A stretch of 64,000 bases of DNA from Bacteroidales bacterium (GCA_024763075.1 JANTGF010000008.1:15531-79530); one strand, 5' to 3'; counted from the stretch's first letter, positions 1 through 64,000 are shown. The notes: generated by a model not told the origin, from the sequence alone. Program-made: numbers and translations.

Positions 1-125
1 TTGAATTAAATCAGAATCAGACGTTTGACTTTGAACCTGTGCAGGATTAGCCTGCATTTCCCTTTTACTTTACATTAACACTTCGATCAATTGTATCTTA
101 ATACCACAGGCAGGACGGCCAAAAA

Positions 126-1577
126 ATGAAAAAACTCTTTTTCATATTATTTTTAGTACAGAGTGTATGGGCACAAAATCAACCATCAATACACCAGATA
201 GAATATGAACAGCATAAGAATACCCCCAAACAAGCATCATTCTTTAAGTCTTCGCAAAGAATCATCCCTTTGAAGGCCAGGGTTCCCGGTGGCCCTGTCA
301 AAACAGTGTTTGGCTATCTGCCTGATTGGGAATACACAAATGCAAAAGAATATTTACAATATGATTTATTAAGCCATATTGCAGCCTTTGATTTTACTGT
401 TGCCTCCAATGGTAATATTGCCAAGCCCTCCTACTGGCCGTGGACAGATGTAATAAACAAAGCCCATGAAAATGGTGTAAAAGTAATAATGACGGCAGTC
501 AATTTTACAGCAGATGAAATTCATGCCATTCTAACAAATACCACTATTAAAAACAACTTCTTCAACCAGGTTAAAACAATACTCAAAACATGGGATCTGC
601 AAGGGGTAAATATTGACTTTGAAAGTCTTCATAAAGAAGACCGGGGAGCAATATTGAACAGCTTTATGAATGAGCTGACTACTTTCATCCATTCTGAAGT
701 GGCCGGGTCGGAGGTTTCTTTTGCAGGACCTGCAGTGAACTGGGGTGGCTGGGACTTGAAAGGACTGGCTGCTTCCTGTGATTATATTTTTATCATGGGT
801 TATAGTTTTGCAGGAGGCTGGAGCAGTAAAACAGGAGCCAATGCCCCCATTCTTGGTGGCAGCATAAACATCACAAACACACTGGATGTCCAGTACAAAG
901 ATGTGACAGGAACAAACCCTGACAAATTGATACTTGGCGTCCCATATTACGGGAACCGCTGGCAAACAGAAACCCTGCTGGCATTTTCCAAAACCATCGA
1001 CTTTATTAATTCGCCCCGATACAGAACTGCCCGGGAAGAATCCGTAAATTATGAGAATTTCTGGGACAATACCAGCCAAAGCCCCTGGTACAGATATACC
1101 GAAAACAGTAAATATTACCAGGTATGGTATGATGACAAGGAAAGTCTGAAATTAAAATATGAACTGGCAGATGAACGTTCTTTAAAAGGAGTAGGCATGT
1201 GGGCTCTGGGCTACGATGGCGCCCGGAATGAGCTCTGGGACCTTTTGCGTAGCAGGTACGGAGGCCCTGTGGGTATCAGAAATCCGGATGCAGAGGATCA
1301 TCCTGTAATATACCAGAATTACCCGAATCCTTTTAAGAGAACAAGCCGGATTAATTATTCAATTCATCAAAGAAGCAGGGTGTCACTTAAGATTTTTGAG
1401 CCTTCGGGTCGTGTTGTTTTTCAAAAACAAATTGAAGAACAGGTTCCCGGAGATTATAACATGGAAGTAAAATTTGAAAATTTTCCCGAAGGCATTTATT
1501 TCTACCAGATGCAGATTACCGGGTTACCATCTAAATCAGTTTACCAAAAAACTTTTAAAATGCTGATTTTGAGATAA
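126..1577 (+). CDS. Glycoside hydrolase family 18 (chitinase-like) with T9SS C-terminal sorting domain
   Basis: Signal peptide MKKLFFILFLVQSVWAQ. GH18 catalytic-strand motif GVNIDFE and the GYLPDWEY start of the TIM barrel. C-terminal YQNYPNPF...INYSI...V.L.IF..SGRVV matches the Por secretion tail pattern. Confidence 0.8.
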   Translation: MKKLFFILFLVQSVWAQNQPSIHQIEYEQHKNTPKQASFFKSSQRIIPLKARVPGGPVKTVFGYLPDWEYTNAKEYLQYDLLSHIAAFDFTVASNGNIAKPSYWPWTDVINKAHENGVKVIMTAVNFTADEIHAILTNTTIKNNFFNQVKTILKTWDLQGVNIDFESLHKEDRGAILNSFMNELTTFIHSEVAGSEVSFAGPAVNWGGWDLKGLAASCDYIFIMGYSFAGGWSSKTGANAPILGGSINITNTLDVQYKDVTGTNPDKLILGVPYYGNRWQTETLLAFSKTIDFINSPRYRTAREESVNYENFWDNTSQSPWYRYTENSKYYQVWYDDKESLKLKYELADERSLKGVGMWALGYDGARNELWDLLRSRYGGPVGIRNPDAEDHPVIYQNYPNPFKRTSRINYSIHQRSRVSLKIFEPSGRVVFQKQIEEQVPGDYNMEVKFENFPEGIYFYQMQITGLPSKSVYQKTFKMLILR

Positions 1578-1580
1578 TCT

Positions 1581-2501
1581 TCATTCATTAGCTCCCTGCT
1601 TTAACCAGCGAATGGCTTTTGGGAGCCTGTTAATGATCAGGCCATTATAATAAACGGGTTTTGCTCCAAAACCACTATAAAACCGGACCAGGTTCCTCAG
1701 ATTCGAACCTTCAAAATCCAGTATCACCTTCCTGTTGCAATGCTGTTTGATAAAATGATCAATCAGGGCAGGCATGGCTCCGTTTTTTCTGGCAGTACTA
1801 TCCGTTGCAGAAAACAGAAAAATAAAACGATCAAATGACTCGAGAAAAAATGCACCGGCACAGTATTCACCTTTTTCAGTATAAACAGAATAAGCACAAC
1901 CCAGGTCCCGGCGATGACTTTCCTCCATGATATCAAGCAACATAATAAAATGCCTGTCCTTCAGGTCTTTTAGTTCCCCGCCCCGATTTTCCCGAAACAA
2001 CCTGATCAAATCCGAAAATCGGTCGTTTCTGATAACTTTCAGTTCATGTTTTTGTGCTTTTTTCAGGTTCCTTTTTGTGTTTTCAGAATAGGCTTCCCTG
2101 ATACCATCAATATCCTGATCCAGGTCCAGATGAAAGGTTTGATTTACGTTTTTTTTCCAATTTCCCTCGGGAAGCAGATTACTTTCATTCAGAGATATCT
2201 GAACAAACTTGTACTTTGCGGGAATCTTATCAATAAAATCTTTGAGATCAGCATTTTTTTTTGTTGAAAACAGCCCAAGTTGTTGTGTAAAAAATGGTTG
2301 ATATAAATAATGGATCCCAAATTTCCGGTTGCGGGTTAAAGGAAAAACAGATCTATAGTTGCGATCAACCAATGCCTCCCACCCGGGACAAACACGGTCA
2401 AGATACCACGACATGGCATAAACAACCGGAAACTGGCTGTTTTTAATGGTTTCATCCCATTTTTCTTTATTTATCCTACTATGTTTCAGATACTTTATCA
2501 T
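1581..2501 (-). CDS. GNAT / FemAB-like acetyltransferase-fold protein (function unknown)
   Basis: 306 aa ORF with ATG start. Overall resemblance to Bacteroidota proteins usually annotated as GNAT family N-acetyltransferase (FemAB-like fold); recognised from memory only. Confidence 0.5.
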   Translation of the reverse strand: MIKYLKHSRINKEKWDETIKNSQFPVVYAMSWYLDRVCPGWEALVDRNYRSVFPLTRNRKFGIHYLYQPFFTQQLGLFSTKKNADLKDFIDKIPAKYKFVQISLNESNLLPEGNWKKNVNQTFHLDLDQDIDGIREAYSENTKRNLKKAQKHELKVIRNDRFSDLIRLFRENRGGELKDLKDRHFIMLLDIMEESHRRDLGCAYSVYTEKGEYCAGAFFLESFDRFIFLFSATDSTARKNGAMPALIDHFIKQHCNRKVILDFEGSNLRNLVRFYSGFGAKPVYYNGLIINRLPKAIRWLKQGANE

Positions 2502-2692
2502 AAATATTCGAAATTAATAATTATTACTAAAGTCTCGCAGATAAATTAGGTGATCATAATATATTGTTATTTAGCTTATTAAGATTTGAGTTTTTTTGTG
2601 TCCATAATGGATAAACTTTTTTTCTTTCACCACTTCCAGAAGAATACCCGTGGCGAGAGTAACATAAAGTAAAACATTCAAAAATGGAAAGG

Positions 2693-4012
2693 TCAGGTTA
2701 CTAATTGACTTCCAGCTTCTGCCAGCATCCTTTCGTAAACATACCGCCATCCTTTCCATTCCCCTTCATCACTCAGGGAAGAATTATGCCACAGAGGGAT
2801 GAAATTTCCTCCCGTTTTTTTCACTTTTGTCATAAAATCCATAATCAGACTAACGGCCTGTTCAGGTTCAAGCTTCAATTTTTCATTCAGGCAGGTATCC
2901 ATCAATAGGAACGGAAAGACTGTTAGTTCCGTTTCTGTTTCCTCCCCCAGATCATAAAAACGAAAAGGATGAGCTGTTCCCACCCTGAATCCGGGCATTT
3001 CGGGAAATCCCATAGAATAATCTTCCTTTACTCCCGATTCCAGCAGGTTCCGGTAAGTTTTCGGGAATTGTAGCCGGATGTAATGTTGCCTGCTCTTATG
3101 TGGAAGGTTTTCCATTATATTTTTAAAAGTTAATATTTCTTTTTCCAATTCATGGAACTGATCCGATTTAAAAGAAGGATGAATGCCTATTTCGGCAACC
3201 CGGTTTAATTCACGGATCAGCCTTTTCATCGCAGGGTTTTCTCCATGAAGGTTTTTATCATACTTTCCGTATCTGCCCACCTGGAAAAAGAAAACAGGGC
3301 GCAAAGAATATTTGTTATGTATTTCTTTAATAAAATTGTATGTATCAAAGGGATCCTTTCTCATATTCAGGAGCGTCCCAATCCTTCTTTGCAATTCCTT
3401 CAGATCAGCCCTGGAAAGGAATTTAAGTCCTCCTCCAACATTCCGAAGCAAGCCTTTATTCAAATATGCCCAGGCCTGATCCACGTCAATGGTTGAAATA
3501 AATGAAAAAACCGGTTTTTTTACCGGCAATTCTGGATATCTTACTTTCAGTATTTGCCCCAGCTTTCTAACCCAAATATCCACAACCGGCTGATCAAGAA
3601 AATTCTGTTTATAAGCCAGACTGTCTTTAGCCGGGTATCTGCCAAAAAGATCAGGTTTGAATGTAAGGTATTCCTCATAACGGGAAATCATATAAAATGA
3701 TGCTGAAAACAGATCGAAAGGCAGGTCGGGTGCAGGACTTGTTTTAAAAAGAACAGGGACTCCACGCCAGATTCCCGGCTTGACATCAAAAGACCGGACT
3801 GAAGATTCACTTAAGAATGACTGATTTTCAATCCACAGACCCTTTCCGAGGGGTTGCCTGGAATAATTCAGTACCGGTCCGCCATATCTGAGAAAATCAT
3901 CTTTATCATCGGTAATTTTATACTCCAACCCCAAAATCACACCAAAAACAAACTGAAAAATATACCTTATCCTTGGACTGATCTCAGGCGTATATAAAAG
4001 GAGTTTGCTCAT
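2693..4012 (-). CDS. Polysaccharide deacetylase-like protein with conserved N-terminal domain of unknown function
   Basis: 439 aa. IDVDQAW and GIHPSF segments resemble NodB-type deacetylase metal/catalytic motifs. N-terminus MSKLLLYTPEISPRIRYIF is typical of a conserved Bacteroidota family. Same strand as, and upstream of, the GNAT-like gene. Confidence 0.45.
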   Translation of the reverse strand: MSKLLLYTPEISPRIRYIFQFVFGVILGLEYKITDDKDDFLRYGGPVLNYSRQPLGKGLWIENQSFLSESSVRSFDVKPGIWRGVPVLFKTSPAPDLPFDLFSASFYMISRYEEYLTFKPDLFGRYPAKDSLAYKQNFLDQPVVDIWVRKLGQILKVRYPELPVKKPVFSFISTIDVDQAWAYLNKGLLRNVGGGLKFLSRADLKELQRRIGTLLNMRKDPFDTYNFIKEIHNKYSLRPVFFFQVGRYGKYDKNLHGENPAMKRLIRELNRVAEIGIHPSFKSDQFHELEKEILTFKNIMENLPHKSRQHYIRLQFPKTYRNLLESGVKEDYSMGFPEMPGFRVGTAHPFRFYDLGEETETELTVFPFLLMDTCLNEKLKLEPEQAVSLIMDFMTKVKKTGGNFIPLWHNSSLSDEGEWKGWRYVYERMLAEAGSQLVT

Positions 4013-4086
4013 TTTAGAAATTTGGGTTTTTCAAAAATAGTAAATCATTCGGAACTTTGCATTCAAGACTCCAGATTAATGCGGGC

Positions 4087-6570
4087 TTAAAAATCCAGTC
4101 TTACCAGCGTAATTCCAGGCCCTCCCCTGTCAGGATGCTCATCCCTGTAGGAACTGACCACATCAACCGAACCCAGAAACTCCCGGATCAATTGTCGCAA
4201 CACCCCATTCCCTTTGCCATGCAAAATCGTCAAATCTTTGACTTCGGTAACAATGGCCTCATCCACAAAGTCCTGCACTATTTGCAAGGCTTCTTCAGCC
4301 CTTTTCCCTCGAACGTCAATGTTCGGTTTAAAACGTAATTTTCTTTTCTGTACTTCTTCCATATAAGAATTTGCCGGCCCTTTTATCCCACTGCTCTGAC
4401 GGAATTCCGTACGGCTGATTATCTTAATGCTTTCAGCCGGAAGCAGGGTAATCATATTTCCAAAAGCTACGAGATACTTTCCTCCCTGTACCTCCAGAAC
4501 TTCCCCAGCCATTTCCTGTCCCTCCATCTTTACCTTATCTCCTGCAACGATCGGCTTATCCTTTTCCTGCAATTCACGAGTAATTTCAGGTTGTATTTTC
4601 TCCCCGGCTCTTTTCTTTCTGCTCTTTTCTTTCTGCTTCAACTGTTCAATCTTCCTGTCCAGTTTCCGGTCATCCTCTTTCTGTTTTAATTCTATTTTGT
4701 TATCCAGTGCTGCCAACTCTTCTCTTGCCTGCTTCGTCTTTTCTTTTTCAGCCTGGGTTTCGCGAATGATGCGGATTGTATTTTCAATTTTCCGGTTTAC
4801 ACCCTGAAGCAAGTCCTCAGCTTCTTTCCTGGCTTTATTCAGAATATCATTTTTTTCCTTTTTTATTCTCTCCAATTCTTCCTGGTACCCGGATAACACC
4901 TCATCCAGCCGTTTCTCAGACTTGCGAATCCGGGAGCGCTTATTCTCCCAATACCGTTTATCCCGGGCAATTTCCCTTAAATGCTTATCGAAATAAATAT
5001 GATCTTCCCCAATATTATCCGTAGCTATTTTCAGGATTTCTTCAGGCAAACCAATATTCCTGGCAATTTCAAAAGCAAATGAACTGCCGGGCTTTCCCAT
5101 TTGAAGTCGGAATAAAGGTTGCATTTTTTGATGATCAAACAACATCGCTCCGTTCTCAATTCCATCAGCCGAAGAAGCAAAATGTTTCAGATTTGTATAA
5201 TGTGTGGTAACCACTCCAAAAGCTCCCTGGTCATTTAACTGTTTTAAAATAGCCTGAGCAATGGATCCTCCAAGCAGTGGTTCCGTTCCCGTACCAAATT
5301 CATCAATCAGAACCAGGGTTTCAATATCTGCATTTTTAACAAAGAATTTCATATTTAAAAGGTGGGAACTATAGGTACTCAAATCATTTTCAATGGATTG
5401 CTCATCACCAAAATCCAGGAACAAGCTTTTAAATATTCCAAAACGGGAACTCTCCTTCACCGGGACCAGTAAACCGCATTGCAACATGTACTGCAAAAGT
5501 CCTACTGTCTGGAGACAAACGGACTTTCCTCCTGCATTTGGTCCGGATATCAGTAAAATATGTTTTTCCTTGTTCAACTCAATATCCAGAGGTATAACTT
5601 CCTTATTATGCTCATTAAAATTTAAAAACAACAAAGGGTGCCTGGCATCTTCCCACAATATACCCGGTTCCTCTGACAGTCCGGGATTCAGGGCATGGAT
5701 TCTTTTTGAAAAAACAGCTTTTGCCCGGATAAAATCCATTTCCCCCAGGAAAAAATAAGAATCTGCCAAATCCTCAAGATAGGGCCGGATGGTACTGGAA
5801 AATTCAATCAAAATCCGGATGATCTCTCTTTTCTCTGCGTATTCCAGTTCCCTGATCTCATTGTTCAGTTCCACGATCTCTGCCGGTTCCACATAAGTGG
5901 TTTTGCCGGTTGCTGATTCATCATGCACCAGACCATGGATTTTCCTTTTGTCTGCTGCCCTCAAGGGTATAACCATTCGCCCGTTTCGCATTGAAAGTTC
6001 GGTATCCTCATCCACCAGGCCATCCTCCCTGGCCCTTCTCATAATGTAATGCATTCGGCTGCTCACCCTGGAAGTTTTTTCCTTCAGGCTTTTCCGGATT
6101 TTTGCCAGGTCAGGGGAAGCATTGTCTTTGATCTTCCCCTTTCCGGTTACAATTTTATTTATGGATTCTGTTACAAAAGGGTAGAGTTTTACCCCGGCTG
6201 CCATTTTTTTCAATTCCGGATATATCTCAGCTTCTTCCCCCTTAAAATAATTAACTACAGCCTTTATGGATTCAAGTGAGAATTTAAGCTGAATCAACTC
6301 CCCCAACTCCATAAAAGTACCTTCCGGACGGATCTTTTTAAGCACAGGAAGCAGATTATGGTAATGATCTACAGGAAATTCCTTTTCAGCACTCAGTATC
6401 CCTACAAATTCATCCGTTCTTTCCAGCAACATCTGAATAAGGCCGGGATCAGAAAGAAAAGTTACGGTATTCACCTTTTCCCGTCCAAGTTCACTCAGAC
6501 AGGCTGCTTTTAGCATCTCCCTTATCCGGTCAAAACCAATTTTATTTTCGAAATTCTCAGGGTAAATCAA
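4087..6570 (-). CDS. mutS2: Endonuclease MutS2 (MutS ATPase domain plus C-terminal Smr domain)
   Basis: 827 aa. Walker A GPNAGGKS, DEFGTGTEP Walker B region, K/E-rich coiled coil, and a C-terminal Smr domain (DVRGKRAEEAL...LTILHGKGNGVLR). The start codon is TTG (reverse complement of caa at 6568-6570), giving the canonical MIYPENFE N-terminus. Confidence 0.95.
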   Translation of the reverse strand: MIYPENFENKIGFDRIREMLKAACLSELGREKVNTVTFLSDPGLIQMLLERTDEFVGILSAEKEFPVDHYHNLLPVLKKIRPEGTFMELGELIQLKFSLESIKAVVNYFKGEEAEIYPELKKMAAGVKLYPFVTESINKIVTGKGKIKDNASPDLAKIRKSLKEKTSRVSSRMHYIMRRAREDGLVDEDTELSMRNGRMVIPLRAADKRKIHGLVHDESATGKTTYVEPAEIVELNNEIRELEYAEKREIIRILIEFSSTIRPYLEDLADSYFFLGEMDFIRAKAVFSKRIHALNPGLSEEPGILWEDARHPLLFLNFNEHNKEVIPLDIELNKEKHILLISGPNAGGKSVCLQTVGLLQYMLQCGLLVPVKESSRFGIFKSLFLDFGDEQSIENDLSTYSSHLLNMKFFVKNADIETLVLIDEFGTGTEPLLGGSIAQAILKQLNDQGAFGVVTTHYTNLKHFASSADGIENGAMLFDHQKMQPLFRLQMGKPGSSFAFEIARNIGLPEEILKIATDNIGEDHIYFDKHLREIARDKRYWENKRSRIRKSEKRLDEVLSGYQEELERIKKEKNDILNKARKEAEDLLQGVNRKIENTIRIIRETQAEKEKTKQAREELAALDNKIELKQKEDDRKLDRKIEQLKQKEKSRKKRAGEKIQPEITRELQEKDKPIVAGDKVKMEGQEMAGEVLEVQGGKYLVAFGNMITLLPAESIKIISRTEFRQSSGIKGPANSYMEEVQKRKLRFKPNIDVRGKRAEEALQIVQDFVDEAIVTEVKDLTILHGKGNGVLRQLIREFLGSVDVVSSYRDEHPDRGGPGITLVRLDF

Positions 6571-6642
6571 TTTTCAAAACAGCTGATGAAATACAAAAGT
6601 ACAATAATACCGGAATAATTTGGAAGTTTAAAATATATCATT

Positions 6643-6650
6643 TAACTTTG
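6643..6650 (+). promoter_or_regulatory. Bacteroidota sigma-A -7 box (TAACTTTG, consensus TAnnTTTG)
   Basis: Exact match to TAnnTTTG, 45 nt upstream of the ATG at 6695, in the divergent mutS2 / membrane-protein intergenic region. Confidence 0.45.
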
Positions 6651-6694
6651 CATTTCAAAGTACTTTTTATTTCATATTGAAAAATTCATCATCT

Positions 6695-7330
6695 ATGAAA
6701 AATCACATGAATCATCTGAACGACTTGAAAGAAATCAGATCTATTATGGAACGTAGTTCACGTTTTCTTTCTTTAAGCGGGTATTCCGGAATTTTTGCCG
6801 GAGTATTTGCTATTTTTGGAGGGCTTATCGCATACAGGCAGTTCTATCATTCTCAGTTTCTTATCGGTGAAGATATATCTCATATCCCGGATCAACTGGC
6901 AAAGAGCATAATACAATTCCTTGTAATTGACGGAGCTGCTGTTCTACTTCTTGCCCTTGTTTTTTCTGTATTTTTTTCTACAATGAAAGCGAAAAAGCTG
7001 GGACTACCTTTATGGGACCTGACCACAGAAAGAGTATTACTGAACCTGAGTATCCCGTTAATAGCCGGTGGTTTATTCATAGCTGTACTGATGCAATACA
7101 AGCTTTTATATTTTCTGCCTCCGGTTTCAATTTTGTTCTATGGAATGGCCCTGATGAATGCTGGAAATTACACATTGAGTGAAGTCAGATATCTGGGGAT
7201 TGCAGAAATTATAACCGGAATTCTCAATCTACTATTTCTAAAATACGGATTGTATTTCTGGATTTTTGGATTCGGCATTTTACATATCATTTACGGAATT
7301 TTGATGCAAATCAAATATGATAAGAAATAA
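6695..7330 (+). CDS. Integral membrane protein, unknown function
   Basis: About 5 predicted hydrophobic helices. The ORF track starts at TTG 6677, but ATG 6695 (MKNHMNHLNDLKEIRSIMERSSRF) is preferred. Confidence 0.6.
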   Translation: MKNHMNHLNDLKEIRSIMERSSRFLSLSGYSGIFAGVFAIFGGLIAYRQFYHSQFLIGEDISHIPDQLAKSIIQFLVIDGAAVLLLALVFSVFFSTMKAKKLGLPLWDLTTERVLLNLSIPLIAGGLFIAVLMQYKLLYFLPPVSILFYGMALMNAGNYTLSEVRYLGIAEIITGILNLLFLKYGLYFWIFGFGILHIIYGILMQIKYDKK

Positions 7331-7655
7331 AAATACCAAATCTCAACTGATCAAACCCATGCAGAATCCAATTGAAGGTTTGAATAAAGTTTTTGACAGC
7401 AGGGTAAGACTTGGTATCATGTCTGCTCTTATTGTAAACGACGCCATGGATTTTAATTCTCTTAAAAAGTTATTGGAAGTAACTGACGGGAATCTTGCAA
7501 GTCATTTAAAAGCATTGGAAAAGAATGATTATATCACATTACGAAAGAAATTTATCGGGCGAAAGCCCAATACCTCTTATTCAATTTCAAAACAAGGAAG
7601 GGCAGCATTTATTCAACATCTTAATTCCCTTGAAAAACTGATGGGAAATGGATAA
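7317..7655 (+). CDS. Small winged-helix transcriptional regulator (HTH_34-like)
   Basis: VFDSRVRLGIMSAL...FNSLKKLLEVTDGNLASHLKALEKNDYI...GRKPNTSYSIS.QGR is the typical ~95 aa wHTH pattern. The true start may be ATG 7359 (MQNPIEGL) rather than 7317, which overlaps the upstream gene by 14 nt. Confidence 0.7.
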   Translation: MIRNKNTKSQLIKPMQNPIEGLNKVFDSRVRLGIMSALIVNDAMDFNSLKKLLEVTDGNLASHLKALEKNDYITLRKKFIGRKPNTSYSISKQGRAAFIQHLNSLEKLMGNG

Positions 7656-7721
7656 AACATTTAACTATAAATCGAAGAATTCTTTTTCAAACTACAAAAT
7701 CAATTGAATTTGGAAAAAAAC

Positions 7722-8039
7722 ATGAAAAAAGGAAATGAGTCCATTTCAATAAAGAGGAAGTTTTCTGTTTGGTTCTTATCCGGGATTTGTATCTTCCCGG
7801 TATTAATCACTTCTGGGATTGCATTAAATCTAATTACTCAGGGAAAGGTTAATCTGCTTTTTTGGATGATTAAACCTTCAATAATTTTTGAAGAGCTTCT
7901 TGAAACACATTATGCCGGATTTTCAGATAGCAAAATAGCAAATTTAGTTTTCATTCTGATATTTTGGTTCACTATCGGTGCTTTATCAGGATGGATTGTA
8001 AAAAAATCAAGAGGTATTAAAGGTTCATCAAAGATATAA
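7722..8039 (+). CDS. Small membrane protein, unknown function
   Basis: Three hydrophobic segments. ATG 7722 preferred over the TTG at 7704. No family recognised. Confidence 0.4.
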   Translation: MKKGNESISIKRKFSVWFLSGICIFPVLITSGIALNLITQGKVNLLFWMIKPSIIFEELLETHYAGFSDSKIANLVFILIFWFTIGALSGWIVKKSRGIKGSSKI

Positions 8040-8111
8040 CACTTCATTCTGCAGACCCTGTCTAATACAAGAACCATACAATATATAAATGACACACAAT
8101 ACATTAACACA

Positions 8112-9371
8112 ATGACTAATAAGGTAAAGGAAAATATAACAAAGCCTGAAGAACTGGAAAACTTATACAGGACAAACAAAAAAACATTTGAAGCCGGTTT
8201 CAGGGAGATTTATGAAGAGATTAAAGAAACAGATATTGGCAGGTTCTGGAGTATCCGGTTGAATTATGATAAACTATTTCAGAAAACCGAAAGTTTTAGC
8301 AAGACTGATATTTATGTATTAATTCTTGCAAGTATCATAGCAGGATTTCTCATTAAAATTCCCGAATTTTTCAATATAAATCTGAGCGAATTCCTGTTTT
8401 ATGAAAAAAATGCTGCAATTATTGTCTTTTTTGGTTTATCCATTTATACAACCTGGAAGATGCAATCTTACAATAAAAAAAACCTTATTTACAGTGCACT
8501 GGCATTTTTGGTTCCCGCTTTGTATATAAACCTGCTACCCTCAAATCCGGAAAGTGATTCGATAAATCTTTCCTATATTCATTTGCCATTGCTGATGTGG
8601 AGTGTTTATGGTCTGATCTATATGAATTATAACACAAATGACAAATTCAGGCGAATAGATTACATTAAATACAATGGAGATCTGGCTGTATTGAGTGCAT
8701 TAATAGTAATTGCGGGGATGATACTCACCGGAATAACGATTGGCTTATTTTTGGCAATTGATATAAAAATTGAAGATTTCTATATGCAATACATTGTTAT
8801 CTGGGGAGCAGTTTCGATACCGGTTTTGGCAAGTTTTATTATTTACAACTACCCTTCCCTTACCAATAAAATCGCACCGCTTATTGCAAACATATTCAGC
8901 CCCTTAGTCTTAATCACACTGGTCATTTACCTCGTAACAATTATTCTTTTAGGTAAAGACCCGTTCAATGACAGGGATTTTCTCCTCATATTTAACTTAA
9001 TGCTCCTGGGAGTTATGGGAATTATCGTTTTTTCAGTTTCAGGCATATCCAAAAACAGAAAACAAAAATTTAACAAACTAATTTTGTTTGTACTGGCGTT
9101 CATTACAATTTTAATTGACCTGGTTGCCTTATCTGCCATATTCTATCGGCTTGGGGAATATGGAATCACACCGAACCGGGTTGCCGTCCTGGGTTCCAAC
9201 CTGTTAATTTTCGGAAACCTTGTACTCATTCTATTTGATTTATACAAAGTAAATTTCAGGAACTCGGAAATTGAAAAAGTAGAAACTACAATTTCAAGGT
9301 ATTTACCTGTTTATGCATTATGGACATTTCTTGTTGTATTTTTTTTCCCGCTCATATTCGGCATGAATTAA
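8112..9371 (+). CDS. Polytopic membrane protein (about 10 TM; possibly DUF4153-like)
   Basis: 419 aa with a soluble N-terminal ~60 aa followed by many hydrophobic helices. The family assignment is tentative. Confidence 0.55.
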   Translation: MTNKVKENITKPEELENLYRTNKKTFEAGFREIYEEIKETDIGRFWSIRLNYDKLFQKTESFSKTDIYVLILASIIAGFLIKIPEFFNINLSEFLFYEKNAAIIVFFGLSIYTTWKMQSYNKKNLIYSALAFLVPALYINLLPSNPESDSINLSYIHLPLLMWSVYGLIYMNYNTNDKFRRIDYIKYNGDLAVLSALIVIAGMILTGITIGLFLAIDIKIEDFYMQYIVIWGAVSIPVLASFIIYNYPSLTNKIAPLIANIFSPLVLITLVIYLVTIILLGKDPFNDRDFLLIFNLMLLGVMGIIVFSVSGISKNRKQKFNKLILFVLAFITILIDLVALSAIFYRLGEYGITPNRVAVLGSNLLIFGNLVLILFDLYKVNFRNSEIEKVETTISRYLPVYALWTFLVVFFFPLIFGMN

Positions 9372-9608
9372 AAGTAAATAAATAAGTAAATTTTAATTCA
9401 AAAAACCTCTTTTAACAGCATCCTATTATAACTTTGCCTCTAAAAGGATTTCCTGAAATTTGGCGTCAACTTACATTAAATCCAACCCAGATCCCCTGTT
9501 CATTGAAGGGTATTTGAAATAACCTCTGTCAACTACCTTCTGTAAATTTTGCAGGCATCTGTCTATCTCACCGAATATGACTTAATCTTAGGCCAGGTAA
9601 AGAACAGT

Positions 9609-10493
9609 TTATTGAAAGATTTCCTTTCTGGAAGCAAGTAATGTATTTTTCAGGAGAGAAACAATGGTCATAGGTCCTACTCCACCAGGAACCGGAGTGA
9701 TATAGCTGCATTTTGGGGCCACTTCGTCAAACTTTACGTCACCTAAAAGTTTCCAGCCTGATTTGGTTTTGTCGGACTTTACGCGGGTAATACCCACATC
9801 AATTACGACGGCACCCTGTTTAACCATATCACCAGTCAGGAACTCAGCTTTACCCAGGGCAGCAACTATAATATCTGCTTTTTCAGTAATTTCTTTCAGG
9901 TCAGGAGTACGGCTGTGACAAAGCGTAACCGTAGCATTCCCAAAATCAGCCTTTTGACTAAGAAGGATACTCATAGGCTTACCAACGATATTACTCCTTC
10001 CTATTACGGCACAGGATTTACCGGAGGATTCAATGTTGTATCGCTTTAATAATTCTATAATTCCCGCCGGAGTAGCTGAAACAAATGCCGGAAGCCCAAT
10101 TACCATTCGTCCTACATTAACCGGATGAAAACCATCCACATCTTTTTGAGGCAATATTGCCTCAATTATTTTCTGTTCATTAATATGGGAAGGCAGGGGC
10201 AACTGAACAATTATCCCATCCACATCCTCATTTTTGTTTAGTTCATTGACCCTTTGCAACAATTCTTCTTCAGAAACAGTATCTTCAAGTCGGACAAGGG
10301 TTGAATTAAACCCCACAAACTTACAGGCTCTTTCCTTGCTGGCAACATAAGTTTCGCTTGCTCCATCATGGCCTACCAGTACAGCAGCAAGATGGGGTTT
10401 TTTTCCTCCCGCTTCAATAAGTTGTTTCACTTCTTCTGCTATTTCCTCTTTAATTTTTGCAGATGTAGTTTTGCCGTCGATTAGTTGATACAT
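9609..10493 (-). CDS. folD: Bifunctional methylenetetrahydrofolate dehydrogenase / methenyl-THF cyclohydrolase
   Basis: 294 aa full-length match in pattern to FolD: [48 protein letters not shown]. Confidence 0.95.
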
Positions 10494-10602
10494 GGTTTAA
10501 AAGGTTTGTGTAGTTTCCGGTTTATTTCTAGTAATTGCTTTCAGATTTAGTGGTTAAAGTCAAAGATACAAGATCAAGAACCAAGAAATCCCGAAACAGT
10601 TG

Positions 10603-10812
10603 AAATCAATGATTTTATTACTATTTCAATGATCCTCCTCCAAAGGAGTCCTATTGGGAGAAGAACTAAGCAAATCACCCTTCTCCCACAGGGATCCCTT
10701 TGGGGGACCCGCCTCAGGGTGCTAATTTGCATTTTTTCGGGACTTCATCTCTCATCCACCGAGGCTTTATTTGATCTCCGCAGCTTTTGCGGAGGAGATG
10801 GCGTAGGTGGAG
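10603..10812 (-). other. GC-rich, highly self-complementary intergenic element (candidate structured RNA or MITE-like relic) between ffh and folD
   Basis: 8-bp perfect stem gggagaag (10656-10663) / cttctccc (10680-10687). 7-bp stem ctccgca (10776-10782) / tgcggag (10788-10794), nested inside tccacc (10755-10760) / ggtgga (10806-10811). On the minus strand there is an extended hairpin: GCAAAT-tag-CACCCT-gaggc-GGGTCCC-ccaaa-GGGATCC-ctgtgggaga-AGGGTG-ATTTGC. 13-nt palindrome aaatcaatgattt at 10603-10615. Confidence 0.3.
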
Positions 10813-10813
10813 T

Positions 10814-10860
10814 TCATCCTTCATCCTTCATCTTCATCCTTCATCGTTCATCGTTCATAC
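10814..10860. repeat. Tandem heptamer microsatellite, TCATCCT / TCATCGT, about 7 units
   Basis: Read directly: tcatcct tcatcct tcatct tcatcct tcatcgt tcatcgt tcatac, ending 4 nt before the ffh stop codon (10865-10867 on the minus strand). Confidence 0.85.
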
Positions 10861-10864
10861 TTTT

Positions 10865-12202
10865 TCACCTTCTCATTCCCTGCATATTACTCATCATGCT
10901 GGCCATGCTCTTTTTACCTCCTGACATCATTTTCAGCATTTTACGGGTTTCGCTGAACTGTTTGATCAGTTGATTTACCTCCTGTACGCTTGTTCCGCTT
11001 CCAATGGCTATTCTTTTCCTCCTCGACCCGTTTAAAACAGCAGGATTTGACCGCTCAAGCGGTGTCATTGACCTGATAATAGACTCAATCCCCTTGAAAG
11101 CATCATCATCAACATCCATGTTCTTCATGGCTTTCCCCATTCCGGGAACCATAGCTGCCAGGTCTTTTATATTCCCCATTTTCTTAATTTGCTGGATCTG
11201 GGAAAGAAAATCATCAAAATTGAACTGATTTTTAGCGATTTTCTTCTGTAATTTCCGTGCTTCAGCCTCATCAAACTGCTCCTGGGCTTTTTCCACCAGG
11301 CTAACAATATCACCCATGCCCAGAATTCTGTCAGCCATCCTGTCAGGATAAAAAACATCCAGGGCTTCCATCTTCTCACCGGTACCAACAAACTTTATCG
11401 GTTTATCCACAACCGACCGAATGGAAAGGGCTGCACCACCTCGGGTATCACCATCCAGTTTAGTAAGTACAACTCCGTTAAAATCCAGGCGGTTGTTGAA
11501 TTCTTTGGCTGTATTTACCGCATCCTGACCTGTCATAGAGTCCACCACAAACAAAATCTCACCCGGGTTCACCTCTTTTTTTATAGAAGATATTTCATTC
11601 ATCATATCCTCATCGATGGCCAGCCGGCCGGCAGTATCAATGATGACCACATCCAATCCTTCCCTTTTTGCATGCCGGATCGCATCGCGGGCAATTTTCA
11701 CCGGATTTTTATTGTCATCCTCCGTATAAACAGGCACTGAAATCTGCTCACCCAGCACTTTCAATTGCTCAATAGCAGCAGGACGGTAAACATCACCGGC
11801 AACCAGTAGTGGTTTCTTACTTCTTTTTGTCTTTAAAAGGTTTGCAAGTTTCCCTGAAAATGTAGTTTTACCAGAACCCTGAAGTCCGGCAACCAAAATA
11901 ACAGAAGGATTTACCTTAATATTTATATCCACACTTTCACCGCCCATAAGCTGGGCCAGTTCATCGTGTACTATCTTCACCATTTGCTCTCCGGGTTTCA
12001 CCGATTTGATTACATCGGCACCCAGTGCTTTCTCTTTTACCCTGTCAGTAAAAGATTTTGCAATTTTATAGTTTACGTCAGCATCCAGTAAAGCCCGTCT
12101 GACTTCCTTTAAAGTTTCCGCAATGTTAATTTCTGTAATACGCCCCTGTCCCTTCAGCAACCTGAAGGACCGGTCTAATCTGTCGCTTAAATTTTCAAAC
12201 AT
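10865..12202 (-). CDS. ffh: Signal recognition particle protein Ffh
   Basis: 445 aa. N domain, SRP54 GTPase motifs GLQGSGKTT, DTAGR, TKLDGD, and a methionine-rich C-terminal M domain. Confidence 0.97.
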   Translation of the reverse strand: MFENLSDRLDRSFRLLKGQGRITEINIAETLKEVRRALLDADVNYKIAKSFTDRVKEKALGADVIKSVKPGEQMVKIVHDELAQLMGGESVDINIKVNPSVILVAGLQGSGKTTFSGKLANLLKTKRSKKPLLVAGDVYRPAAIEQLKVLGEQISVPVYTEDDNKNPVKIARDAIRHAKREGLDVVIIDTAGRLAIDEDMMNEISSIKKEVNPGEILFVVDSMTGQDAVNTAKEFNNRLDFNGVVLTKLDGDTRGGAALSIRSVVDKPIKFVGTGEKMEALDVFYPDRMADRILGMGDIVSLVEKAQEQFDEAEARKLQKKIAKNQFNFDDFLSQIQQIKKMGNIKDLAAMVPGMGKAMKNMDVDDDAFKGIESIIRSMTPLERSNPAVLNGSRRKRIAIGSGTSVQEVNQLIKQFSETRKMLKMMSGGKKSMASMMSNMQGMRR

Positions 12203-12299
12203 TTATTTCATCAATTTTTATCCAGCCACAAAAATATACAATTCTGCCGTAAAAAAGATTCCTGACAACAAATTGTTAATAAGAAAAGACAGAGTATTC

Positions 12300-14108
12300 C
12301 TACATCCTTTCCGGAACTTCAATACCCAAAAGGTTCATAGCCGACTCAATTACCCTTCCGGTCATCTCTGACAAACACAAACGAAAATCCCTTTTTTCAG
12401 GTTTTTCTTCACGAAGAATAGAAAAATCGTGGTAAAACTGATTGTATTCTTTAACCAGTTCAAATGTATAATTTGCAATCAGAGCGGGACTAAAGTTTTT
12501 TCCTGCTTCCCGGACAATTGCAGCAAAATCCCTGATTAGTTTTACCAGTTCCTTTTCCTTGCTTTCCAGAATAACTTCCGGTTTTCCATCCTGGAACCCC
12601 CATTTCAGCCTTCTTTCCTTTGCCTTTCGCAATACAGATTGTATCCTGGCATAGGTGTATTGAATAAAAGAGCCTGTATTCCCGTTAAAATCAACCGATT
12701 CACGTGGATCAAAGGTCATGTTCTTTTTAGGATCCACCTTGAGAATAAAATATTTCAGGGCACCCAGGCCGATTTTCCTGTAAATTTCTTTCTTTTCTTC
12801 GTCTTCGTAATCATCCAGTTTGCCCAATTCTTCTGACATTTCACGAGCCGTATTGTACATCTCTGCTATCAGGTCATCCGCATCCACCACTGTACCTTCC
12901 CTGGATTTCATTTTCCCCTCCGGAAGTTCTACCATGCCATAAGAAAGATGGTACAGTTTATCCGCCCATGGATAACCCATCTTTTTCAAAACCAGCTTTA
13001 AAACCTGAAAATGATAGTTTTGCTCATTTCCAACCACATAAATATGCTCATCAAAATGATAATCCTGATACCGTAAAACAGCGGTCCCCAAATCCTGGGT
13101 CATATAAACCGCTGTGCCATCCGAGCGGAGGAGCAGCTTTTCATCCAGACCATCGTCTGTCAGGTCAGCCCAGACCGAACCATCTTCTTTTTTGAACAAA
13201 ATTCCTTTTTCCAGTGCTTCCTCAACAAGTTTTTTGCCCAGTTTAAAGGTTTCAGACTCATAATAAATCTTATCAAAGCTCACACCCAGTTCACGATAAG
13301 TAATGTCAAATCCTTCATAAACCCAGGCATTCATCATCTTCCACAGGTTCATCACTTCCTCATCCCCATTCTCCCACTGCCTCAGCATTTCTTGTGCTTC
13401 CAGTATCAAGGGGGCATTTTTCAAAGCATCTTCCCTGGCAACACCTTTCTCAACAAGCGTATTAATCTCTTTTTTGTACTCCTGATCAAATTTCACATAA
13501 TAATCACCCACCAGATGGTCTCCCTTTTTACCTGTGGACTCAGGTGTTTCCCCCCTGCCCCATTTCTGCCAGGCCAGCATAGACTTACAGATATGAATAC
13601 CCCGATCGTTTACGATATTGGTTTTTATTACTTCATGACCATTTGCTTCCAGAATTTTCGACACCGAGAAACCCAGCAGGTTATTACGGATATGCCCAAG
13701 ATGCAGCGGTTTGTTTGTATTGGGAGATGAATATTCCACCATAAAAGGATTACCGGCTGCTGGCTCCTTTACAATGCCAAAGTCCGCCTGAACATAAATA
13801 TCCTGAAACAAAGATTCCCAATAGTTGTTCGTAAGTTCCAGGTTCAGGAAACCCTTAACAACATTGAAGCTATGAACCACTTCCAGCTTATTCTTCAGAT
13901 ATTCTCCAAGAAGAGTAGCTGTTTCTTCCGGTTTTCTTTGTGAAATTTTCAGTAAAGGAAATACCACAATAGTAAAGTCACCGGTAAAATCCTTTCTCGT
14001 TTTCTGCACCTGAATCTGCCCGGATACCGGCTCCTGCCCGAACAACTCTTCTACAGCCTCTTTAACGCCCTGTTCAATGGTAAGTTCAATATTATTTTTC
14101 AAATCCAT
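12300..14108 (-). CDS. argS: Arginine--tRNA ligase
   Basis: Class I HIGH motif (PLHLGHIRN), an MSTR/KMSK-like GKMKSREG, and a DALR anticodon-binding C-terminus ending ...PERM. The start is moved to ATG 14108 (MDLKNNIELT) because the 24-aa upstream extension in the ORF track looks non-native. Confidence 0.95.
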   Translation of the reverse strand: MDLKNNIELTIEQGVKEAVEELFGQEPVSGQIQVQKTRKDFTGDFTIVVFPLLKISQRKPEETATLLGEYLKNKLEVVHSFNVVKGFLNLELTNNYWESLFQDIYVQADFGIVKEPAAGNPFMVEYSSPNTNKPLHLGHIRNNLLGFSVSKILEANGHEVIKTNIVNDRGIHICKSMLAWQKWGRGETPESTGKKGDHLVGDYYVKFDQEYKKEINTLVEKGVAREDALKNAPLILEAQEMLRQWENGDEEVMNLWKMMNAWVYEGFDITYRELGVSFDKIYYESETFKLGKKLVEEALEKGILFKKEDGSVWADLTDDGLDEKLLLRSDGTAVYMTQDLGTAVLRYQDYHFDEHIYVVGNEQNYHFQVLKLVLKKMGYPWADKLYHLSYGMVELPEGKMKSREGTVVDADDLIAEMYNTAREMSEELGKLDDYEDEEKKEIYRKIGLGALKYFILKVDPKKNMTFDPRESVDFNGNTGSFIQYTYARIQSVLRKAKERRLKWGFQDGKPEVILESKEKELVKLIRDFAAIVREAGKNFSPALIANYTFELVKEYNQFYHDFSILREEKPEKRDFRLCLSEMTGRVIESAMNLLGIEVPERM

Positions 14109-14376
14109 TTTGCTTCTTGTTCCCCTTTTAAAATTCCAAACCGCAAAGATAATACAGCAGTTGTGAAAAACAGGGATCAAGTGAAGAATTATTTACAAAA
14201 CGATAAGATCTGTTTCAATTATTTCTGTGGAATAGATTATTATTTAAAAATGGCGGTGTTAACGGAAATAACTGTATTGTTTCCTGTGTTAAAACTATGA
14301 ATATAAGTCCACTTTGCAGAGATTTTCCGGTAGAATATGATCTATTAATTTCTAAAAGTGAATTATCTGAAAAAGC

Positions 14377-15591
14377 CTAATTCTTTCTGCCAAGTTTTAA
14401 CCTGTATGCCACCCCCCATTCAATCCAGTCAGCAATTCCTCCGTTCATGGTTTTCAGGCAAATATGTGCATAAAGGTTGTCCGTTAACTGTATCCTCCCT
14501 CCTGCACGCATATAAAAACCTCCTCTTGCGGGAGATTCCTTGTACAAGTAAAAACCCAGATTATAAAGAAAGCTGAATCTTTCTATCTGATATTGGAAAC
14601 CCACATGAGCACCAAAGGACATTTTAGCAAGTGTTGAAATATCAGAATTTTCCCAGTCATCATAGGTCTCAACAAGAGATCCATCGTAAAAAATATCCAC
14701 CCCGGAACCGGCCTGCAACTTTCTGGCAAACTGATAAGCCCAGTCTGCCGAAACAGAACTGGTCAAATACCGTATCCCCTTTGGTTCGCCCAGGGGCCGT
14801 TCCGTCAGAACAGTCCCGACGGCAGCCATAAATTGCAATTCATGGTGAGGTTTAAAGGCCGGCTTTTCAGATACAATAAAGCTTGGTCTTATAGCAGGTT
14901 TATAGTCCGGATCCACCGCTTTTGTATAATTCTTTATCGGATTCAGGTTATATTTCAGCCCAACTCCTAAACCCATGGTATTGATTCCTTTTTGGGGGGC
15001 AAATGTCCGTCCATTGGAAAAATGAGTCAGACCATAAGAAAGACTAAGATCCAACCTTTCAGAAAGTTTAAAATACAGCATTAAACTAAAGTTAAAATAA
15101 AGATTGACACTGGAACCAATTACGTCTTGAGTAGGATTATTCTCCGGATCATAAGGATTAAAATCATAACTCAAACCTATGGATATATCCGTATTAAAAG
15201 TAAACCTCCCGAATCGAACGATTGGAGCTCCAAAATAGAAAAATAATGCTGAAGGTTTTCCAATGAGCGTGTCAGCAACATTGTCTCCCATATCCCCCAT
15301 ATAAAAGCCCAGACCGTATTGCGGATAATTATGTAACTGCTGCCACAACTGCCTTCCTGTGGACTGTGTACCAATTCTTAATTCCAGTGCCTGAAATCCA
15401 CTTGAAAATGGTTCCTGTAAATAGATTGAACTGGTAGGATTGGAGCCAAAATGATAAAACACCTGCCAGTAATTGAAAAAGCCATAGTTTTCATCCTTTT
15501 TGAAATCTTCCGGCTTAAAAGAGGATTTTTCCTGACTAAATGCCAGTGTTACCGATAAAATAATAGTCGAGATTAAAAATATTTTTTTCAT
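14377..15591 (-). CDS. PagL-like acyloxyacyl hydrolase / lipid A deacylase-family outer-membrane beta-barrel (paralogue 1)
   Basis: Signal peptide, alternating beta-strand pattern, aromatic C-terminus region. The LTHFSNG motif matches the PagL catalytic His-x-Ser-Asn-Gly. Shares RQLWQQLHNYP with the paralogue at 16157-17353. Confidence 0.65.
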   Translation of the reverse strand: MKKIFLISTIILSVTLAFSQEKSSFKPEDFKKDENYGFFNYWQVFYHFGSNPTSSIYLQEPFSSGFQALELRIGTQSTGRQLWQQLHNYPQYGLGFYMGDMGDNVADTLIGKPSALFFYFGAPIVRFGRFTFNTDISIGLSYDFNPYDPENNPTQDVIGSSVNLYFNFSLMLYFKLSERLDLSLSYGLTHFSNGRTFAPQKGINTMGLGVGLKYNLNPIKNYTKAVDPDYKPAIRPSFIVSEKPAFKPHHELQFMAAVGTVLTERPLGEPKGIRYLTSSVSADWAYQFARKLQAGSGVDIFYDGSLVETYDDWENSDISTLAKMSFGAHVGFQYQIERFSFLYNLGFYLYKESPARGGFYMRAGGRIQLTDNLYAHICLKTMNGGIADWIEWGVAYRLKLGRKN

Positions 15592-15608
15592 TATAAAAGC
15601 TTTCCAAA

Positions 15609-16007
15609 TTATTCAGACTCATCAAAGTCGTAATTAAAAACCCTTGGTACGGGTCTGTAGATATTACCTGTAGAATAGTCAATACCCAGCCATACGCCAC
15701 CTGAAACCACATCCAGAATGGTATAAATAGCATTTTGTTTACGCAGGATCAGGTATTTCATAGGTTCCTGTCCTTCTGCTTTGATTTCCAGGGTACTGCC
15801 GTGTTGGATTTTGGTTCTTTTCAGCTTAATTTTTCCCGGGGCATCCCCGATGTATTCATCATCCAGATATACACGGGCTTTCTGCAAACTATCCGCTTTA
15901 AAAACAAGTGTGTTAGTTCTTCCTCCAAAAACGGTAGCGCAGGATTGTAAACCAATTGCCATTACAATTACAAGAATGAACAATACAAATCTGCGGTTTT
16001 GTTTCAT
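15609..16007 (-). CDS. Small lipoprotein with PEGA-like beta-sandwich segment
   Basis: Lipobox-like AIGLQSC. VYLDDEYIGDAPGKIKL resembles a PEGA domain. 132 aa, sandwiched between the two PagL-like genes. Confidence 0.55.
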   Translation of the reverse strand: MKQNRRFVLFILVIVMAIGLQSCATVFGGRTNTLVFKADSLQKARVYLDDEYIGDAPGKIKLKRTKIQHGSTLEIKAEGQEPMKYLILRKQNAIYTILDVVSGGVWLGIDYSTGNIYRPVPRVFNYDFDESE

Positions 16008-16156
16008 GTTTGTTATACTTTTATTAATCCCGCAATAAATATATAAATAAATAAGGAATTAATAATATATTTTTTTTCGACCATTTCCTGTTTTATCCAT
16101 AATGGTACTTTGAAAAACCAAAATATACCAGGGTATAAAAATTATAAGGATTGATC

Positions 16157-17353
16157 CTAATCTCTCTTTTTCTGATGAAATTTTATCCGGTAGCCCACAT
16201 TAAATTCAATAAAATCAGCTTTGGAAAAATTAAAAGCCCTCACATTCAGGCCTGCAAGCCAATGATCTGAGAAATGGTATTTTAAACCAATGCGCTGATA
16301 GCTTGACGGAGTTTCGATACTTACATTGGCTTTTGGCCGGTAAAGATAAAAACCCGGCTGAAGAATCAGACTTACTTTATTGATCACCAGCTCAAAGGAA
16401 GGATACACCCCAAACAATATCTTATCTTTAAACTGCCAGGATGCTTTTTGGGGAATGCCAACCACTATTTTTGCAGTGGCTCCGTATGCTTCATTATAAC
16501 TTATATCAAAACCGGCACCAAATTTCACCAGATGCGTTATTTGATAATTAAAGCTAGATGAAAAATTGAAAATTTTATAATCAAAGGCAATAGCTGCAGA
16601 ATCACTGTTCTCATCATAATATCCAAAAGCGACCTGACGATAGGATGGAGAAAAAAGAATGAGCCACTCCATTTCCGTTTTAAATACGGGCTTTTCAATT
16701 TTAATAAATCCCGGCCTTTTCTTAAAAATATATTTCACCCCGATTTTAGGAGCGATCATATTCAGGCCATAATTGGGTAATTTAACGGAGCCGTTGGAAA
16801 AATGAGTAAAACCAAAACCAGCCAACAGGTCAAAGTGTTCCGAAAGCTGTACAACTGCTTTTAACCCCAGATCACCAAAAACCGTACTAAAAGAACCAAT
16901 CGGATATTGAAAACCATTTTCATAGGGATAATGCAATTCCCAACCGAAGGAAAACCCAAATCTGACCTCACCGTTTATGCTCCATTTTCCCCATCTTTTA
17001 AAAGGAATATCAATAAACATAAAAAGGGCAAATGGGGTACCCAGTTCAGCTGAGTTAAAAAAATTTCCGTAAAATACCCCCCCACCCCAAACAGGATAGT
17101 TGTATAACTGCTGCCACAGTTTCCGCCCATCCGTTTGCACTCCATATATTGCAGTCAGTGCAAGATATTTCGTTAAGGGTTTGCCTTCGGGGTTTCCTCC
17201 CTGAACATAAGGATGAGTCTGTAATATCCGGCCAGGTTCAATATTAAGACCCAATATATGTGAACCAGATTTCTTATTGATCCTGGTTGAATCAGCCGCG
17301 GTACAATTGAAAACAAAGAAGATTACAAATATTATGGACAAATACTTCTTCAT
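16157..17353 (-). CDS. PagL-like acyloxyacyl hydrolase-family outer-membrane beta-barrel (paralogue 2)
   Basis: FTHFSNG motif and RKLWQQLYNYP, with the same length and architecture as 14377-15591. ATG 17353 (MKKYLSIIF) is preferred over the TTG at 17365. Confidence 0.65.
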   Translation of the reverse strand: MKKYLSIIFVIFFVFNCTAADSTRINKKSGSHILGLNIEPGRILQTHPYVQGGNPEGKPLTKYLALTAIYGVQTDGRKLWQQLYNYPVWGGGVFYGNFFNSAELGTPFALFMFIDIPFKRWGKWSINGEVRFGFSFGWELHYPYENGFQYPIGSFSTVFGDLGLKAVVQLSEHFDLLAGFGFTHFSNGSVKLPNYGLNMIAPKIGVKYIFKKRPGFIKIEKPVFKTEMEWLILFSPSYRQVAFGYYDENSDSAAIAFDYKIFNFSSSFNYQITHLVKFGAGFDISYNEAYGATAKIVVGIPQKASWQFKDKILFGVYPSFELVINKVSLILQPGFYLYRPKANVSIETPSSYQRIGLKYHFSDHWLAGLNVRAFNFSKADFIEFNVGYRIKFHQKKRD

Positions 17354-17433
17354 CTCTTTTTTCAATCATTATTACCGGTAAAAATCAAATTGAGAATGAA
17401 TTCAGATACTTTCTCTCGTTTAACCAATAAGGT

Positions 17434-19413
17434 TTATCTTTTTGGTGGTTTAACACCTCTTGCTTTAGCAGCATCTTCCAGCCTTTGCTGCCATTTTGAT
17501 TTTTTCACTGGTTTTTTCTTACTGGCTTCCAACTTCTTAAGAATTTCTTCATCATTGATAAACTGTTTGGCTATCATATTCTGACCAAATGTAATCAGGT
17601 TCGCCAGAAAATAATAATAGGTCAGACCTGCAGAGTAATTATTCAGAATAACCATGAACATTACCGGCATTATATACATCATCCCCTGCATGCCAGGAAT
17701 TTGTCCGGATGACTGGCTGGGGCTGTTAATTTTCATTGTCAGAATGGTAGAAACCGTCATCAATAAAGTAAACAAACTAACATGATCGCCATACATCGGG
17801 ATCATAAACGGAAGTTTAAGAATGGAATCGTAGGTAGAAAGATCTGTAGCCCACAGAAAACTTTGTTGCCTTAATTCTATGGATGTAGGAAAGAAACGGA
17901 ACATGGCGAACAAAATAGGCATCTGCAACAGCATCGGGAGACATCCTCCCATCGGGCTTACCCCAACCCGTTTATACAGGGCCATGGTTGCCTGTTGCTT
18001 TTTCATGGCATCCTCTTTTTTCGGGAATTTTGCATTGATCTGATCAACCTGAGGTTTCAAAACCTTCATCTTCGCCTGAGAAATATAGGACTTAAACGTT
18101 AAGGGAAAAAGAACCATCTTAATGATGAGAGTCAGTACCAGAATAATGAGCCCGTAATTACCGATGTACCGACCCAGCCAGTTAAACAGATTAATAATTA
18201 CATATTCGTTAATCCACCGGATAATATTCCTGCCCAATGAAACAAGATTTTCCAGTCCCAGATCATATTTTTTCAACAGCTTATAATTATTCGGGCCAAA
18301 ATAAAAGTGCATTTTATAGGAACTGCTCTCATCCCCGGAATAAGGAAGGCTTAATTTAGCTTTAAACTGCCTCAGATATTTACTGTCTTCAGGCATCTTT
18401 TCATATCGTACCCAGGCATTTAAAGCCGGATCATCCATGATAAGAACCGAGGAAAAAAACTGATCTTTAAATGCCATCCATCTGATCTTTGTTATGATAT
18501 CGTCTTCTTCCACCTCTTTTGTGGAACGATCCCGCGAGCCATCCACTTCATCCTGGTAATACTTAAATTTATATCCCACATAGTAATCTTCATTTTTCCG
18601 GCCCCTCTCCTGTTGTGGCATATACATTTCCCAGGAAAGGTCCAGAGCACTCAGATTCTGAGCCAGAATATTCCTCATCCCTTCCAGGTTCATATCAAAA
18701 TCAAGCATATAATTATCCGGCTTTAAGGTATATACATACTCAATGTATTTATCCTTCTCAACCTCCAGTCTCATTCTAAGGCTTACCGGCTGATCTTTTA
18801 CTATGATATGTTTTTGATTTGTAAGCGGTGTAAAATAGAGATCATTTGTTCTGATGGGATGGTTATCTCCTGTAAAAAACTGAAAACCAAAAACAGTGGA
18901 ATCACCATTAAAAAGAATCAATGGCATGGTATCATAAGTATGGTACTGTTTTAGTTCTGCCGAGTAAATCCTTCCGCCTTTATTGGAAATTTTAAGCCTT
19001 ACCAGGTCATTCTCAATGGTAACAAAGTCGGCTTTACCATTCACTGCAGAAGAAAATATGCCATATTGTGAAATTGCAGCCGAAGAATCCAGATTTTGAG
19101 AGGGTGCAGATTTTACCGGAATTGTCGCCTTCGGCTCCGATGCAGGAGTTGAATCCGGTTGAATTGTTTGCTTTACTCCCATTATCCTGTTGATCTCATC
19201 AATCTGCTTCCGGGCATAGGTTTCTCTGGGTTTAAAGGATGCAGCTTTTCTGTATGCAAGTATTGCTTTATCATAATCCTTTACCGTATAAAGAGAATCG
19301 GCAAGGGATATTTCTTTATCGTAGGCCTTATCCATTTTTGAGGTATTGTAGTAACTATACCCGATAAAAATGACACCAATTAACAATATCCCAATAATTG
19401 TATTCTTATCCAT
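17434..19413 (-). CDS. yidC: Membrane protein insertase YidC (long Bacteroidota form)
   Basis: 659 aa. N-terminal TM, large periplasmic domain, and a C-terminal 60-kDa insertase core (GCLPMLLQMPILFAMF, basic tail). Adjacent to pyrG, as is usual in Bacteroidota. Confidence 0.93.
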   Translation of the reverse strand: MDKNTIIGILLIGVIFIGYSYYNTSKMDKAYDKEISLADSLYTVKDYDKAILAYRKAASFKPRETYARKQIDEINRIMGVKQTIQPDSTPASEPKATIPVKSAPSQNLDSSAAISQYGIFSSAVNGKADFVTIENDLVRLKISNKGGRIYSAELKQYHTYDTMPLILFNGDSTVFGFQFFTGDNHPIRTNDLYFTPLTNQKHIIVKDQPVSLRMRLEVEKDKYIEYVYTLKPDNYMLDFDMNLEGMRNILAQNLSALDLSWEMYMPQQERGRKNEDYYVGYKFKYYQDEVDGSRDRSTKEVEEDDIITKIRWMAFKDQFFSSVLIMDDPALNAWVRYEKMPEDSKYLRQFKAKLSLPYSGDESSSYKMHFYFGPNNYKLLKKYDLGLENLVSLGRNIIRWINEYVIINLFNWLGRYIGNYGLIILVLTLIIKMVLFPLTFKSYISQAKMKVLKPQVDQINAKFPKKEDAMKKQQATMALYKRVGVSPMGGCLPMLLQMPILFAMFRFFPTSIELRQQSFLWATDLSTYDSILKLPFMIPMYGDHVSLFTLLMTVSTILTMKINSPSQSSGQIPGMQGMMYIMPVMFMVILNNYSAGLTYYYFLANLITFGQNMIAKQFINDEEILKKLEASKKKPVKKSKWQQRLEDAAKARGVKPPKR

Positions 19414-19497
19414 AAAACTAAATTATTATTTTCCTCTATTTATCAGAGATTTGAATGAACATATCTAAAAAAACCTTCATTCAAAATCCCATGAGCA

Positions 19498-21102
19498 CTA
19501 TTCTCCCATAGATGCTTTTATAAATCCCACAAAAAGCGGATGCGGTGCAACTACCGTACTTCTATACTCGGGATGAAACTGCACCCCAACATACCATTTA
19601 TGCCCTGGAATTTCAACTATTTCAACCAAACCTGATTCGGGGTTAATCCCAACAGCTCTCATTCCGCTGGCTTCGAATTGCTTCAGATATTTATTATTAA
19701 ATTCATATCTGTGTCTGTGTCTTTCGGAAGTATCCGTCTTTTGATAAGCATCATAAGTAAAACTGTCCTTAGATATCCGACATGGATATGCTCCCAAACG
19801 CATGGTACCACCTTTTTCAGTGATTCCCTTCTGTCCTTCCATCAGATCAATAACCGGAAAAGGAGTACGTGCATTCATTTCGGAAGAATCGGCATTTTCC
19901 AGTTTCAAAACATCCCTCGCAAATTCAATAACAGCACATTGCATCCCGAGACAAATTCCAAGGTAAGGAATATTATTCTCCCTGGCATATCTGGCAGCTG
20001 ATATTTTTCCTTCAATTCCTCTGTTTCCAAAACCCGGTGCCACCAGTATTCCATTCAGTCCTGCCAGTTTCTCTTTTGCGTTTTGATCGGTAATACCCTC
20101 AGAATGGATGTATTGCAAATCAACTTCACATTCATTCACAGCACCTCCATGAACAAATGACTCAGAAATTGATTTGTAAGCATCATGCAATTCCACATAT
20201 TTACCTACCAGCCCTATTTTAATTTTTCTTTTTGGGTTCTGTAATTTTTTAACAAAAGTCTTCCAGACTTTCAACTCAGGTTCATTCCCAGGAGGTAAAT
20301 TCAGTTTTCTTAATACCACCTGATCCAGTTTTTCATCCAGCATAAGCAACGGAACCTGATAAATAGTAGAAACGTTTTTTGACTCAATAACCGAAGGTTT
20401 ATCCACATTGCAAAACAAAGCAACCTTTTCACGGAGAGCATCATTCAGACTATGTTCAGTTCTAAGGATCAAAACATCAGCCTGGATCCCGTTTTCCTGC
20501 AAGATCTTTACAGAGTGTTGTGTAGGTTTGGTCTTCAACTCACCTGTAGCCGCAAGATAAGGTACCAGGGTAAGGTGAACAACCAAACAATTCTGGGGGC
20601 CAAGTTCCCATTTCAGCTGCCTGACAGATTCAATATACGGCAGGGACTCAATATCACCAACTGTACCTCCAATCTCAGTGATGACAATGTCAAACTGGTT
20701 TTTTCTGGCCACAAATTTTATTCTTCGTTTTATCTCATCGGTAATATGAGGAATGATCTGAACTGTTTTACCCAGATAATCTCCGGTCCTCTCTTTATTG
20801 ATTACCGTCTGATATACTTTCCCGGTGGTCACATTATTTGCCTGAGAAGTTGGAATATTGAGAAACCGTTCATAATGGCCCAGATCAAGATCGGTTTCCG
20901 CCCCGTCTTCCGTTACATAACATTCACCATGCTCATACGGATTTAATGTTCCAGGATCCACATTAATGTAAGGATCCATTTTTGAGATAGTTACTCTGTA
21001 ACCTCTTGACTGTAACAATTTGGCAAGGGAAGATGAAATAATTCCTTTTCCCAGACTGGATGTTACACCACCGGTAACGAATATGTATTTTGTTGATTGC
21101 AA
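19498..21102 (-). CDS. pyrG: CTP synthase
   Basis: 534 aa. KYIFVTGGV.SSLGKG N-terminus and a glutamine amidotransferase domain (GICLGMQ, HRHRYE). The start codon is TTG (reverse complement of caa at 21100-21102). Confidence 0.97.
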   Translation of the reverse strand: MQSTKYIFVTGGVTSSLGKGIISSSLAKLLQSRGYRVTISKMDPYINVDPGTLNPYEHGECYVTEDGAETDLDLGHYERFLNIPTSQANNVTTGKVYQTVINKERTGDYLGKTVQIIPHITDEIKRRIKFVARKNQFDIVITEIGGTVGDIESLPYIESVRQLKWELGPQNCLVVHLTLVPYLAATGELKTKPTQHSVKILQENGIQADVLILRTEHSLNDALREKVALFCNVDKPSVIESKNVSTIYQVPLLMLDEKLDQVVLRKLNLPPGNEPELKVWKTFVKKLQNPKRKIKIGLVGKYVELHDAYKSISESFVHGGAVNECEVDLQYIHSEGITDQNAKEKLAGLNGILVAPGFGNRGIEGKISAARYARENNIPYLGICLGMQCAVIEFARDVLKLENADSSEMNARTPFPVIDLMEGQKGITEKGGTMRLGAYPCRISKDSFTYDAYQKTDTSERHRHRYEFNNKYLKQFEASGMRAVGINPESGLVEIVEIPGHKWYVGVQFHPEYRSTVVAPHPLFVGFIKASMGE

Positions 21103-21154
21103 GTTATGATAATATTGATGGTTATATGAAATTAATTTTCATTTTCAAATAAAA

Positions 21155-23383
21155 CTAGATGATATCATCAATCATTTTTATTTTTTCCTTTAATAGTTTC
21201 AGGTTCTTTTTTGCATTTTCAATTTTCCTTGTTACCTCTTCAATCATCGGATTGGAACTAGCGGATTTCGCAAAAAATCCAATATTATTTTCCCAGGTAA
21301 CAATGTCACTTTCAAGAGCCTTAAGGCGATTGACAAATTTTTCCCTTTCCGCATATAATTTCCTCCTGAGGTTTGGAGAGGTTCCCATATCCTCAAGTTT
21401 GTTCTTGTACCGCAGAATACTTTTTCTGGTATCATCCAGTTTCAGATTATCATAAAACTGATCTACTGCCTGCCGGTAGTGCTGCATGAGTTCATCTTTT
21501 TTCTTAATGGGGACAAATCCAATTTCTGACCACTGATGTTGAAAATCCTTCAGATATGCAAAATTGTCATCCATATTATCACTCATCTTAAAAGAATTGA
21601 TCTTTTCCAGCAGTTCAGACTTAAGTTTCAGGTTTTCCTCATATTTCTGATCAATATTGGAAAAATATTCCGTTTTACGGTTAAAAAAAGTATCACAGGC
21701 TGACCGGAATCGCTTCCATATTTTATCTGAATATCTTCTGGGAACAGGTCCGATCTCCTTCCATTTCTTCTGCAAATCAATAAAATAATCCGTAGTCTTC
21801 CTCCAGTCTTCACTATTCATTGCCCCTTCTGCTTTTTCACAGAGTTCAGTTTTCAATTGTAAATTATGCTGTTGAATCTCCTTATTTTCAGCATAAAAGG
21901 CCCTTCGTTTGTTAAAAAATTCATCACAGACTTTACCAAAACGTTCATAAATCAGTGTATTATGTTTCTTGGGAGCAAAGCCAATGGTTTTCCATTCTTT
22001 TTGTAATTCAACAATTTCATTCGACTTCTTTTCCCAATCCCTGTTTGATTTGATCTCTTCCTGAAGAATAGCCTCCACTTTTTCACATAAAGCAGTTTTT
22101 AATTCCAGGTTCTTTTTCAATGAGGCTTTGATGTCCTCAAAATGTTTCTGATGCTTTTTATTGATCAGGGATGTGAGTGAACGGAACTTCTCCCAGATTA
22201 TTTCCTTGGATTCATGTGGAACCGGACCTATTTCCCTCCATTGTTCGTGATACTTTTGCAACCTGCGAAATGCAGAAACCACATTGTTTTCTTCCAATAA
22301 CTTTTCTGCTTTTTCACAAAGAGCCATTTTGCTCTCCAGGTTTTTCTTCAGGTCAAGATCACGAAGTTCCTTATTTATTTTAATATAATCATAAAACTTT
22401 TCAACATGGTAATGGTAATTTTCCCACAGGTCTTTCAATTTTGCCTGAGGTACCATTCCAATGGATTTCCAGCGATACTGCAAATCCCTGAATTCCTGAA
22501 AGGTTTTGTTTATAGACTCCTCTTTATTGATTAAACCCTTGATGTTCTCAATGATCCTGTATTTTTCCTCAAGGTTTGCCTGTTTCTCCAGTTCTATCTG
22601 GTGGTTATAGGCAGACTTATCACGTTTATAAAGATTCAGGAGCTCTTTCAATTTTTCTTCCAGCGGATCGGCAACAGGGGCAAAATCTTCTTCCTTTCCT
22701 CCGTCTTTTATAAAAGCTTCCTTCTTTTTTGTGAGCTCAAGCTTAAGTTTCTTATAGAAATTTGACTTTATCTGTTCCAGGTCATTTTTAATGGTCTGAA
22801 CCGGCCGGTCATGAACGAGTATATTCAGCGAGCTTACAAGCTCTTCCATTGAATATGTTGAATAATCAACCTCTTTTATTCCTCCGTCATCAGCATCTTC
22901 TTCTTTATCTGCTTCATCTTCCGGTCCTTTATTTTCATCTTTGGTTTCCTTACTTTCTACCTCCACGCCATCCTTCACCTCTTCAATAACTTCTGAAGTT
23001 TTAACTTTTTCCTTTCCGGTTTCTGCAACAGTTTCCTCAACTGTTTCAGGCTGTTTGTTATTATCTTCACTCAGGGCCTCAACTTCTTTTACCTCCACAG
23101 GGGTTTCCTGTTCTTCATTTATTTCTTTTTGTTCAGAAACTGATCCGGTGGCAGGTTTATCGGATACCGGTACTTCTGGCTCAGGATCAGAAGATATACT
23201 TTCTTTGGATTCCGTTATATCACTTTCATTATTATCAGCAGAAGCCTCTTCAATTGTGGTTTCTTCCGGCGAAGGGCTGTTTATTTCAGGTTCAGCAGTC
23301 TGATTTTCAGAATTAGCCGCTGTATTCTCCAGGGAAGAGTTTGTTTCCTCATGAAGTTCATTTTTCTTTTCAGTTGTCATCAT
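21155..23383 (-). CDS. DUF349 repeat protein with long acidic low-complexity N-terminus
   Basis: At least five repeats of the W(K/R)xIG(P/F)VPxxxxxxIW(E/K)RF...FF pattern typical of DUF349. The first ~170 aa are E/D/S/T-rich. Confidence 0.8.
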   Translation of the reverse strand: MMTTEKKNELHEETNSSLENTAANSENQTAEPEINSPSPEETTIEEASADNNESDITESKESISSDPEPEVPVSDKPATGSVSEQKEINEEQETPVEVKEVEALSEDNNKQPETVEETVAETGKEKVKTSEVIEEVKDGVEVESKETKDENKGPEDEADKEEDADDGGIKEVDYSTYSMEELVSSLNILVHDRPVQTIKNDLEQIKSNFYKKLKLELTKKKEAFIKDGGKEEDFAPVADPLEEKLKELLNLYKRDKSAYNHQIELEKQANLEEKYRIIENIKGLINKEESINKTFQEFRDLQYRWKSIGMVPQAKLKDLWENYHYHVEKFYDYIKINKELRDLDLKKNLESKMALCEKAEKLLEENNVVSAFRRLQKYHEQWREIGPVPHESKEIIWEKFRSLTSLINKKHQKHFEDIKASLKKNLELKTALCEKVEAILQEEIKSNRDWEKKSNEIVELQKEWKTIGFAPKKHNTLIYERFGKVCDEFFNKRRAFYAENKEIQQHNLQLKTELCEKAEGAMNSEDWRKTTDYFIDLQKKWKEIGPVPRRYSDKIWKRFRSACDTFFNRKTEYFSNIDQKYEENLKLKSELLEKINSFKMSDNMDDNFAYLKDFQHQWSEIGFVPIKKKDELMQHYRQAVDQFYDNLKLDDTRKSILRYKNKLEDMGTSPNLRRKLYAEREKFVNRLKALESDIVTWENNIGFFAKSASSNPMIEEVTRKIENAKKNLKLLKEKIKMIDDII

Positions 23384-23576
23384 TCATCAGTTTTTTCTGT
23401 CATTTCAACAGAACGTAAGAGCATTCAGGTATCACAATTCAGGCTACGAAAATATATAATTCAGCACTAATACTCAAAGAAATTGGATAATAATTAAGAA
23501 AAGCAGATAAACGGGGTACTAACCTGGTAGAATTTCAGTCCTAAACGCTTAAAAACCTGACAAATGTATCAATACA

Positions 23577-24614
23577 TTAAAGATTAAAATAAACGCCTGT
23601 TAATCCGACAATTAAACCCACAACCAGATTTATGAGTTTTACATACAGAAAACTCTTTTTTGATTCTGCCAGCAATGGCAAACTTCCATGTCCGTCCTGC
23701 ACAATAGAATTTGCCAATAAAATACTTAAAGGAATGGTACCCGCAATAAAAAGAGAGATAAAAACCATATGTGGCCCTGATTCGGGAATAACACCTATAA
23801 GTAAAGCAATGATCAGGATTAAATACATATTCCCTTTGATCCATTGCTCAATTTCAAAATGCTGAACAAGAAAACCAAGTACCAACAAGGTTCCAAAAGT
23901 CCAGAGAAAAATTTTAATAAAATGCTTTTTTATAATATGCTCCCAGATATGTTCATTCAGAAAATGTTCGGGAACCGTACCAACAATAAACAAGGTTACC
24001 ACTGTACTGCCCAGGAGAACAAAACGTACCCAGTTCCATTCCTCAGGACCAATTCCTCCAAGCAAAAGTAATATAAGTAATATGGAGGCACCAGCAAGAA
24101 ATAATGCACGTGAAAAAGAGATATTTTTAAACCGGGAGGGTATGGATTCCGGTTCAAAACAGATACATTCCACCTCTTTTTCATGGACATGAAACCCCCT
24201 GTTAATACTAAAGGGCTGATATTCTGATATTTTGGGAAACATAGTCAGTATGAAACCGGTAATCAAGGCAATAAAGAATATCAGAATTGTTAATTTGAGG
24301 AAAGTACCCGGAATCAATGCCATCATTACAAAGGCTTCATCGCCGGCTGTAGCAATCATTACCGTAACCAGGGCAGCAAAATTCGTGATACGGTGTGAAT
24401 ACAATGATACTACCGTGTATGTCCCAAGACACCCGGGAACAATTCCCAGAAAAGCAGCCAGGGGTATCTGAAACCAACGTGCCGACTGGAGTTTATTACT
24501 CCATATCCCTCTGGTTTGTACATTAATATATTCAATGATCAGCATGACCACCATCACAAAACTGGTGATCATTAAGGCATGTTTGAAAGAATCAGAAAAT
24601 ACAGATATTTCCAT
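23577..24614 (-). CDS. Polytopic membrane protein, putative metal (Mn/As-type) transporter family
   Basis: 345 aa with about 10 TM helices in two halves separated by a soluble loop. Resembles proteins annotated as putative manganese transporter (ArsP_2-like). Memory-based call with low specificity. Confidence 0.45.
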   Translation of the reverse strand: MEISVFSDSFKHALMITSFVMVVMLIIEYINVQTRGIWSNKLQSARWFQIPLAAFLGIVPGCLGTYTVVSLYSHRITNFAALVTVMIATAGDEAFVMMALIPGTFLKLTILIFFIALITGFILTMFPKISEYQPFSINRGFHVHEKEVECICFEPESIPSRFKNISFSRALFLAGASILLILLLLGGIGPEEWNWVRFVLLGSTVVTLFIVGTVPEHFLNEHIWEHIIKKHFIKIFLWTFGTLLVLGFLVQHFEIEQWIKGNMYLILIIALLIGVIPESGPHMVFISLFIAGTIPLSILLANSIVQDGHGSLPLLAESKKSFLYVKLINLVVGLIVGLTGVYFNL

Positions 24615-24814
24615 TAAATTGTGGTATCATTATTCAATCCTCAAAATTATAAAAAGAAATGCTTTTATAGCTTTATATTTCAAAATGTTTTTTCAATATT
24701 TCACAAAAACCAGATGATTTTATCATTGATATTCATACCCCGAAATACAAGATTTCAATAGATCAAAATTCAGGTTTAGAGGAGCCTGACAAATTAATAT
24801 GGTAAATACTTACA

Positions 24815-26716
24815 TTAAACCTGGTTGGCAAGTGCTTTTTCAATCTCTCTAAGCTGAAGAAAATGATCATGGTTGTAATAGGGTATAAGTTCCCAGGCAT
24901 CTTCAAGAACCTTCTTCGCTTCCTTTAACTTCCCCTCTTTATATAAACCCAGTCCATAGGTGTGCATGTAGTTACCATTTGCCGGTTCTTTTTCAAGTAA
25001 AGGTTTGATAAGATCCATACCTTCATCCACATTGATATCATTTAAAATTAGAAAATAAGCGAAACTATTTGTCAGGTCATTATAATCCGGATTTATTGCA
25101 AGTGCGCGTCTGTATAATTTTTCTGCTTGCTTTAATGAGTCCCCTTTTTCATACGCACTTGCCAGCCAGTACAATATTTCTGTTTCAGGCCATTTGTAAT
25201 TTTCTGCAATTCTTCTAAACTCTTCAATATGTTTGTTTGCAACTGTGGTTTCTCTCCGTGAAATGGCACAAATAGCCAGTAAATATTCAACCCGGAATTT
25301 TGCATCAGGCCAATAAGAAAGTCCAAGTTCATAAATTTTCCTTTCTTTCTTATGTTTTCCCGTTTTATGATAGGCTTGTCCCAATAAAACATAGGACCAG
25401 ATCCATGACTTTCTATTGAATTTCTTAAAAAGCTCAACATTTTTCTCGAGTGCTTCAATAGCATTTTGCCACTGTTCAGTGATAAAGGATGCCCACCCGA
25501 TGCCATACATCTTGTTCATGCAATACGGATTGATTTTTAGATATTGTTTCATGTATTCGATTTGATCCAAAGGCCTTTTATCAACCGCAGCTTTCACCTC
25601 TTTTATGGTCAATTGCATGTCAAGCGGAACATTATCAATTTTACTATAAGCTTTATAAGCCCATTTTTTACTCAGATCAGTCTTGCCCAGATCACCATAG
25701 ACATAAGCTAATTTTACCATGGGAGAAACAAAGTTTGTATCAATTTCAATAGCTTTGATATAAAGATCAATGGCTGAAGTATAATCCAATTCACCATGCC
25801 GGGAGAATCCCTGGATATAATATTTATATGCTTTGGTAGATTTTGTAACCACATTCTTCAGATCAAAAAACATGGTTTGATCAAGTTGTTTTATTTCAAG
25901 ATAGTTCTTTAATAATGTTGATATTGAATCCGCAAGTGCAAAAAAGTCATTTTCAGAACCACCCTCCACTTCATATGATTTATAGATCTCCTCACTTTTT
26001 GAATCCAGTAAATTAGCTGTAACCCGAATGATATCTCCAGCCTTATGAATGTTCCCGACAATTACTGTATTTGCATCAAGCTTCACAGCTATATCTCTGG
26101 AAAAAGAAGGTGTAATAGATGAATAATTTTTAAGTTTCTTATCCCCGATAATACTATACATGGTCTCATATTGCCGGACTGACAATTCCTTTGAGTTTGA
26201 AAGCGATGTAATAAGAAGATTCTGTATGCCTTCCTCCCATACATTGAAAAGAGTATCCCCTGACAGGTTTTGAAACGGCATCACAACAAGAGAAATTCTT
26301 CCATCAGAATTTTTCCTGATTTTTGATTTGTTGCTCCCAAATATTTTTGGATAAACCAATATGCCAACCAGAATGATCAATACAGAAATAATCACGTCAC
26401 TTACCCTTAGTTTTCTTCTCTCTGTCTCTGAAGGTAAATCCTGTTCAAGAGTCAAATCAATGGATTCTGTTTTTTTAACACCGGCTGGTGTAATATCAAA
26501 AATCCAGGATAAAATTGCAACGATTGGAAATCCAATGATTAAAAGCAAAATAACCATTGTTGCAGTCCATTCCGGTAATCGCAAAGGTGCTGCAACGTTA
26601 TTTACCAGTTCTATAATAACATAGGCAGCCCCGGCATACATGGCAAGTACCCTGAAGACTTTGCGACGTTTCAGTTCCTGCCAGAATTTCATAATTTTAT
26701 TTGGGTTTGCAGCCAT
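24815..26716 (-). CDS. Membrane-anchored TPR-repeat protein with TolB-N-like sensor module
   Basis: N-terminal KFWQELKRRKVFRV...two-TM module, then the LVVMPFQNLSGD segment, then multiple TPR-like repeats (AIDLYIKAIEIDTNF, AEKLYRRALAINPDY). Confidence 0.7.
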   Translation of the reverse strand: MAANPNKIMKFWQELKRRKVFRVLAMYAGAAYVIIELVNNVAAPLRLPEWTATMVILLLIIGFPIVAILSWIFDITPAGVKKTESIDLTLEQDLPSETERRKLRVSDVIISVLIILVGILVYPKIFGSNKSKIRKNSDGRISLVVMPFQNLSGDTLFNVWEEGIQNLLITSLSNSKELSVRQYETMYSIIGDKKLKNYSSITPSFSRDIAVKLDANTVIVGNIHKAGDIIRVTANLLDSKSEEIYKSYEVEGGSENDFFALADSISTLLKNYLEIKQLDQTMFFDLKNVVTKSTKAYKYYIQGFSRHGELDYTSAIDLYIKAIEIDTNFVSPMVKLAYVYGDLGKTDLSKKWAYKAYSKIDNVPLDMQLTIKEVKAAVDKRPLDQIEYMKQYLKINPYCMNKMYGIGWASFITEQWQNAIEALEKNVELFKKFNRKSWIWSYVLLGQAYHKTGKHKKERKIYELGLSYWPDAKFRVEYLLAICAISRRETTVANKHIEEFRRIAENYKWPETEILYWLASAYEKGDSLKQAEKLYRRALAINPDYNDLTNSFAYFLILNDINVDEGMDLIKPLLEKEPANGNYMHTYGLGLYKEGKLKEAKKVLEDAWELIPYYNHDHFLQLREIEKALANQV

Positions 26717-26882
26717 ATTGTTATTAAATTCTTACAGGTAATTCAAAATTTGAATATACAACTTTTAAGTATAAAAGTCAAGTATTTGAAAGCAGTAATG
26801 AATCTATTGTTACAATTTTTGGGAAAATAAAAGATCGCTACCGTCTCTCTTGTGTTATAAAACACATTCTCAAAATTTGAAA

Positions 26883-26900
26883 AATGAGCATATGCTCATT
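26883..26900. promoter_or_regulatory. 18-bp perfect palindrome AATGAGCATATGCTCATT (candidate operator)
   Basis: Read directly; it is its own reverse complement. It abuts a -7 box and lies 24 nt upstream of the ATG at 26924. Confidence 0.5.
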
Positions 26901-26907
26901 ATATTTG
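26900..26907 (+). promoter_or_regulatory. Bacteroidota -7 promoter box TATATTTG
   Basis: Matches TAnnTTTG, 17 nt upstream of the NifX-like gene start. Confidence 0.45.
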
Positions 26908-26923
26908 TAACAAAAATAAAACT

Positions 26924-27271
26924 ATGAAAGTAGCCATACCAACAAACGATAAAAAATCAGTTTTTCCCCGGACTGGGCAGGCGCACGGATACATGATTTT
27001 CCATATTGATGGCAACAAAATCAAAGGGAAATTTTACAAAGCATTACCTGCTGACATGAGACACAAACATGACCATCAGGATGAATCAGAAGAACATACA
27101 CATGAAGACTTATGTGAATTTCTCGAGAATTGTGACCTGGTGCTAGTAAAAAATATTGGCAGGCATCTTAAATCTGATTTTGAAAAAAGGCGAATTCCTT
27201 ATAAAAAAATAAGGAAAGATGTTTTGGATGAGGCAATCAGGGAATACCTTGAGGAGCAGAATAACAGTTAA
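26924..27271 (+). CDS. NifB/NifX/NifY-like (dinitrogenase FeMo-cofactor-binding fold) small protein with His-rich segment
   Basis: MKVAIPTND......G.A..Y.IF N-terminus is typical of this fold. Central HKHDHQDESEEHTHED histidine/acid-rich stretch. Confidence 0.55.
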   Translation: MKVAIPTNDKKSVFPRTGQAHGYMIFHIDGNKIKGKFYKALPADMRHKHDHQDESEEHTHEDLCEFLENCDLVLVKNIGRHLKSDFEKRRIPYKKIRKDVLDEAIREYLEEQNNS

Positions 27272-27284
27272 AAAATTTACGATA

Positions 27285-29162
27285 ATGTCATTAAATCCAT
27301 TAAACCTCAGAAATAACCTGATCATGGCCACAGTAAAGCTGGGCTATACAACAGGTGACGGTAAAATACACGATAAACATCTGGCATTCTATAAGCCCCG
27401 GAGCAGGCATGTTGGAGCACTTACTCCGGAACCCTTATACCTGGACAAAGGCTTGAGGGAACTTCCCACACAGCTTGGTGTGGACAGTGATGATAAAATT
27501 CCCGGACTAAAAAAACTCACGGATCTTATTCACTCTAATGGTGCAAAAGCCATCGCCAACCTGAGCCATCCTGGCCGAATGGCTAACCCAAAAATTCCCG
27601 GAAATTATCATATCAGTTCCTCTGCCAAAGCATGTGAAAACGGTGGAGCTACTCCAAAAAAAATGGAAGCTGAGGACTTCAAACAGGTACTTGATCTGTT
27701 TTCTTCTGCTGCCCGAAGATGCAAAGAAGCCGGTTTTGATATCATCGAACTTCAATTGGGACACGGATACCTGGCTGCACAGTTTCTCTCGCCTTCTGTA
27801 AATGACAGAGATGATGAATATGGTGGCAGCTTCGAAAACCGTATTAAATTCCCGCTGGAGATTCTGGATGCTGTTAAAAGTGCAACAGATCTTCCGGTGA
27901 TTGCAAGGATAAGTGGTGATGAAATGATCCCGGATGGATTTCACCCAGAGGAAATGATTCGATTTGCAGGAATCCTGAAAGAACGTGGGGTCAGTGCCAT
28001 ACATGTTACTGCAGGAACAGTTTGTTCCACTCCACCCTGGTTCTTCCAGCACATGTTCATACCAAAAGGTAAAACATGGGAATTGGGAGGGAAAATTAAG
28101 TCAGCAGTAGATATTCCCGTAATTTTCGTCGGAAAAATTCATTCAAAACAAGACATAGAAAAACTTCAGAACGAATATCAGGCAGATTATGTAGCTTTTG
28201 GAAGAGCTCTGGTAGCTGATCCTGATTTTGCCGGAAAGGTTTTGAACCATGTCCCTGGATTGATCCGGCCCTGTATGGCCTGTGCCGAAGGTTGCCTGGG
28301 AGGAGTAAGAGCAGGAAAAGGGCTGGGTTGCGTTGTAAACCCGCTGGCAGGTCATGAAGAAGAAGAAATACACTCGGCAAGCAAAATAAAAAATATTGCA
28401 ATCGTTGGTGGTGGTTTAGCCGGGATGCAGGCAGCTCTAACGCTAACCCAAAGAGGTCATAAGGTTACAATGTATGAAAAAGAAGAGCTTGGCGGACAGT
28501 ATAATCTGGCGCACCTTCCTCCTCTAAAAGACTCATTAAGGGAAATTGTTGATTATTATAAACAGGAAATTTCAGATAACCATATCTCCGTAAATTATAA
28601 AGAAGCGGGTGAGGAAGACCTGCTCTCCGGCAAGTATAATGAAGTAGTGCTGGCTTCCGGTGCTGTCCCTGCCATTCCTCCTATAAAAGGCCTGAAAAAA
28701 TATTTCTGGACAGAGTTCCTGCATGATCAACACCTTCCGGTCGGCAAAAAGGTATTGATCATTGGAGGTGGATTGATCGGTATCGAACTGGCAAGTAAAT
28801 TGACCGACAAGGAAAATGAAGTCATTATTGTTGAAATGCTGGAAGAAGTAGCCAGAGGTATGGAAGCCATTGAAAAGGCCATGACATTGAAGAAGCTTCA
28901 GTCCAAACAGGTAAAAATTTTCAAAAACACAAGAGTCGCTGAAATACTTAATGGTGATACAGCTGTTCTTTTAGGTCCTGATCAAACATTTGAGATAAAA
29001 GACATTGATCATTTTGTAATGGCCACCGGAATGCGTGCCTATCATCCACTTTCGGAAAAGCTGGAAGGGGAAATACCCTATCATTTAGTTGGGGATGCCA
29101 TAAAACCGGACAAAGCCCAGACAGCCATCCGGAGTGCCTTTGAACTGGCAAACAGGATCTGA
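27285..29162 (+). CDS. Old-yellow-enzyme / 2,4-dienoyl-CoA reductase-like NADH:flavin oxidoreductase with C-terminal FAD/NAD(P)-binding domain
   Basis: OYE TIM-barrel motifs (GFDIIELQLGHGYL..QFLSP..N.R.DEYGGS.ENR), Fe-S cysteine cluster RPCMACAEGC, Rossmann IAIVGGGLAGM and LIIGGGLIG. Start set to ATG 27285 (MSLNPLNL); the ORF-track start at 27219 overlaps the upstream gene. Confidence 0.85.
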   Translation: MSLNPLNLRNNLIMATVKLGYTTGDGKIHDKHLAFYKPRSRHVGALTPEPLYLDKGLRELPTQLGVDSDDKIPGLKKLTDLIHSNGAKAIANLSHPGRMANPKIPGNYHISSSAKACENGGATPKKMEAEDFKQVLDLFSSAARRCKEAGFDIIELQLGHGYLAAQFLSPSVNDRDDEYGGSFENRIKFPLEILDAVKSATDLPVIARISGDEMIPDGFHPEEMIRFAGILKERGVSAIHVTAGTVCSTPPWFFQHMFIPKGKTWELGGKIKSAVDIPVIFVGKIHSKQDIEKLQNEYQADYVAFGRALVADPDFAGKVLNHVPGLIRPCMACAEGCLGGVRAGKGLGCVVNPLAGHEEEEIHSASKIKNIAIVGGGLAGMQAALTLTQRGHKVTMYEKEELGGQYNLAHLPPLKDSLREIVDYYKQEISDNHISVNYKEAGEEDLLSGKYNEVVLASGAVPAIPPIKGLKKYFWTEFLHDQHLPVGKKVLIIGGGLIGIELASKLTDKENEVIIVEMLEEVARGMEAIEKAMTLKKLQSKQVKIFKNTRVAEILNGDTAVLLGPDQTFEIKDIDHFVMATGMRAYHPLSEKLEGEIPYHLVGDAIKPDKAQTAIRSAFELANRI

Positions 29163-29392
29163 AAAAATTTGCATGAAAATACCATATCAGTCAATGATAT
29201 AGTCTCAGCTTATTCCTGCTCCGGGCATTTCGGATTATTTGGGATTGGATTACGATTGTGCCTTAAACCCTATGTTATTCAAATGGATAGAATAGGTATG
29301 GGCAGCGTTTTTTTGTATTTTTCCAATCCGCCTATTAAATGTTCCTGTTATGTATTAATTTTTCTACTTTTGCATATTAATTTATTTGGAAC

Positions 29393-30187
29393 ATGCGATA
29401 TCTCAATAAAATAGTATGGATTGCAGGAGCTTCCTCGGGTATAGGGGAAAGTCTGGTTTATGCTTTTATCCAGGAAGGAGCAACAGTTATTGCATCTGCC
29501 CCTTTTGAGGATCAGTTAAATCAGGTAAGAGAAAAATGTGGCGATAAGATGGAATATTGTAAGGTATTGCCTCTGGATATGCTTGAACCAGACAATTTCC
29601 AGGAACTAGCTGAGAAAGTGATCCGGGAAAACAAAAGAATTGACATACTCATTCATGTGGCAGGTATCAGCCAGCGGGCATTGGTTCAGGAAACTGAAAT
29701 GGAAACTGTCCGGAAAATTATGGAGATCAACTTTTTTGGAGCAGTTGCACTCGCAAAAGCTGTTCTACCCATAATGCTATCACAGGGTGGTGGCCAGATT
29801 GCAGCGGTTAGCAGCATCGTAGGAAAATTTGGGTTTCCGCTCCGGTCTGTCTATTCAGCCTCCAAACATGCAATGCATGGTTTTTTCGAATCCCTTCAGG
29901 CCGAAAATCTTAATAATAGCATTGATGTAACGATGATCATCCCCGGCAGGGTAAATACAGAAATTTCATTCAATGCTGTTACAGGTGATGGAAAAACATG
30001 GGGCAAAAAGGACCCGGGCCAGGAAGGGGGCATTTCTACTGAAAAAGCATCCAGAATTATTTTGAATGCTCTTTATAAGAAGAAAAAGGAAGTATTGGTT
30101 GGAGGCCGGGAGCTTGCAATGGTTTACATAAAAAGGTTTTTCCCGGGTTTATTCTGGAAAATGGTAAACAACATTAAACCAACCTGA
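29393..30187 (+). CDS. Short-chain dehydrogenase/reductase (SDR)
   Basis: IAGASSGIG cofactor motif and YSASKHA catalytic YxxxK. Confidence 0.85.
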   Translation: MRYLNKIVWIAGASSGIGESLVYAFIQEGATVIASAPFEDQLNQVREKCGDKMEYCKVLPLDMLEPDNFQELAEKVIRENKRIDILIHVAGISQRALVQETEMETVRKIMEINFFGAVALAKAVLPIMLSQGGGQIAAVSSIVGKFGFPLRSVYSASKHAMHGFFESLQAENLNNSIDVTMIIPGRVNTEISFNAVTGDGKTWGKKDPGQEGGISTEKASRIILNALYKKKKEVLVGGRELAMVYIKRFFPGLFWKMVNNIKPT

Positions 30188-30234
30188 AAAATTTGAAAAA
30201 TAATTTTTAATTTTGATAAAAAACAAATTAAAAA

Positions 30235-31314
30235 ATGAAAAAGGTAGTAATTAGTGGAATCCAACAGATTGGCATAGGAGTGGCTGATCTGAGGGATGCC
30301 TGGAAATGGTACAGAGAAAATTTCGGCGTAAATATCCGGGTGTTTGAGGAGAAAGCTTCAGCTGGCCTTATGAAAAACTATACCGGAGGAGAAGTCCGAA
30401 GCCGACATGCAGCAATGGCTCTGAATCTTCGGGGAGGAGGTGGAGGATTTGAAATCTGGCAATATACCGACCGGGTACCTAAATCACCTAAATTTGATAT
30501 TAACCTGGGTGATCTTGGCATTTTTGCCGTAAAAATTAAGAGTAAGAATGTTTCTGCTGCATGGGAAAAATTCAGGGAAAGAAAATTGGATCTCCTTACG
30601 GATGTTAGAAAAGATCCGGACGGAGTGGAACATTTCTTCATAAAAGATCCTTTTGAAAATGTTTTTCAGGTTGTTAGCAGTAAATCTTTTTTCGGAAAGC
30701 GAAAATCATTGACAGGTGCAGCTTATGGAGCCGTAATTGGGGTAACAGATATGGATAAGGCCATGAAGTTCTACAATAATGTTTTGGGTTATGATCACAT
30801 CATATATAATGAAACCGGCCGGTTTGATGATTTTAAGAGTGTACCCGGAGGAGATAAAGAGATGAGGAGGGTTTTGTTGCACCATAGCGCTGAAAGGAAA
30901 GGGGGATTCAGCCGTATTTTTGGTGAAAGTTATATTGAATTGGTTTCTGTCCCATCCGAAAAACCCAGAAGAATATTTAAGGACAGGTACTGGGGGGACC
31001 TCGGTTTTATTCATCTTTGCTATGATATTCGTGGAATGAAAGAAATGAAAGAGCTTTGTGAGGGCGAAGGGCATCCTTTTACTGTAGATAGTTTAAGTGG
31101 TCATGATCAGGATGTTTTTGATATGGGAGAAGCTGCCGGTCATTTTGCCTATGTTGAAGATCCGGACGGAACACTAATTGAATTCGTTGAAGCACATAAA
31201 CTTCCAATCGTAAAAAAGTTGGGTATTAGCCTGAACATGATGAAAAGAGATCCAGAAAAAGCATTACCCAACTGGCTTATTAAGGCAATGAGATTTAATA
31301 AGGTAAGGAAATAA
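30235..31314 (+). CDS. VOC (glyoxalase/bleomycin-resistance/dioxygenase) superfamily protein, two-module
   Basis: Two copies of the beta-alpha-beta-beta-beta module pattern (QIGIGVADL...W.WY; VIGVTDMDKAM.FY) ending in DPDGTLIEF. Confidence 0.65.
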   Translation: MKKVVISGIQQIGIGVADLRDAWKWYRENFGVNIRVFEEKASAGLMKNYTGGEVRSRHAAMALNLRGGGGGFEIWQYTDRVPKSPKFDINLGDLGIFAVKIKSKNVSAAWEKFRERKLDLLTDVRKDPDGVEHFFIKDPFENVFQVVSSKSFFGKRKSLTGAAYGAVIGVTDMDKAMKFYNNVLGYDHIIYNETGRFDDFKSVPGGDKEMRRVLLHHSAERKGGFSRIFGESYIELVSVPSEKPRRIFKDRYWGDLGFIHLCYDIRGMKEMKELCEGEGHPFTVDSLSGHDQDVFDMGEAAGHFAYVEDPDGTLIEFVEAHKLPIVKKLGISLNMMKRDPEKALPNWLIKAMRFNKVRK

Positions 31315-31326
31315 AAAGAAAAAAGA

Positions 31327-31965
31327 TCAGAAGGTAAAGCCAATCCGCATGATTGGGTTCGAATAAATGGAGTTTAAACTTTCATTCAGGTTCCACAGAA
31401 TAGAAAAATATATTCCTGCTCTCGGACCCAATGGTTGTCTGATACCTCCTCCAACCAGGAAATTGTTTAACCAGAATCTCTCCTGATCCGGATAAATACC
31501 GGCATAGTCGAAATATTGACTCTCTAGACTCAATCCTTCATATTCTCCATAGATAAAAATACTCATACTGATTCCTGCGGGAATGAGTTTGTTCAGGTCC
31601 TGTATTACATTAAACTGCGAAAAAACCTTAAAACCATAAATGTGCGTATCATAATTATAATACCTGTCACTGTAATACTGATACTTGATCCCGGTTCCGA
31701 ATGAAAATCTGGGTGTCAGTTGATACCCTACAATAGGCGCCAGTTCTATGTCCGTGACAGTACCAAAACGCATGGCAAAATATCCTCCAAAAAACAATTT
31801 CTGCCGTACGGGAGCCTTTCTGTATTTTTTAGGAGCTGTTAAGCTTTTCCCAACAGTATCCACACTTTCCAGGTAATCCGGCTGATTTTGAGAAAAACCA
31901 TTCAGACTTAAAGCAATAAAGAAAAAGGAAATTATAAAAAACTTAAACTTATAAATATATTTCAT
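31327..31965 (-). CDS. Small outer-membrane beta-barrel protein, unknown function
   Basis: Signal peptide, alternating aromatic/glycine beta-strand pattern, C-terminal ...RIGFTF. Confidence 0.5.
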   Translation of the reverse strand: MKYIYKFKFFIISFFFIALSLNGFSQNQPDYLESVDTVGKSLTAPKKYRKAPVRQKLFFGGYFAMRFGTVTDIELAPIVGYQLTPRFSFGTGIKYQYYSDRYYNYDTHIYGFKVFSQFNVIQDLNKLIPAGISMSIFIYGEYEGLSLESQYFDYAGIYPDQERFWLNNFLVGGGIRQPLGPRAGIYFSILWNLNESLNSIYSNPIMRIGFTF

Positions 31966-32173
31966 TTTTATCTTTTATGGAAGTTTCATAAAAGCACTAT
32001 GCAATAACCATGCAAAAGTAATATAAAATCATGAAATTTTTATAAATAGCATAAATTGCCTGCCAATTTGAATTGAAATTTTCCATTAAAATACTAACTT
32101 CATGCCTTGTAAAAAGACAAAAAAACAAAAAAGTGAATCAATTAAGCCAAAATTACAGCTTATTTTATTTATT

Positions 32174-32884
32174 ATGAATATATTTATAACAGGAGCAAGC
32201 CAGGGGATCGGCAGGGAACTAGTAAAAAAACTTGCCAAAGAAAACCACCGTATAATCGCTCTGTCCAGGAATGAAGAAAAACTGGAATCTCTGGTCAGGG
32301 ATTGTAAGGCTTTAAATAAAGTCTCAAAGCTTGAAACCATTCCTTTTGATCTTAGAGATTTAAAATCAAATACTCATTTCATAGTTCAAAGAACAGAGGA
32401 AACTTTTTCAAATCTTGATATTCTGATCAACAATGCCGGTTTCCTTACAACCGAACCCTTCTCTCAAATTTCTGATGAAATCCTGTCGAAAACAATGGAA
32501 ATCAATTTTTTTGCTCCTTTCATTTTAATTCAGCAACTACTGCCATTATTGAGAAAAAGCAAAAATGCGCACATTGTAAATATCGGAAGCATGGGAGGAA
32601 TAAACGGAAGTTCAAAATTCTCCGGTTTATCTGCTTACAGCTCATCCAAAGGGGCACTGGCAATTCTTTCTGAATGTCTGGCAGAAGAACTAGAAGAAGA
32701 TCAAATAAGCTGTAATTACCTGGCCCTGGGAGCTGTGCAAACGGAAATGTTAAGTAATGCTTTTCCCGGTTATGAAGCTCCTTTAAATCCGAAAGAAATG
32801 GCCGAATTTATAGCTGATTTTGCTTTAAATGGAAACCGGTATTTTAACGGTAAAATCCTTCCGGTTTCGGTAAGTACTCCATAA
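32174..32884 (+). CDS. Short-chain dehydrogenase/reductase (SDR)
   Basis: MNIFITGASQGIG, NNAG, YSSSKGA. Start set to ATG 32174 instead of the extended 32102. Confidence 0.85.
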   Translation: MNIFITGASQGIGRELVKKLAKENHRIIALSRNEEKLESLVRDCKALNKVSKLETIPFDLRDLKSNTHFIVQRTEETFSNLDILINNAGFLTTEPFSQISDEILSKTMEINFFAPFILIQQLLPLLRKSKNAHIVNIGSMGGINGSSKFSGLSAYSSSKGALAILSECLAEELEEDQISCNYLALGAVQTEMLSNAFPGYEAPLNPKEMAEFIADFALNGNRYFNGKILPVSVSTP

Positions 32885-33203
32885 AAAATTGTATTCAATA
32901 TATGTGCTGGATTAATAAAAAAAATAATTCAAAAAAGGACTTTTTAATAAGAAAAGCTTATGGTATTACGGGTTACATAGAGCACAGTAATTAATCATTA
33001 GAAATAATGTAATTCGTGATACAGGAAAAGGAGCACAGAAAGCAGGGATTTTTTAGATAAAAATGTTCCTGATGTGGTAATAGAGGGAAAAAATGAATGG
33101 ACATGCAAAAAACAATACGATTAAACAAAAGTAATTGATAATTTCACATTGAATCTGATACAAAGTAAATAGCTTATTTTAACAAATTTATAATTTAAAT
33201 ATC

Positions 33204-35879
33204 ATGAGTAAAAAAAATGCGATTGTTTTGTTTTTTTTAGTTTTTGGATTGATCAGTATTAACCTAAAAGCTCAGAGTCTTCACAAGTTCAAGTATGAAG
33301 GAGGTGAAATTCATCCACTTACCAATATAGTCAGGACGGAACTCCAATTTAATGGCTATACAAATTACTGGCATGATACTTACACAAACTGGTATCGATA
33401 CGGAAATCTTTTCAAGATGGCGATACCTGACGTGAGTAAAAGTATTTTACAAAGTAAGGTTGATGCTGCAGAAGATATGGGAGTTCCGGGATTATTAATG
33501 CAGGAAGGTTTCCTTTCCGGACTGCTATCCGATAATTATAAAACTCTTAATCAGCCTGGTATTGATGAAGTGGAACAGATTCTGAGCAAAGAGAATGTTC
33601 TTATTTATGTTAATTCAGACTCAGAACTGGGTAAAAAAGTAAATGCACAAATTCCAACTGATTTTGACTGGCCTGAAAAACTTGGAAGCCATCAATATGG
33701 TGCCATTGACCTGAAAAGAGCAGATGCATTTATTCTTGAAAACAATGAACGGAAAATATTCATTGTCAGCTCAGAAGACGGGAATACTCTTGAAAAAACC
33801 AAACAACTTATAAACAACACACTTGATGTGGTCAGCAAATACGATCTGCACAAGGGTTGGTTCGGGGCTTATACTTTGTTAAACAGTGTAACCTGTACAC
33901 AAGGTCACCCTCTTGAGGTTATTGGTACAGGAATGAATGAAGGATGCAGTTGGTTTGTATTTGAGGGATATATGGATTTTTTATCGAAAAATGAAATTGA
34001 GAACTGGGTAAGTGAAATAAATTCGCCGGTTGTTACAGACTTTGGAGCTACTAAAGTTTTTGGGTGCAAAGATTACGATGGGTTCCAGATTCAGCAAATG
34101 TACAATGAGCAGGACTGGCACAATTTTGCTAAAGAAAAAGGGGGATATATTTTCAGGCAAGTGATGGATACTGTTGCCGACAAATATAAGTATGACGGAT
34201 ATTTTGCTAATGAAGGGAACAAGGAACAGATTGATAATGAGGATGTACCATTTATACTTAAAACAGGGAAACTGGATGATAATGCCACTTCAAGCATGGT
34301 TCTATTCCTTGAGAAAGGAAAAGAATTAACACGTAAATCAATGTGGGAAGCAATTCTTAACCGCCATGAAGTGGGTGTCCTGGCTCTGGGGAAAATGATG
34401 GGGCCGGCAAAGTTCCGAAATGCACTGGAATTATTGCTTCTCGATAGAGTTTATCTTGAAAATTACTTTAATGATATTATTAGTATTGAGGCAAAAACCG
34501 ATGATTACGATTTGCAGATAGCAGTTACAAATAATTCTCAAAAATCAGTTTCAGGCAAATTGGAATTAACTCTTCCAAAATCATTAAAAGTAAAAAGCAG
34601 CTCTCCGGTGAGTATTCAACTAACAGCCGAAAGCACTAAAACTCTTCATTTCAATTTACAGCCAACTGTAGATGCAATGGGAAATACAAACCCGATTGCT
34701 ATTCATTACATTTGGAACGGAAAGGAAAAAAGTACACTTTCAATGCTTGATTTACCACCTGTAATTTCCGTTTACCGCTTGCTTTACGGTCATGTTCCGG
34801 AAGTTAAATTTCCGGTTTCTATTCATAATTACACGACTAAAACGTCATTCCCGGTAAAAGTTGAAGTTATCAATGATCATAACAAAACTGTTTATAAAGA
34901 AACACAAACCTGCAATACCAAACAGGGGACATATAATGAAATGGAGTTTGACCTTAATGTTAAGGCAGGCAATTACAATGTAAAAATTTCTGCTCTTGGT
35001 ACGGAATACCTTTCTCAACTCGGAGTTGGCAAAGCAAAAGGGGCTCCTTACGTTTATGAAACGGACTTAAATAACGACGGCATAAACGAGTACCGCATGG
35101 AAAACGACAGTGTGCAAATTACCTTACTGACCACAGGTGCCAGGGTTATTGAATATATTGTTAAAAGCCGTAATGACAATGTTCTTTTTAAGTTATGGCC
35201 TAAAAAAGCAATTGACGACCGACGACCATTCCGTAAAAAAGGATATTATCCCTATGGTGGATTTGAGGATTTTCTGGGTCAGGCAAGCATGGAAACTCAC
35301 CAGGTTTACCATGCAAAAATTATAAAGGAAAAAGGAGATTATGTACGGGTTAAAATGTGGACTGACTATTTTGGAAATCGTCTGGAGAAAACATTCACCC
35401 TTTATGGAAACTCACCATTGCTGGAAGTTCGTTTTGCTCTCAATTTTAAAAACCCTGAAGCCAACATGATTGGACCACAGCCAATTTTGGAACTTGGCAA
35501 AAAACACTGGACCGAAGATAAATTTATTATCCCTGCAAAAGGTGGTTTACATGAGGCACACATGAATCCGGACAGGTATTACGGTGAAGCCTTTCTGAAT
35601 ATAACAGAGGGATGGAACGCCGGATACGACACAAAAGAAGACATTACTTTTGTGGGAGCTTTCCCGGTTGACCAACCTTTGTTTCTTCACATGTGGCAAA
35701 ACCATCCAAGCAATCACGATGCACATCATTATTATGCTGAGTTTCAGCCCTGGGTTCCGATTATTCAAAAAAATACAATGTATTTTACCTATTACTTATG
35801 GGGAGCCGGCGGTCCATGGGAAAACGGTGTTGCCAGGTTAAGAGAGATGAATTTAATTACAATACGTAAAAAGAGATAG
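33204..35879 (+). CDS. Large secreted protein, unrecognised family (PUL paralogue A): N-terminal ~430 aa unknown domain, two beta-sandwich modules, C-terminal mutarotase-like domain
   Basis: 891 aa with an SPI-type signal peptide (no lipobox Cys). Middle region SVSGKLELTLPKSLKV...TKTLHFNLQP looks like a NEW3/CARDB-type beta-sandwich. The C-terminal END..V.ITLLTTGARVIEYIVK pattern resembles aldose-epimerase/DUF4380-like domains. No GH/PL catalytic motif recognised. Confidence 0.8.
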   Translation: MSKKNAIVLFFLVFGLISINLKAQSLHKFKYEGGEIHPLTNIVRTELQFNGYTNYWHDTYTNWYRYGNLFKMAIPDVSKSILQSKVDAAEDMGVPGLLMQEGFLSGLLSDNYKTLNQPGIDEVEQILSKENVLIYVNSDSELGKKVNAQIPTDFDWPEKLGSHQYGAIDLKRADAFILENNERKIFIVSSEDGNTLEKTKQLINNTLDVVSKYDLHKGWFGAYTLLNSVTCTQGHPLEVIGTGMNEGCSWFVFEGYMDFLSKNEIENWVSEINSPVVTDFGATKVFGCKDYDGFQIQQMYNEQDWHNFAKEKGGYIFRQVMDTVADKYKYDGYFANEGNKEQIDNEDVPFILKTGKLDDNATSSMVLFLEKGKELTRKSMWEAILNRHEVGVLALGKMMGPAKFRNALELLLLDRVYLENYFNDIISIEAKTDDYDLQIAVTNNSQKSVSGKLELTLPKSLKVKSSSPVSIQLTAESTKTLHFNLQPTVDAMGNTNPIAIHYIWNGKEKSTLSMLDLPPVISVYRLLYGHVPEVKFPVSIHNYTTKTSFPVKVEVINDHNKTVYKETQTCNTKQGTYNEMEFDLNVKAGNYNVKISALGTEYLSQLGVGKAKGAPYVYETDLNNDGINEYRMENDSVQITLLTTGARVIEYIVKSRNDNVLFKLWPKKAIDDRRPFRKKGYYPYGGFEDFLGQASMETHQVYHAKIIKEKGDYVRVKMWTDYFGNRLEKTFTLYGNSPLLEVRFALNFKNPEANMIGPQPILELGKKHWTEDKFIIPAKGGLHEAHMNPDRYYGEAFLNITEGWNAGYDTKEDITFVGAFPVDQPLFLHMWQNHPSNHDAHHYYAEFQPWVPIIQKNTMYFTYYLWGAGGPWENGVARLREMNLITIRKKR

Positions 35880-35887
35880 CTAAGCTG

Positions 35888-38560
35888 ATGAGAATAAAAG
35901 TTTTATCAGGTATTCTAGTTTTGTTTTTATTACTAACTGCAATGAATACCCTGGCTCAAAAACTTGATGATTTTAAATACACCGGAAACAAAAATTCATC
36001 AGGAACTTACCCTGTAAAATCCGAATTTCTGTTTAACGGTTATACCAATTACTGGCACGATGATTACACCAACTGGTTCCGTTACGGAAACCTGTTTAAA
36101 ATTGCTACCGGTAATGTTGAAAAAAACATTCTGCAAAGTAAAGTGGATGTTGCTGAAGATATGGGATTACCCGGATTGTTGATGCAGGAGAGTTTTGTTG
36201 ATAATTTATTTTCATCAGCTTATAAAGTATTGAAACAACCTGATAAAACAGATTTGGAGAATTCGGCCAGCAATGGAAACGTACTCGTTTTCATTGACCC
36301 TAAGACTGATCTGGGTAAAGAATTAATTGCAGAATATTCTAAATATAGTGATTGGCCATATAAACTAAAAAGTCATCAATATGGTACCCCGGACTTGAAA
36401 AGAATTAATGCTTTTATCCTTCATAATGGGGATAGTAAAATATTTGTTGTTAGTTCCACAGATAGCAAAAGTCTGGATAAGTTTAAAAATCTAATCAATA
36501 ATACTAAAAATATTATTGAAAAATATGATTTTCATAGGGGTTGGTTTGGTGTAAAATCTATGCTTAAAAGTGTAACAATCGCAGATGGACATCCACTGGA
36601 ATTAATAGGCAAAGGGATGAATGAAGGAAACTCATGGTTTGTTTTTAGTGGTTACATGGATATTTATGCGAAAAACGAATTAACCAAATGGATGAAAGAA
36701 GTAAACCTTCCCATTGTTACCGATGTGGGCTTTCCTCCGGTTTTTGGATGCAAAGACTACGATGGATTTCAAGATCGTCTTATGACATCCAGAGAGTTAT
36801 GGGCTGACTTTGCTGGCAAGAAAAATGGATATATATTTCGAAAAGTTTCAGATTCTTCAAATGACTTTTATCGTTATGATGGATATTTCGCAACTGAAGG
36901 GAACAAGGAACAAATAGATAATGATAAAATACCATTTGTATTGGAAACAGGGTACCTGAAAGATAACCTGACATCATGCATGGTTTTATTCCTTAAAAAA
37001 GGCGAACCTTTAAACCGGGAATCTATGTGGCAGGCAATTTTCGACCGCCGGGAAGTAGGTGTTTTGGAAAAAGGTAAAATGATGGGACCGGTAAATTATC
37101 GCAATGCATTGGAAATGCTGATTCTCGATAGAGTTTTTCTTGAAAACTATTTCAACGACAAGCTAAATATTGAAGCAAAAACCGATGGGTATGACTTGCA
37201 GGTTAGTTTAACAAATTATTCTAATCATTCAGTATCCGGCATTCTTGAATTAACTCTCCCAAAATCATTAAAAGTGAAAGAGAGCACATCTCTTTCCATA
37301 AAACTACCATCCGGGAGTTTGCTAACAGAACATTTTACCATTCAGCCCGATATTGATGCAATGGCTGGTACCAATCCGGTCGCTGTTCATTATAAATGGA
37401 ACGGCAAACAAAAAAGTACGCTTGCAATGCTCGACATGCCACCTGCAATTTCGGTTCATCGTCTTTTATACGGACATGCACCCAGAGTAAGTTATCCGGT
37501 TACTATCCATAATTTCACAAACAAATCATCTTTCCCGGTAGACATTCAGGTTATTGATGCCGTGGATGAAACTAAAATTATTTATAAAACCAGTCAAACC
37601 TGTAGTACTAAAACAGGCACTTTTAAAGACATGTTATTCACACTGAAGGTTCCCGCCGGAAACTACAAGGTAAAAGTTTCAGCCCTTGGCACCAATTACA
37701 AATCTCAATTAGGTATTGGCAAAGCCAAAGGAACTCCAACAGTCAAAGAAATTGATTTAAACAGTGATGGTATTAACGAGTATCAATTGGAAAATGACAG
37801 TGTACAGGTTACACTATTGACAACCGGTGCAAGGATCATTGAATATATTGTTAAGAGCAGAAACGATAATGTATTATTCAAATTATGGCCAAAAAAAGTA
37901 ATTGACGACAAACGTCCTTTCAGGGAAAGAGGATTTTATCCTTATGGTGGATTTGAAGATTTTCTGGGTCAGGGAAGTATGGAAAACCATCAGGTTTATA
38001 ATGCAGAAATCGTTAAATCAAACAGGGATTATGTGAGAGTGAGAATGTGGACAGATTATTTCGGTAACAAACTGGAGAAAACTTTTACGCTTTACGGAAA
38101 TTCTCCATTGCTGGAAATACGGTATGCTTTGACCTTTAAAAATCCCGAAGCAAATATTATAGGACCTCAACCTATGCTTTCTCTTGGTGAAAGGCACTGG
38201 ACAGAAGATATATTTACTATTCCGGAAATGGATGGAATACACGAATACAGAATGAAACCTCATAGATATGGTATGATATTTCAGTTAAAAGAAGGATGGA
38301 ATGCAGGTTACGATACGAAACAGGATATTTCTTATGTGGGTGCTTACCCGGTTGATCAGCCACTGTTTTTACATATGTTTCTGAATGAACCGGGGAATCA
38401 TGATTCACATTATTTTTATGGCGAATTTCAGCCCTGGGTGCCTATAATTCTTAAAAGCACTTTGTATTTTACATATTACATGTGGGGAACAGGAGGAACC
38501 TGGGAAAAGGGTGTAAAAGCATTAAGACGAAAGAATCTTATAACCACAAGACAAAAATAA
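35888..38560 (+). CDS. Large secreted protein, unrecognised family (PUL paralogue B)
   Basis: 890 aa, colinear with 33204-35879 along its whole length (e.g. FNGYTNYWHD.YTNW.RYGNLFK, GKMMGP..(F/Y)RNALE, LWPKK.IDD.RPFR..G.YPYGGFEDFLGQ). Starts 8 nt after paralogue A ends. Confidence 0.8.
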   Translation: MRIKVLSGILVLFLLLTAMNTLAQKLDDFKYTGNKNSSGTYPVKSEFLFNGYTNYWHDDYTNWFRYGNLFKIATGNVEKNILQSKVDVAEDMGLPGLLMQESFVDNLFSSAYKVLKQPDKTDLENSASNGNVLVFIDPKTDLGKELIAEYSKYSDWPYKLKSHQYGTPDLKRINAFILHNGDSKIFVVSSTDSKSLDKFKNLINNTKNIIEKYDFHRGWFGVKSMLKSVTIADGHPLELIGKGMNEGNSWFVFSGYMDIYAKNELTKWMKEVNLPIVTDVGFPPVFGCKDYDGFQDRLMTSRELWADFAGKKNGYIFRKVSDSSNDFYRYDGYFATEGNKEQIDNDKIPFVLETGYLKDNLTSCMVLFLKKGEPLNRESMWQAIFDRREVGVLEKGKMMGPVNYRNALEMLILDRVFLENYFNDKLNIEAKTDGYDLQVSLTNYSNHSVSGILELTLPKSLKVKESTSLSIKLPSGSLLTEHFTIQPDIDAMAGTNPVAVHYKWNGKQKSTLAMLDMPPAISVHRLLYGHAPRVSYPVTIHNFTNKSSFPVDIQVIDAVDETKIIYKTSQTCSTKTGTFKDMLFTLKVPAGNYKVKVSALGTNYKSQLGIGKAKGTPTVKEIDLNSDGINEYQLENDSVQVTLLTTGARIIEYIVKSRNDNVLFKLWPKKVIDDKRPFRERGFYPYGGFEDFLGQGSMENHQVYNAEIVKSNRDYVRVRMWTDYFGNKLEKTFTLYGNSPLLEIRYALTFKNPEANIIGPQPMLSLGERHWTEDIFTIPEMDGIHEYRMKPHRYGMIFQLKEGWNAGYDTKQDISYVGAYPVDQPLFLHMFLNEPGNHDSHYFYGEFQPWVPIILKSTLYFTYYMWGTGGTWEKGVKALRRKNLITTRQK

Positions 38561-38606
38561 TTCAGAACATAATTCTTATTTACAAATCTTTAAATTTATC
38601 CTTATT

Positions 38607-40427
38607 ATGAAAAAGCATTCATTTTTCCTGGCAAGCATTTTTCTACTGGTGTTTTCTTCTTCATTGGTTTTTGCAAAAGGCAGCAAAACCAAAGAACTGA
38701 CAGTTCATAAATTTGAACTGGCTTACCCCTGCCCTGCCATACCCTTTTATCATTTTATTGCTGAACTGGAGTTGCCACAGGCTTCTATTATCGAAGTGGA
38801 AACTGCTGTAAATGGTCAGCTTTTGCGGTTTACCGATCTGCATAAGGAAAATGAAATTACCGATATGAGCAGACCTGCTTTAAGCCACCGGCCACCCTCG
38901 GGATATGGCTTGTCTCAGGATGGAACACTTTATAAAAACCCTCATATTGTAGGGTGGTTCAAATGGGAACCGGATGAAAATTATAAAGTGACCATAAAAG
39001 TCAGGGTTAAGAAAAATATTCATGCCTCAAACGAAGATACTTTTTTAACAACTACAAAAACTTTAACGGCTCCCTCCGGTACTCCGGTCTTTGATAAGGA
39101 ATGGAAGAACTACAAATCAATCGTTTTATCAGAAACAGCCGGACTGGACAGAAAATCAGAACCGGTAGAGGTTTTGCTTCCTTTCTACCCGGATGAAGCC
39201 CAGCATCTAAAACGTGAGATCAGAGTGGTTTCGGTTGATCCGGAAACTCATGTATTAACAGAAGTACCCAGCCAGGTATACAATATTATGAAATACATGA
39301 AAGAGGATGATCTTGATCCGGATGCGAACGGAAATCCCACCCGGGAAATTCCTTTCTGGATGCCAACGGTTACTGCACGTGTTGCATTTCTTGCTGATGT
39401 TCCGGCAAACACAAGCAAGGTTTTTCTGGTTTATTATAATAATGAAAATGCCCTTGCCAAAATGTACGAAACCGATCTCAGAGTACAAGGAGAAGCACCG
39501 GGTTTAAGAATTGACAACAACAAGTATTCGATTGTATTGCACCCCAACTCCGGTCACCTGGATCAGATCACATTGAAAACCAAACCACAGGCACCATTGT
39601 TCCACAGAATGGAAACAAACGGGGCTATCCATTGGAATCCGGGCGTTTATGTTCCTCCCCGGCCATGGACCCATACCGCTGACTGGAAACCACCTGAAAA
39701 TGTAAAATTTATGGCCGGTCCGGTTATTTCTACTGCTGAGATGTGGGGAAATCTAAGGGAACTTCCGGAAGTAGATGCTTCTGTGCGCTATGAGTTTTTC
39801 CCTGGACTGCCGTATTTTCTCAGTTCAACAAGCATGAGAATTAATAAAAGAGTGGATTGCATTGCATTAAGAAACGGCGAAATTGTTTTCAAACGGGAAT
39901 TGATGACCCATGCTGCATGGTATGACGCCATTTCCGATAGTATTATCGTATATAATGTAGCCGAAATGCCTGACCTTGCAGACCTTTTCCTGCAGGCAGA
40001 TGTTCCATGGATTACTTTTTATAACGAAGAAACCGGAATTGGTTTTTGTGGCATTCAGTTGAATTATTCCAATGCAGGACTTGAATCCAGAGCACGGTTG
40101 CTTAATCCATATATGTATATCACAGCTGGTCCTTGGATCTATTGGGCCCGTGCCTTGTCATTAAGTTTTCTGGCTTCAAATATGCAACAGGTAATACCCG
40201 CCCTTGAAGGAAATTTCTTTGCCGAAAAATGGGCCTATCTTACTTATGAGACAGATAAGGGGGATAAACCATATAAACCGGTCTTTTATTGGCAAAAACG
40301 CTTAAAAAACCCTCTGCGAATACGTTTGGTTGAGGAGGTCGATGAAAGAGTATCACGAACTGTGAATGAAATCTTTATTGATGAGGGGAAAAGCGGTTGG
40401 GAAAACCGGGAGACCAGTAAACATTAA
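38607..40427 (+). CDS. Secreted protein, unrecognised family (possibly DUF4861-like core)
   Basis: 606 aa with an SPI signal peptide. The segment RKSEPVEVLLPF...IRVVSVDPETHVLTEVPSQVY...SKVFLVYYN resembles the DUF4861 pattern found in Bacteroidota glycan loci. Tentative. Confidence 0.7.
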   Translation: MKKHSFFLASIFLLVFSSSLVFAKGSKTKELTVHKFELAYPCPAIPFYHFIAELELPQASIIEVETAVNGQLLRFTDLHKENEITDMSRPALSHRPPSGYGLSQDGTLYKNPHIVGWFKWEPDENYKVTIKVRVKKNIHASNEDTFLTTTKTLTAPSGTPVFDKEWKNYKSIVLSETAGLDRKSEPVEVLLPFYPDEAQHLKREIRVVSVDPETHVLTEVPSQVYNIMKYMKEDDLDPDANGNPTREIPFWMPTVTARVAFLADVPANTSKVFLVYYNNENALAKMYETDLRVQGEAPGLRIDNNKYSIVLHPNSGHLDQITLKTKPQAPLFHRMETNGAIHWNPGVYVPPRPWTHTADWKPPENVKFMAGPVISTAEMWGNLRELPEVDASVRYEFFPGLPYFLSSTSMRINKRVDCIALRNGEIVFKRELMTHAAWYDAISDSIIVYNVAEMPDLADLFLQADVPWITFYNEETGIGFCGIQLNYSNAGLESRARLLNPYMYITAGPWIYWARALSLSFLASNMQQVIPALEGNFFAEKWAYLTYETDKGDKPYKPVFYWQKRLKNPLRIRLVEEVDERVSRTVNEIFIDEGKSGWENRETSKH

Positions 40428-40645
40428 TAAACTCTACGTGTTTAGATCCTTTTCTGATAATTGGTTTTGTATTTTACAATTATCCGGTAAGATTACTTTG
40501 TGAGGTAAAATATTGTATTTACACAGAGTGATTTTAATGTATTTCATGGAAGATGGTAAATATAACTGATTGTATGGCTATTTGTACTTCAAAGGATCAA
40601 TGACTGATTGCCTGAGCTTTTGATGGAATAAAACCTGATGAAAAA

Positions 40646-40679
40646 GAAATGCCGCTTAACGAAAACTAAGCGGCATTTC
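40646..40679. terminator. Bidirectional intrinsic terminator hairpin between convergent genes
   Basis: 13-bp perfect stem gaaatgccgctta (40646-40658) / taagcggcatttc (40667-40679) with loop acgaaaac, flanked by A-runs upstream and on the opposite strand. Lies between the stop at 40427 (+) and the susD stop at 40707 (-). Confidence 0.7.
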
Positions 40680-40706
40680 AAATAATTGTAAGCTTATTTT
40701 AAGCTC

Positions 40707-42272
40707 TTAAAAGTTAGGACCACCTGTATCCCACCACAAATGAGTACCAATTTCGTCAGGTCCTCCAAGTTTGGTAGTAGCATCAGCAACTCCATCCGGA
40801 TTGTTATTCCTTTCATTATTAATAAAAGGCATCCTTCTCAGGAAATCATCCATTGGAATAACACCCCAGTCGGCATTACTGTCGTTTTTGGTATTATAGG
40901 GTAATTTTGGATAACCAGTCCTGCGATGGTCAACCCAGGCTTCCAGCGAATTTGTAAAATTGTTGATCCATTTTTGAGTGATAATCTTTTCCAGTTTCCG
41001 TTCATCACTGTCAGCATCATCCCATGCAACAGTTATATCCGAACGACTGGTCCAGTTATTCCTATCATCTTTTGGATCTACATAGTCAAGAGGTGTACTT
41101 GTATTGTCGGCCAGATATGCATCCACACCACCTGCGCCCCAGTCAGCAAATGAAGCTTTTACTCCTTCTTCATAATTTGTTTTAGCATCACCTGCCCCGG
41201 CCCAGCCTCTTAAAGCAGCTTCAGCTTTCAGAAGAGAGACTTCTGAATAGGTAAAAAATCTTCTGGACGTAACAGACTTAAACCCCTCGCTTACAGTTGA
41301 ATAGGTTAATCTTTGGTCTTTTGCATCGAGGAAAGCACCACTGTGAACTCCCTTATATGGCCAATCAGGATGATCGGGATAAAGTGTATTGTCAGCAGCA
41401 GGTTCAAAGTAACTGGCAACCCTGTTATCTTTCAATCCCACTAAAAACGATTCCATTGCTGCTCCCATACGGGTATCACCCCATTCGAAACAGATTACGT
41501 TCATAGGTAATTTTGCCCCATAAAGCGAAACATTAAAGTTTTCGCTATTTGAAGAAATTAATCCACCAGGATCACTTAAAGCTTTTTCACCCTGGGTTTT
41601 TGCAAGTGCCGGATCAACTTTAGAAAGCCTCATAGCCAATCTTAAACGCTCTGAGTTTATCAGTTTGATCCACATTTTAATGTCGCCATTATAGCTGGCA
41701 TCAAACTTTGTTAAACCTTTGTAATCTGTATTCGCAGCAAACACTGCCTGTATGGCATCAAGATCTGCAAAAAAGCTATTGTAAAGATCAGATTCTTTAT
41801 CATACATATTAGCCTGGCCCGATACACCATAGTTTGAATAGATAATAGGTCCGTGATAAGCCGTAAGTTTTGAAGCACCGAGTACCTGCATTAATTTTGC
41901 CCATGCAGAGAATACATCATAGCCTCCCTCATCAGCCTGTTTAATAACCTGTGCTGCAGGAGACATTACCCTACCGTAGATTCTGTTCCAAAAAACATTC
42001 CATCTGATGTAATATGTAGTGTTATTTACTCCACCAACAAAAGGTGTAGGAGTTCCCAAGTGACGTACCCAATTATCGTGACAAAGGTCTTCTTCAATCT
42101 GGTGACCAAATAAATTGCTCATCAATGACTGAAACGGAGAACCAAGCCTGTTAAAGTCCTGATCCAGTTCTTCGTCTGAAATTAGATAATGATTTCTGTT
42201 TGCATCCTCGAAATTTTTAGTACAAGACAAAAATCCGAGAGTGAATATTAAAACGAAAAATATTTTTTTCAT
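40707..42272 (-). CDS. susD: SusD/RagB-family nutrient-binding outer-membrane lipoprotein
   Basis: Lipobox LGFLSC, 521 aa, immediately downstream of susC (12-nt gap). TPR-like helical pattern with a C-terminal W...GGPNF-type ending. Confidence 0.85.
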   Translation of the reverse strand: MKKIFFVLIFTLGFLSCTKNFEDANRNHYLISDEELDQDFNRLGSPFQSLMSNLFGHQIEEDLCHDNWVRHLGTPTPFVGGVNNTTYYIRWNVFWNRIYGRVMSPAAQVIKQADEGGYDVFSAWAKLMQVLGASKLTAYHGPIIYSNYGVSGQANMYDKESDLYNSFFADLDAIQAVFAANTDYKGLTKFDASYNGDIKMWIKLINSERLRLAMRLSKVDPALAKTQGEKALSDPGGLISSNSENFNVSLYGAKLPMNVICFEWGDTRMGAAMESFLVGLKDNRVASYFEPAADNTLYPDHPDWPYKGVHSGAFLDAKDQRLTYSTVSEGFKSVTSRRFFTYSEVSLLKAEAALRGWAGAGDAKTNYEEGVKASFADWGAGGVDAYLADNTSTPLDYVDPKDDRNNWTSRSDITVAWDDADSDERKLEKIITQKWINNFTNSLEAWVDHRRTGYPKLPYNTKNDSNADWGVIPMDDFLRRMPFINNERNNNPDGVADATTKLGGPDEIGTHLWWDTGGPNF

Positions 42273-42284
42273 AATTAATCAATT

Positions 42285-45200
42285 TTAGAATGTTACTTTT
42301 ATATTAAAACCATAAGTCCTCGTTGCCGGTAAGTTGAAGTTGTCGAGAGACTGAGAACTCATTGTGGTATTCATTGCTAACTCCGGATCGTATGGCGCTT
42401 TCTTGTAAAATAGAAATAGATTCTGTCCAACAAGAGAAACGGATAGTCCACCAATTTTCTTAACATTAAAATCGTAGGCAATGGATAACTGGCTTAACCT
42501 TATATTGGTTCTGTCATAAACGTAAGGTTCAATAATACCGTTTCTACCTCCGGTACCACCTCCTTCTGCATATAAATCAAAAGCAGAAATCTGGGTAACA
42601 GGAGTTGTTCCCTGAATCGCGTTGATTTCAACATATCCTTTATCCCTTCCTTCACCACTTCTTTTACTAACTCCCCATCCGTCTAACATAGATTCTGTCT
42701 GGCTGACGGCTATACCTCCAAATTTTCCTGAAATAAGAAGACTAATATTAATACGGCCAACCTGAATGTTGTTGTTCCATCCGAGGATCCAGTTCGGTTC
42801 AAGATTTCCAAGATATTCCCGTTTTTGAGTTTTCAATGGCCTGCCGCTGTTCTCATCAAGTATAATCTGACCAGCATCATTTTTTCTGAATTTATAGCCA
42901 TACATATCCCCATAGGAACCTCCTGCTTCAAGGTAGGTCCGATATCCTTCCGAACTACCCATTTGAATTTGACGTTCAGGATTATCCGGATCCAATTCAA
43001 TTATTTCATTGTTATTTTTAGAAAAGTTAAATGCAGTTTTCCAGGATACGGAAGTGCTCTGTACCGGTATTGCATCCAGAGTTATCTCAACTCCTTTGTT
43101 TACAATTTTACCAACGTTAATATTCTTGGTTTGATACAAACCCTGTTCTTCAGGTGGTAAACTTACTGTAAGAAACTGATTGGTACTAACATTGTTATAA
43201 TAGGTAAAATCAAAACCAAGTCTTCCCTTAAATAGTTTAAACTCAAGACCAAGCTCATTACTTGTGATAAGCTCCGGCTTAAGATCGGTCCAGGGTTGCC
43301 TGGTGTTTCTATTGATACCACCTAAAGATCCCGATATAGAGTGATCAGAACGTATTGCATTCCATGGCACTTCTTTTGCTGCCTGGGCACTTGAGCCCCG
43401 AATTTTCAGAAATGGAATAAACTCGGGCAAATTAAATACATTGCTTAAAATAGCCACAAGACCTACTGAAGGATAGAAATACGAAGGACCATCTTCTGTA
43501 CCTATAAGGGTTGATGACCAGTCGTTACGTCCCGAAAGATCAACAAAAAACATTTCATTATATCCTAAATTTACACTACCAAAAACCGACTGTGTAATAG
43601 TTTCCCCACCATATTCACTAATCACGACATTTGTAGGATAATTCTGGGTTGAAAAAACATTAGGATAAAGCAAGTTGTTGGTTCCATTGTTGCCTCCCAT
43701 TCCATTCCAACTATGCTTACTATAACTTGAACCCACAAATGCTGTAAGATCTAACTTACCAAAAGTATTATTGTACTTTAATAAAGCATCAGCATAGAGC
43801 TTGGAGTCAGTTCTGTTAGAGAATACATACCTTCCGTTTTGGGATACATTGGTAACGTTTGACCCTGCATTATCCTTTTCGTTAAAGTTAAATCCAACAT
43901 AATCATATGTTCCCCTGGCCATAAAAGATAAATTATCGGTAATATCGTAACTTGCAGATACGTTGGCAATCATTCTTTTAATTTGCTCTTCCTTAGGCTG
44001 CATATTGACTATCCAGTACGGATTACTCAGGTGATGATCAACAACATACACGTTTTGAAGGTACATATTCCTTGTTTCATCAAAATATTTGTAATTTTCC
44101 TTATAGTCCTGCCAGTCTCTTTCACGTGGAAAATTATATAAACCGGTCAAAGGATTAAGATAATAACCGGCAGCATTACGATTTTTCACTTTCTCAGTAG
44201 AAAGTATAACATTTGAACCCAATGTTAATTTATCGTTAAAAAGTTTGGTTGATTGCTTGAAGGTTAAGTTATTCTTTCCGTATGTGTTATTTGGAACAAT
44301 ACCCTTTGAGGAAGTATTGGCGTAAGAAAAATATGCTGTAGTTCTATTATTTCCACCGCTTACAGTAACACTATTAATCAAATTATTTCCGGTCTGGAAA
44401 AAATCTTTCATCATAGCCTCCGTGTATTTGGTTCCCCCTTTGGTATCCGACCAACTTTCCTTTGCTCCGTTTACTGCACCATAATCAAACTGCAACTCAG
44501 GATAAATAAGAACACTCTCAAATGTTGTTGTTGAGCTCAGGGATACCCTTGCTTTGCCTGCTTCTCCACTTTTGGTTGTAATTAGCACTACTCCGTTAGC
44601 GCCCTGACTACCGTAAAGAATGGATGCGTTTAATCCTTTCAAAACGTTAATGCTTTGAATATCATCCGGATTCAATTGCGATAGACCATCGCCCTGATCA
44701 GTTCCACCCCACATTCCGGGCTGTCCCCGCTTGATGTTCATTACGGGTATACCATCAATAACATATAGTGGCTCACTGGTACCGCCTAATGATTTGAATC
44801 CTCTTAAAAGAACCCTGGTAGAACCCCCGGCTCCCGATGAACTTTTCTTAATTTCGAGTCCAGCAGCTTTACCACTCAAGGCTTCCATAAAGTTGGCGCC
44901 TTTGGCTTTTAGTAACTCATCACCCGAAACCTGCTGAGATGCGTATGTCAGCGTTTTTTTATCGCGGGAAATACCCAGAGCAGTTACAACTACCTCATCA
45001 AGTTGCTTAGTGTCAACTTCCAGCACAGCATCATAAGTATCTGCACTTGTAATTTCCGTTTGTAGCGTTTTCATTCCAACAAACGAAAAATTCAAATACT
45101 TTGCATCAGGTGGTACAGATAAAACATATGTACCATCTACAGAAGTAATGGTACCGATAGTAGTACCTTCTACTGTTACGGTAACCCCGGGTAACGGTTG

Positions 45201-45308
45201 TCCGTCCTCACTTGAAGTTACCACTCCTTTAAGAGTCCGGTTTTGTGCAAACACTCCGATAATGAGTGCAAAAAACAAAACCAAGGTCATTACAAGATTT
45301 TTTTTCAT
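42285..45308 (-). CDS. susC: SusC/RagA-family TonB-dependent transporter
   Basis: 1007 aa. N-terminal carboxypeptidase-regulatory-like domain (GVVTSSEDGQPLPGVTVTVEGT), TonB box DEVVVTALG, plug, and a 22-strand barrel ending ...YGFNIKVTF. No STN signalling domain is visible between the signal peptide and the CarbopepD_reg-like domain. Confidence 0.95.
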   Translation of the reverse strand: MKKNLVMTLVLFFALIIGVFAQNRTLKGVVTSSEDGQPLPGVTVTVEGTTIGTITSVDGTYVLSVPPDAKYLNFSFVGMKTLQTEITSADTYDAVLEVDTKQLDEVVVTALGISRDKKTLTYASQQVSGDELLKAKGANFMEALSGKAAGLEIKKSSSGAGGSTRVLLRGFKSLGGTSEPLYVIDGIPVMNIKRGQPGMWGGTDQGDGLSQLNPDDIQSINVLKGLNASILYGSQGANGVVLITTKSGEAGKARVSLSSTTTFESVLIYPELQFDYGAVNGAKESWSDTKGGTKYTEAMMKDFFQTGNNLINSVTVSGGNNRTTAYFSYANTSSKGIVPNNTYGKNNLTFKQSTKLFNDKLTLGSNVILSTEKVKNRNAAGYYLNPLTGLYNFPRERDWQDYKENYKYFDETRNMYLQNVYVVDHHLSNPYWIVNMQPKEEQIKRMIANVSASYDITDNLSFMARGTYDYVGFNFNEKDNAGSNVTNVSQNGRYVFSNRTDSKLYADALLKYNNTFGKLDLTAFVGSSYSKHSWNGMGGNNGTNNLLYPNVFSTQNYPTNVVISEYGGETITQSVFGSVNLGYNEMFFVDLSGRNDWSSTLIGTEDGPSYFYPSVGLVAILSNVFNLPEFIPFLKIRGSSAQAAKEVPWNAIRSDHSISGSLGGINRNTRQPWTDLKPELITSNELGLEFKLFKGRLGFDFTYYNNVSTNQFLTVSLPPEEQGLYQTKNINVGKIVNKGVEITLDAIPVQSTSVSWKTAFNFSKNNNEIIELDPDNPERQIQMGSSEGYRTYLEAGGSYGDMYGYKFRKNDAGQIILDENSGRPLKTQKREYLGNLEPNWILGWNNNIQVGRINISLLISGKFGGIAVSQTESMLDGWGVSKRSGEGRDKGYVEINAIQGTTPVTQISAFDLYAEGGGTGGRNGIIEPYVYDRTNIRLSQLSIAYDFNVKKIGGLSVSLVGQNLFLFYKKAPYDPELAMNTTMSSQSLDNFNLPATRTYGFNIKVTF

Positions 45309-45747
45309 AAAAATTTAATTTAGGTGTTAAAAAAGGATAACAATTAGTAATTCAGGACGATTTTATAAAAAAAAAACACAAAAAACAATTTTTACTGATC
45401 AAAATTTCTAAAAGGAATGATCAGAATTTGTTGTAAATATTTAAAAAAAACATACATGTAATTAGCTATATACTTCAATAATAAGTTTTGTTATTTATTT
45501 CTAATCAAGATATTACACACATTTTACCGGGGCTTTAAGAAAAATACTTCCCTATTTTATGATGTGAGCTATATTTTTTCTAAAAATAAATATAATTTAG
45601 AATGATTCTAAATAAAAAAGAAGGAAGATATTGCATTTAAGCTGAAATAGCATTCGCTTTTAAACAACAATAAGGAATGATTTATAAAATATCACCTGTA
45701 CATCAGGTCATTAGCACAAAAGATATCACATGAAAAATCCATGACGG

Positions 45748-45933
45748 TCTAAAGACACACAGCTTAATGATTATATTCGCGGAAATCTAAAATTAAAAGA
45801 GATTACACATAAAGCAATGGAGAGTACAGGTGTTTACCGGAAACCCTTGTACAACATTATGAAAAAGGATTTAGAAAAAGTATATTTAGTTATGCTTCAA
45901 ACAAATACAAAATTACAAACAGATGAAATCTAA
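45748..45933 (+). pseudogene. Relic of an IS110-family transposase (N-terminal DEDD domain fragment)
   Basis: Translation SKDTQLNDYIRGNLKLKEITHKAMESTGVYRKPLYNIMKKDLEKVYLVMLQTNTKLQTDEI* resembles the IS110 core ...ITHVAMESTGVYWKPVYNIL...V.LVNA.H.KN.PGRKTD. There is an in-frame TGA immediately upstream and stops downstream, and no intact ORF. Confidence 0.5.
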
Positions 45934-46092
45934 AACCGGACCGAATTATAGAATCGCTCAATTTAGGTATGAAATAACAAAGCCTTAAACCTTCTTCTTC
46001 CTGGCTTGGTTTTTCCTTGATTCTTCAAATATTATATGGTAACTTGCAACAAATAAACTATCCCTTTTATAATTTACTCAAGTCGTTTTGTT

Positions 46093-47730
46093 ATGAAATT
46101 AATAACATTTTATTCTTCCGTCATTTTATTGCTTTTTTCCCTGAATAATTTTGCTACAAATAATATTGGAATCTGGATGAAGTTTGAAAAAGAATTTATC
46201 AGCAGCAAAAGCTATAATAACCCTCTTTATGATGTTAAGAAATTTAATATCAGGTTTATTTCCCCTTCAGGACGTATTAAACAGATTAATGGCTTTTGGG
46301 ACGGGGATAAAAGCTGGAAGGTACGTTTTTGTCCTGATGAAATTGGCTTATGGTCATTCAATACAGAATGCTCAGATAAAGAAAATACAGGTTTACATCA
46401 TCAGGAGGGTAATTTTAATTGTTTGCCCAATAAAAGCAATTATGAAATTTACAAAAAAGGCGTCATTATTCGTCCAAAAGGGGAGTATTATCTTAGCTAT
46501 TCCGATGGGACCCCTTTTTTCTGGGTGGCGTGTACAGCCTGGAATGGTGCGTTAAGGTCAACGGATGAAGAATGGGAAACTTACTTAAAAAACCGTAAAG
46601 ACAATGGCTATAGCGTTATTCAGTTTGTTACAACCCAATGGCGAGGATGTGAGACCAATAGCCTGGGCCAGGTCGCTTTCACAGGTTCCGGAAAAATTGA
46701 AGTAAATCCGGAATTTTTTCAACATCTGGATAAAAAAATTGATCGTATTAATGCACATGGACTGGTTGCTGCTCCCGTTTTACTTTGGGCGCTGCCTTTT
46801 GGCAAGGGACGTGAGCTAAGTCCGGGGTACTATTTACCCCAGAATGAAGCCATATTACTGGCTAAATATATCGTAGCTCGTTATGGTGGAAATCATGTTG
46901 CCTGGATTTTAGGAGGAGATGGAAGGTATGTCGATGAATATGAACAACGTTGGAAAAACATTGGCAGAGGGGTTTTTGGAAAAGAGCATTCCGGAGTTGT
47001 CGCACAACATCCTCATGGCAGATTATGGATTGGCAAAGAATATACTGAAGAAGACTGGTTAGATATTATAGGATATCAATCGAGCCACAGTAATGAAAAA
47101 GGAACAGTTGATTGGATAAATAAAGGCCCTATGTCAAAAGACTGGGATAAGATACCGGCAAAACCAATCATTAACCTTGAACCTAATTATGAGGAAATCG
47201 GATTTAGAATATCTGCTATTGATGTTCGAAATGCATCTTATTGGAGTCTGTTAGCAACACCTACAGCCGGAATAACATACGGTGCAAACGGAATATGGCC
47301 CTGGCTGCGAAGCAGGGATGAACAGATTCAAAATCATGAAAGCTTAACCGGATACTCCCCCTGGTTTGAGAGTATTAATTTACCGGGCAGCAGACAAATT
47401 GGATACCTTGCAAAATTCTTCAAAACAATAGACTGGTGGAATTTACGACCAGCACAGGAGATCCTGGCTGAACAACCGGGCGATTATATTTTCAATCATT
47501 TTATAGCTATTTCTAAAACCACAAATAATGACCTGATTGTTGCTTATCTTCCTGTTCAGTCCACAATTAAATTATATAATCCATCTGGCATTGTATATAT
47601 AGGAAAATGGTTTGATCCTGTGGAAAACAGCTATTCAAAAGCAATAATTGAAAATAAAAATGGCAGAATAACAGCTACTTCTGATAAAGAGTCTGATATG
47701 ATTTTAGTACTCCGGAAAAAGAAAAAATAG
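46093..47730 (+). CDS. GH140-like glycoside hydrolase (DUF5060 N-domain plus DUF4038 apiosidase-like TIM barrel)
   Basis: Signal peptide. FEKEF.S...YNNPLYDV...GFWDGDKSWKVRFCPDEIGLWSF (DUF5060 pattern). LSYSDGTPFFWVACTAWNG...EEWETYLKNRKDNGYSVIQF (DUF4038 pattern). Confidence 0.75.
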   Translation: MKLITFYSSVILLLFSLNNFATNNIGIWMKFEKEFISSKSYNNPLYDVKKFNIRFISPSGRIKQINGFWDGDKSWKVRFCPDEIGLWSFNTECSDKENTGLHHQEGNFNCLPNKSNYEIYKKGVIIRPKGEYYLSYSDGTPFFWVACTAWNGALRSTDEEWETYLKNRKDNGYSVIQFVTTQWRGCETNSLGQVAFTGSGKIEVNPEFFQHLDKKIDRINAHGLVAAPVLLWALPFGKGRELSPGYYLPQNEAILLAKYIVARYGGNHVAWILGGDGRYVDEYEQRWKNIGRGVFGKEHSGVVAQHPHGRLWIGKEYTEEDWLDIIGYQSSHSNEKGTVDWINKGPMSKDWDKIPAKPIINLEPNYEEIGFRISAIDVRNASYWSLLATPTAGITYGANGIWPWLRSRDEQIQNHESLTGYSPWFESINLPGSRQIGYLAKFFKTIDWWNLRPAQEILAEQPGDYIFNHFIAISKTTNNDLIVAYLPVQSTIKLYNPSGIVYIGKWFDPVENSYSKAIIENKNGRITATSDKESDMILVLRKKKK

Positions 47731-47811
47731 TATTTCAGGTGGTTAATACATAGCCTGATTTTGTTACATTTGGCCTGAAGTTAATTAAAGTTTGTCTATA
47801 AAGTCCAACTG

Positions 47812-47878
47812 CTGCGTTGTTGCTCAAAATCTAAATCCTCATCCCGATTTTCGGGGCTGCGGTTTAGATTTATCGCAG
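47812..47878. repeat. Nested inverted-repeat element in the GH140-like / SemiSWEET-like intergenic region
   Basis: Outer ctgcg (47812-47816) / cgcag (47874-47878). 9-bp aaatctaaa (47827-47835) / tttagattt (47863-47871). Inner cccga (47843-47847) / tcggg (47851-47855). Confidence 0.4.
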
Positions 47879-47980
47879 GTCTTGAATTTGAACTTTCTTG
47901 TTCAAACTCCCAACATAATGGACAGATACTAATTATGTTTTATCTTGCGATATAATTTACAGAATCAAAAACCAACAAAT

Positions 47981-48253
47981 ATGAGATTATCAAATATACC
48001 GGCTAAATATTTTGAAATTGCAGGCACAGTGGCCGGCCTTATGACTTCCGTTGTGATAAGTACTCAGGTTTACACTGAATTCAAGTCTGAAAATGCCTCC
48101 ACCATTTCACTGGTTTATGCACTTGGGTTTATGCTTATCTTTATTTTCTGGACATTTTATGGATTCAGGTTTAAAAGGGTAGCTCTTTGGTTAACCAATG
48201 GGATTGCAGTATTTGTGCAGGCAATCCTGTTGGTACTTATTTTATCAAAATAA
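47981..48253 (+). CDS. SemiSWEET-like (PQ-loop / MtN3 half-transporter) 3-TM membrane protein
   Basis: 90 aa from ATG 47981. Three hydrophobic helices, with size and topology typical of bacterial SemiSWEETs. TM1 carries ISTQVY where SemiSWEETs carry the PQ motif. Located inside a glycan-utilisation locus. Confidence 0.45.
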   Translation: MRLSNIPAKYFEIAGTVAGLMTSVVISTQVYTEFKSENASTISLVYALGFMLIFIFWTFYGFRFKRVALWLTNGIAVFVQAILLVLILSK

Positions 48254-48269
48254 TTTCAGATTTTAAAAA

Positions 48270-49268
48270 ATGAAAAACATATTACTAATAACAGCATTTT
48301 TCACTTATTCTTTCATTTCCTTTAATATACAATCTCAAACAGAAAGTAATATTACTTACCCTGATATTAGTTCCCTAAAAACATTTGGAACTATGGGAAA
48401 GGAGCAGCGTGTTCTAAAAAAAGAAACAGAAACTGAATTGTATAATTATAATGGTAAAGGTTGCCTCACACACATGTGGTTTGGGGGTAGCTTTAAAGGG
48501 GTTGAATATACTGATATCCGTATTTATGTAGATGGAGAGACAAAAGCCTCTATTGACATGGAATTATTTCTTGGTCATGGTATTGGTTTCGGAGACAATT
48601 ATGCACCCTGGGGAACAGAAAGAATGGGAAATATTGGGGGCAATAGTGGTATTTACAACAGCTATAAAATTCCATTTACGAAAAGTATAAGGATAACAGC
48701 ACAGCTTGCACCTAATGCCGATATCAATCCTCTGTTTTGGTGGATTATTAGAGGAACTGAGAATTACCCTGTAGTGTTTAATGGGGTGAAATTACCTGAT
48801 GAAGCACGGCTAAAACTCTATAAACTGGAAGATTATATAGCAGAGCCTCTGGAAGAATTTACTATGTGTGATATTAGTGGGGCAGGAATGTTATATCAGG
48901 TAACCATGCAGGCAAAAGGCTTAAGAAATACAAATAACTGGAAAGATCTCAGTTTTATGGAATCATGCGTAAGGGCGTATATGGAAGGAGAAAAGGAGCC
49001 TTTGTTTTTATCATCCGGTTTAGAAGATTATTTTCTGGGAACCTATTATTTCAATAAAGGCAGATATGCAAATATGTTGGCCGGTTTAACACATTTCAAT
49101 AAAGCGAAAAACGAATTTTCAGCCTATCGGCTGCACGAAGAAGATCCTGTTTTTTTTCAGAATGGTTTAAAGCTTACAAACCGTTGCGGTGAAAAAATTG
49201 GGGATAAAGTATTTCACGATCCCCCAAAAACCAGATATACTACTTATGTTTGGGTATATGAATGGTGA
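48270..49268 (+). CDS. DUF2961 / GH172-like glycoside hydrolase
   Basis: Signal peptide. NGKGCLTHMWFGG...IRIYVDGE...SIDM.LF.G.G...Y.S.KIPF.KSIRI fits the DUF2961 jelly-roll pattern. Confidence 0.6.
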   Translation: MKNILLITAFFTYSFISFNIQSQTESNITYPDISSLKTFGTMGKEQRVLKKETETELYNYNGKGCLTHMWFGGSFKGVEYTDIRIYVDGETKASIDMELFLGHGIGFGDNYAPWGTERMGNIGGNSGIYNSYKIPFTKSIRITAQLAPNADINPLFWWIIRGTENYPVVFNGVKLPDEARLKLYKLEDYIAEPLEEFTMCDISGAGMLYQVTMQAKGLRNTNNWKDLSFMESCVRAYMEGEKEPLFLSSGLEDYFLGTYYFNKGRYANMLAGLTHFNKAKNEFSAYRLHEEDPVFFQNGLKLTNRCGEKIGDKVFHDPPKTRYTTYVWVYEW

Positions 49269-49416
49269 ATTGAGTGCTAATTGTTAAGAGTTGAGTACAA
49301 AGTGCTGTGTGTTAAGCCATTGCTTCTATTTTTTAAACTACTCATTATAAACACTTTAACTCTTATTGCTTTTGGGTATTTAAGTACTTCAGACATTTTA
49401 TAAACGAATATATGGA

Positions 49417-50436
49417 ATGATGATAAAAATGAAGAAAGAAATAAAAAGGAAATACCAAACAACAGTTTTTACGTTTTGGATATTCACTAGTTTCTCTATG
49501 GCATCCGGCACAATACTAAAAACAGATGATATCAGGATCCGTGATCCGTTTATTTATGCTGATATTCAGAGTAAAACCTACTACATGTATGCTCAGGCAG
49601 CAAATCGAAAGGGAAGCGGCTTTACCGGCGTCGAAGTTTATGCAAGTAAAGACTTGAAACACTGGGACAAACCACATCCTGTCCTGATTTTACCTGAAGA
49701 TGCAGGCATTCAGGCTGTATGGGCACCAGAAGTGCATGAATATGAGGGCAATTTTTATCTTTTCGTCACCCTGACATACGAGGAGAAACTGAAGGAAAAG
49801 AAGCCGGTAAACAAAAAAAGCTGGCCTGAAATGCATATCCGTGGAACCCATATTTTTTACGCAGATAATCCATTGGGGCCTTTCAAACCATTCAAAGAAA
49901 CATCTCATACACCTGAAGGATGGATGGCACTGGATGGCACTCTTTATGTAGAGGATGGTTTACCCTATATGGTCTTTTGTCATGAATGGGTTCAAACAAT
50001 AGATGGAAGCATAGATTATATTCGTCTGAGTGAGGATCTCTCCGAAACAATTGGGAAACCTTCTCTTATGTTCAGGGCTTCAGGTGCTCCTGGTGCAATT
50101 CAGTCAACAACAAACGGGAAGGTGACTGACGGATGTTTCCTCTACAGAAGTACAATAAGTAATCGCCTGTTTATAATATGGTCCACTTTTATTCCCGGAA
50201 ATGGATATTGTGTTCTCCTCTCCCATTCTGAATCCGGTAAAATCAATGGTCCAAGGAAGGAGCAGAAAATTATCTTTAGTCAAAATGGCGGGCATGGTAT
50301 GATATTCAGAACATTTGAAGATAGTTTAATGCTTGCGCTCCATCAGCCAAACACCAATGGTAAAGAACGATTACACCTGTTTTATTTAACAGATAATGGA
50401 AAAGATCTTGTAGTTAGCGGGGAAGCAGAGTTGTAA
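49417..50436 (+). CDS. Glycoside hydrolase family 43 (arabinofuranosidase/arabinanase-type five-bladed propeller)
   Basis: IRDPFIYAD...TYYMY (catalytic Asp blade 1), WAPEVHEYEGNFYLF, DG.LYVEDG.PYMVF, DG...EG-type later blades. 339 aa with signal peptide. Confidence 0.85.
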   Translation: MMIKMKKEIKRKYQTTVFTFWIFTSFSMASGTILKTDDIRIRDPFIYADIQSKTYYMYAQAANRKGSGFTGVEVYASKDLKHWDKPHPVLILPEDAGIQAVWAPEVHEYEGNFYLFVTLTYEEKLKEKKPVNKKSWPEMHIRGTHIFYADNPLGPFKPFKETSHTPEGWMALDGTLYVEDGLPYMVFCHEWVQTIDGSIDYIRLSEDLSETIGKPSLMFRASGAPGAIQSTTNGKVTDGCFLYRSTISNRLFIIWSTFIPGNGYCVLLSHSESGKINGPRKEQKIIFSQNGGHGMIFRTFEDSLMLALHQPNTNGKERLHLFYLTDNGKDLVVSGEAEL

Positions 50437-50604
50437 GAATGGTATTTGCGTAAATTAATTATTCAATTATTTAAAATCACTTTGCATGTTTTTGCAATTA
50501 ATTTCATAAAGCCCTCTTCCCTTTTAAAACTGATGATTTACGACAATATTAAAACAAGATCAACCTTGTTTATTTTTATTTAATCTAAATAATAGAAAGT
50601 AAAT

Positions 50605-50620
50605 TATTTTTGTATTTTTG
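50605..50620 (+). promoter_or_regulatory. Tandem duplicated -7-type boxes TATTTTTG TATTTTTG upstream of the RND operon
   Basis: Two adjacent exact TAnnTTTG matches (50605-50612 and 50613-50620), about 125 nt upstream of ATG 50743. Confidence 0.35.
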
Positions 50621-50742
50621 CAGAAATATCGAATTGAATATTTTTAGATTATTATAGGCATTGAATAAAAATATATTTTGGCTGGAATATTCTCAAATAA
50701 GCAATTGTCTAACCATTTTAGGATTATAAAATCGATCGAATA

Positions 50743-51954
50743 ATGAAGAAAATAGATAGAAGAATTATTATAGTTGTAACGTTTATTTTTATTTTGGGGC
50801 TCTCCTGGGGGTTGATGAAATATCTGATATCATTAAAAAAAGCTCCTCCCATGCGACTTGCAATAGAGGCAAGAAGATATGTAAAAGCCGATACAGTTAA
50901 TTACAAAACTATTTTCTCTCCGGTATCAGCTCCCGGGCGTTTGTCCTCTGTGGCCAAGGTAGTTTTGGTTGCCGAGGCTTCAGGAAAAATAATACAGGGG
51001 AACATTCCTTTAAAAGTTGCATCCGGATTTAATAAAGGGGATAAGCTTTTTGAAATCTACCCGGATGAAGCAGAGCTGGCATTAAAAGCCCGGAAAAGCC
51101 AATATCTTAATATCCTGGCCAATATCATTCCGGATATCCGGCTCGACTTCCCTGAAAAAGAGCAGGAATTCACAGAATTTCTGTCATCTATCAACCTGGA
51201 TAAGCCCTTACCTCCTTTTCCCAAAATAAAAAATGAGAAAATGCGGATATTCCTGACAACACGGAGTGTACTGAGTGAATATTACAATATTCGTAAAGAC
51301 GAACTTAAACTCAAACGTCATACAATAAGGGCTCCTTTTGATGGTACATACACCCAGGTTTACCTTGAGGCCGGTGCTTATACAAATACAGGTGGAAAAG
51401 TAGCAGAAATTATTAACACAAATGACCTGGAACTGGAAGTACCGCTGAAACGTTTCGATGCACAGTGGGTAAAAATAGGGGATCATGTAACTGTGAAATC
51501 TTCAGGACGCCAAATGGAATGGACAGGTAAAGTGATCCGTAAAAGCCAGTTTGTGGATGAAAATACACAATCCCAGACAATTTTTGTAAAACTGAATAAT
51601 CACCGCTCAAAGAATGCTTTTCTTAGTGGAGAATATCTTATGGCTTATTTTTCGGGTCGGCCCATTGATAATGTAATGGAAATTCCACGCAATTGTGTTT
51701 TCAACACTAACGAAGTTTTTATTATTGTGAACGGAAGACTTGAAAAAAGAAGTATAAATATCATTAAACTGAATGAAAAGACATTGATTTTTAATGGGCT
51801 TGACAAAGATGAAATTATTGTTATTCAACCATTGATTAATGTACTTGAAGGCAGTAAGGTAGAAATACAGGGAGTTGCCCCTCCGGATGGACAAAAACAA
51901 AGCAGGAATACTGTAAAGAAGAAAGACAAACAGGGTAAACCAGTTAAAAAGTAA
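50743..51954 (+). CDS. RND efflux periplasmic adaptor (membrane fusion protein, HlyD-like)
   Basis: N-terminal TM anchor, lipoyl/beta-barrel pattern (IRAPFDGTYTQVYLEAGAYT), 403 aa, ending 2 nt before the permease gene. Confidence 0.85.
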   Translation: MKKIDRRIIIVVTFIFILGLSWGLMKYLISLKKAPPMRLAIEARRYVKADTVNYKTIFSPVSAPGRLSSVAKVVLVAEASGKIIQGNIPLKVASGFNKGDKLFEIYPDEAELALKARKSQYLNILANIIPDIRLDFPEKEQEFTEFLSSINLDKPLPPFPKIKNEKMRIFLTTRSVLSEYYNIRKDELKLKRHTIRAPFDGTYTQVYLEAGAYTNTGGKVAEIINTNDLELEVPLKRFDAQWVKIGDHVTVKSSGRQMEWTGKVIRKSQFVDENTQSQTIFVKLNNHRSKNAFLSGEYLMAYFSGRPIDNVMEIPRNCVFNTNEVFIIVNGRLEKRSINIIKLNEKTLIFNGLDKDEIIVIQPLINVLEGSKVEIQGVAPPDGQKQSRNTVKKKDKQGKPVKK

Positions 51955-51956
51955 GC

Positions 51957-54900
51957 ATGAGAAAGATCATTGAAAAATTTGTTGAGTATCCAATCTACGC
52001 AAATCTGATTATTGCTGTGGTCATTCTGGCTGGTGGCTTTAGTTATATTTCTATGAAAAAAGCATTTTTCCCGGAAACCAAAAGCAGGATGATCACTATT
52101 TCTGTTTTTTATCCGGGTGCATCTCCTGTTGAAATGGAGGAAGGTGTAACATCAAGAATTGAAGAAGCCATCAGGGGCTTGATAGGTATCAAGGAAATAA
52201 ATTCCACCTCTGTTGAAAACCGTGCTACAATAAGCATAGAAAGTACCGGCGAATACCCCATAGATGAAATACTTATTGAAGTTAAAAATGCAGTGGACGG
52301 CATTTCATCACTACCATCTGCAGCTGAGCGCCCCATTGTTGCAAAACAAAGATCCCGGGCAATGGCATTGTTTATGGATCTCACTGCAAATGACAATTCA
52401 GCTGTAGACTTAATGACACTTAAAAATTACGCCCAACGGATTGAAGAAGATTTTATTAATTCCGGAATCATTAGTCAGATATCAATCTCCGGATTTCCCC
52501 AACCCGAAATTTCCGTTGAGGTAAAGGAAGAAGCCTTGTTAAGGCACAATCTTACTTTTGAGATGTTGTCCAGAGCTATTCTTAGAAATAACCAGGATAT
52601 TTCCGGTGGACAGATTAAGTCGGATAATGAAGAACTTTTGATCAGGCTCAGGTCAAGAAGTACTGATCCTAATGATATTGGTAATATTATTTTAAGAGGT
52701 GAACCAGACGGTAGTTTTCTGCGGATACGCGATATTGCAGTAGTCAAAAAGAAATTCTCAGAAACTTCAAACAAAAGCTGGGTGAATGGAAATCCTTCTG
52801 TTTCATTGCGGATTGATAAACTTCCGGAAGAAGACCTTGAGGCCATTACTGATTATGCCCGGGAATATATGAAAGAGTTCAATGCCGAGGATCATGGGGT
52901 AAAACTTATCATGGCCAGAGCTTTTCTCGATATTTTACAAAGCCGGTTAAAACTATTGACAGATAATGGAATGATAGGAATTACTTTAATTATTATCTCC
53001 CTGTCATTGTTTCTTAGTATTCGTCTTTCCCTGTGGGTGGCCTGGGGCATTCCTTTCAGTTTTCTGGCAATGTTCATTTTTGCCAATATGTATGGGATTA
53101 CCATAAATATTATGTCTTTGTTTGGAATGATCCTGGTTATCGGAATCCTTGTGGATGACGGAATTGTGATTGCAGAAAATATTTATCTACATTTTGAAAA
53201 AGGGAAAAGTCCTATGAAAGCTGCCGTTGACGGCACTATGGAGGTTTTTCCGGCAGTGATTACTTCTGTTGCCACCACCATTGTAGCTTTTTCACCCTTA
53301 TTGTTTCTGGGGGGTACCCGAATGGAAATGATGATGGATATGGCCATTGTTGTTATTTCCAGTCTTTTATTTTCATTGTTTGAAGCATTTTTTGTTCTGC
53401 CTGCCCATCTTAGTAATCCAAAAGTACTAAGCCAGCGAAGCCTTGATGCACGTTATAAAGGCTTTAAAAAATATATGGAAGGATTTATTGTCTGGCTGCG
53501 TGACCGGATCTACCAGCATATGTTGATATGGTTGCTCAAATGGCGCCATGCTGTCATTGCTATACCTGTTGCTCTGTTACTTATTACAGCAGGATTATTT
53601 TTTGGTGGTCATATAAAAAGCACCTTTTTCCCCATGGTTGATTTTGACAGATTTGAAATAAATGTGGCGTTTACTCCGGGTGACGGTGAAAAACAAACCT
53701 TAGATTTTCTTAACCGATTTGAGGATGCAATATGGTCTGTAAATGAGGATTTGAAGGATCAGCTTGGTGAAGACCAGGATATTATTGAACGTGTAAATAT
53801 TAATCTTGGAAGATCTTTTAGTGGTCAGGAGTCCGGGGCTCATGCGGGAACAATTAGTGTATTTCCACGGGATTTGGAAGGACTTCCTTTAACCGGACAT
53901 GGAATTGCAAACATGGTACGGAAAAAAATTGGTCCTGTACCTGAAGCCAGGAAGTTTACGGTGGGTGGCAGAAACCGTTGGGGATCTCCCGTATCGATCG
54001 GATTGATGTCAAAAAACCTGAAAGAACTTGAGGCTGCAAAAAATTACCTTATGGATCGTCTTGAAGAACTTCCGGCACTAAAAGACATCAATGAAAATAT
54101 TGCCCTTGGAAAGCAGGAAGTAAGACTTAAATTAAAGCCCAAAGCCTATTTCCTGGGATTGGATGAGGCCGCCATAGCCACACAGGTACGACATGGGTTT
54201 TATGGTGGACAGGCACAGCGGCTTCAGGAAGGAAGAGATGAACTCAGGGTATGGGTTCGCTATCCTCAGTCCGACAGATTAACTCTGGGCCAGCTGGAAA
54301 GAATGAAAATAAAGACACCTTCCGGTGAATATCCTCTGATTGTACTGGCTGATTATGATCTGGAAAGAGGCCCTGTTGCTATAAAACGATTTAACGGAAA
54401 TCGTGAAATCAGAGTGGAGGCAGAAACCGTTGATCCCTTTGCATCTGTTCCTGATATTCTGAATCAGATCAGTACGAAGATCATGCCTTCTCTGCTCTCT
54501 CAGTATTCCGGTATTACATATACCTATCAGGGACAGCAAAAAGCAAGTAATGAAGCCATGAGTAAAATCATCCGCTATTTTAGTATTGCATTTATTATTA
54601 TCATATTAATCATGGTATTACATTTTAAAAGTTTTAACCAGACCCTAATCATTATAATGATGATTCCCTTGTCTATGCTTGGAGTATTCTGGGGACATGG
54701 AATCCATGGAAAACCTCTCTCCTTAATGAGTCTTTGGGGTATTGTTGCTTTAACGGGAGTAATTATTAATGATGCCATCGTTTTTCTGGCAAAATATGAT
54801 GGATTATTACTTCAAGGGAGAAAAGTAAAAGAAGCTATTGTGGAAGCAGGTATGACAAGACTCAGACCAATTTTATTAACAACAATTACCACAACCATTG

Positions 54901-55154
54901 GTATGTTCCCCATCATACTGGAGAAAAGTGTACAAGCACAATTTTTAATCCCAATGGCAATTAGTTTGGCATATGGTGTAGCCATTGGAACCATTTTTAT
55001 ATTGATTTTCTTCCCTGTTCTCATCATGTTACTCAACGATTCACGGGTTTACCTGAAACATATCTGGACCGGTATAAAACCGGCACGGGAAGACGTGGAA
55101 ATCGCAGTTATACATAACAAGCGAAAACTTAAATACGAAAGTGATCAAGATTAG
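51957..55154 (+). CDS. RND efflux permease (AcrB/AcrD/AcrF family)
   Basis: 1065 aa with 12 TM in a 1+5/1+5 arrangement and two large periplasmic loops. Typical GILVDDGIVI.ENI and GVIINDAIVF motifs. Confidence 0.95.
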   Translation: MRKIIEKFVEYPIYANLIIAVVILAGGFSYISMKKAFFPETKSRMITISVFYPGASPVEMEEGVTSRIEEAIRGLIGIKEINSTSVENRATISIESTGEYPIDEILIEVKNAVDGISSLPSAAERPIVAKQRSRAMALFMDLTANDNSAVDLMTLKNYAQRIEEDFINSGIISQISISGFPQPEISVEVKEEALLRHNLTFEMLSRAILRNNQDISGGQIKSDNEELLIRLRSRSTDPNDIGNIILRGEPDGSFLRIRDIAVVKKKFSETSNKSWVNGNPSVSLRIDKLPEEDLEAITDYAREYMKEFNAEDHGVKLIMARAFLDILQSRLKLLTDNGMIGITLIIISLSLFLSIRLSLWVAWGIPFSFLAMFIFANMYGITINIMSLFGMILVIGILVDDGIVIAENIYLHFEKGKSPMKAAVDGTMEVFPAVITSVATTIVAFSPLLFLGGTRMEMMMDMAIVVISSLLFSLFEAFFVLPAHLSNPKVLSQRSLDARYKGFKKYMEGFIVWLRDRIYQHMLIWLLKWRHAVIAIPVALLLITAGLFFGGHIKSTFFPMVDFDRFEINVAFTPGDGEKQTLDFLNRFEDAIWSVNEDLKDQLGEDQDIIERVNINLGRSFSGQESGAHAGTISVFPRDLEGLPLTGHGIANMVRKKIGPVPEARKFTVGGRNRWGSPVSIGLMSKNLKELEAAKNYLMDRLEELPALKDINENIALGKQEVRLKLKPKAYFLGLDEAAIATQVRHGFYGGQAQRLQEGRDELRVWVRYPQSDRLTLGQLERMKIKTPSGEYPLIVLADYDLERGPVAIKRFNGNREIRVEAETVDPFASVPDILNQISTKIMPSLLSQYSGITYTYQGQQKASNEAMSKIIRYFSIAFIIIILIMVLHFKSFNQTLIIIMMIPLSMLGVFWGHGIHGKPLSLMSLWGIVALTGVIINDAIVFLAKYDGLLLQGRKVKEAIVEAGMTRLRPILLTTITTTIGMFPIILEKSVQAQFLIPMAISLAYGVAIGTIFILIFFPVLIMLLNDSRVYLKHIWTGIKPAREDVEIAVIHNKRKLKYESDQD

Positions 55155-55201
55155 GATATTGATTATCAGCAATATATTTAATTATTAAGAAATTATTCCA
55201 A

Positions 55202-56506
55202 ATGAACATTTACCATATAAAAATAATGCTCCTGTTTATTCTTGTTTATTTGTCCGGTCTATTTGTCCAGGCACAGGAAGAGGACTTATCCCTTTCTTTG
55301 TCCCTGGAAAAAGCCATGGAAAACAACTATGGGATTATCATTTCCAGGTCAGAAACAGAAATTGCTGGAATTAACAATGACTGGGGTATTGCTGGCAGGT
55401 ATCCAATGATTGACTTTAGTGGAGGTTCATACAACAGTTATGATATGAATAATACAACTAACTTTTCCACAAACAGACTATCTGCTGGTGTTGGCTTAAG
55501 ATGGACTATTTTTGATGGTTTCAGGGTGAAGGTAACAAAGGATAAACTGGATCAACTGGAAAGTCTGGCAAAAGGCCGCCTGGCCGTGGTTGTTGAAACC
55601 ACCATTCAGGATGTGATCATGTCTTACTACAAGATACTTCTTCAGCAGGAACAACTAATTGTTTTAGAAAATGTTATGACTCTTTCAAAAGACCGGTACG
55701 ATTATGAACAATCGCGGTATGATTTGGGTACCACGGCAAGTTATAATGTTCTTCAGGCAAAAAATGTTTACCTGAATGATAAAGCTCTGTTTATGAATCA
55801 GGAAATGGTGGTCAGAAATTCTGTCCGGAATTTTAATTTTCTTATTGGAGAGGAACCTGCCAACACGTGGAGATTTACAGAAGAATTTAAAGCAGGAAGT
55901 AAGGAATACAAGCTGAGTGACCTTCTTGATAAAATGATGGTAAGTAATCAGACCCTGCAAAACCAATATGCAAACCTGGTTCTTCAGCAAAACGAAATCA
56001 GATTAAAAAAGAGCAGCTTCTATCCTTCCCTGGATATCTCTGCAGGTATGAGAGATGACTGGATACGAGTTAACAGAGATGGTTCAGATCCCTCTGCTGG
56101 CAACGGACTAAACAGCTATGGTAATGTTTTGTTTTCCTACTCTATATATACAGGTGGAACCCGTAAAAGAGCCATTGAGGTTGCCCGGGTCAATGAAGAA
56201 ATTGCCTCCATTCAGATTGACCAAATGAAACAAAGTCTGACCAACCAGCTGATGAACATATATGATTTCCACCAGGTTAGAATTGCTCTGCTTGAAGTTG
56301 CAAATGAAAGCCTTGAGGCAGCAGAACTAAACATGAATATTGCCGGAGAGAAATTTCGTTCCGGTGCAATTAATTCATTTAATTACAGGGATATCCAGCT
56401 GATCTATCTTAATGCTGCCATCCGTAGGCTGAATGCTGTTTATGATGTAATTGATTCACGGACGAATCTCACCCGGCTGATAGGTGGGTTTATTACAGAA
56501 AATTAG
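55202..56506 (+). CDS. TolC-family outer-membrane efflux channel
   Basis: 434 aa, signal peptide, two-fold repeat of the OEP pattern (LSLE.A...A..NN; Y.....L..A...L....G). Confidence 0.85.
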   Translation: MNIYHIKIMLLFILVYLSGLFVQAQEEDLSLSLSLEKAMENNYGIIISRSETEIAGINNDWGIAGRYPMIDFSGGSYNSYDMNNTTNFSTNRLSAGVGLRWTIFDGFRVKVTKDKLDQLESLAKGRLAVVVETTIQDVIMSYYKILLQQEQLIVLENVMTLSKDRYDYEQSRYDLGTTASYNVLQAKNVYLNDKALFMNQEMVVRNSVRNFNFLIGEEPANTWRFTEEFKAGSKEYKLSDLLDKMMVSNQTLQNQYANLVLQQNEIRLKKSSFYPSLDISAGMRDDWIRVNRDGSDPSAGNGLNSYGNVLFSYSIYTGGTRKRAIEVARVNEEIASIQIDQMKQSLTNQLMNIYDFHQVRIALLEVANESLEAAELNMNIAGEKFRSGAINSFNYRDIQLIYLNAAIRRLNAVYDVIDSRTNLTRLIGGFITEN

Positions 56507-56553
56507 AATTTGCTAAAATGAAACGGGATTTTAGACCTAATAAATATTAAATT

Positions 56554-57633
56554 TTATTTCTCCCGTTCTCTCAGAAACCGGATCAGACTTTCCGGATTAT
56601 CCGTTTGAATGCCGTCGGTTCCCCAGTTTAGAATTTTTGTCCATTCAGCCACCGTACCCTTCTTATCATCTGTAAAAACCATTACACTGTTCTTATGAGC
56701 AATTCTCACGTAATCCTCACTCAACTCTCCCATATCCGTAGAAATTACACGAGGATGAACGAGCTCAATCACTTTTTCAATATTTTTTGCAGGTCCAGGG
56801 TCGGGCATAGGTACACATTTATAACAATTGCTTTTTACAAGCATAATTGCATCCATATATAAAGCCGGAATGTACCATACAATATCCCGTTCCATGTTAT
56901 AGCGTTTAATAATGGAAACCAGCTCTTCTACATTGGGTTCTTTCAGATCCAGATAAATACCAATCTGACCTCTGCAAAGCTGTAATATCTCTTCAAAAGT
57001 TGGTATTCGTTCATTTTCCCAGGAAGGCCCGACACGATTCCCGATGTTCATCTGCTTCAGTTCTGCCAATGTAAAATCACTAACCCGGCCTGATTTCCCA
57101 TCTACATAAGCATCAATAGTAGCATTATGAACACTTACATACCGTCCGTCTCTGGTTCTTCTCACATCGATTTCAACAAAGTCACATCCCAGTTCAATTG
57201 CCTTCCTATATGCAGCAAGTGTATTTTCGGGAATTCCAATATGGGCACCACGGTGAGCAATTACATATGCTTTCCCATTCCTTGGTTTTGGAAAAGAGTC
57301 TTTTTCTACCCGCATAACTATTCGGTCCATCAAACTTACATGTACTGCGGAGGAATAACTCCGTTCATTATGAGGTACTTTCAAATGCCCTATTATCTCC
57401 CTTTCTAAAACATTGTCAAAGGCAGTCCATGATTCCAGTTTTGATTCACATATATTGTCATCATCCATCGCTTCATGCCATCCGGTTTTAGATGGCATAT
57501 AATTAAATCTTTCCTGAGCAATTGTATTTTTTTGAGAATGGGAAACAACAAGAATTGTAAGGATCAGGATTGATCTTTTTGCAAATCCGGATTTTTTCAT
57601 TTTCATATTTGTTAAAAACCACTTTAAACTCAT
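56554..57633 (-). CDS. Glycerophosphodiester phosphodiesterase (GDPD) family protein, secreted
   Basis: VIAHRGAH.GIPENTLAAY..A.ELG.DFVEIDVR.T.DG is the GDPD signature. The start is ambiguous (ATG at 57633, 57606 or 57600). Confidence 0.8.
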   Translation of the reverse strand: MSLKWFLTNMKMKKSGFAKRSILILTILVVSHSQKNTIAQERFNYMPSKTGWHEAMDDDNICESKLESWTAFDNVLEREIIGHLKVPHNERSYSSAVHVSLMDRIVMRVEKDSFPKPRNGKAYVIAHRGAHIGIPENTLAAYRKAIELGCDFVEIDVRRTRDGRYVSVHNATIDAYVDGKSGRVSDFTLAELKQMNIGNRVGPSWENERIPTFEEILQLCRGQIGIYLDLKEPNVEELVSIIKRYNMERDIVWYIPALYMDAIMLVKSNCYKCVPMPDPGPAKNIEKVIELVHPRVISTDMGELSEDYVRIAHKNSVMVFTDDKKGTVAEWTKILNWGTDGIQTDNPESLIRFLREREK

Positions 57634-57636
57634 AAA

Positions 57637-59163
57637 TTAATAAATACGTATCAGGCTTACCCCGTGTGCTTGTACTTCCGTTGAAAAGTCTTTGGTATAT
57701 TTTCCAAGGTCTTTTTGCCGCCACAGATCCCTGACCTGTTTCTCACCTTTAATACCCAGGTCCTTCCATGAAATATTCATCTTTTGAATTTCATTTCCGG
57801 TATTAAAGATACCTACCGCCAGAGATCCATCAATCATCGGCTTTACCATTACAAATTTCTGATCAGTTTTCTCCTGGAGTATAGCCTGTTTGCCCAAAGG
57901 GTCCTGATTTACGTCAATAACCTCATGATTGCATAAAACATTCAATGTGAACTTATCCAGTTTTGCCATGTCCCCGCTAAAAATCAAAGGAGCAGCCATC
58001 AAAGACCACATTGACATGTAGCTATATTGCTCCCAGGGAGTCAGGTCTGTAGGTTTTCCTTCTGCCATTTTATTTGCATTACCCACCCAGCCGATCAATA
58101 TATAATCCGGATCATTCCAGGCACCGGGTTGTGCATATTCTGCATGCCCGGCATTACTGAAACCAATGGAATAAAACCCGGGAAGGTTGTTGCGGTGAGC
58201 CAGACCAAGGTCACCGGTTGTACGCCAGCAATTACCTACTTCACCGCCCCATTCCCAAACATTACCCATTCCATACTGGCAGAGATTTAATACGATATCC
58301 CTGTCCTGCATTTTTAGTTCGTTCCACATCAAACGATAGGGGCGGATGTAATAATCCGGATCACTTTTCTTTCCTGCCACTTTACCATAACTGCACCAGT
58401 CATATTTCAAAAAATCATAACCCCAGTCAGCAAAAGTTTTCGCATCCAGAGCTTCATGTTTGTAGCTTCCTTCATATCCTGCACAGGTATAGCGTCCGGG
58501 AGAAATATATAAACCGGCTTTCAAGCCTTTGGAATGAATATAATCTGCCATTCCTTTCATATCCGGAAATCGTTTATTCGGGATTATTCTACCCTGACTG
58601 TCTCTTCTTTTTCCATTTAAATCCGGATCCTTCGATTTTAATTTCATCATCCAGCAATCATCAATATTCACATACTGATAGCCATAATCAGCCATACCCG
58701 ATGCAATCATCTGGTCTGCTGCTTCTCTCATAGTCTTATCACTGATCCTGTTATAATGGATATACCAGCTGTTCCATCCCATTGGAGGTGTAAGTGCCAG
58801 TTTATCGCCTACTTCCAGTGTAAATTTACGGGAAACGGAGCCCTGCTTATTACTGGCAGTTAGTGTTAAGGAATAGGATCCCGGCTTATTTACAACTCCT
58901 GACAGAATCCCGTTATCTTCATCAAGAAAAATCCCTTCCGGCATATTCCTTGCGGTAAATTTTATTGGTCTTTCACCTGTACAGGGTATTCTGAAAATAA
59001 GCGGTGATCCGGGCCTTAACCCAAAAACAACAGGTCCGGTAATCCTGGGTGTCAAAGGAGGTTCCGGGGTAAGAATGAATGCGTCATATTTCCCGTCAGA
59101 TTTACTTTGAGACATTGCCAAAGCCGGCAGGACAAGTGCAATAAAAAATAAAAGATTTCTCAT
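57637..59163 (-). CDS. Alpha-galactosidase, glycoside hydrolase family 27, with N-terminal Ig-like domain
   Basis: PPMGWNSWY, YVNIDDCW, DFLKYDWC, NDPD(Y)IL motifs. The N-terminal ~110 aa Ig-like module (ILSGVVNKPGSYSLTLTASN) resembles He_PIG. Confidence 0.9.
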   Translation of the reverse strand: MRNLLFFIALVLPALAMSQSKSDGKYDAFILTPEPPLTPRITGPVVFGLRPGSPLIFRIPCTGERPIKFTARNMPEGIFLDEDNGILSGVVNKPGSYSLTLTASNKQGSVSRKFTLEVGDKLALTPPMGWNSWYIHYNRISDKTMREAADQMIASGMADYGYQYVNIDDCWMMKLKSKDPDLNGKRRDSQGRIIPNKRFPDMKGMADYIHSKGLKAGLYISPGRYTCAGYEGSYKHEALDAKTFADWGYDFLKYDWCSYGKVAGKKSDPDYYIRPYRLMWNELKMQDRDIVLNLCQYGMGNVWEWGGEVGNCWRTTGDLGLAHRNNLPGFYSIGFSNAGHAEYAQPGAWNDPDYILIGWVGNANKMAEGKPTDLTPWEQYSYMSMWSLMAAPLIFSGDMAKLDKFTLNVLCNHEVIDVNQDPLGKQAILQEKTDQKFVMVKPMIDGSLAVGIFNTGNEIQKMNISWKDLGIKGEKQVRDLWRQKDLGKYTKDFSTEVQAHGVSLIRIY

Positions 59164-59184
59164 TAGAATTTTATTTAAAATATA

Positions 59185-61749
59185 CTATTTTGCATTCTTT
59201 ACCTGCTCATGAAAAGCATCCATATGCGCCTTTCCTGCCTCGGCAAAATGTGTGATACCTTCCCGTTCCACAACTTCATTAAACCGGGCATAAGTGCCAT
59301 CGTATTTTGAATCTAAAGGAGCTCTTTTGCATTTCAGATACATCAAAGGTAACCGGGCCATCTCAACCCTTTTTCGGATGATATCGTTTTCTGAAATAAG
59401 CTCAGCTTTATCAAATATTTCATCGGCAGCCCTTATAAAATTATCCGTAAAAATCTTATCATCAGGCCTTAATCCCAGATGAATATGAGTATTCGGAGTA
59501 ATCTGGTTATGAAGCAAATCAAAATACTCCCTGATAAACTGACCACTTCTTCCATAGTAGCCGTACATAAAGTCATTAATAACCTCATCCGCATTACAAT
59601 CAGCATTCCATAGAAGTTTGGAAATCAGATAAGCCCGGAGTTCAGCAAATTCTCCTCCCCTGCTTTGATAGGCTCCCTGCTCCATAATTCCAATAGACTT
59701 ATTCTCAATGAAAGATTTTATGTTCGGCTGCAATACCCTGAAATTAGGATAAGGCATAATATAATGACTGAAGTTTACAACATAATCCCAGATGTACAAA
59801 TGTGGTGAAATCGAGGACCATTCTTCCAGATCTGCTAAAAACTCCTGATTTTCGGGGCAACTTTCAAAATCGTGCGCAAAACAACACTCAATGCTGCATA
59901 AACGGATCACAACATTCTCCTTTGGTGTGATCTTTTTCGGTGGCTTCCGTGTATATTGGTATGCCAGCGTTCCTACATATTTATCCGGAAAATCTTTCTT
60001 TATTCTTTCTGCCACCTGATTCACAAACCAGACCACTACTCCGGCTTCACTTCCCTCTTTTCTGGCTATGGCCTGACATTTATCACACTGACAGGGATTT
60101 CGCCAGTCATTCTGTGAAACAGAATAGATCAGGTTCGTGGGATTTTCCTTCATGGTTTGTTTTAAACGCTCCGTTATAATATCCAGCACATCAGGATTTG
60201 TAAGACATAACTGAGCATGATCGTGAATCCTTTTACCGTCAATCAAGCTGTAATATTCCGGATGCTCTGCATAAAATTCGGAAGGGGGCATGAATTGATA
60301 AAATGTATGCACAGCCCAGTACCCTTCAATCCCGCCCTCTTGTTTACGATATCCCATAGCACCATTGATCTTGTTGTGAGCAGCCCATTCCGGATCAAAG
60401 GCCTCATAATAGAAATCATTTCGCACCTGTAAAGTGGGTTTTTCCTGATGATAAATGTAATTAAAAACAAATTTTTCCCGATCAGGAACCAGGGTAACAT
60501 CCGGTGTGTACCATCGTACACCAAAATAATCTTCCAGGAATGAAAAGACAGCATACATTGTTCCCCTTTGTTTTCCACCAGCCAAAATCAGATTAGATTT
60601 AACATTTTGATAAGTATAAGCCTCGTCCAGGGAATCCGGAAGTTGAAAAGCGGATCCTAACAATGCCTGTGCATGTTTATTGTATCCGATAATTATTTCA
60701 TTTTCTCCGGGTTTGGACGTATCACCGGATATTTTAAAATCTGCACCGCTTATGTTTGACAGGTATTTCTGCAATTCAGAAGCTGCCCACCTTTCTGATT
60801 CGGAAGCATCTTCTCCTACTATTATCCGGTAATCAGATTCTTTATCATCAAATAAGTGATAATCTATTCTTTTACCTGCAAAGAAACCAATTTCCTGCCT
60901 CCATTTTTTCCCGTCCTTTTCTTCTGCATTTATTTTAATCAGGTAAGGTTTATAATCCTGATTCTTAAGCTCCAGTGGCATTTTCTGATCCTTGGTCCAG
61001 TCACCTTCCCATATTAAATCCATATCTCCTTTCCTGGAATATATTTCAAGGTTCACCGCATTAAACAAATCATCTACAACACCGGGTTCCATCGTACAAC
61101 GAAGTTCAGGCCTTCCTTCGGTTGAAGTTACCACCCTGAAAAACGGCCTGTTTCCGGTATATGTTTCAATATTGAATGGAAGTACACGGGCGCAGAACTC
61201 CCATTTATTGCCTCTCTCTTCGATCTTTAGTAAAATTTTATTTGTACCCTTTTTGAAGAATACAGGAATCAGATCATCATCCGGTTTGCATCCGCGTCCA
61301 CCCCGATAGTCCCAAATCTGTTCTCCGTTTACCCAGAGCCTTCCTCCATCATTTGTTCCCAGCGAGAAAAGATAAGTTTTTGCTTCCGCCACAAAAATTT
61401 CCGTATAGGCGTATGCAGCAATAAATGAATACCCTGAAATTTCTTTATCCAGGTCAATGATGGAATCTGTTCCGGAATAAGCCGTCCATTCTATTTTGGT
61501 ACTACCCAGCTTAACTTTTTTACCGGTTTTAACCACGGGATTACTTTCACCTCCGTACTTCGAAAGAAAATCTTTTTCAAATCCCGGTAAATGCTCTAAT
61601 TCATTCACACTTTTTTCAAGTGGTAAGGGTCCCAGTAGTGTCCAGTTTGTTATCCAATGGTTCAGGACAAGTGAGTTTTGTTGTCCGAATGTTTGAACCG
61701 GAAAAAGAATTGTCATCAAAATAAATAATATTGTTATTATCTTTTTCAT
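59185..61749 (-). CDS. DUF4838-like putative glycoside hydrolase with N-terminal lectin/PA14-like beta-sandwich
   Basis: 854 aa, signal peptide. N-terminal W.LLGPLP...GTNDGGRLWVNGEQIWDY beta-sandwich. Core has YRIIVGEDAS..ERWAASELQKYL, VRWYTPD and SVSQNDW..PCQCDKCQA, typical of DUF4838. Confidence 0.6.
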   Translation of the reverse strand: MKKIITILFILMTILFPVQTFGQQNSLVLNHWITNWTLLGPLPLEKSVNELEHLPGFEKDFLSKYGGESNPVVKTGKKVKLGSTKIEWTAYSGTDSIIDLDKEISGYSFIAAYAYTEIFVAEAKTYLFSLGTNDGGRLWVNGEQIWDYRGGRGCKPDDDLIPVFFKKGTNKILLKIEERGNKWEFCARVLPFNIETYTGNRPFFRVVTSTEGRPELRCTMEPGVVDDLFNAVNLEIYSRKGDMDLIWEGDWTKDQKMPLELKNQDYKPYLIKINAEEKDGKKWRQEIGFFAGKRIDYHLFDDKESDYRIIVGEDASESERWAASELQKYLSNISGADFKISGDTSKPGENEIIIGYNKHAQALLGSAFQLPDSLDEAYTYQNVKSNLILAGGKQRGTMYAVFSFLEDYFGVRWYTPDVTLVPDREKFVFNYIYHQEKPTLQVRNDFYYEAFDPEWAAHNKINGAMGYRKQEGGIEGYWAVHTFYQFMPPSEFYAEHPEYYSLIDGKRIHDHAQLCLTNPDVLDIITERLKQTMKENPTNLIYSVSQNDWRNPCQCDKCQAIARKEGSEAGVVVWFVNQVAERIKKDFPDKYVGTLAYQYTRKPPKKITPKENVVIRLCSIECCFAHDFESCPENQEFLADLEEWSSISPHLYIWDYVVNFSHYIMPYPNFRVLQPNIKSFIENKSIGIMEQGAYQSRGGEFAELRAYLISKLLWNADCNADEVINDFMYGYYGRSGQFIREYFDLLHNQITPNTHIHLGLRPDDKIFTDNFIRAADEIFDKAELISENDIIRKRVEMARLPLMYLKCKRAPLDSKYDGTYARFNEVVEREGITHFAEAGKAHMDAFHEQVKNAK

Positions 61750-61909
61750 AAGCTTTTATTTTATTGATAATCTTTCTATTAGCTTTGTCATTTCCGATAG
61801 CCATCGGAACCATCAAAACAATTTTTACTTCTTTGTTTTTCAGGGCACTTACGTACCCGTTTATAAATATTAGGCTATATTCTAAACAATATTTTGTAAT
61901 TTTCAATGC

Positions 61910-62884
61910 TTATTGCATGGAAAACCGCATCAGCCGTTCCGTTATTTGTGGTTTTACATATTTTTTAAGGTAATCAGGGTAGCCCAAACCCCATGGCGAC
62001 GGACCAACATATTCGGATTTTTTACCTGTCATTTTAATATATCCTGCTGTAGAAATTTCCACCAGGGTAAAAAGCGGATCTTTATAAGGTGCGGTATATT
62101 TTATCCATTTAAAGTTTTTGTCCACCTCATCGCTGTATCTGATATATTCGTACTCTTCACCAAGCCATTTATAGGACATTGAATTGATCGTTATATACCA
62201 GATATTGTTTATCTCTTCTGCATAATCATGATGTGTATGGCCGTTAAAACAACAAATAACCCTGTATTTTTTCTTGGTTTTATTATGTTCTTCAAATATT
62301 TTTCGAACTTCCTTGGAATTTTCTATTGAATAACGCTCACCCGGAATATCCGGATCTGTTCCGATACCCTGATGAGAAAAAATGACGATTGGCTCTTGTG
62401 ATTTTTCCAATTCATTGCGCAGCCATTCTATCTGTTTCTTCCCAATGTAGGATTGGTAACCTTTCAATCCTGCTTCCTTTTTATCATTCCCGTTCAGTAC
62501 AATAAACTTAAAACCATTGCCTGAGAACGAATAATACGGGCTTTCCATCCCCCTGTAATCAATCGCCTTTTCCAGGGATGTTCCCCCATCCATTTCATGG
62601 TTACCTATTACATGGTATTTTTTTCCCGGAAATGAGTTCCAGATGGCAAAATATGGTTCATACTCTTTTTTGGGAATTCCAAAATCACCCAATTCTATGA
62701 TAAAATCGGGCCTGGCAATTTTCATACTGTCAATAAACCTTGTAATACGTTTTTCCGAATCATGCATGGTAGGGAGATGTACATCGGAACACATGCCTAT
62801 CTTTACTGTCTTAACCTCCTCTTTTGGAGTACAATTCATTAATAAAAAAACAGGAATTACAATTATATAAAGGATTTTTTTCAA
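61910..62884 (-). CDS. Metallophosphoesterase (calcineurin-like) lipoprotein
   Basis: Lipobox LLMNC. Motifs SDVH, GDFG, GNHE, SHQ, GHTHH in canonical order. Confidence 0.85.
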   Translation of the reverse strand: MKKILYIIVIPVFLLMNCTPKEEVKTVKIGMCSDVHLPTMHDSEKRITRFIDSMKIARPDFIIELGDFGIPKKEYEPYFAIWNSFPGKKYHVIGNHEMDGGTSLEKAIDYRGMESPYYSFSGNGFKFIVLNGNDKKEAGLKGYQSYIGKKQIEWLRNELEKSQEPIVIFSHQGIGTDPDIPGERYSIENSKEVRKIFEEHNKTKKKYRVICCFNGHTHHDYAEEINNIWYITINSMSYKWLGEEYEYIRYSDEVDKNFKWIKYTAPYKDPLFTLVEISTAGYIKMTGKKSEYVGPSPWGLGYPDYLKKYVKPQITERLMRFSMQ

Positions 62885-63073
62885 GGGTTTATAAAATTAT
62901 TAATTATTTGCATATCCGGCATTTATAAAATAATAGTAAATTTAATCAATCCGTCTCAGGATATTCTTTTTCCGCTCATTCAAATCTACTACCAATGGAA
63001 TCCGTTTTTTTGATTAAAGTTACATAAATAATTTCAAATTTTCATTACAGGTTTTATCCACTTAAAACCATAA

Positions 63074-64000
63074 CTAATGAAACAAAACTTCTTCCGGTAT
63101 TTCTCTTTTACTGATACCAGGACCTTTCCATAGCAGTCTTAGTTCAGTTTCGCCGCCCATCTGAAAATCTTTTAACAAGATTGTGTGAAATCCTTTTTGA
63201 AGACCAATTGTTCCGCTTCGTTCACCCAGCCAGTCGGTACTTTCGTTCGATGCGATGAGTTCATCATCTATCCATAATGCCGCAGCATATTCAGTATCTG
63301 CATAGAAAGTATAAATTCCTGTTTCAGGTATTTTTAGATACCCTTTGAAAACGAGCCCGTGATTCTGAGCCATCTTAAACCCGATATCAGAACTAATCTT
63401 TGTGGTAATACCACTTTTCAGTACAGGATACTGGTCTATCTGAGCAGTACTTTTGCAAACCCAGACTTCACGATAATCATACCCAATTCCCCTTTTTGCA
63501 TTGTTCACCTCCTTTGCCGGAGCCCGTGCCAGTTTCCTGAATCTGACACTTGATGTGTATCCCGGATGGTATCCATCTTTAAATGATTTCACCTTTAGTA
63601 TGCAGGATTTATCTATACTTATCGTTTCCCTGTATGCATTTGATTTTCTGCCCGGTTCGCTACCATCTGTGGTATAAAAAATCTCAACATCAGTCATATC
63701 ACAATTAACAGAAACATCACTTTTATCATTAAAAGTAACCACACCATCGCGGTTGATCTGCCTGTCTTTAACAATTATCCGGGGCATTGCCGCAACTTTA
63801 AAAGTTAAGGAACAGGGTCGGTCATCTCCTGATGATGCCCATAAAGTATTTGGTTTATCGCCCAGAACAAACTCCATTGTTCCGCCATTCATTATATCAT
63901 TATGCTTCAGATAGGACTTTGTATATGGCTTTCCATTCAATGTAACTGACTGAATGTAAATATTCTTGTCTCTATTGTTCCGAACAGTTATCTTAAACTT
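63074..64000 (-). CDS. C-terminal part of a GH92 alpha-mannosidase fused to a chitobiase-C-like domain and a PA14 domain (5' end outside window)
   Basis: The frame stays open from 63940 to the window edge (my translation: KFKITVRNNRDKNIYIQSVTLNGKPYTKSYLKHNDIMNGGTMEFVLGDKPN), which is the canonical GH92 C-terminus. It is followed by EIFYTTDGSEP (CHB_HEX_C-like) and a PA14 pattern (GIGYDYRE...FKGYLKIPETGIYTFY...LWIDDELI...LLWKGPG). Confidence 0.8.
   Translation of the reverse strand, partial: KFKITVRNNRDKNIYIQSVTLNGKPYTKSYLKHNDIMNGGTMEFVLGDKPNTLWASSGDDRPCSLTFKVAAMPRIIVKDRQINRDGVVTFNDKSDVSVNCDMTDVEIFYTTDGSEPGRKSNAYRETISIDKSCILKVKSFKDGYHPGYTSSVRFRKLARAPAKEVNNAKRGIGYDYREVWVCKSTAQIDQYPVLKSGITTKISSDIGFKMAQNHGLVFKGYLKIPETGIYTFYADTEYAAALWIDDELIASNESTDWLGERSGTIGLQKGFHTILLKDFQMGGETELRLLWKGPGISKREIPEEVLFH

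Follow-up and report, generated by a model that had tools for sequence, protein, structure and literature searches.

Two uncharacterised families of exported proteins form a conserved module of Bacteroidota polysaccharide utilisation loci

Results and Discussion

Three co-oriented genes, here called A, B and C, in a 64-kb stretch of Bacteroidales DNA (the whole of which we call the window) belong to a real, conserved module of polysaccharide utilisation loci (PULs) whose proteins have had no earlier characterisation. We give roughly even odds to the reading that A/B and C are periplasmic carbohydrate-directed families which, along with an orthologous SusC/SusD pair, make up a conserved and mobile import-and-processing unit of environmental Bacteroidota. 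A bolder version is distinctly more tentative: A and C might be two new families of carbohydrate-active enzymes in which the mutarotase-fold supersandwich (of the GH57-C/GH38-C type) is itself catalytic, and, joined by a single orthologous SusC/SusD pair, they would amount to a four-gene system, minimal and horizontally mobile, that serves an environmental glycan or glycoconjugate. If this were true, candidate activities of the catalytic supersandwich would include those of a Ca2+-assisted lyase, of an epimerase or of an unusual hydrolase.

The genes and their families

All three genes were called as open reading frames on the + strand. Gene A (33204..35879) encodes 891 aa with a type-I signal peptide and belongs to an unnamed family; gene B (35888..38560; 890 aa) is a paralogue of A with an identical architecture; and gene C (38607..40427; 606 aa) encodes a predicted periplasmic, all-beta protein of a second unnamed family. 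The spacing (8 nt between A and B, 46 nt between B and C) and the coordinates are exactly those of an earlier, sequence-only reading, and its figure of about 2,390 aa for the three proteins is in fact 2,387 aa. That reading had also assigned type-I signal peptides to all three, in agreement with the N-terminal hydrophobic signal sequence found in each, which in every case is without a lipobox cysteine. The open reading frames are real genes: at 90% identity the A family has 1,054 homologous clusters and the C family 956, with C present in 189 GTDB species, figures far beyond chance. A and B are 64% identical across 886 aa, their DNA repeats having 70-75% identity, and tandem A paralogues elsewhere (13 other loci with at least two full-length copies) are 54-70% identical.

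As the sequence-only reading had held, none of the three proteins has a recognisable family: no match to Pfam or NCBIfam rises to the cut-off of the family concerned, and neither single-sequence nor profile searches of the PDB found a sequence relative. These comparisons support the placement of A/B and C in two families that are probably outside any described in Pfam, NCBIfam or the PDB, with no detectable sequence homology between C and A. Pfam and NCBIfam HMMs for sulfatases, SGNH and alpha/beta-hydrolase esterases match none of A, B and C, and no conserved GxSxG or GDS motif could be read from the family alignment. For the A family there is likewise no HMM match to aldose 1-epimerase (PF01263) or to DUF4380, and the "DUF4380-type" label formerly given to its C-terminal domain is not confirmed. 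The sole recurrent weak Pfam match in this family is the GH57 C-terminal domain PF09095, seen in 9 of 14 members (best E 0.015), always below the cut-off of 22 bits, and in B, the one member whose match is listed, covering only profile positions 1-40. The C family has no Pfam match in 65 members. The "DUF4861-like core" proposed for C is not supported, PF16153 matching 0 of these 65 at E<=10.

Linkage of A, C and SusC/SusD

The gene order is well conserved: A lies directly upstream of C and co-oriented with it in 75 of 86 loci, in one to four tandem copies. In the window the three genes face, on the - strand, a SusD-like lipoprotein (40707..42272; PF12741, 467 bits; lipobox LSC) and a SusC-like TonB-dependent transporter (42285..45308; Plug and CarboxypepD_reg), which bears out the convergent arrangement described earlier and provides the adjoining susC-like and susD-like genes by which a PUL is recognised. 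In 14 other loci A-C adjoins orthologues of SusD and SusC (59-81% and 52-78% identical, respectively, to those of the window), and their orientation relative to A-C follows three arrangements: co-directional, divergent or convergent. This comparison makes the linkage of A-C to SusC/SusD stronger than the window alone could reveal.

Outside SusC/SusD the flanks of A-C are very variable, with 179 distinct clusters within three genes per side. Canonical Bacteroidota PULs resemble this system in the adjacency of SusC/SusD across genera, in their periplasmic products and in the ECF sigma/FecR genes that adjoin A-C in several loci. They differ from it in that their partners are recognised CAZymes, whereas here there are two uncharacterised families and no regulator gene was found within the 64-kb window. 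Other recurrent neighbours of A-C include a LacI regulator and a PF12831 oxidoreductase. The sequence-only reading had argued that the position of A, B and C is one normally held by the enzymes that define specificity; here, however, known glycoside hydrolase families already lie beyond SusC, in a divergent cluster (46093..50436, + strand; Pfam) of DUF5060 plus apiosidase-like (GH140-type), DUF2961 (GH172-type) and GH43 proteins. The GH140-like, GH172 and GH43 proteins share no cluster with any of the 86 other A-C loci, and this set is adjacent in the window's genome only and lies outside the conserved module. Consequently, the substrates once suggested (arabinan, RG-II, fructan and apiose), whose source genes co-occur in none of those 86 loci, are unsupported.

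Predicted architecture and conservation

The AlphaFold2 model of A (pLDDT 79, pTM 0.79), searched with Foldseek, upholds the division of A/B into an N-terminal domain, two Ig domains and a supersandwich. Residues 60-425 (33381..34478, + strand) are modelled as an alpha/beta domain of alternating beta and alpha elements, a closed sequence family: a profile run against 1.84 billion representatives gave only 170 matches, of which those listed were either fragmentary or belonged to proteins, mostly ~820-960 aa long, that carry the domain N-terminally, and there was no profile match in the PDB. Residues 426-612 (34479..35039, + strand) hold two Ig-like beta-sandwiches (426-516 and 526-608), for which Foldseek returned LacZ domain 4 and the MG domains of complement, and Pfam gave weak matches to MG2, DUF3244 and Ig. 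Finally, residues 613-885 (35040..35858, + strand; ~616-885 in the model) form a galactose-mutarotase-type beta-supersandwich that matches LacZ domain 5 and the YidC P1 domain with probability 1.0.

The model of C (AlphaFold2, pLDDT 74) is all-beta, with two beta-sandwiches and a supersandwich. Its Foldseek list (probability 1.0) is headed by the C-terminal half of GH38 (E 7e-11, TM 0.38), to which (PF07748) C has no match by sequence, and also contains the PL26 exo-rhamnogalacturonan lyase (PDB 5xq3/5xqg; E 5e-9 to 2e-7 over ~530-545 columns). Both C and PL26 are multi-domain all-beta proteins, but PL26 has ~900 aa to the 606 of C, the TM-score is 0.33-0.37 and the identity 8-10%. With no PDB sequence match even by profile at E<=10, the likeness is one of fold at low TM, and C was rejected as a PL26 rhamnogalacturonan lyase.

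The fold of A 613-885 and of the core of C is common to the C-terminal domains of GH57 4-alpha-glucanotransferase (PF09095) and GH38 alpha-mannosidase (PF07748) and to DUF5107 (PF17128) by Foldseek, all of them members of the galactose-mutarotase-like supersandwich superfamily, although no member of the A or C families reaches the threshold of any of the three. With PF09095, the A family has in common, at a sub-threshold level in the same 9 members, the opening motif D-x-[DN]-x-D-G-x-x-E...E-N-D...G-G-R-x-x-E. With DUF5107 there is a motif-level parallel (MENDYIKL..GGKIWG...SGGIE) and, in hhalign, an alignment of the A supersandwich over 205 columns (E 0.009); moreover, one A-like member weakly matches both DUF5107 and GH38C (GH38C E 0.0077).

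When invariance is scored over A-like proteins down to 25% identity, the supersandwich proves to be the most conserved part of A, with 23 invariant columns (8.4 per 100 residues, versus 3.0 in the N-terminal domain). These columns include D621, D625, E629, E633, N634, R647, K654, E688, H699, K729, W804 and D809, and the supersandwich accounts for all 12 of the polar or aromatic residues that are invariant in the folded domains, apart from N443 in the first Ig domain. R647, H699, D809, H829 and E846 are invariant in A, and the fold class matched is that of the mutarotases. The supersandwich opens with a DxNxDGxxE loop similar to a Ca2+-binding motif. Two further loops, A 666-698 (YPYGGFEDF...H) and C 337-353 (HRMETNGAIHWNPG), are invariant yet modelled with low confidence, which suggests that they may be sites ordered by a ligand or a partner.

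A proposed function and its alternatives

An enzymatic function of A/B and of C is plausible. In the scheme that we propose, SusD and SusC would capture and then import an oligosaccharide or glycoconjugate, probably a carbohydrate substrate in either case, to be handled in the periplasm by the A-type proteins. The functional, and perhaps active, site of A would be the supersandwich pocket (R647, K654, E688, H699, K729, W804, D809, H829 and E846), adjoining the DxNxDGxxE loop, which might bind calcium, while the alpha/beta domain at the N-terminus, along with both Ig domains, would serve as a scaffold or auxiliary binding platform. Tandem paralogues, here A and B, could widen or split the specificity. 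The C protein, GH38 C-terminal-half-like or PL26-like, would act with A or directly after it, either as a second enzyme or as a subunit in physical contact with A.

The very variable flanks of A-C and the lack of detectable homology between C and A count against this proposal. So does the fact that catalysis in GH57, GH38 and GH2 does not reside in the homologous supersandwich, which GH57 and GH38 carry as an accessory domain, whereas in A it is the most conserved part. Indeed, all of the recognisable domains of A/B and C (Ig and supersandwich) are accessory and non-catalytic in GH2, GH38, GH57 and YidC. It could therefore be that these are non-catalytic periplasmic proteins that bind or chaperone glycans, presenting the oligosaccharide to enzymes or sensing it for regulation, and the ECF sigma/anti-sigma pairs often found beside the unit would fit such a role, as would the N-terminal domain with its lack of invariant polar residues. 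However, the supersandwich has twelve invariant residues that are charged, polar or aromatic, and identity across orders is very high, a pattern that active sites show more typically than binding faces do; moreover, minimal loci (LacI-A-C-CBM9-like; SusC-SusD-A-C-DUF4434-MFS) offer few or no other candidate enzymes. We consider this alternative unlikely, with catalysis probably favoured over binding.

Somewhat less likely still is that catalysis in A/B resides in their ~370-aa alpha/beta domain at the N-terminus, as a new GH, CE or PL family, possibly a very divergent (beta/alpha)7 barrel of the GH57/GH38 type, with the supersandwich as an accessory. The order of the domains, alpha/beta and then a PF09095-like supersandwich, does mimic GH57 and GH38; three Foldseek alignments to GH2 extend over ~810-835 columns and include the alpha/beta region; and a D/E at position 258 of A appears conserved as read from the alignment. 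Nevertheless, across the divergent family residues 60-425 contain no invariant polar residue and hence no invariant acidic one, contrary to the earlier view of this ~430-aa region as the likely catalytic part. The catalytic domains of GH57 (PF03065) and GH38 (PF01074), which are absent from A/B, gave 0 matches at E<=10 in 14 diverse A-family members; PF01074 and the GH38 middle helical bundle PF09261 are absent from the matches of both the A and C families; and GH38, which tops the list of C, is missing along with GH57 from the best 50 Foldseek matches of A. As to GH2, domains 4-5 of beta-galactosidase (LacZ, BT 3bga) are the top Foldseek matches of A (E 1.6e-9) and in both proteins an Ig domain directly precedes the supersandwich, but A has neither a TIM-barrel signature nor a Pfam GH2 match, and the TM-scores are only 0.16-0.20.

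Neighbours of the A-C pair

The carbohydrate-related genes that recur beside A-C are CBM9-like proteins (24 loci), TAT-type Gfo/Idh/MocA proteins (19), GH78 (7) and DUF4434 with an MFS sugar transporter (5). Divergent A-like proteins that lack C adjoin a sulfatase or a GH38 alpha-mannosidase, implying that A can function alone and in glycan contexts. Other neighbours are nitrogen-related (an M14 carboxypeptidase, creatininase-like proteins, RidA and asparaginase_2 of the glycosylasparaginase type), making a glycopeptide or non-glycan substrate possible. The least probable of the alternatives is that the module is not a classical CAZyme system and targets a non-polysaccharide nutrient (for instance a glycopeptide or N-glycan core, an amino-sugar conjugate or an aromatic glycoside), a reading to which further lineage-specific neighbours (SelA-like, amidohydrolase, URO-D-like and PhyH), the PF12741 type of the SusD, itself poorly understood, and the OYE-type, SDR and glyoxalase-fold genes upstream of A in the window lend some colour, but each such neighbour occurs in 2-5 loci only, the carbohydrate partners are at least as frequent, and a 319-nt spacer parts the redox genes from A, only the SDR family (7 loci including the window) recurring near A-C and the OYE-type and glyoxalase-fold genes not doing so.

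A minor observation concerns the 279-nt convergent spacer, which had been thought to hold a bidirectional terminator shared by C and SusD. It contains a single terminator-like hairpin of the intrinsic type (40646..40679, - strand; 15-bp stem), located 3' of SusD, whose T-run is restricted to the - strand, that is the SusD side; on the + strand this hairpin lies 219 nt past the stop of C and is without a U-tract.

Gene organization and distribution

The three genes reported by the sequence-only reading are located exactly as it had them: A (33204-35879, 891 aa), B (35888-38560, 890 aa) and C (38607-40427, 606 aa) all lie on the + strand and are separated by 8 and 46 nt. B is a paralogue of A (64% identity over 886 residues), and this paralogy is the sole source of DNA repeats found by a repeat search of the region. 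All three proteins begin with a hydrophobic signal sequence, ending AQ/S in A, AQ/K in B and FA/K in C; cysteine is absent from these sequences, and the SusD-like protein has a lipobox. The SusD-like gene (40707-42272; PF12741, 467 bits) and the SusC-like gene (42285-45308) are convergent on the three genes, downstream of C. The 279-nt convergent spacer contains a lone strong hairpin (40646-40679, 15-bp stem), but the idea of a shared bidirectional terminator is only half right, because the T-run of this hairpin is restricted to the SusD strand. There were no Rfam matches to RNA elements between 26 and 51 kb of the window.

Both families are large, with 1,054 homologous clusters at 90% identity for A and 956 for C, and the named clusters are all called hypothetical or mis-named. 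With one genome scanned for each GTDB species, C was present in 189 species, nearly all of them Bacteroidota: Draconibacterium, Mariniphaga, Maribellus and other Prolixibacteraceae, as well as Cyclobacteriaceae, Roseivirgaceae, Aureibaculum, Flaviramulus and Chitinophagaceae. The closest relative of the window is a Draconibacterium MAG, whose C is 87% identical.

To compare gene neighbourhoods, all ORFs of 86 fetched loci and of the window were clustered. A is co-oriented with C and directly upstream of it in 75 of the 86 loci; those without direct adjacency include truncated contigs, and in four syntenic loci (L074, L077, L079 and L081) it is an aspartate kinase, not A, that directly precedes C. 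There are one to four tandem copies of A per locus, and the within-locus paralogues are 54-70% identical in the 13 other loci with at least two full-length copies. In 14 loci the A-C pair adjoins a SusD 59-81% and a SusC 52-78% identical to those of the window, an identity level that points to orthologues rather than generic family members. Their layout relative to A-C is co-directional upstream, divergent or, as in the window, convergent.

Other recurrent partners, none of which occurs in the window, are a CBM9-like 244-aa protein (24 loci, often immediately 3' of C), a TAT-signal Gfo/Idh/MocA oxidoreductase (19 loci), an ECF sigma factor (16), a FecR anti-sigma factor (9), a PF12831 FAD oxidoreductase (9), a DUF5107-TPR protein (7), a GH78 rhamnosidase (7), DUF4434 with an MFS sugar transporter (5) and, in Aureibaculum algae only, a LacI regulator. 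The remaining neighbourhood is highly variable: counting three genes on either side, it comprises 179 distinct clusters.

Family searches and predicted structures

Neither A, B nor C had a Pfam or NCBIfam match above cut-off. Searches of PDB sequences with single and profile queries (full-length A and C, the A N-domain and the A C-domain) gave nothing real; the lone match, a juvenile-hormone methyltransferase, was dismissed as spurious. A per-member Pfam scan of 14 A-like proteins spanning 25-64% identity gave one recurring match, to PF09095 (9 of the 14, sub-threshold, best E 0.015), the C-terminal domain of GH57 4-alpha-glucanotransferases. Single weak sub-threshold matches to DUF5107 and Glyco_hydro_38C were also found. 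C gave nothing even at permissive Pfam/NCBIfam thresholds, including a per-member scan of its whole alignment: among 65 family members scanned at E<=10 there was not one match to DUF4861, the family previously proposed for its core, and no other family recurred. A very recent CAZy family without an entry in Pfam, NCBIfam or the PDB would escape these searches. By profile-profile comparison (hhalign), homology between A and C was undetectable, and the A N-domain, the A C-domain and C had nothing significant among the whole set of 71 recurrent neighbour clusters; what came nearest was the DxDxDG loop against FG-GAP proteins (21 columns) and a weak match to DUF5107 (217 columns). In the literature on DUF5107, PL26, ASPIC/SusD, new GH families and Prolixibacteraceae PULs we found no paper treating either the A/B or the C family.

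For A, AlphaFold2 gave a model (pLDDT 79, pTM 0.79, from a 69-sequence alignment) in four parts: an alpha/beta domain at about 60-425, beta-sandwiches at 426-516 and 526-608, and a large beta domain at 616-885. Foldseek matched it in the PDB to GH2 beta-galactosidases, via their Ig and supersandwich domains 4-5, and further to the MG domains of complement C3 and the periplasmic supersandwich of YidC (E about 1e-9 to 1e-7, with low global TM-scores). Model and matches thus support the two Ig domains and mutarotase-type supersandwich previously read in A and B. As the query was full-length A, the Ig and supersandwich domains dominated the results and left the fold of the N-domain unplaced. The C model (AlphaFold2, pLDDT 74) is all-beta, with two sandwiches ahead of a supersandwich. 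Over about 500 columns it best matches bacterial GH38 alpha-mannosidases, in their C-terminal half (E 7e-11); the exo-rhamnogalacturonan lyase of PL26 (E 5e-9) and LacZ come next. The opening supersandwich strands of A (MENDxVxxTxLxxGGRVIEY...YPYGGFEEF), DUF5107 (MENDYIKLxIxPEIGGKIWG...SGGIELNFG) and C (IDNNKYSIVLHPNSGHLDQITLK...ETNGAIHWNPG) have a common motif-level pattern.

Conservation within the A/B family

Conservation was scored per domain in an alignment of A, B and twelve divergent representatives, down to 25% identity. The N-terminal alpha/beta domain (A 60-425) has 11 invariant columns (3.0 per 100 residues), none of them scored as polar or aromatic (only G, P, F, M and L); Ig1 (426-520) has two (2.1 per 100), including N443, and Ig2 (521-612) has none (0.0 per 100). 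The supersandwich (613-885) has 23 (8.4 per 100), among them the polar or aromatic D621, D625, E629, E633, N634, R647, K654, E688, H699, K729, W804 and D809, and H829, N833, N837, E846, Q848 and W850 are also conserved in every member covering them. The most distant members are 33-45% identical in the supersandwich versus 21-31% in the N-domain. The supersandwich opens with an FG-GAP/EF-hand-type loop, D-x-[DN]-x-D-G-x-x-E, a putative Ca2+ site with which the 21-column FG-GAP match is consistent. Two invariant loops (A 666-698 and C 337-353) have low model confidence, as often happens where a ligand or partner orders a loop. On all these observations, A/B most likely have their functional centre in the supersandwich and not in the N-terminal domain, which the sequence-only reading had emphasised: twelve all-member invariant polar or aromatic residues lie in the former, and no polar ones in the latter.

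A profile search with the N-domain against 1.84 billion representatives gave 170 matches; those listed were either fragments or proteins, mostly of about 820-960 aa, that carry the domain N-terminally, and no bridge to any other family was found. Judged by sequence, the N-domain is a closed family, and within a 5.8-billion-protein set its most divergent member, P0388, stands as an orphan. Assignments of the N-domain to SGNH, alpha/beta-hydrolases or clan GH-A (GDS, GxSxG and NE motifs) were rejected, the residues not being conserved in divergent members.

Possible function of the module

We give a probability of about one half to the reading that SusC/SusD-A-C is a conserved unit in which the A-type proteins (two paralogues in the window) and C would act on the substrate after its import into the periplasm, the A supersandwich being the putative functional site. 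The overall system belongs to a well-known type, the PUL, and its conserved non-transport parts are two families of uncharacterised proteins. Conserved hypothetical proteins are common in PULs. In fold, the nearest known entities are the accessory supersandwich domains of GH57, GH38 and GH2, DUF5107 and, for C, the all-beta architecture of PL26. Of the defining features examined for GH57, GH38, DUF4861, PL26 and the esterase families, none gave a clear match. We consider it unlikely that A/B and C are instead non-catalytic binding or chaperone proteins. Still less probable is that catalysis resides in the N-domain, as a GH57/GH38-like type that is either new or degenerate: the PF09095 and Glyco_hydro_38C matches recall these families, but the N-domain has no invariant polar residue. 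That the substrate is a non-polysaccharide, as might be imagined from the nitrogen-related neighbours (asparaginase_2, M14 peptidase, creatininase-like, RidA, SelA-like and amidohydrolase), seems the most doubtful, these being lineage-specific and found in 2-5 loci each.

If A and C are enzymes, two families would be added to the CAZyme catalogue, a substrate would be identified for the PF12741-type SusC/SusD pair of some 190 species of sediment, marine and freshwater Bacteroidota, and carbon-cycle annotation would have one fewer of its many "PUL of unknown substrate" gaps; if they are non-catalytic, they are an ordinary pair of conserved hypothetical PUL proteins. As a target, A/B-C is well defined, widespread and amenable to experiment, and this analysis adds a specific residue-level hypothesis: the conservation pattern singles out about a dozen named supersandwich residues that can be probed by mutation, and it shifts attention off the N-terminal domain, the natural start of a motif hunt.

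As to substrates, the earlier suggestions of arabinan, RG-II, fructan and apiose rested on non-conserved neighbours. The GH140-like, GH172-type and GH43 genes are divergent genes of the window that do not recur beside A-C in other loci, and we rejected RG-II, arabinan and fructan because these neighbours are unique to the window. Divergent A-like proteins also occur without C, one beside a sulfatase and another in a GH38/Gfo-Idh-MocA/GATase1-like cluster. In L092 (739-10556, a Logan ERR14790953 contig), the divergent A-like protein P0349, without a signal peptide, comes after genes for a GH38 alpha-mannosidase, an oxidoreductase of Gfo/Idh/MocA type and a GATase1_like protein, with an asparaginase_2 (glycosylasparaginase-type) gene nearby; these neighbours hint at mannose or N-glycan contexts for the wider A-like family.

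Possible mobility and recombination

In Aureibaculum algae (CP040749.1; L001:8761-22669), a LacI-A-C-CBM9-like operon directly adjoins a mobilisable element with integrase, VapE, Toprim and relaxase genes, and Y1 and IS66 transposases lie near the module in loci L004-L006. Such neighbours, with a C identity of 63-90% across orders, suggest horizontal spread of the module. When window 33204-45308 was compared with L007, L008, L014, L039 and L054, its SusC/SusD were most similar (72-81%) to those of Prolixibacteraceae loci in which C reaches only about 66% identity; its A and C were closest (C 79-87%) to loci in whose fetched flanks, some on short or truncated contigs, no orthologous SusC/SusD was detected. 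From these sequence identities, the transporter and A-C parts seem to have recombined.

Other genes of the window

No regulator for the locus (ECF sigma, FecR or HTCS) was found anywhere in the 64-kb window. Between SusC and the GH140-like gene is a 784-nt divergent spacer (45309-46092), whose SusC strand carries, at 45915, a single -7 motif of the Bacteroidetes type (TAnnTTTG). Upstream of A, at a distance of 319 nt, is a redox cluster (27219-32884) with an OYE/2,4-dienoyl-CoA-reductase-type flavoprotein, two SDRs, a double glyoxalase-fold protein and an opposite-strand ORF of 212 aa without a Pfam match; SDR homologues lie near A-C in 6 other loci. A 419-aa ORF at 8112-9371 (+) has no Pfam family. 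Two adjacent paralogues of about 400 aa (14377-15591 and 16157-17365, - strand) each have a PagL (lipid A 3-O-deacylase) domain covering residues of about 75-210 only, the remainder being unannotated. Finally, a second glycan-related cluster (56554-63940, - strand) encodes a GDPD phosphodiesterase, a GH27 alpha-galactosidase with a He_PIG domain, a DUF4838 protein (854 aa), a metallophosphoesterase and a CHB_HEX_C/PA14 protein; DUF4838 homologues lie near A-C in L070, L075 and L080.
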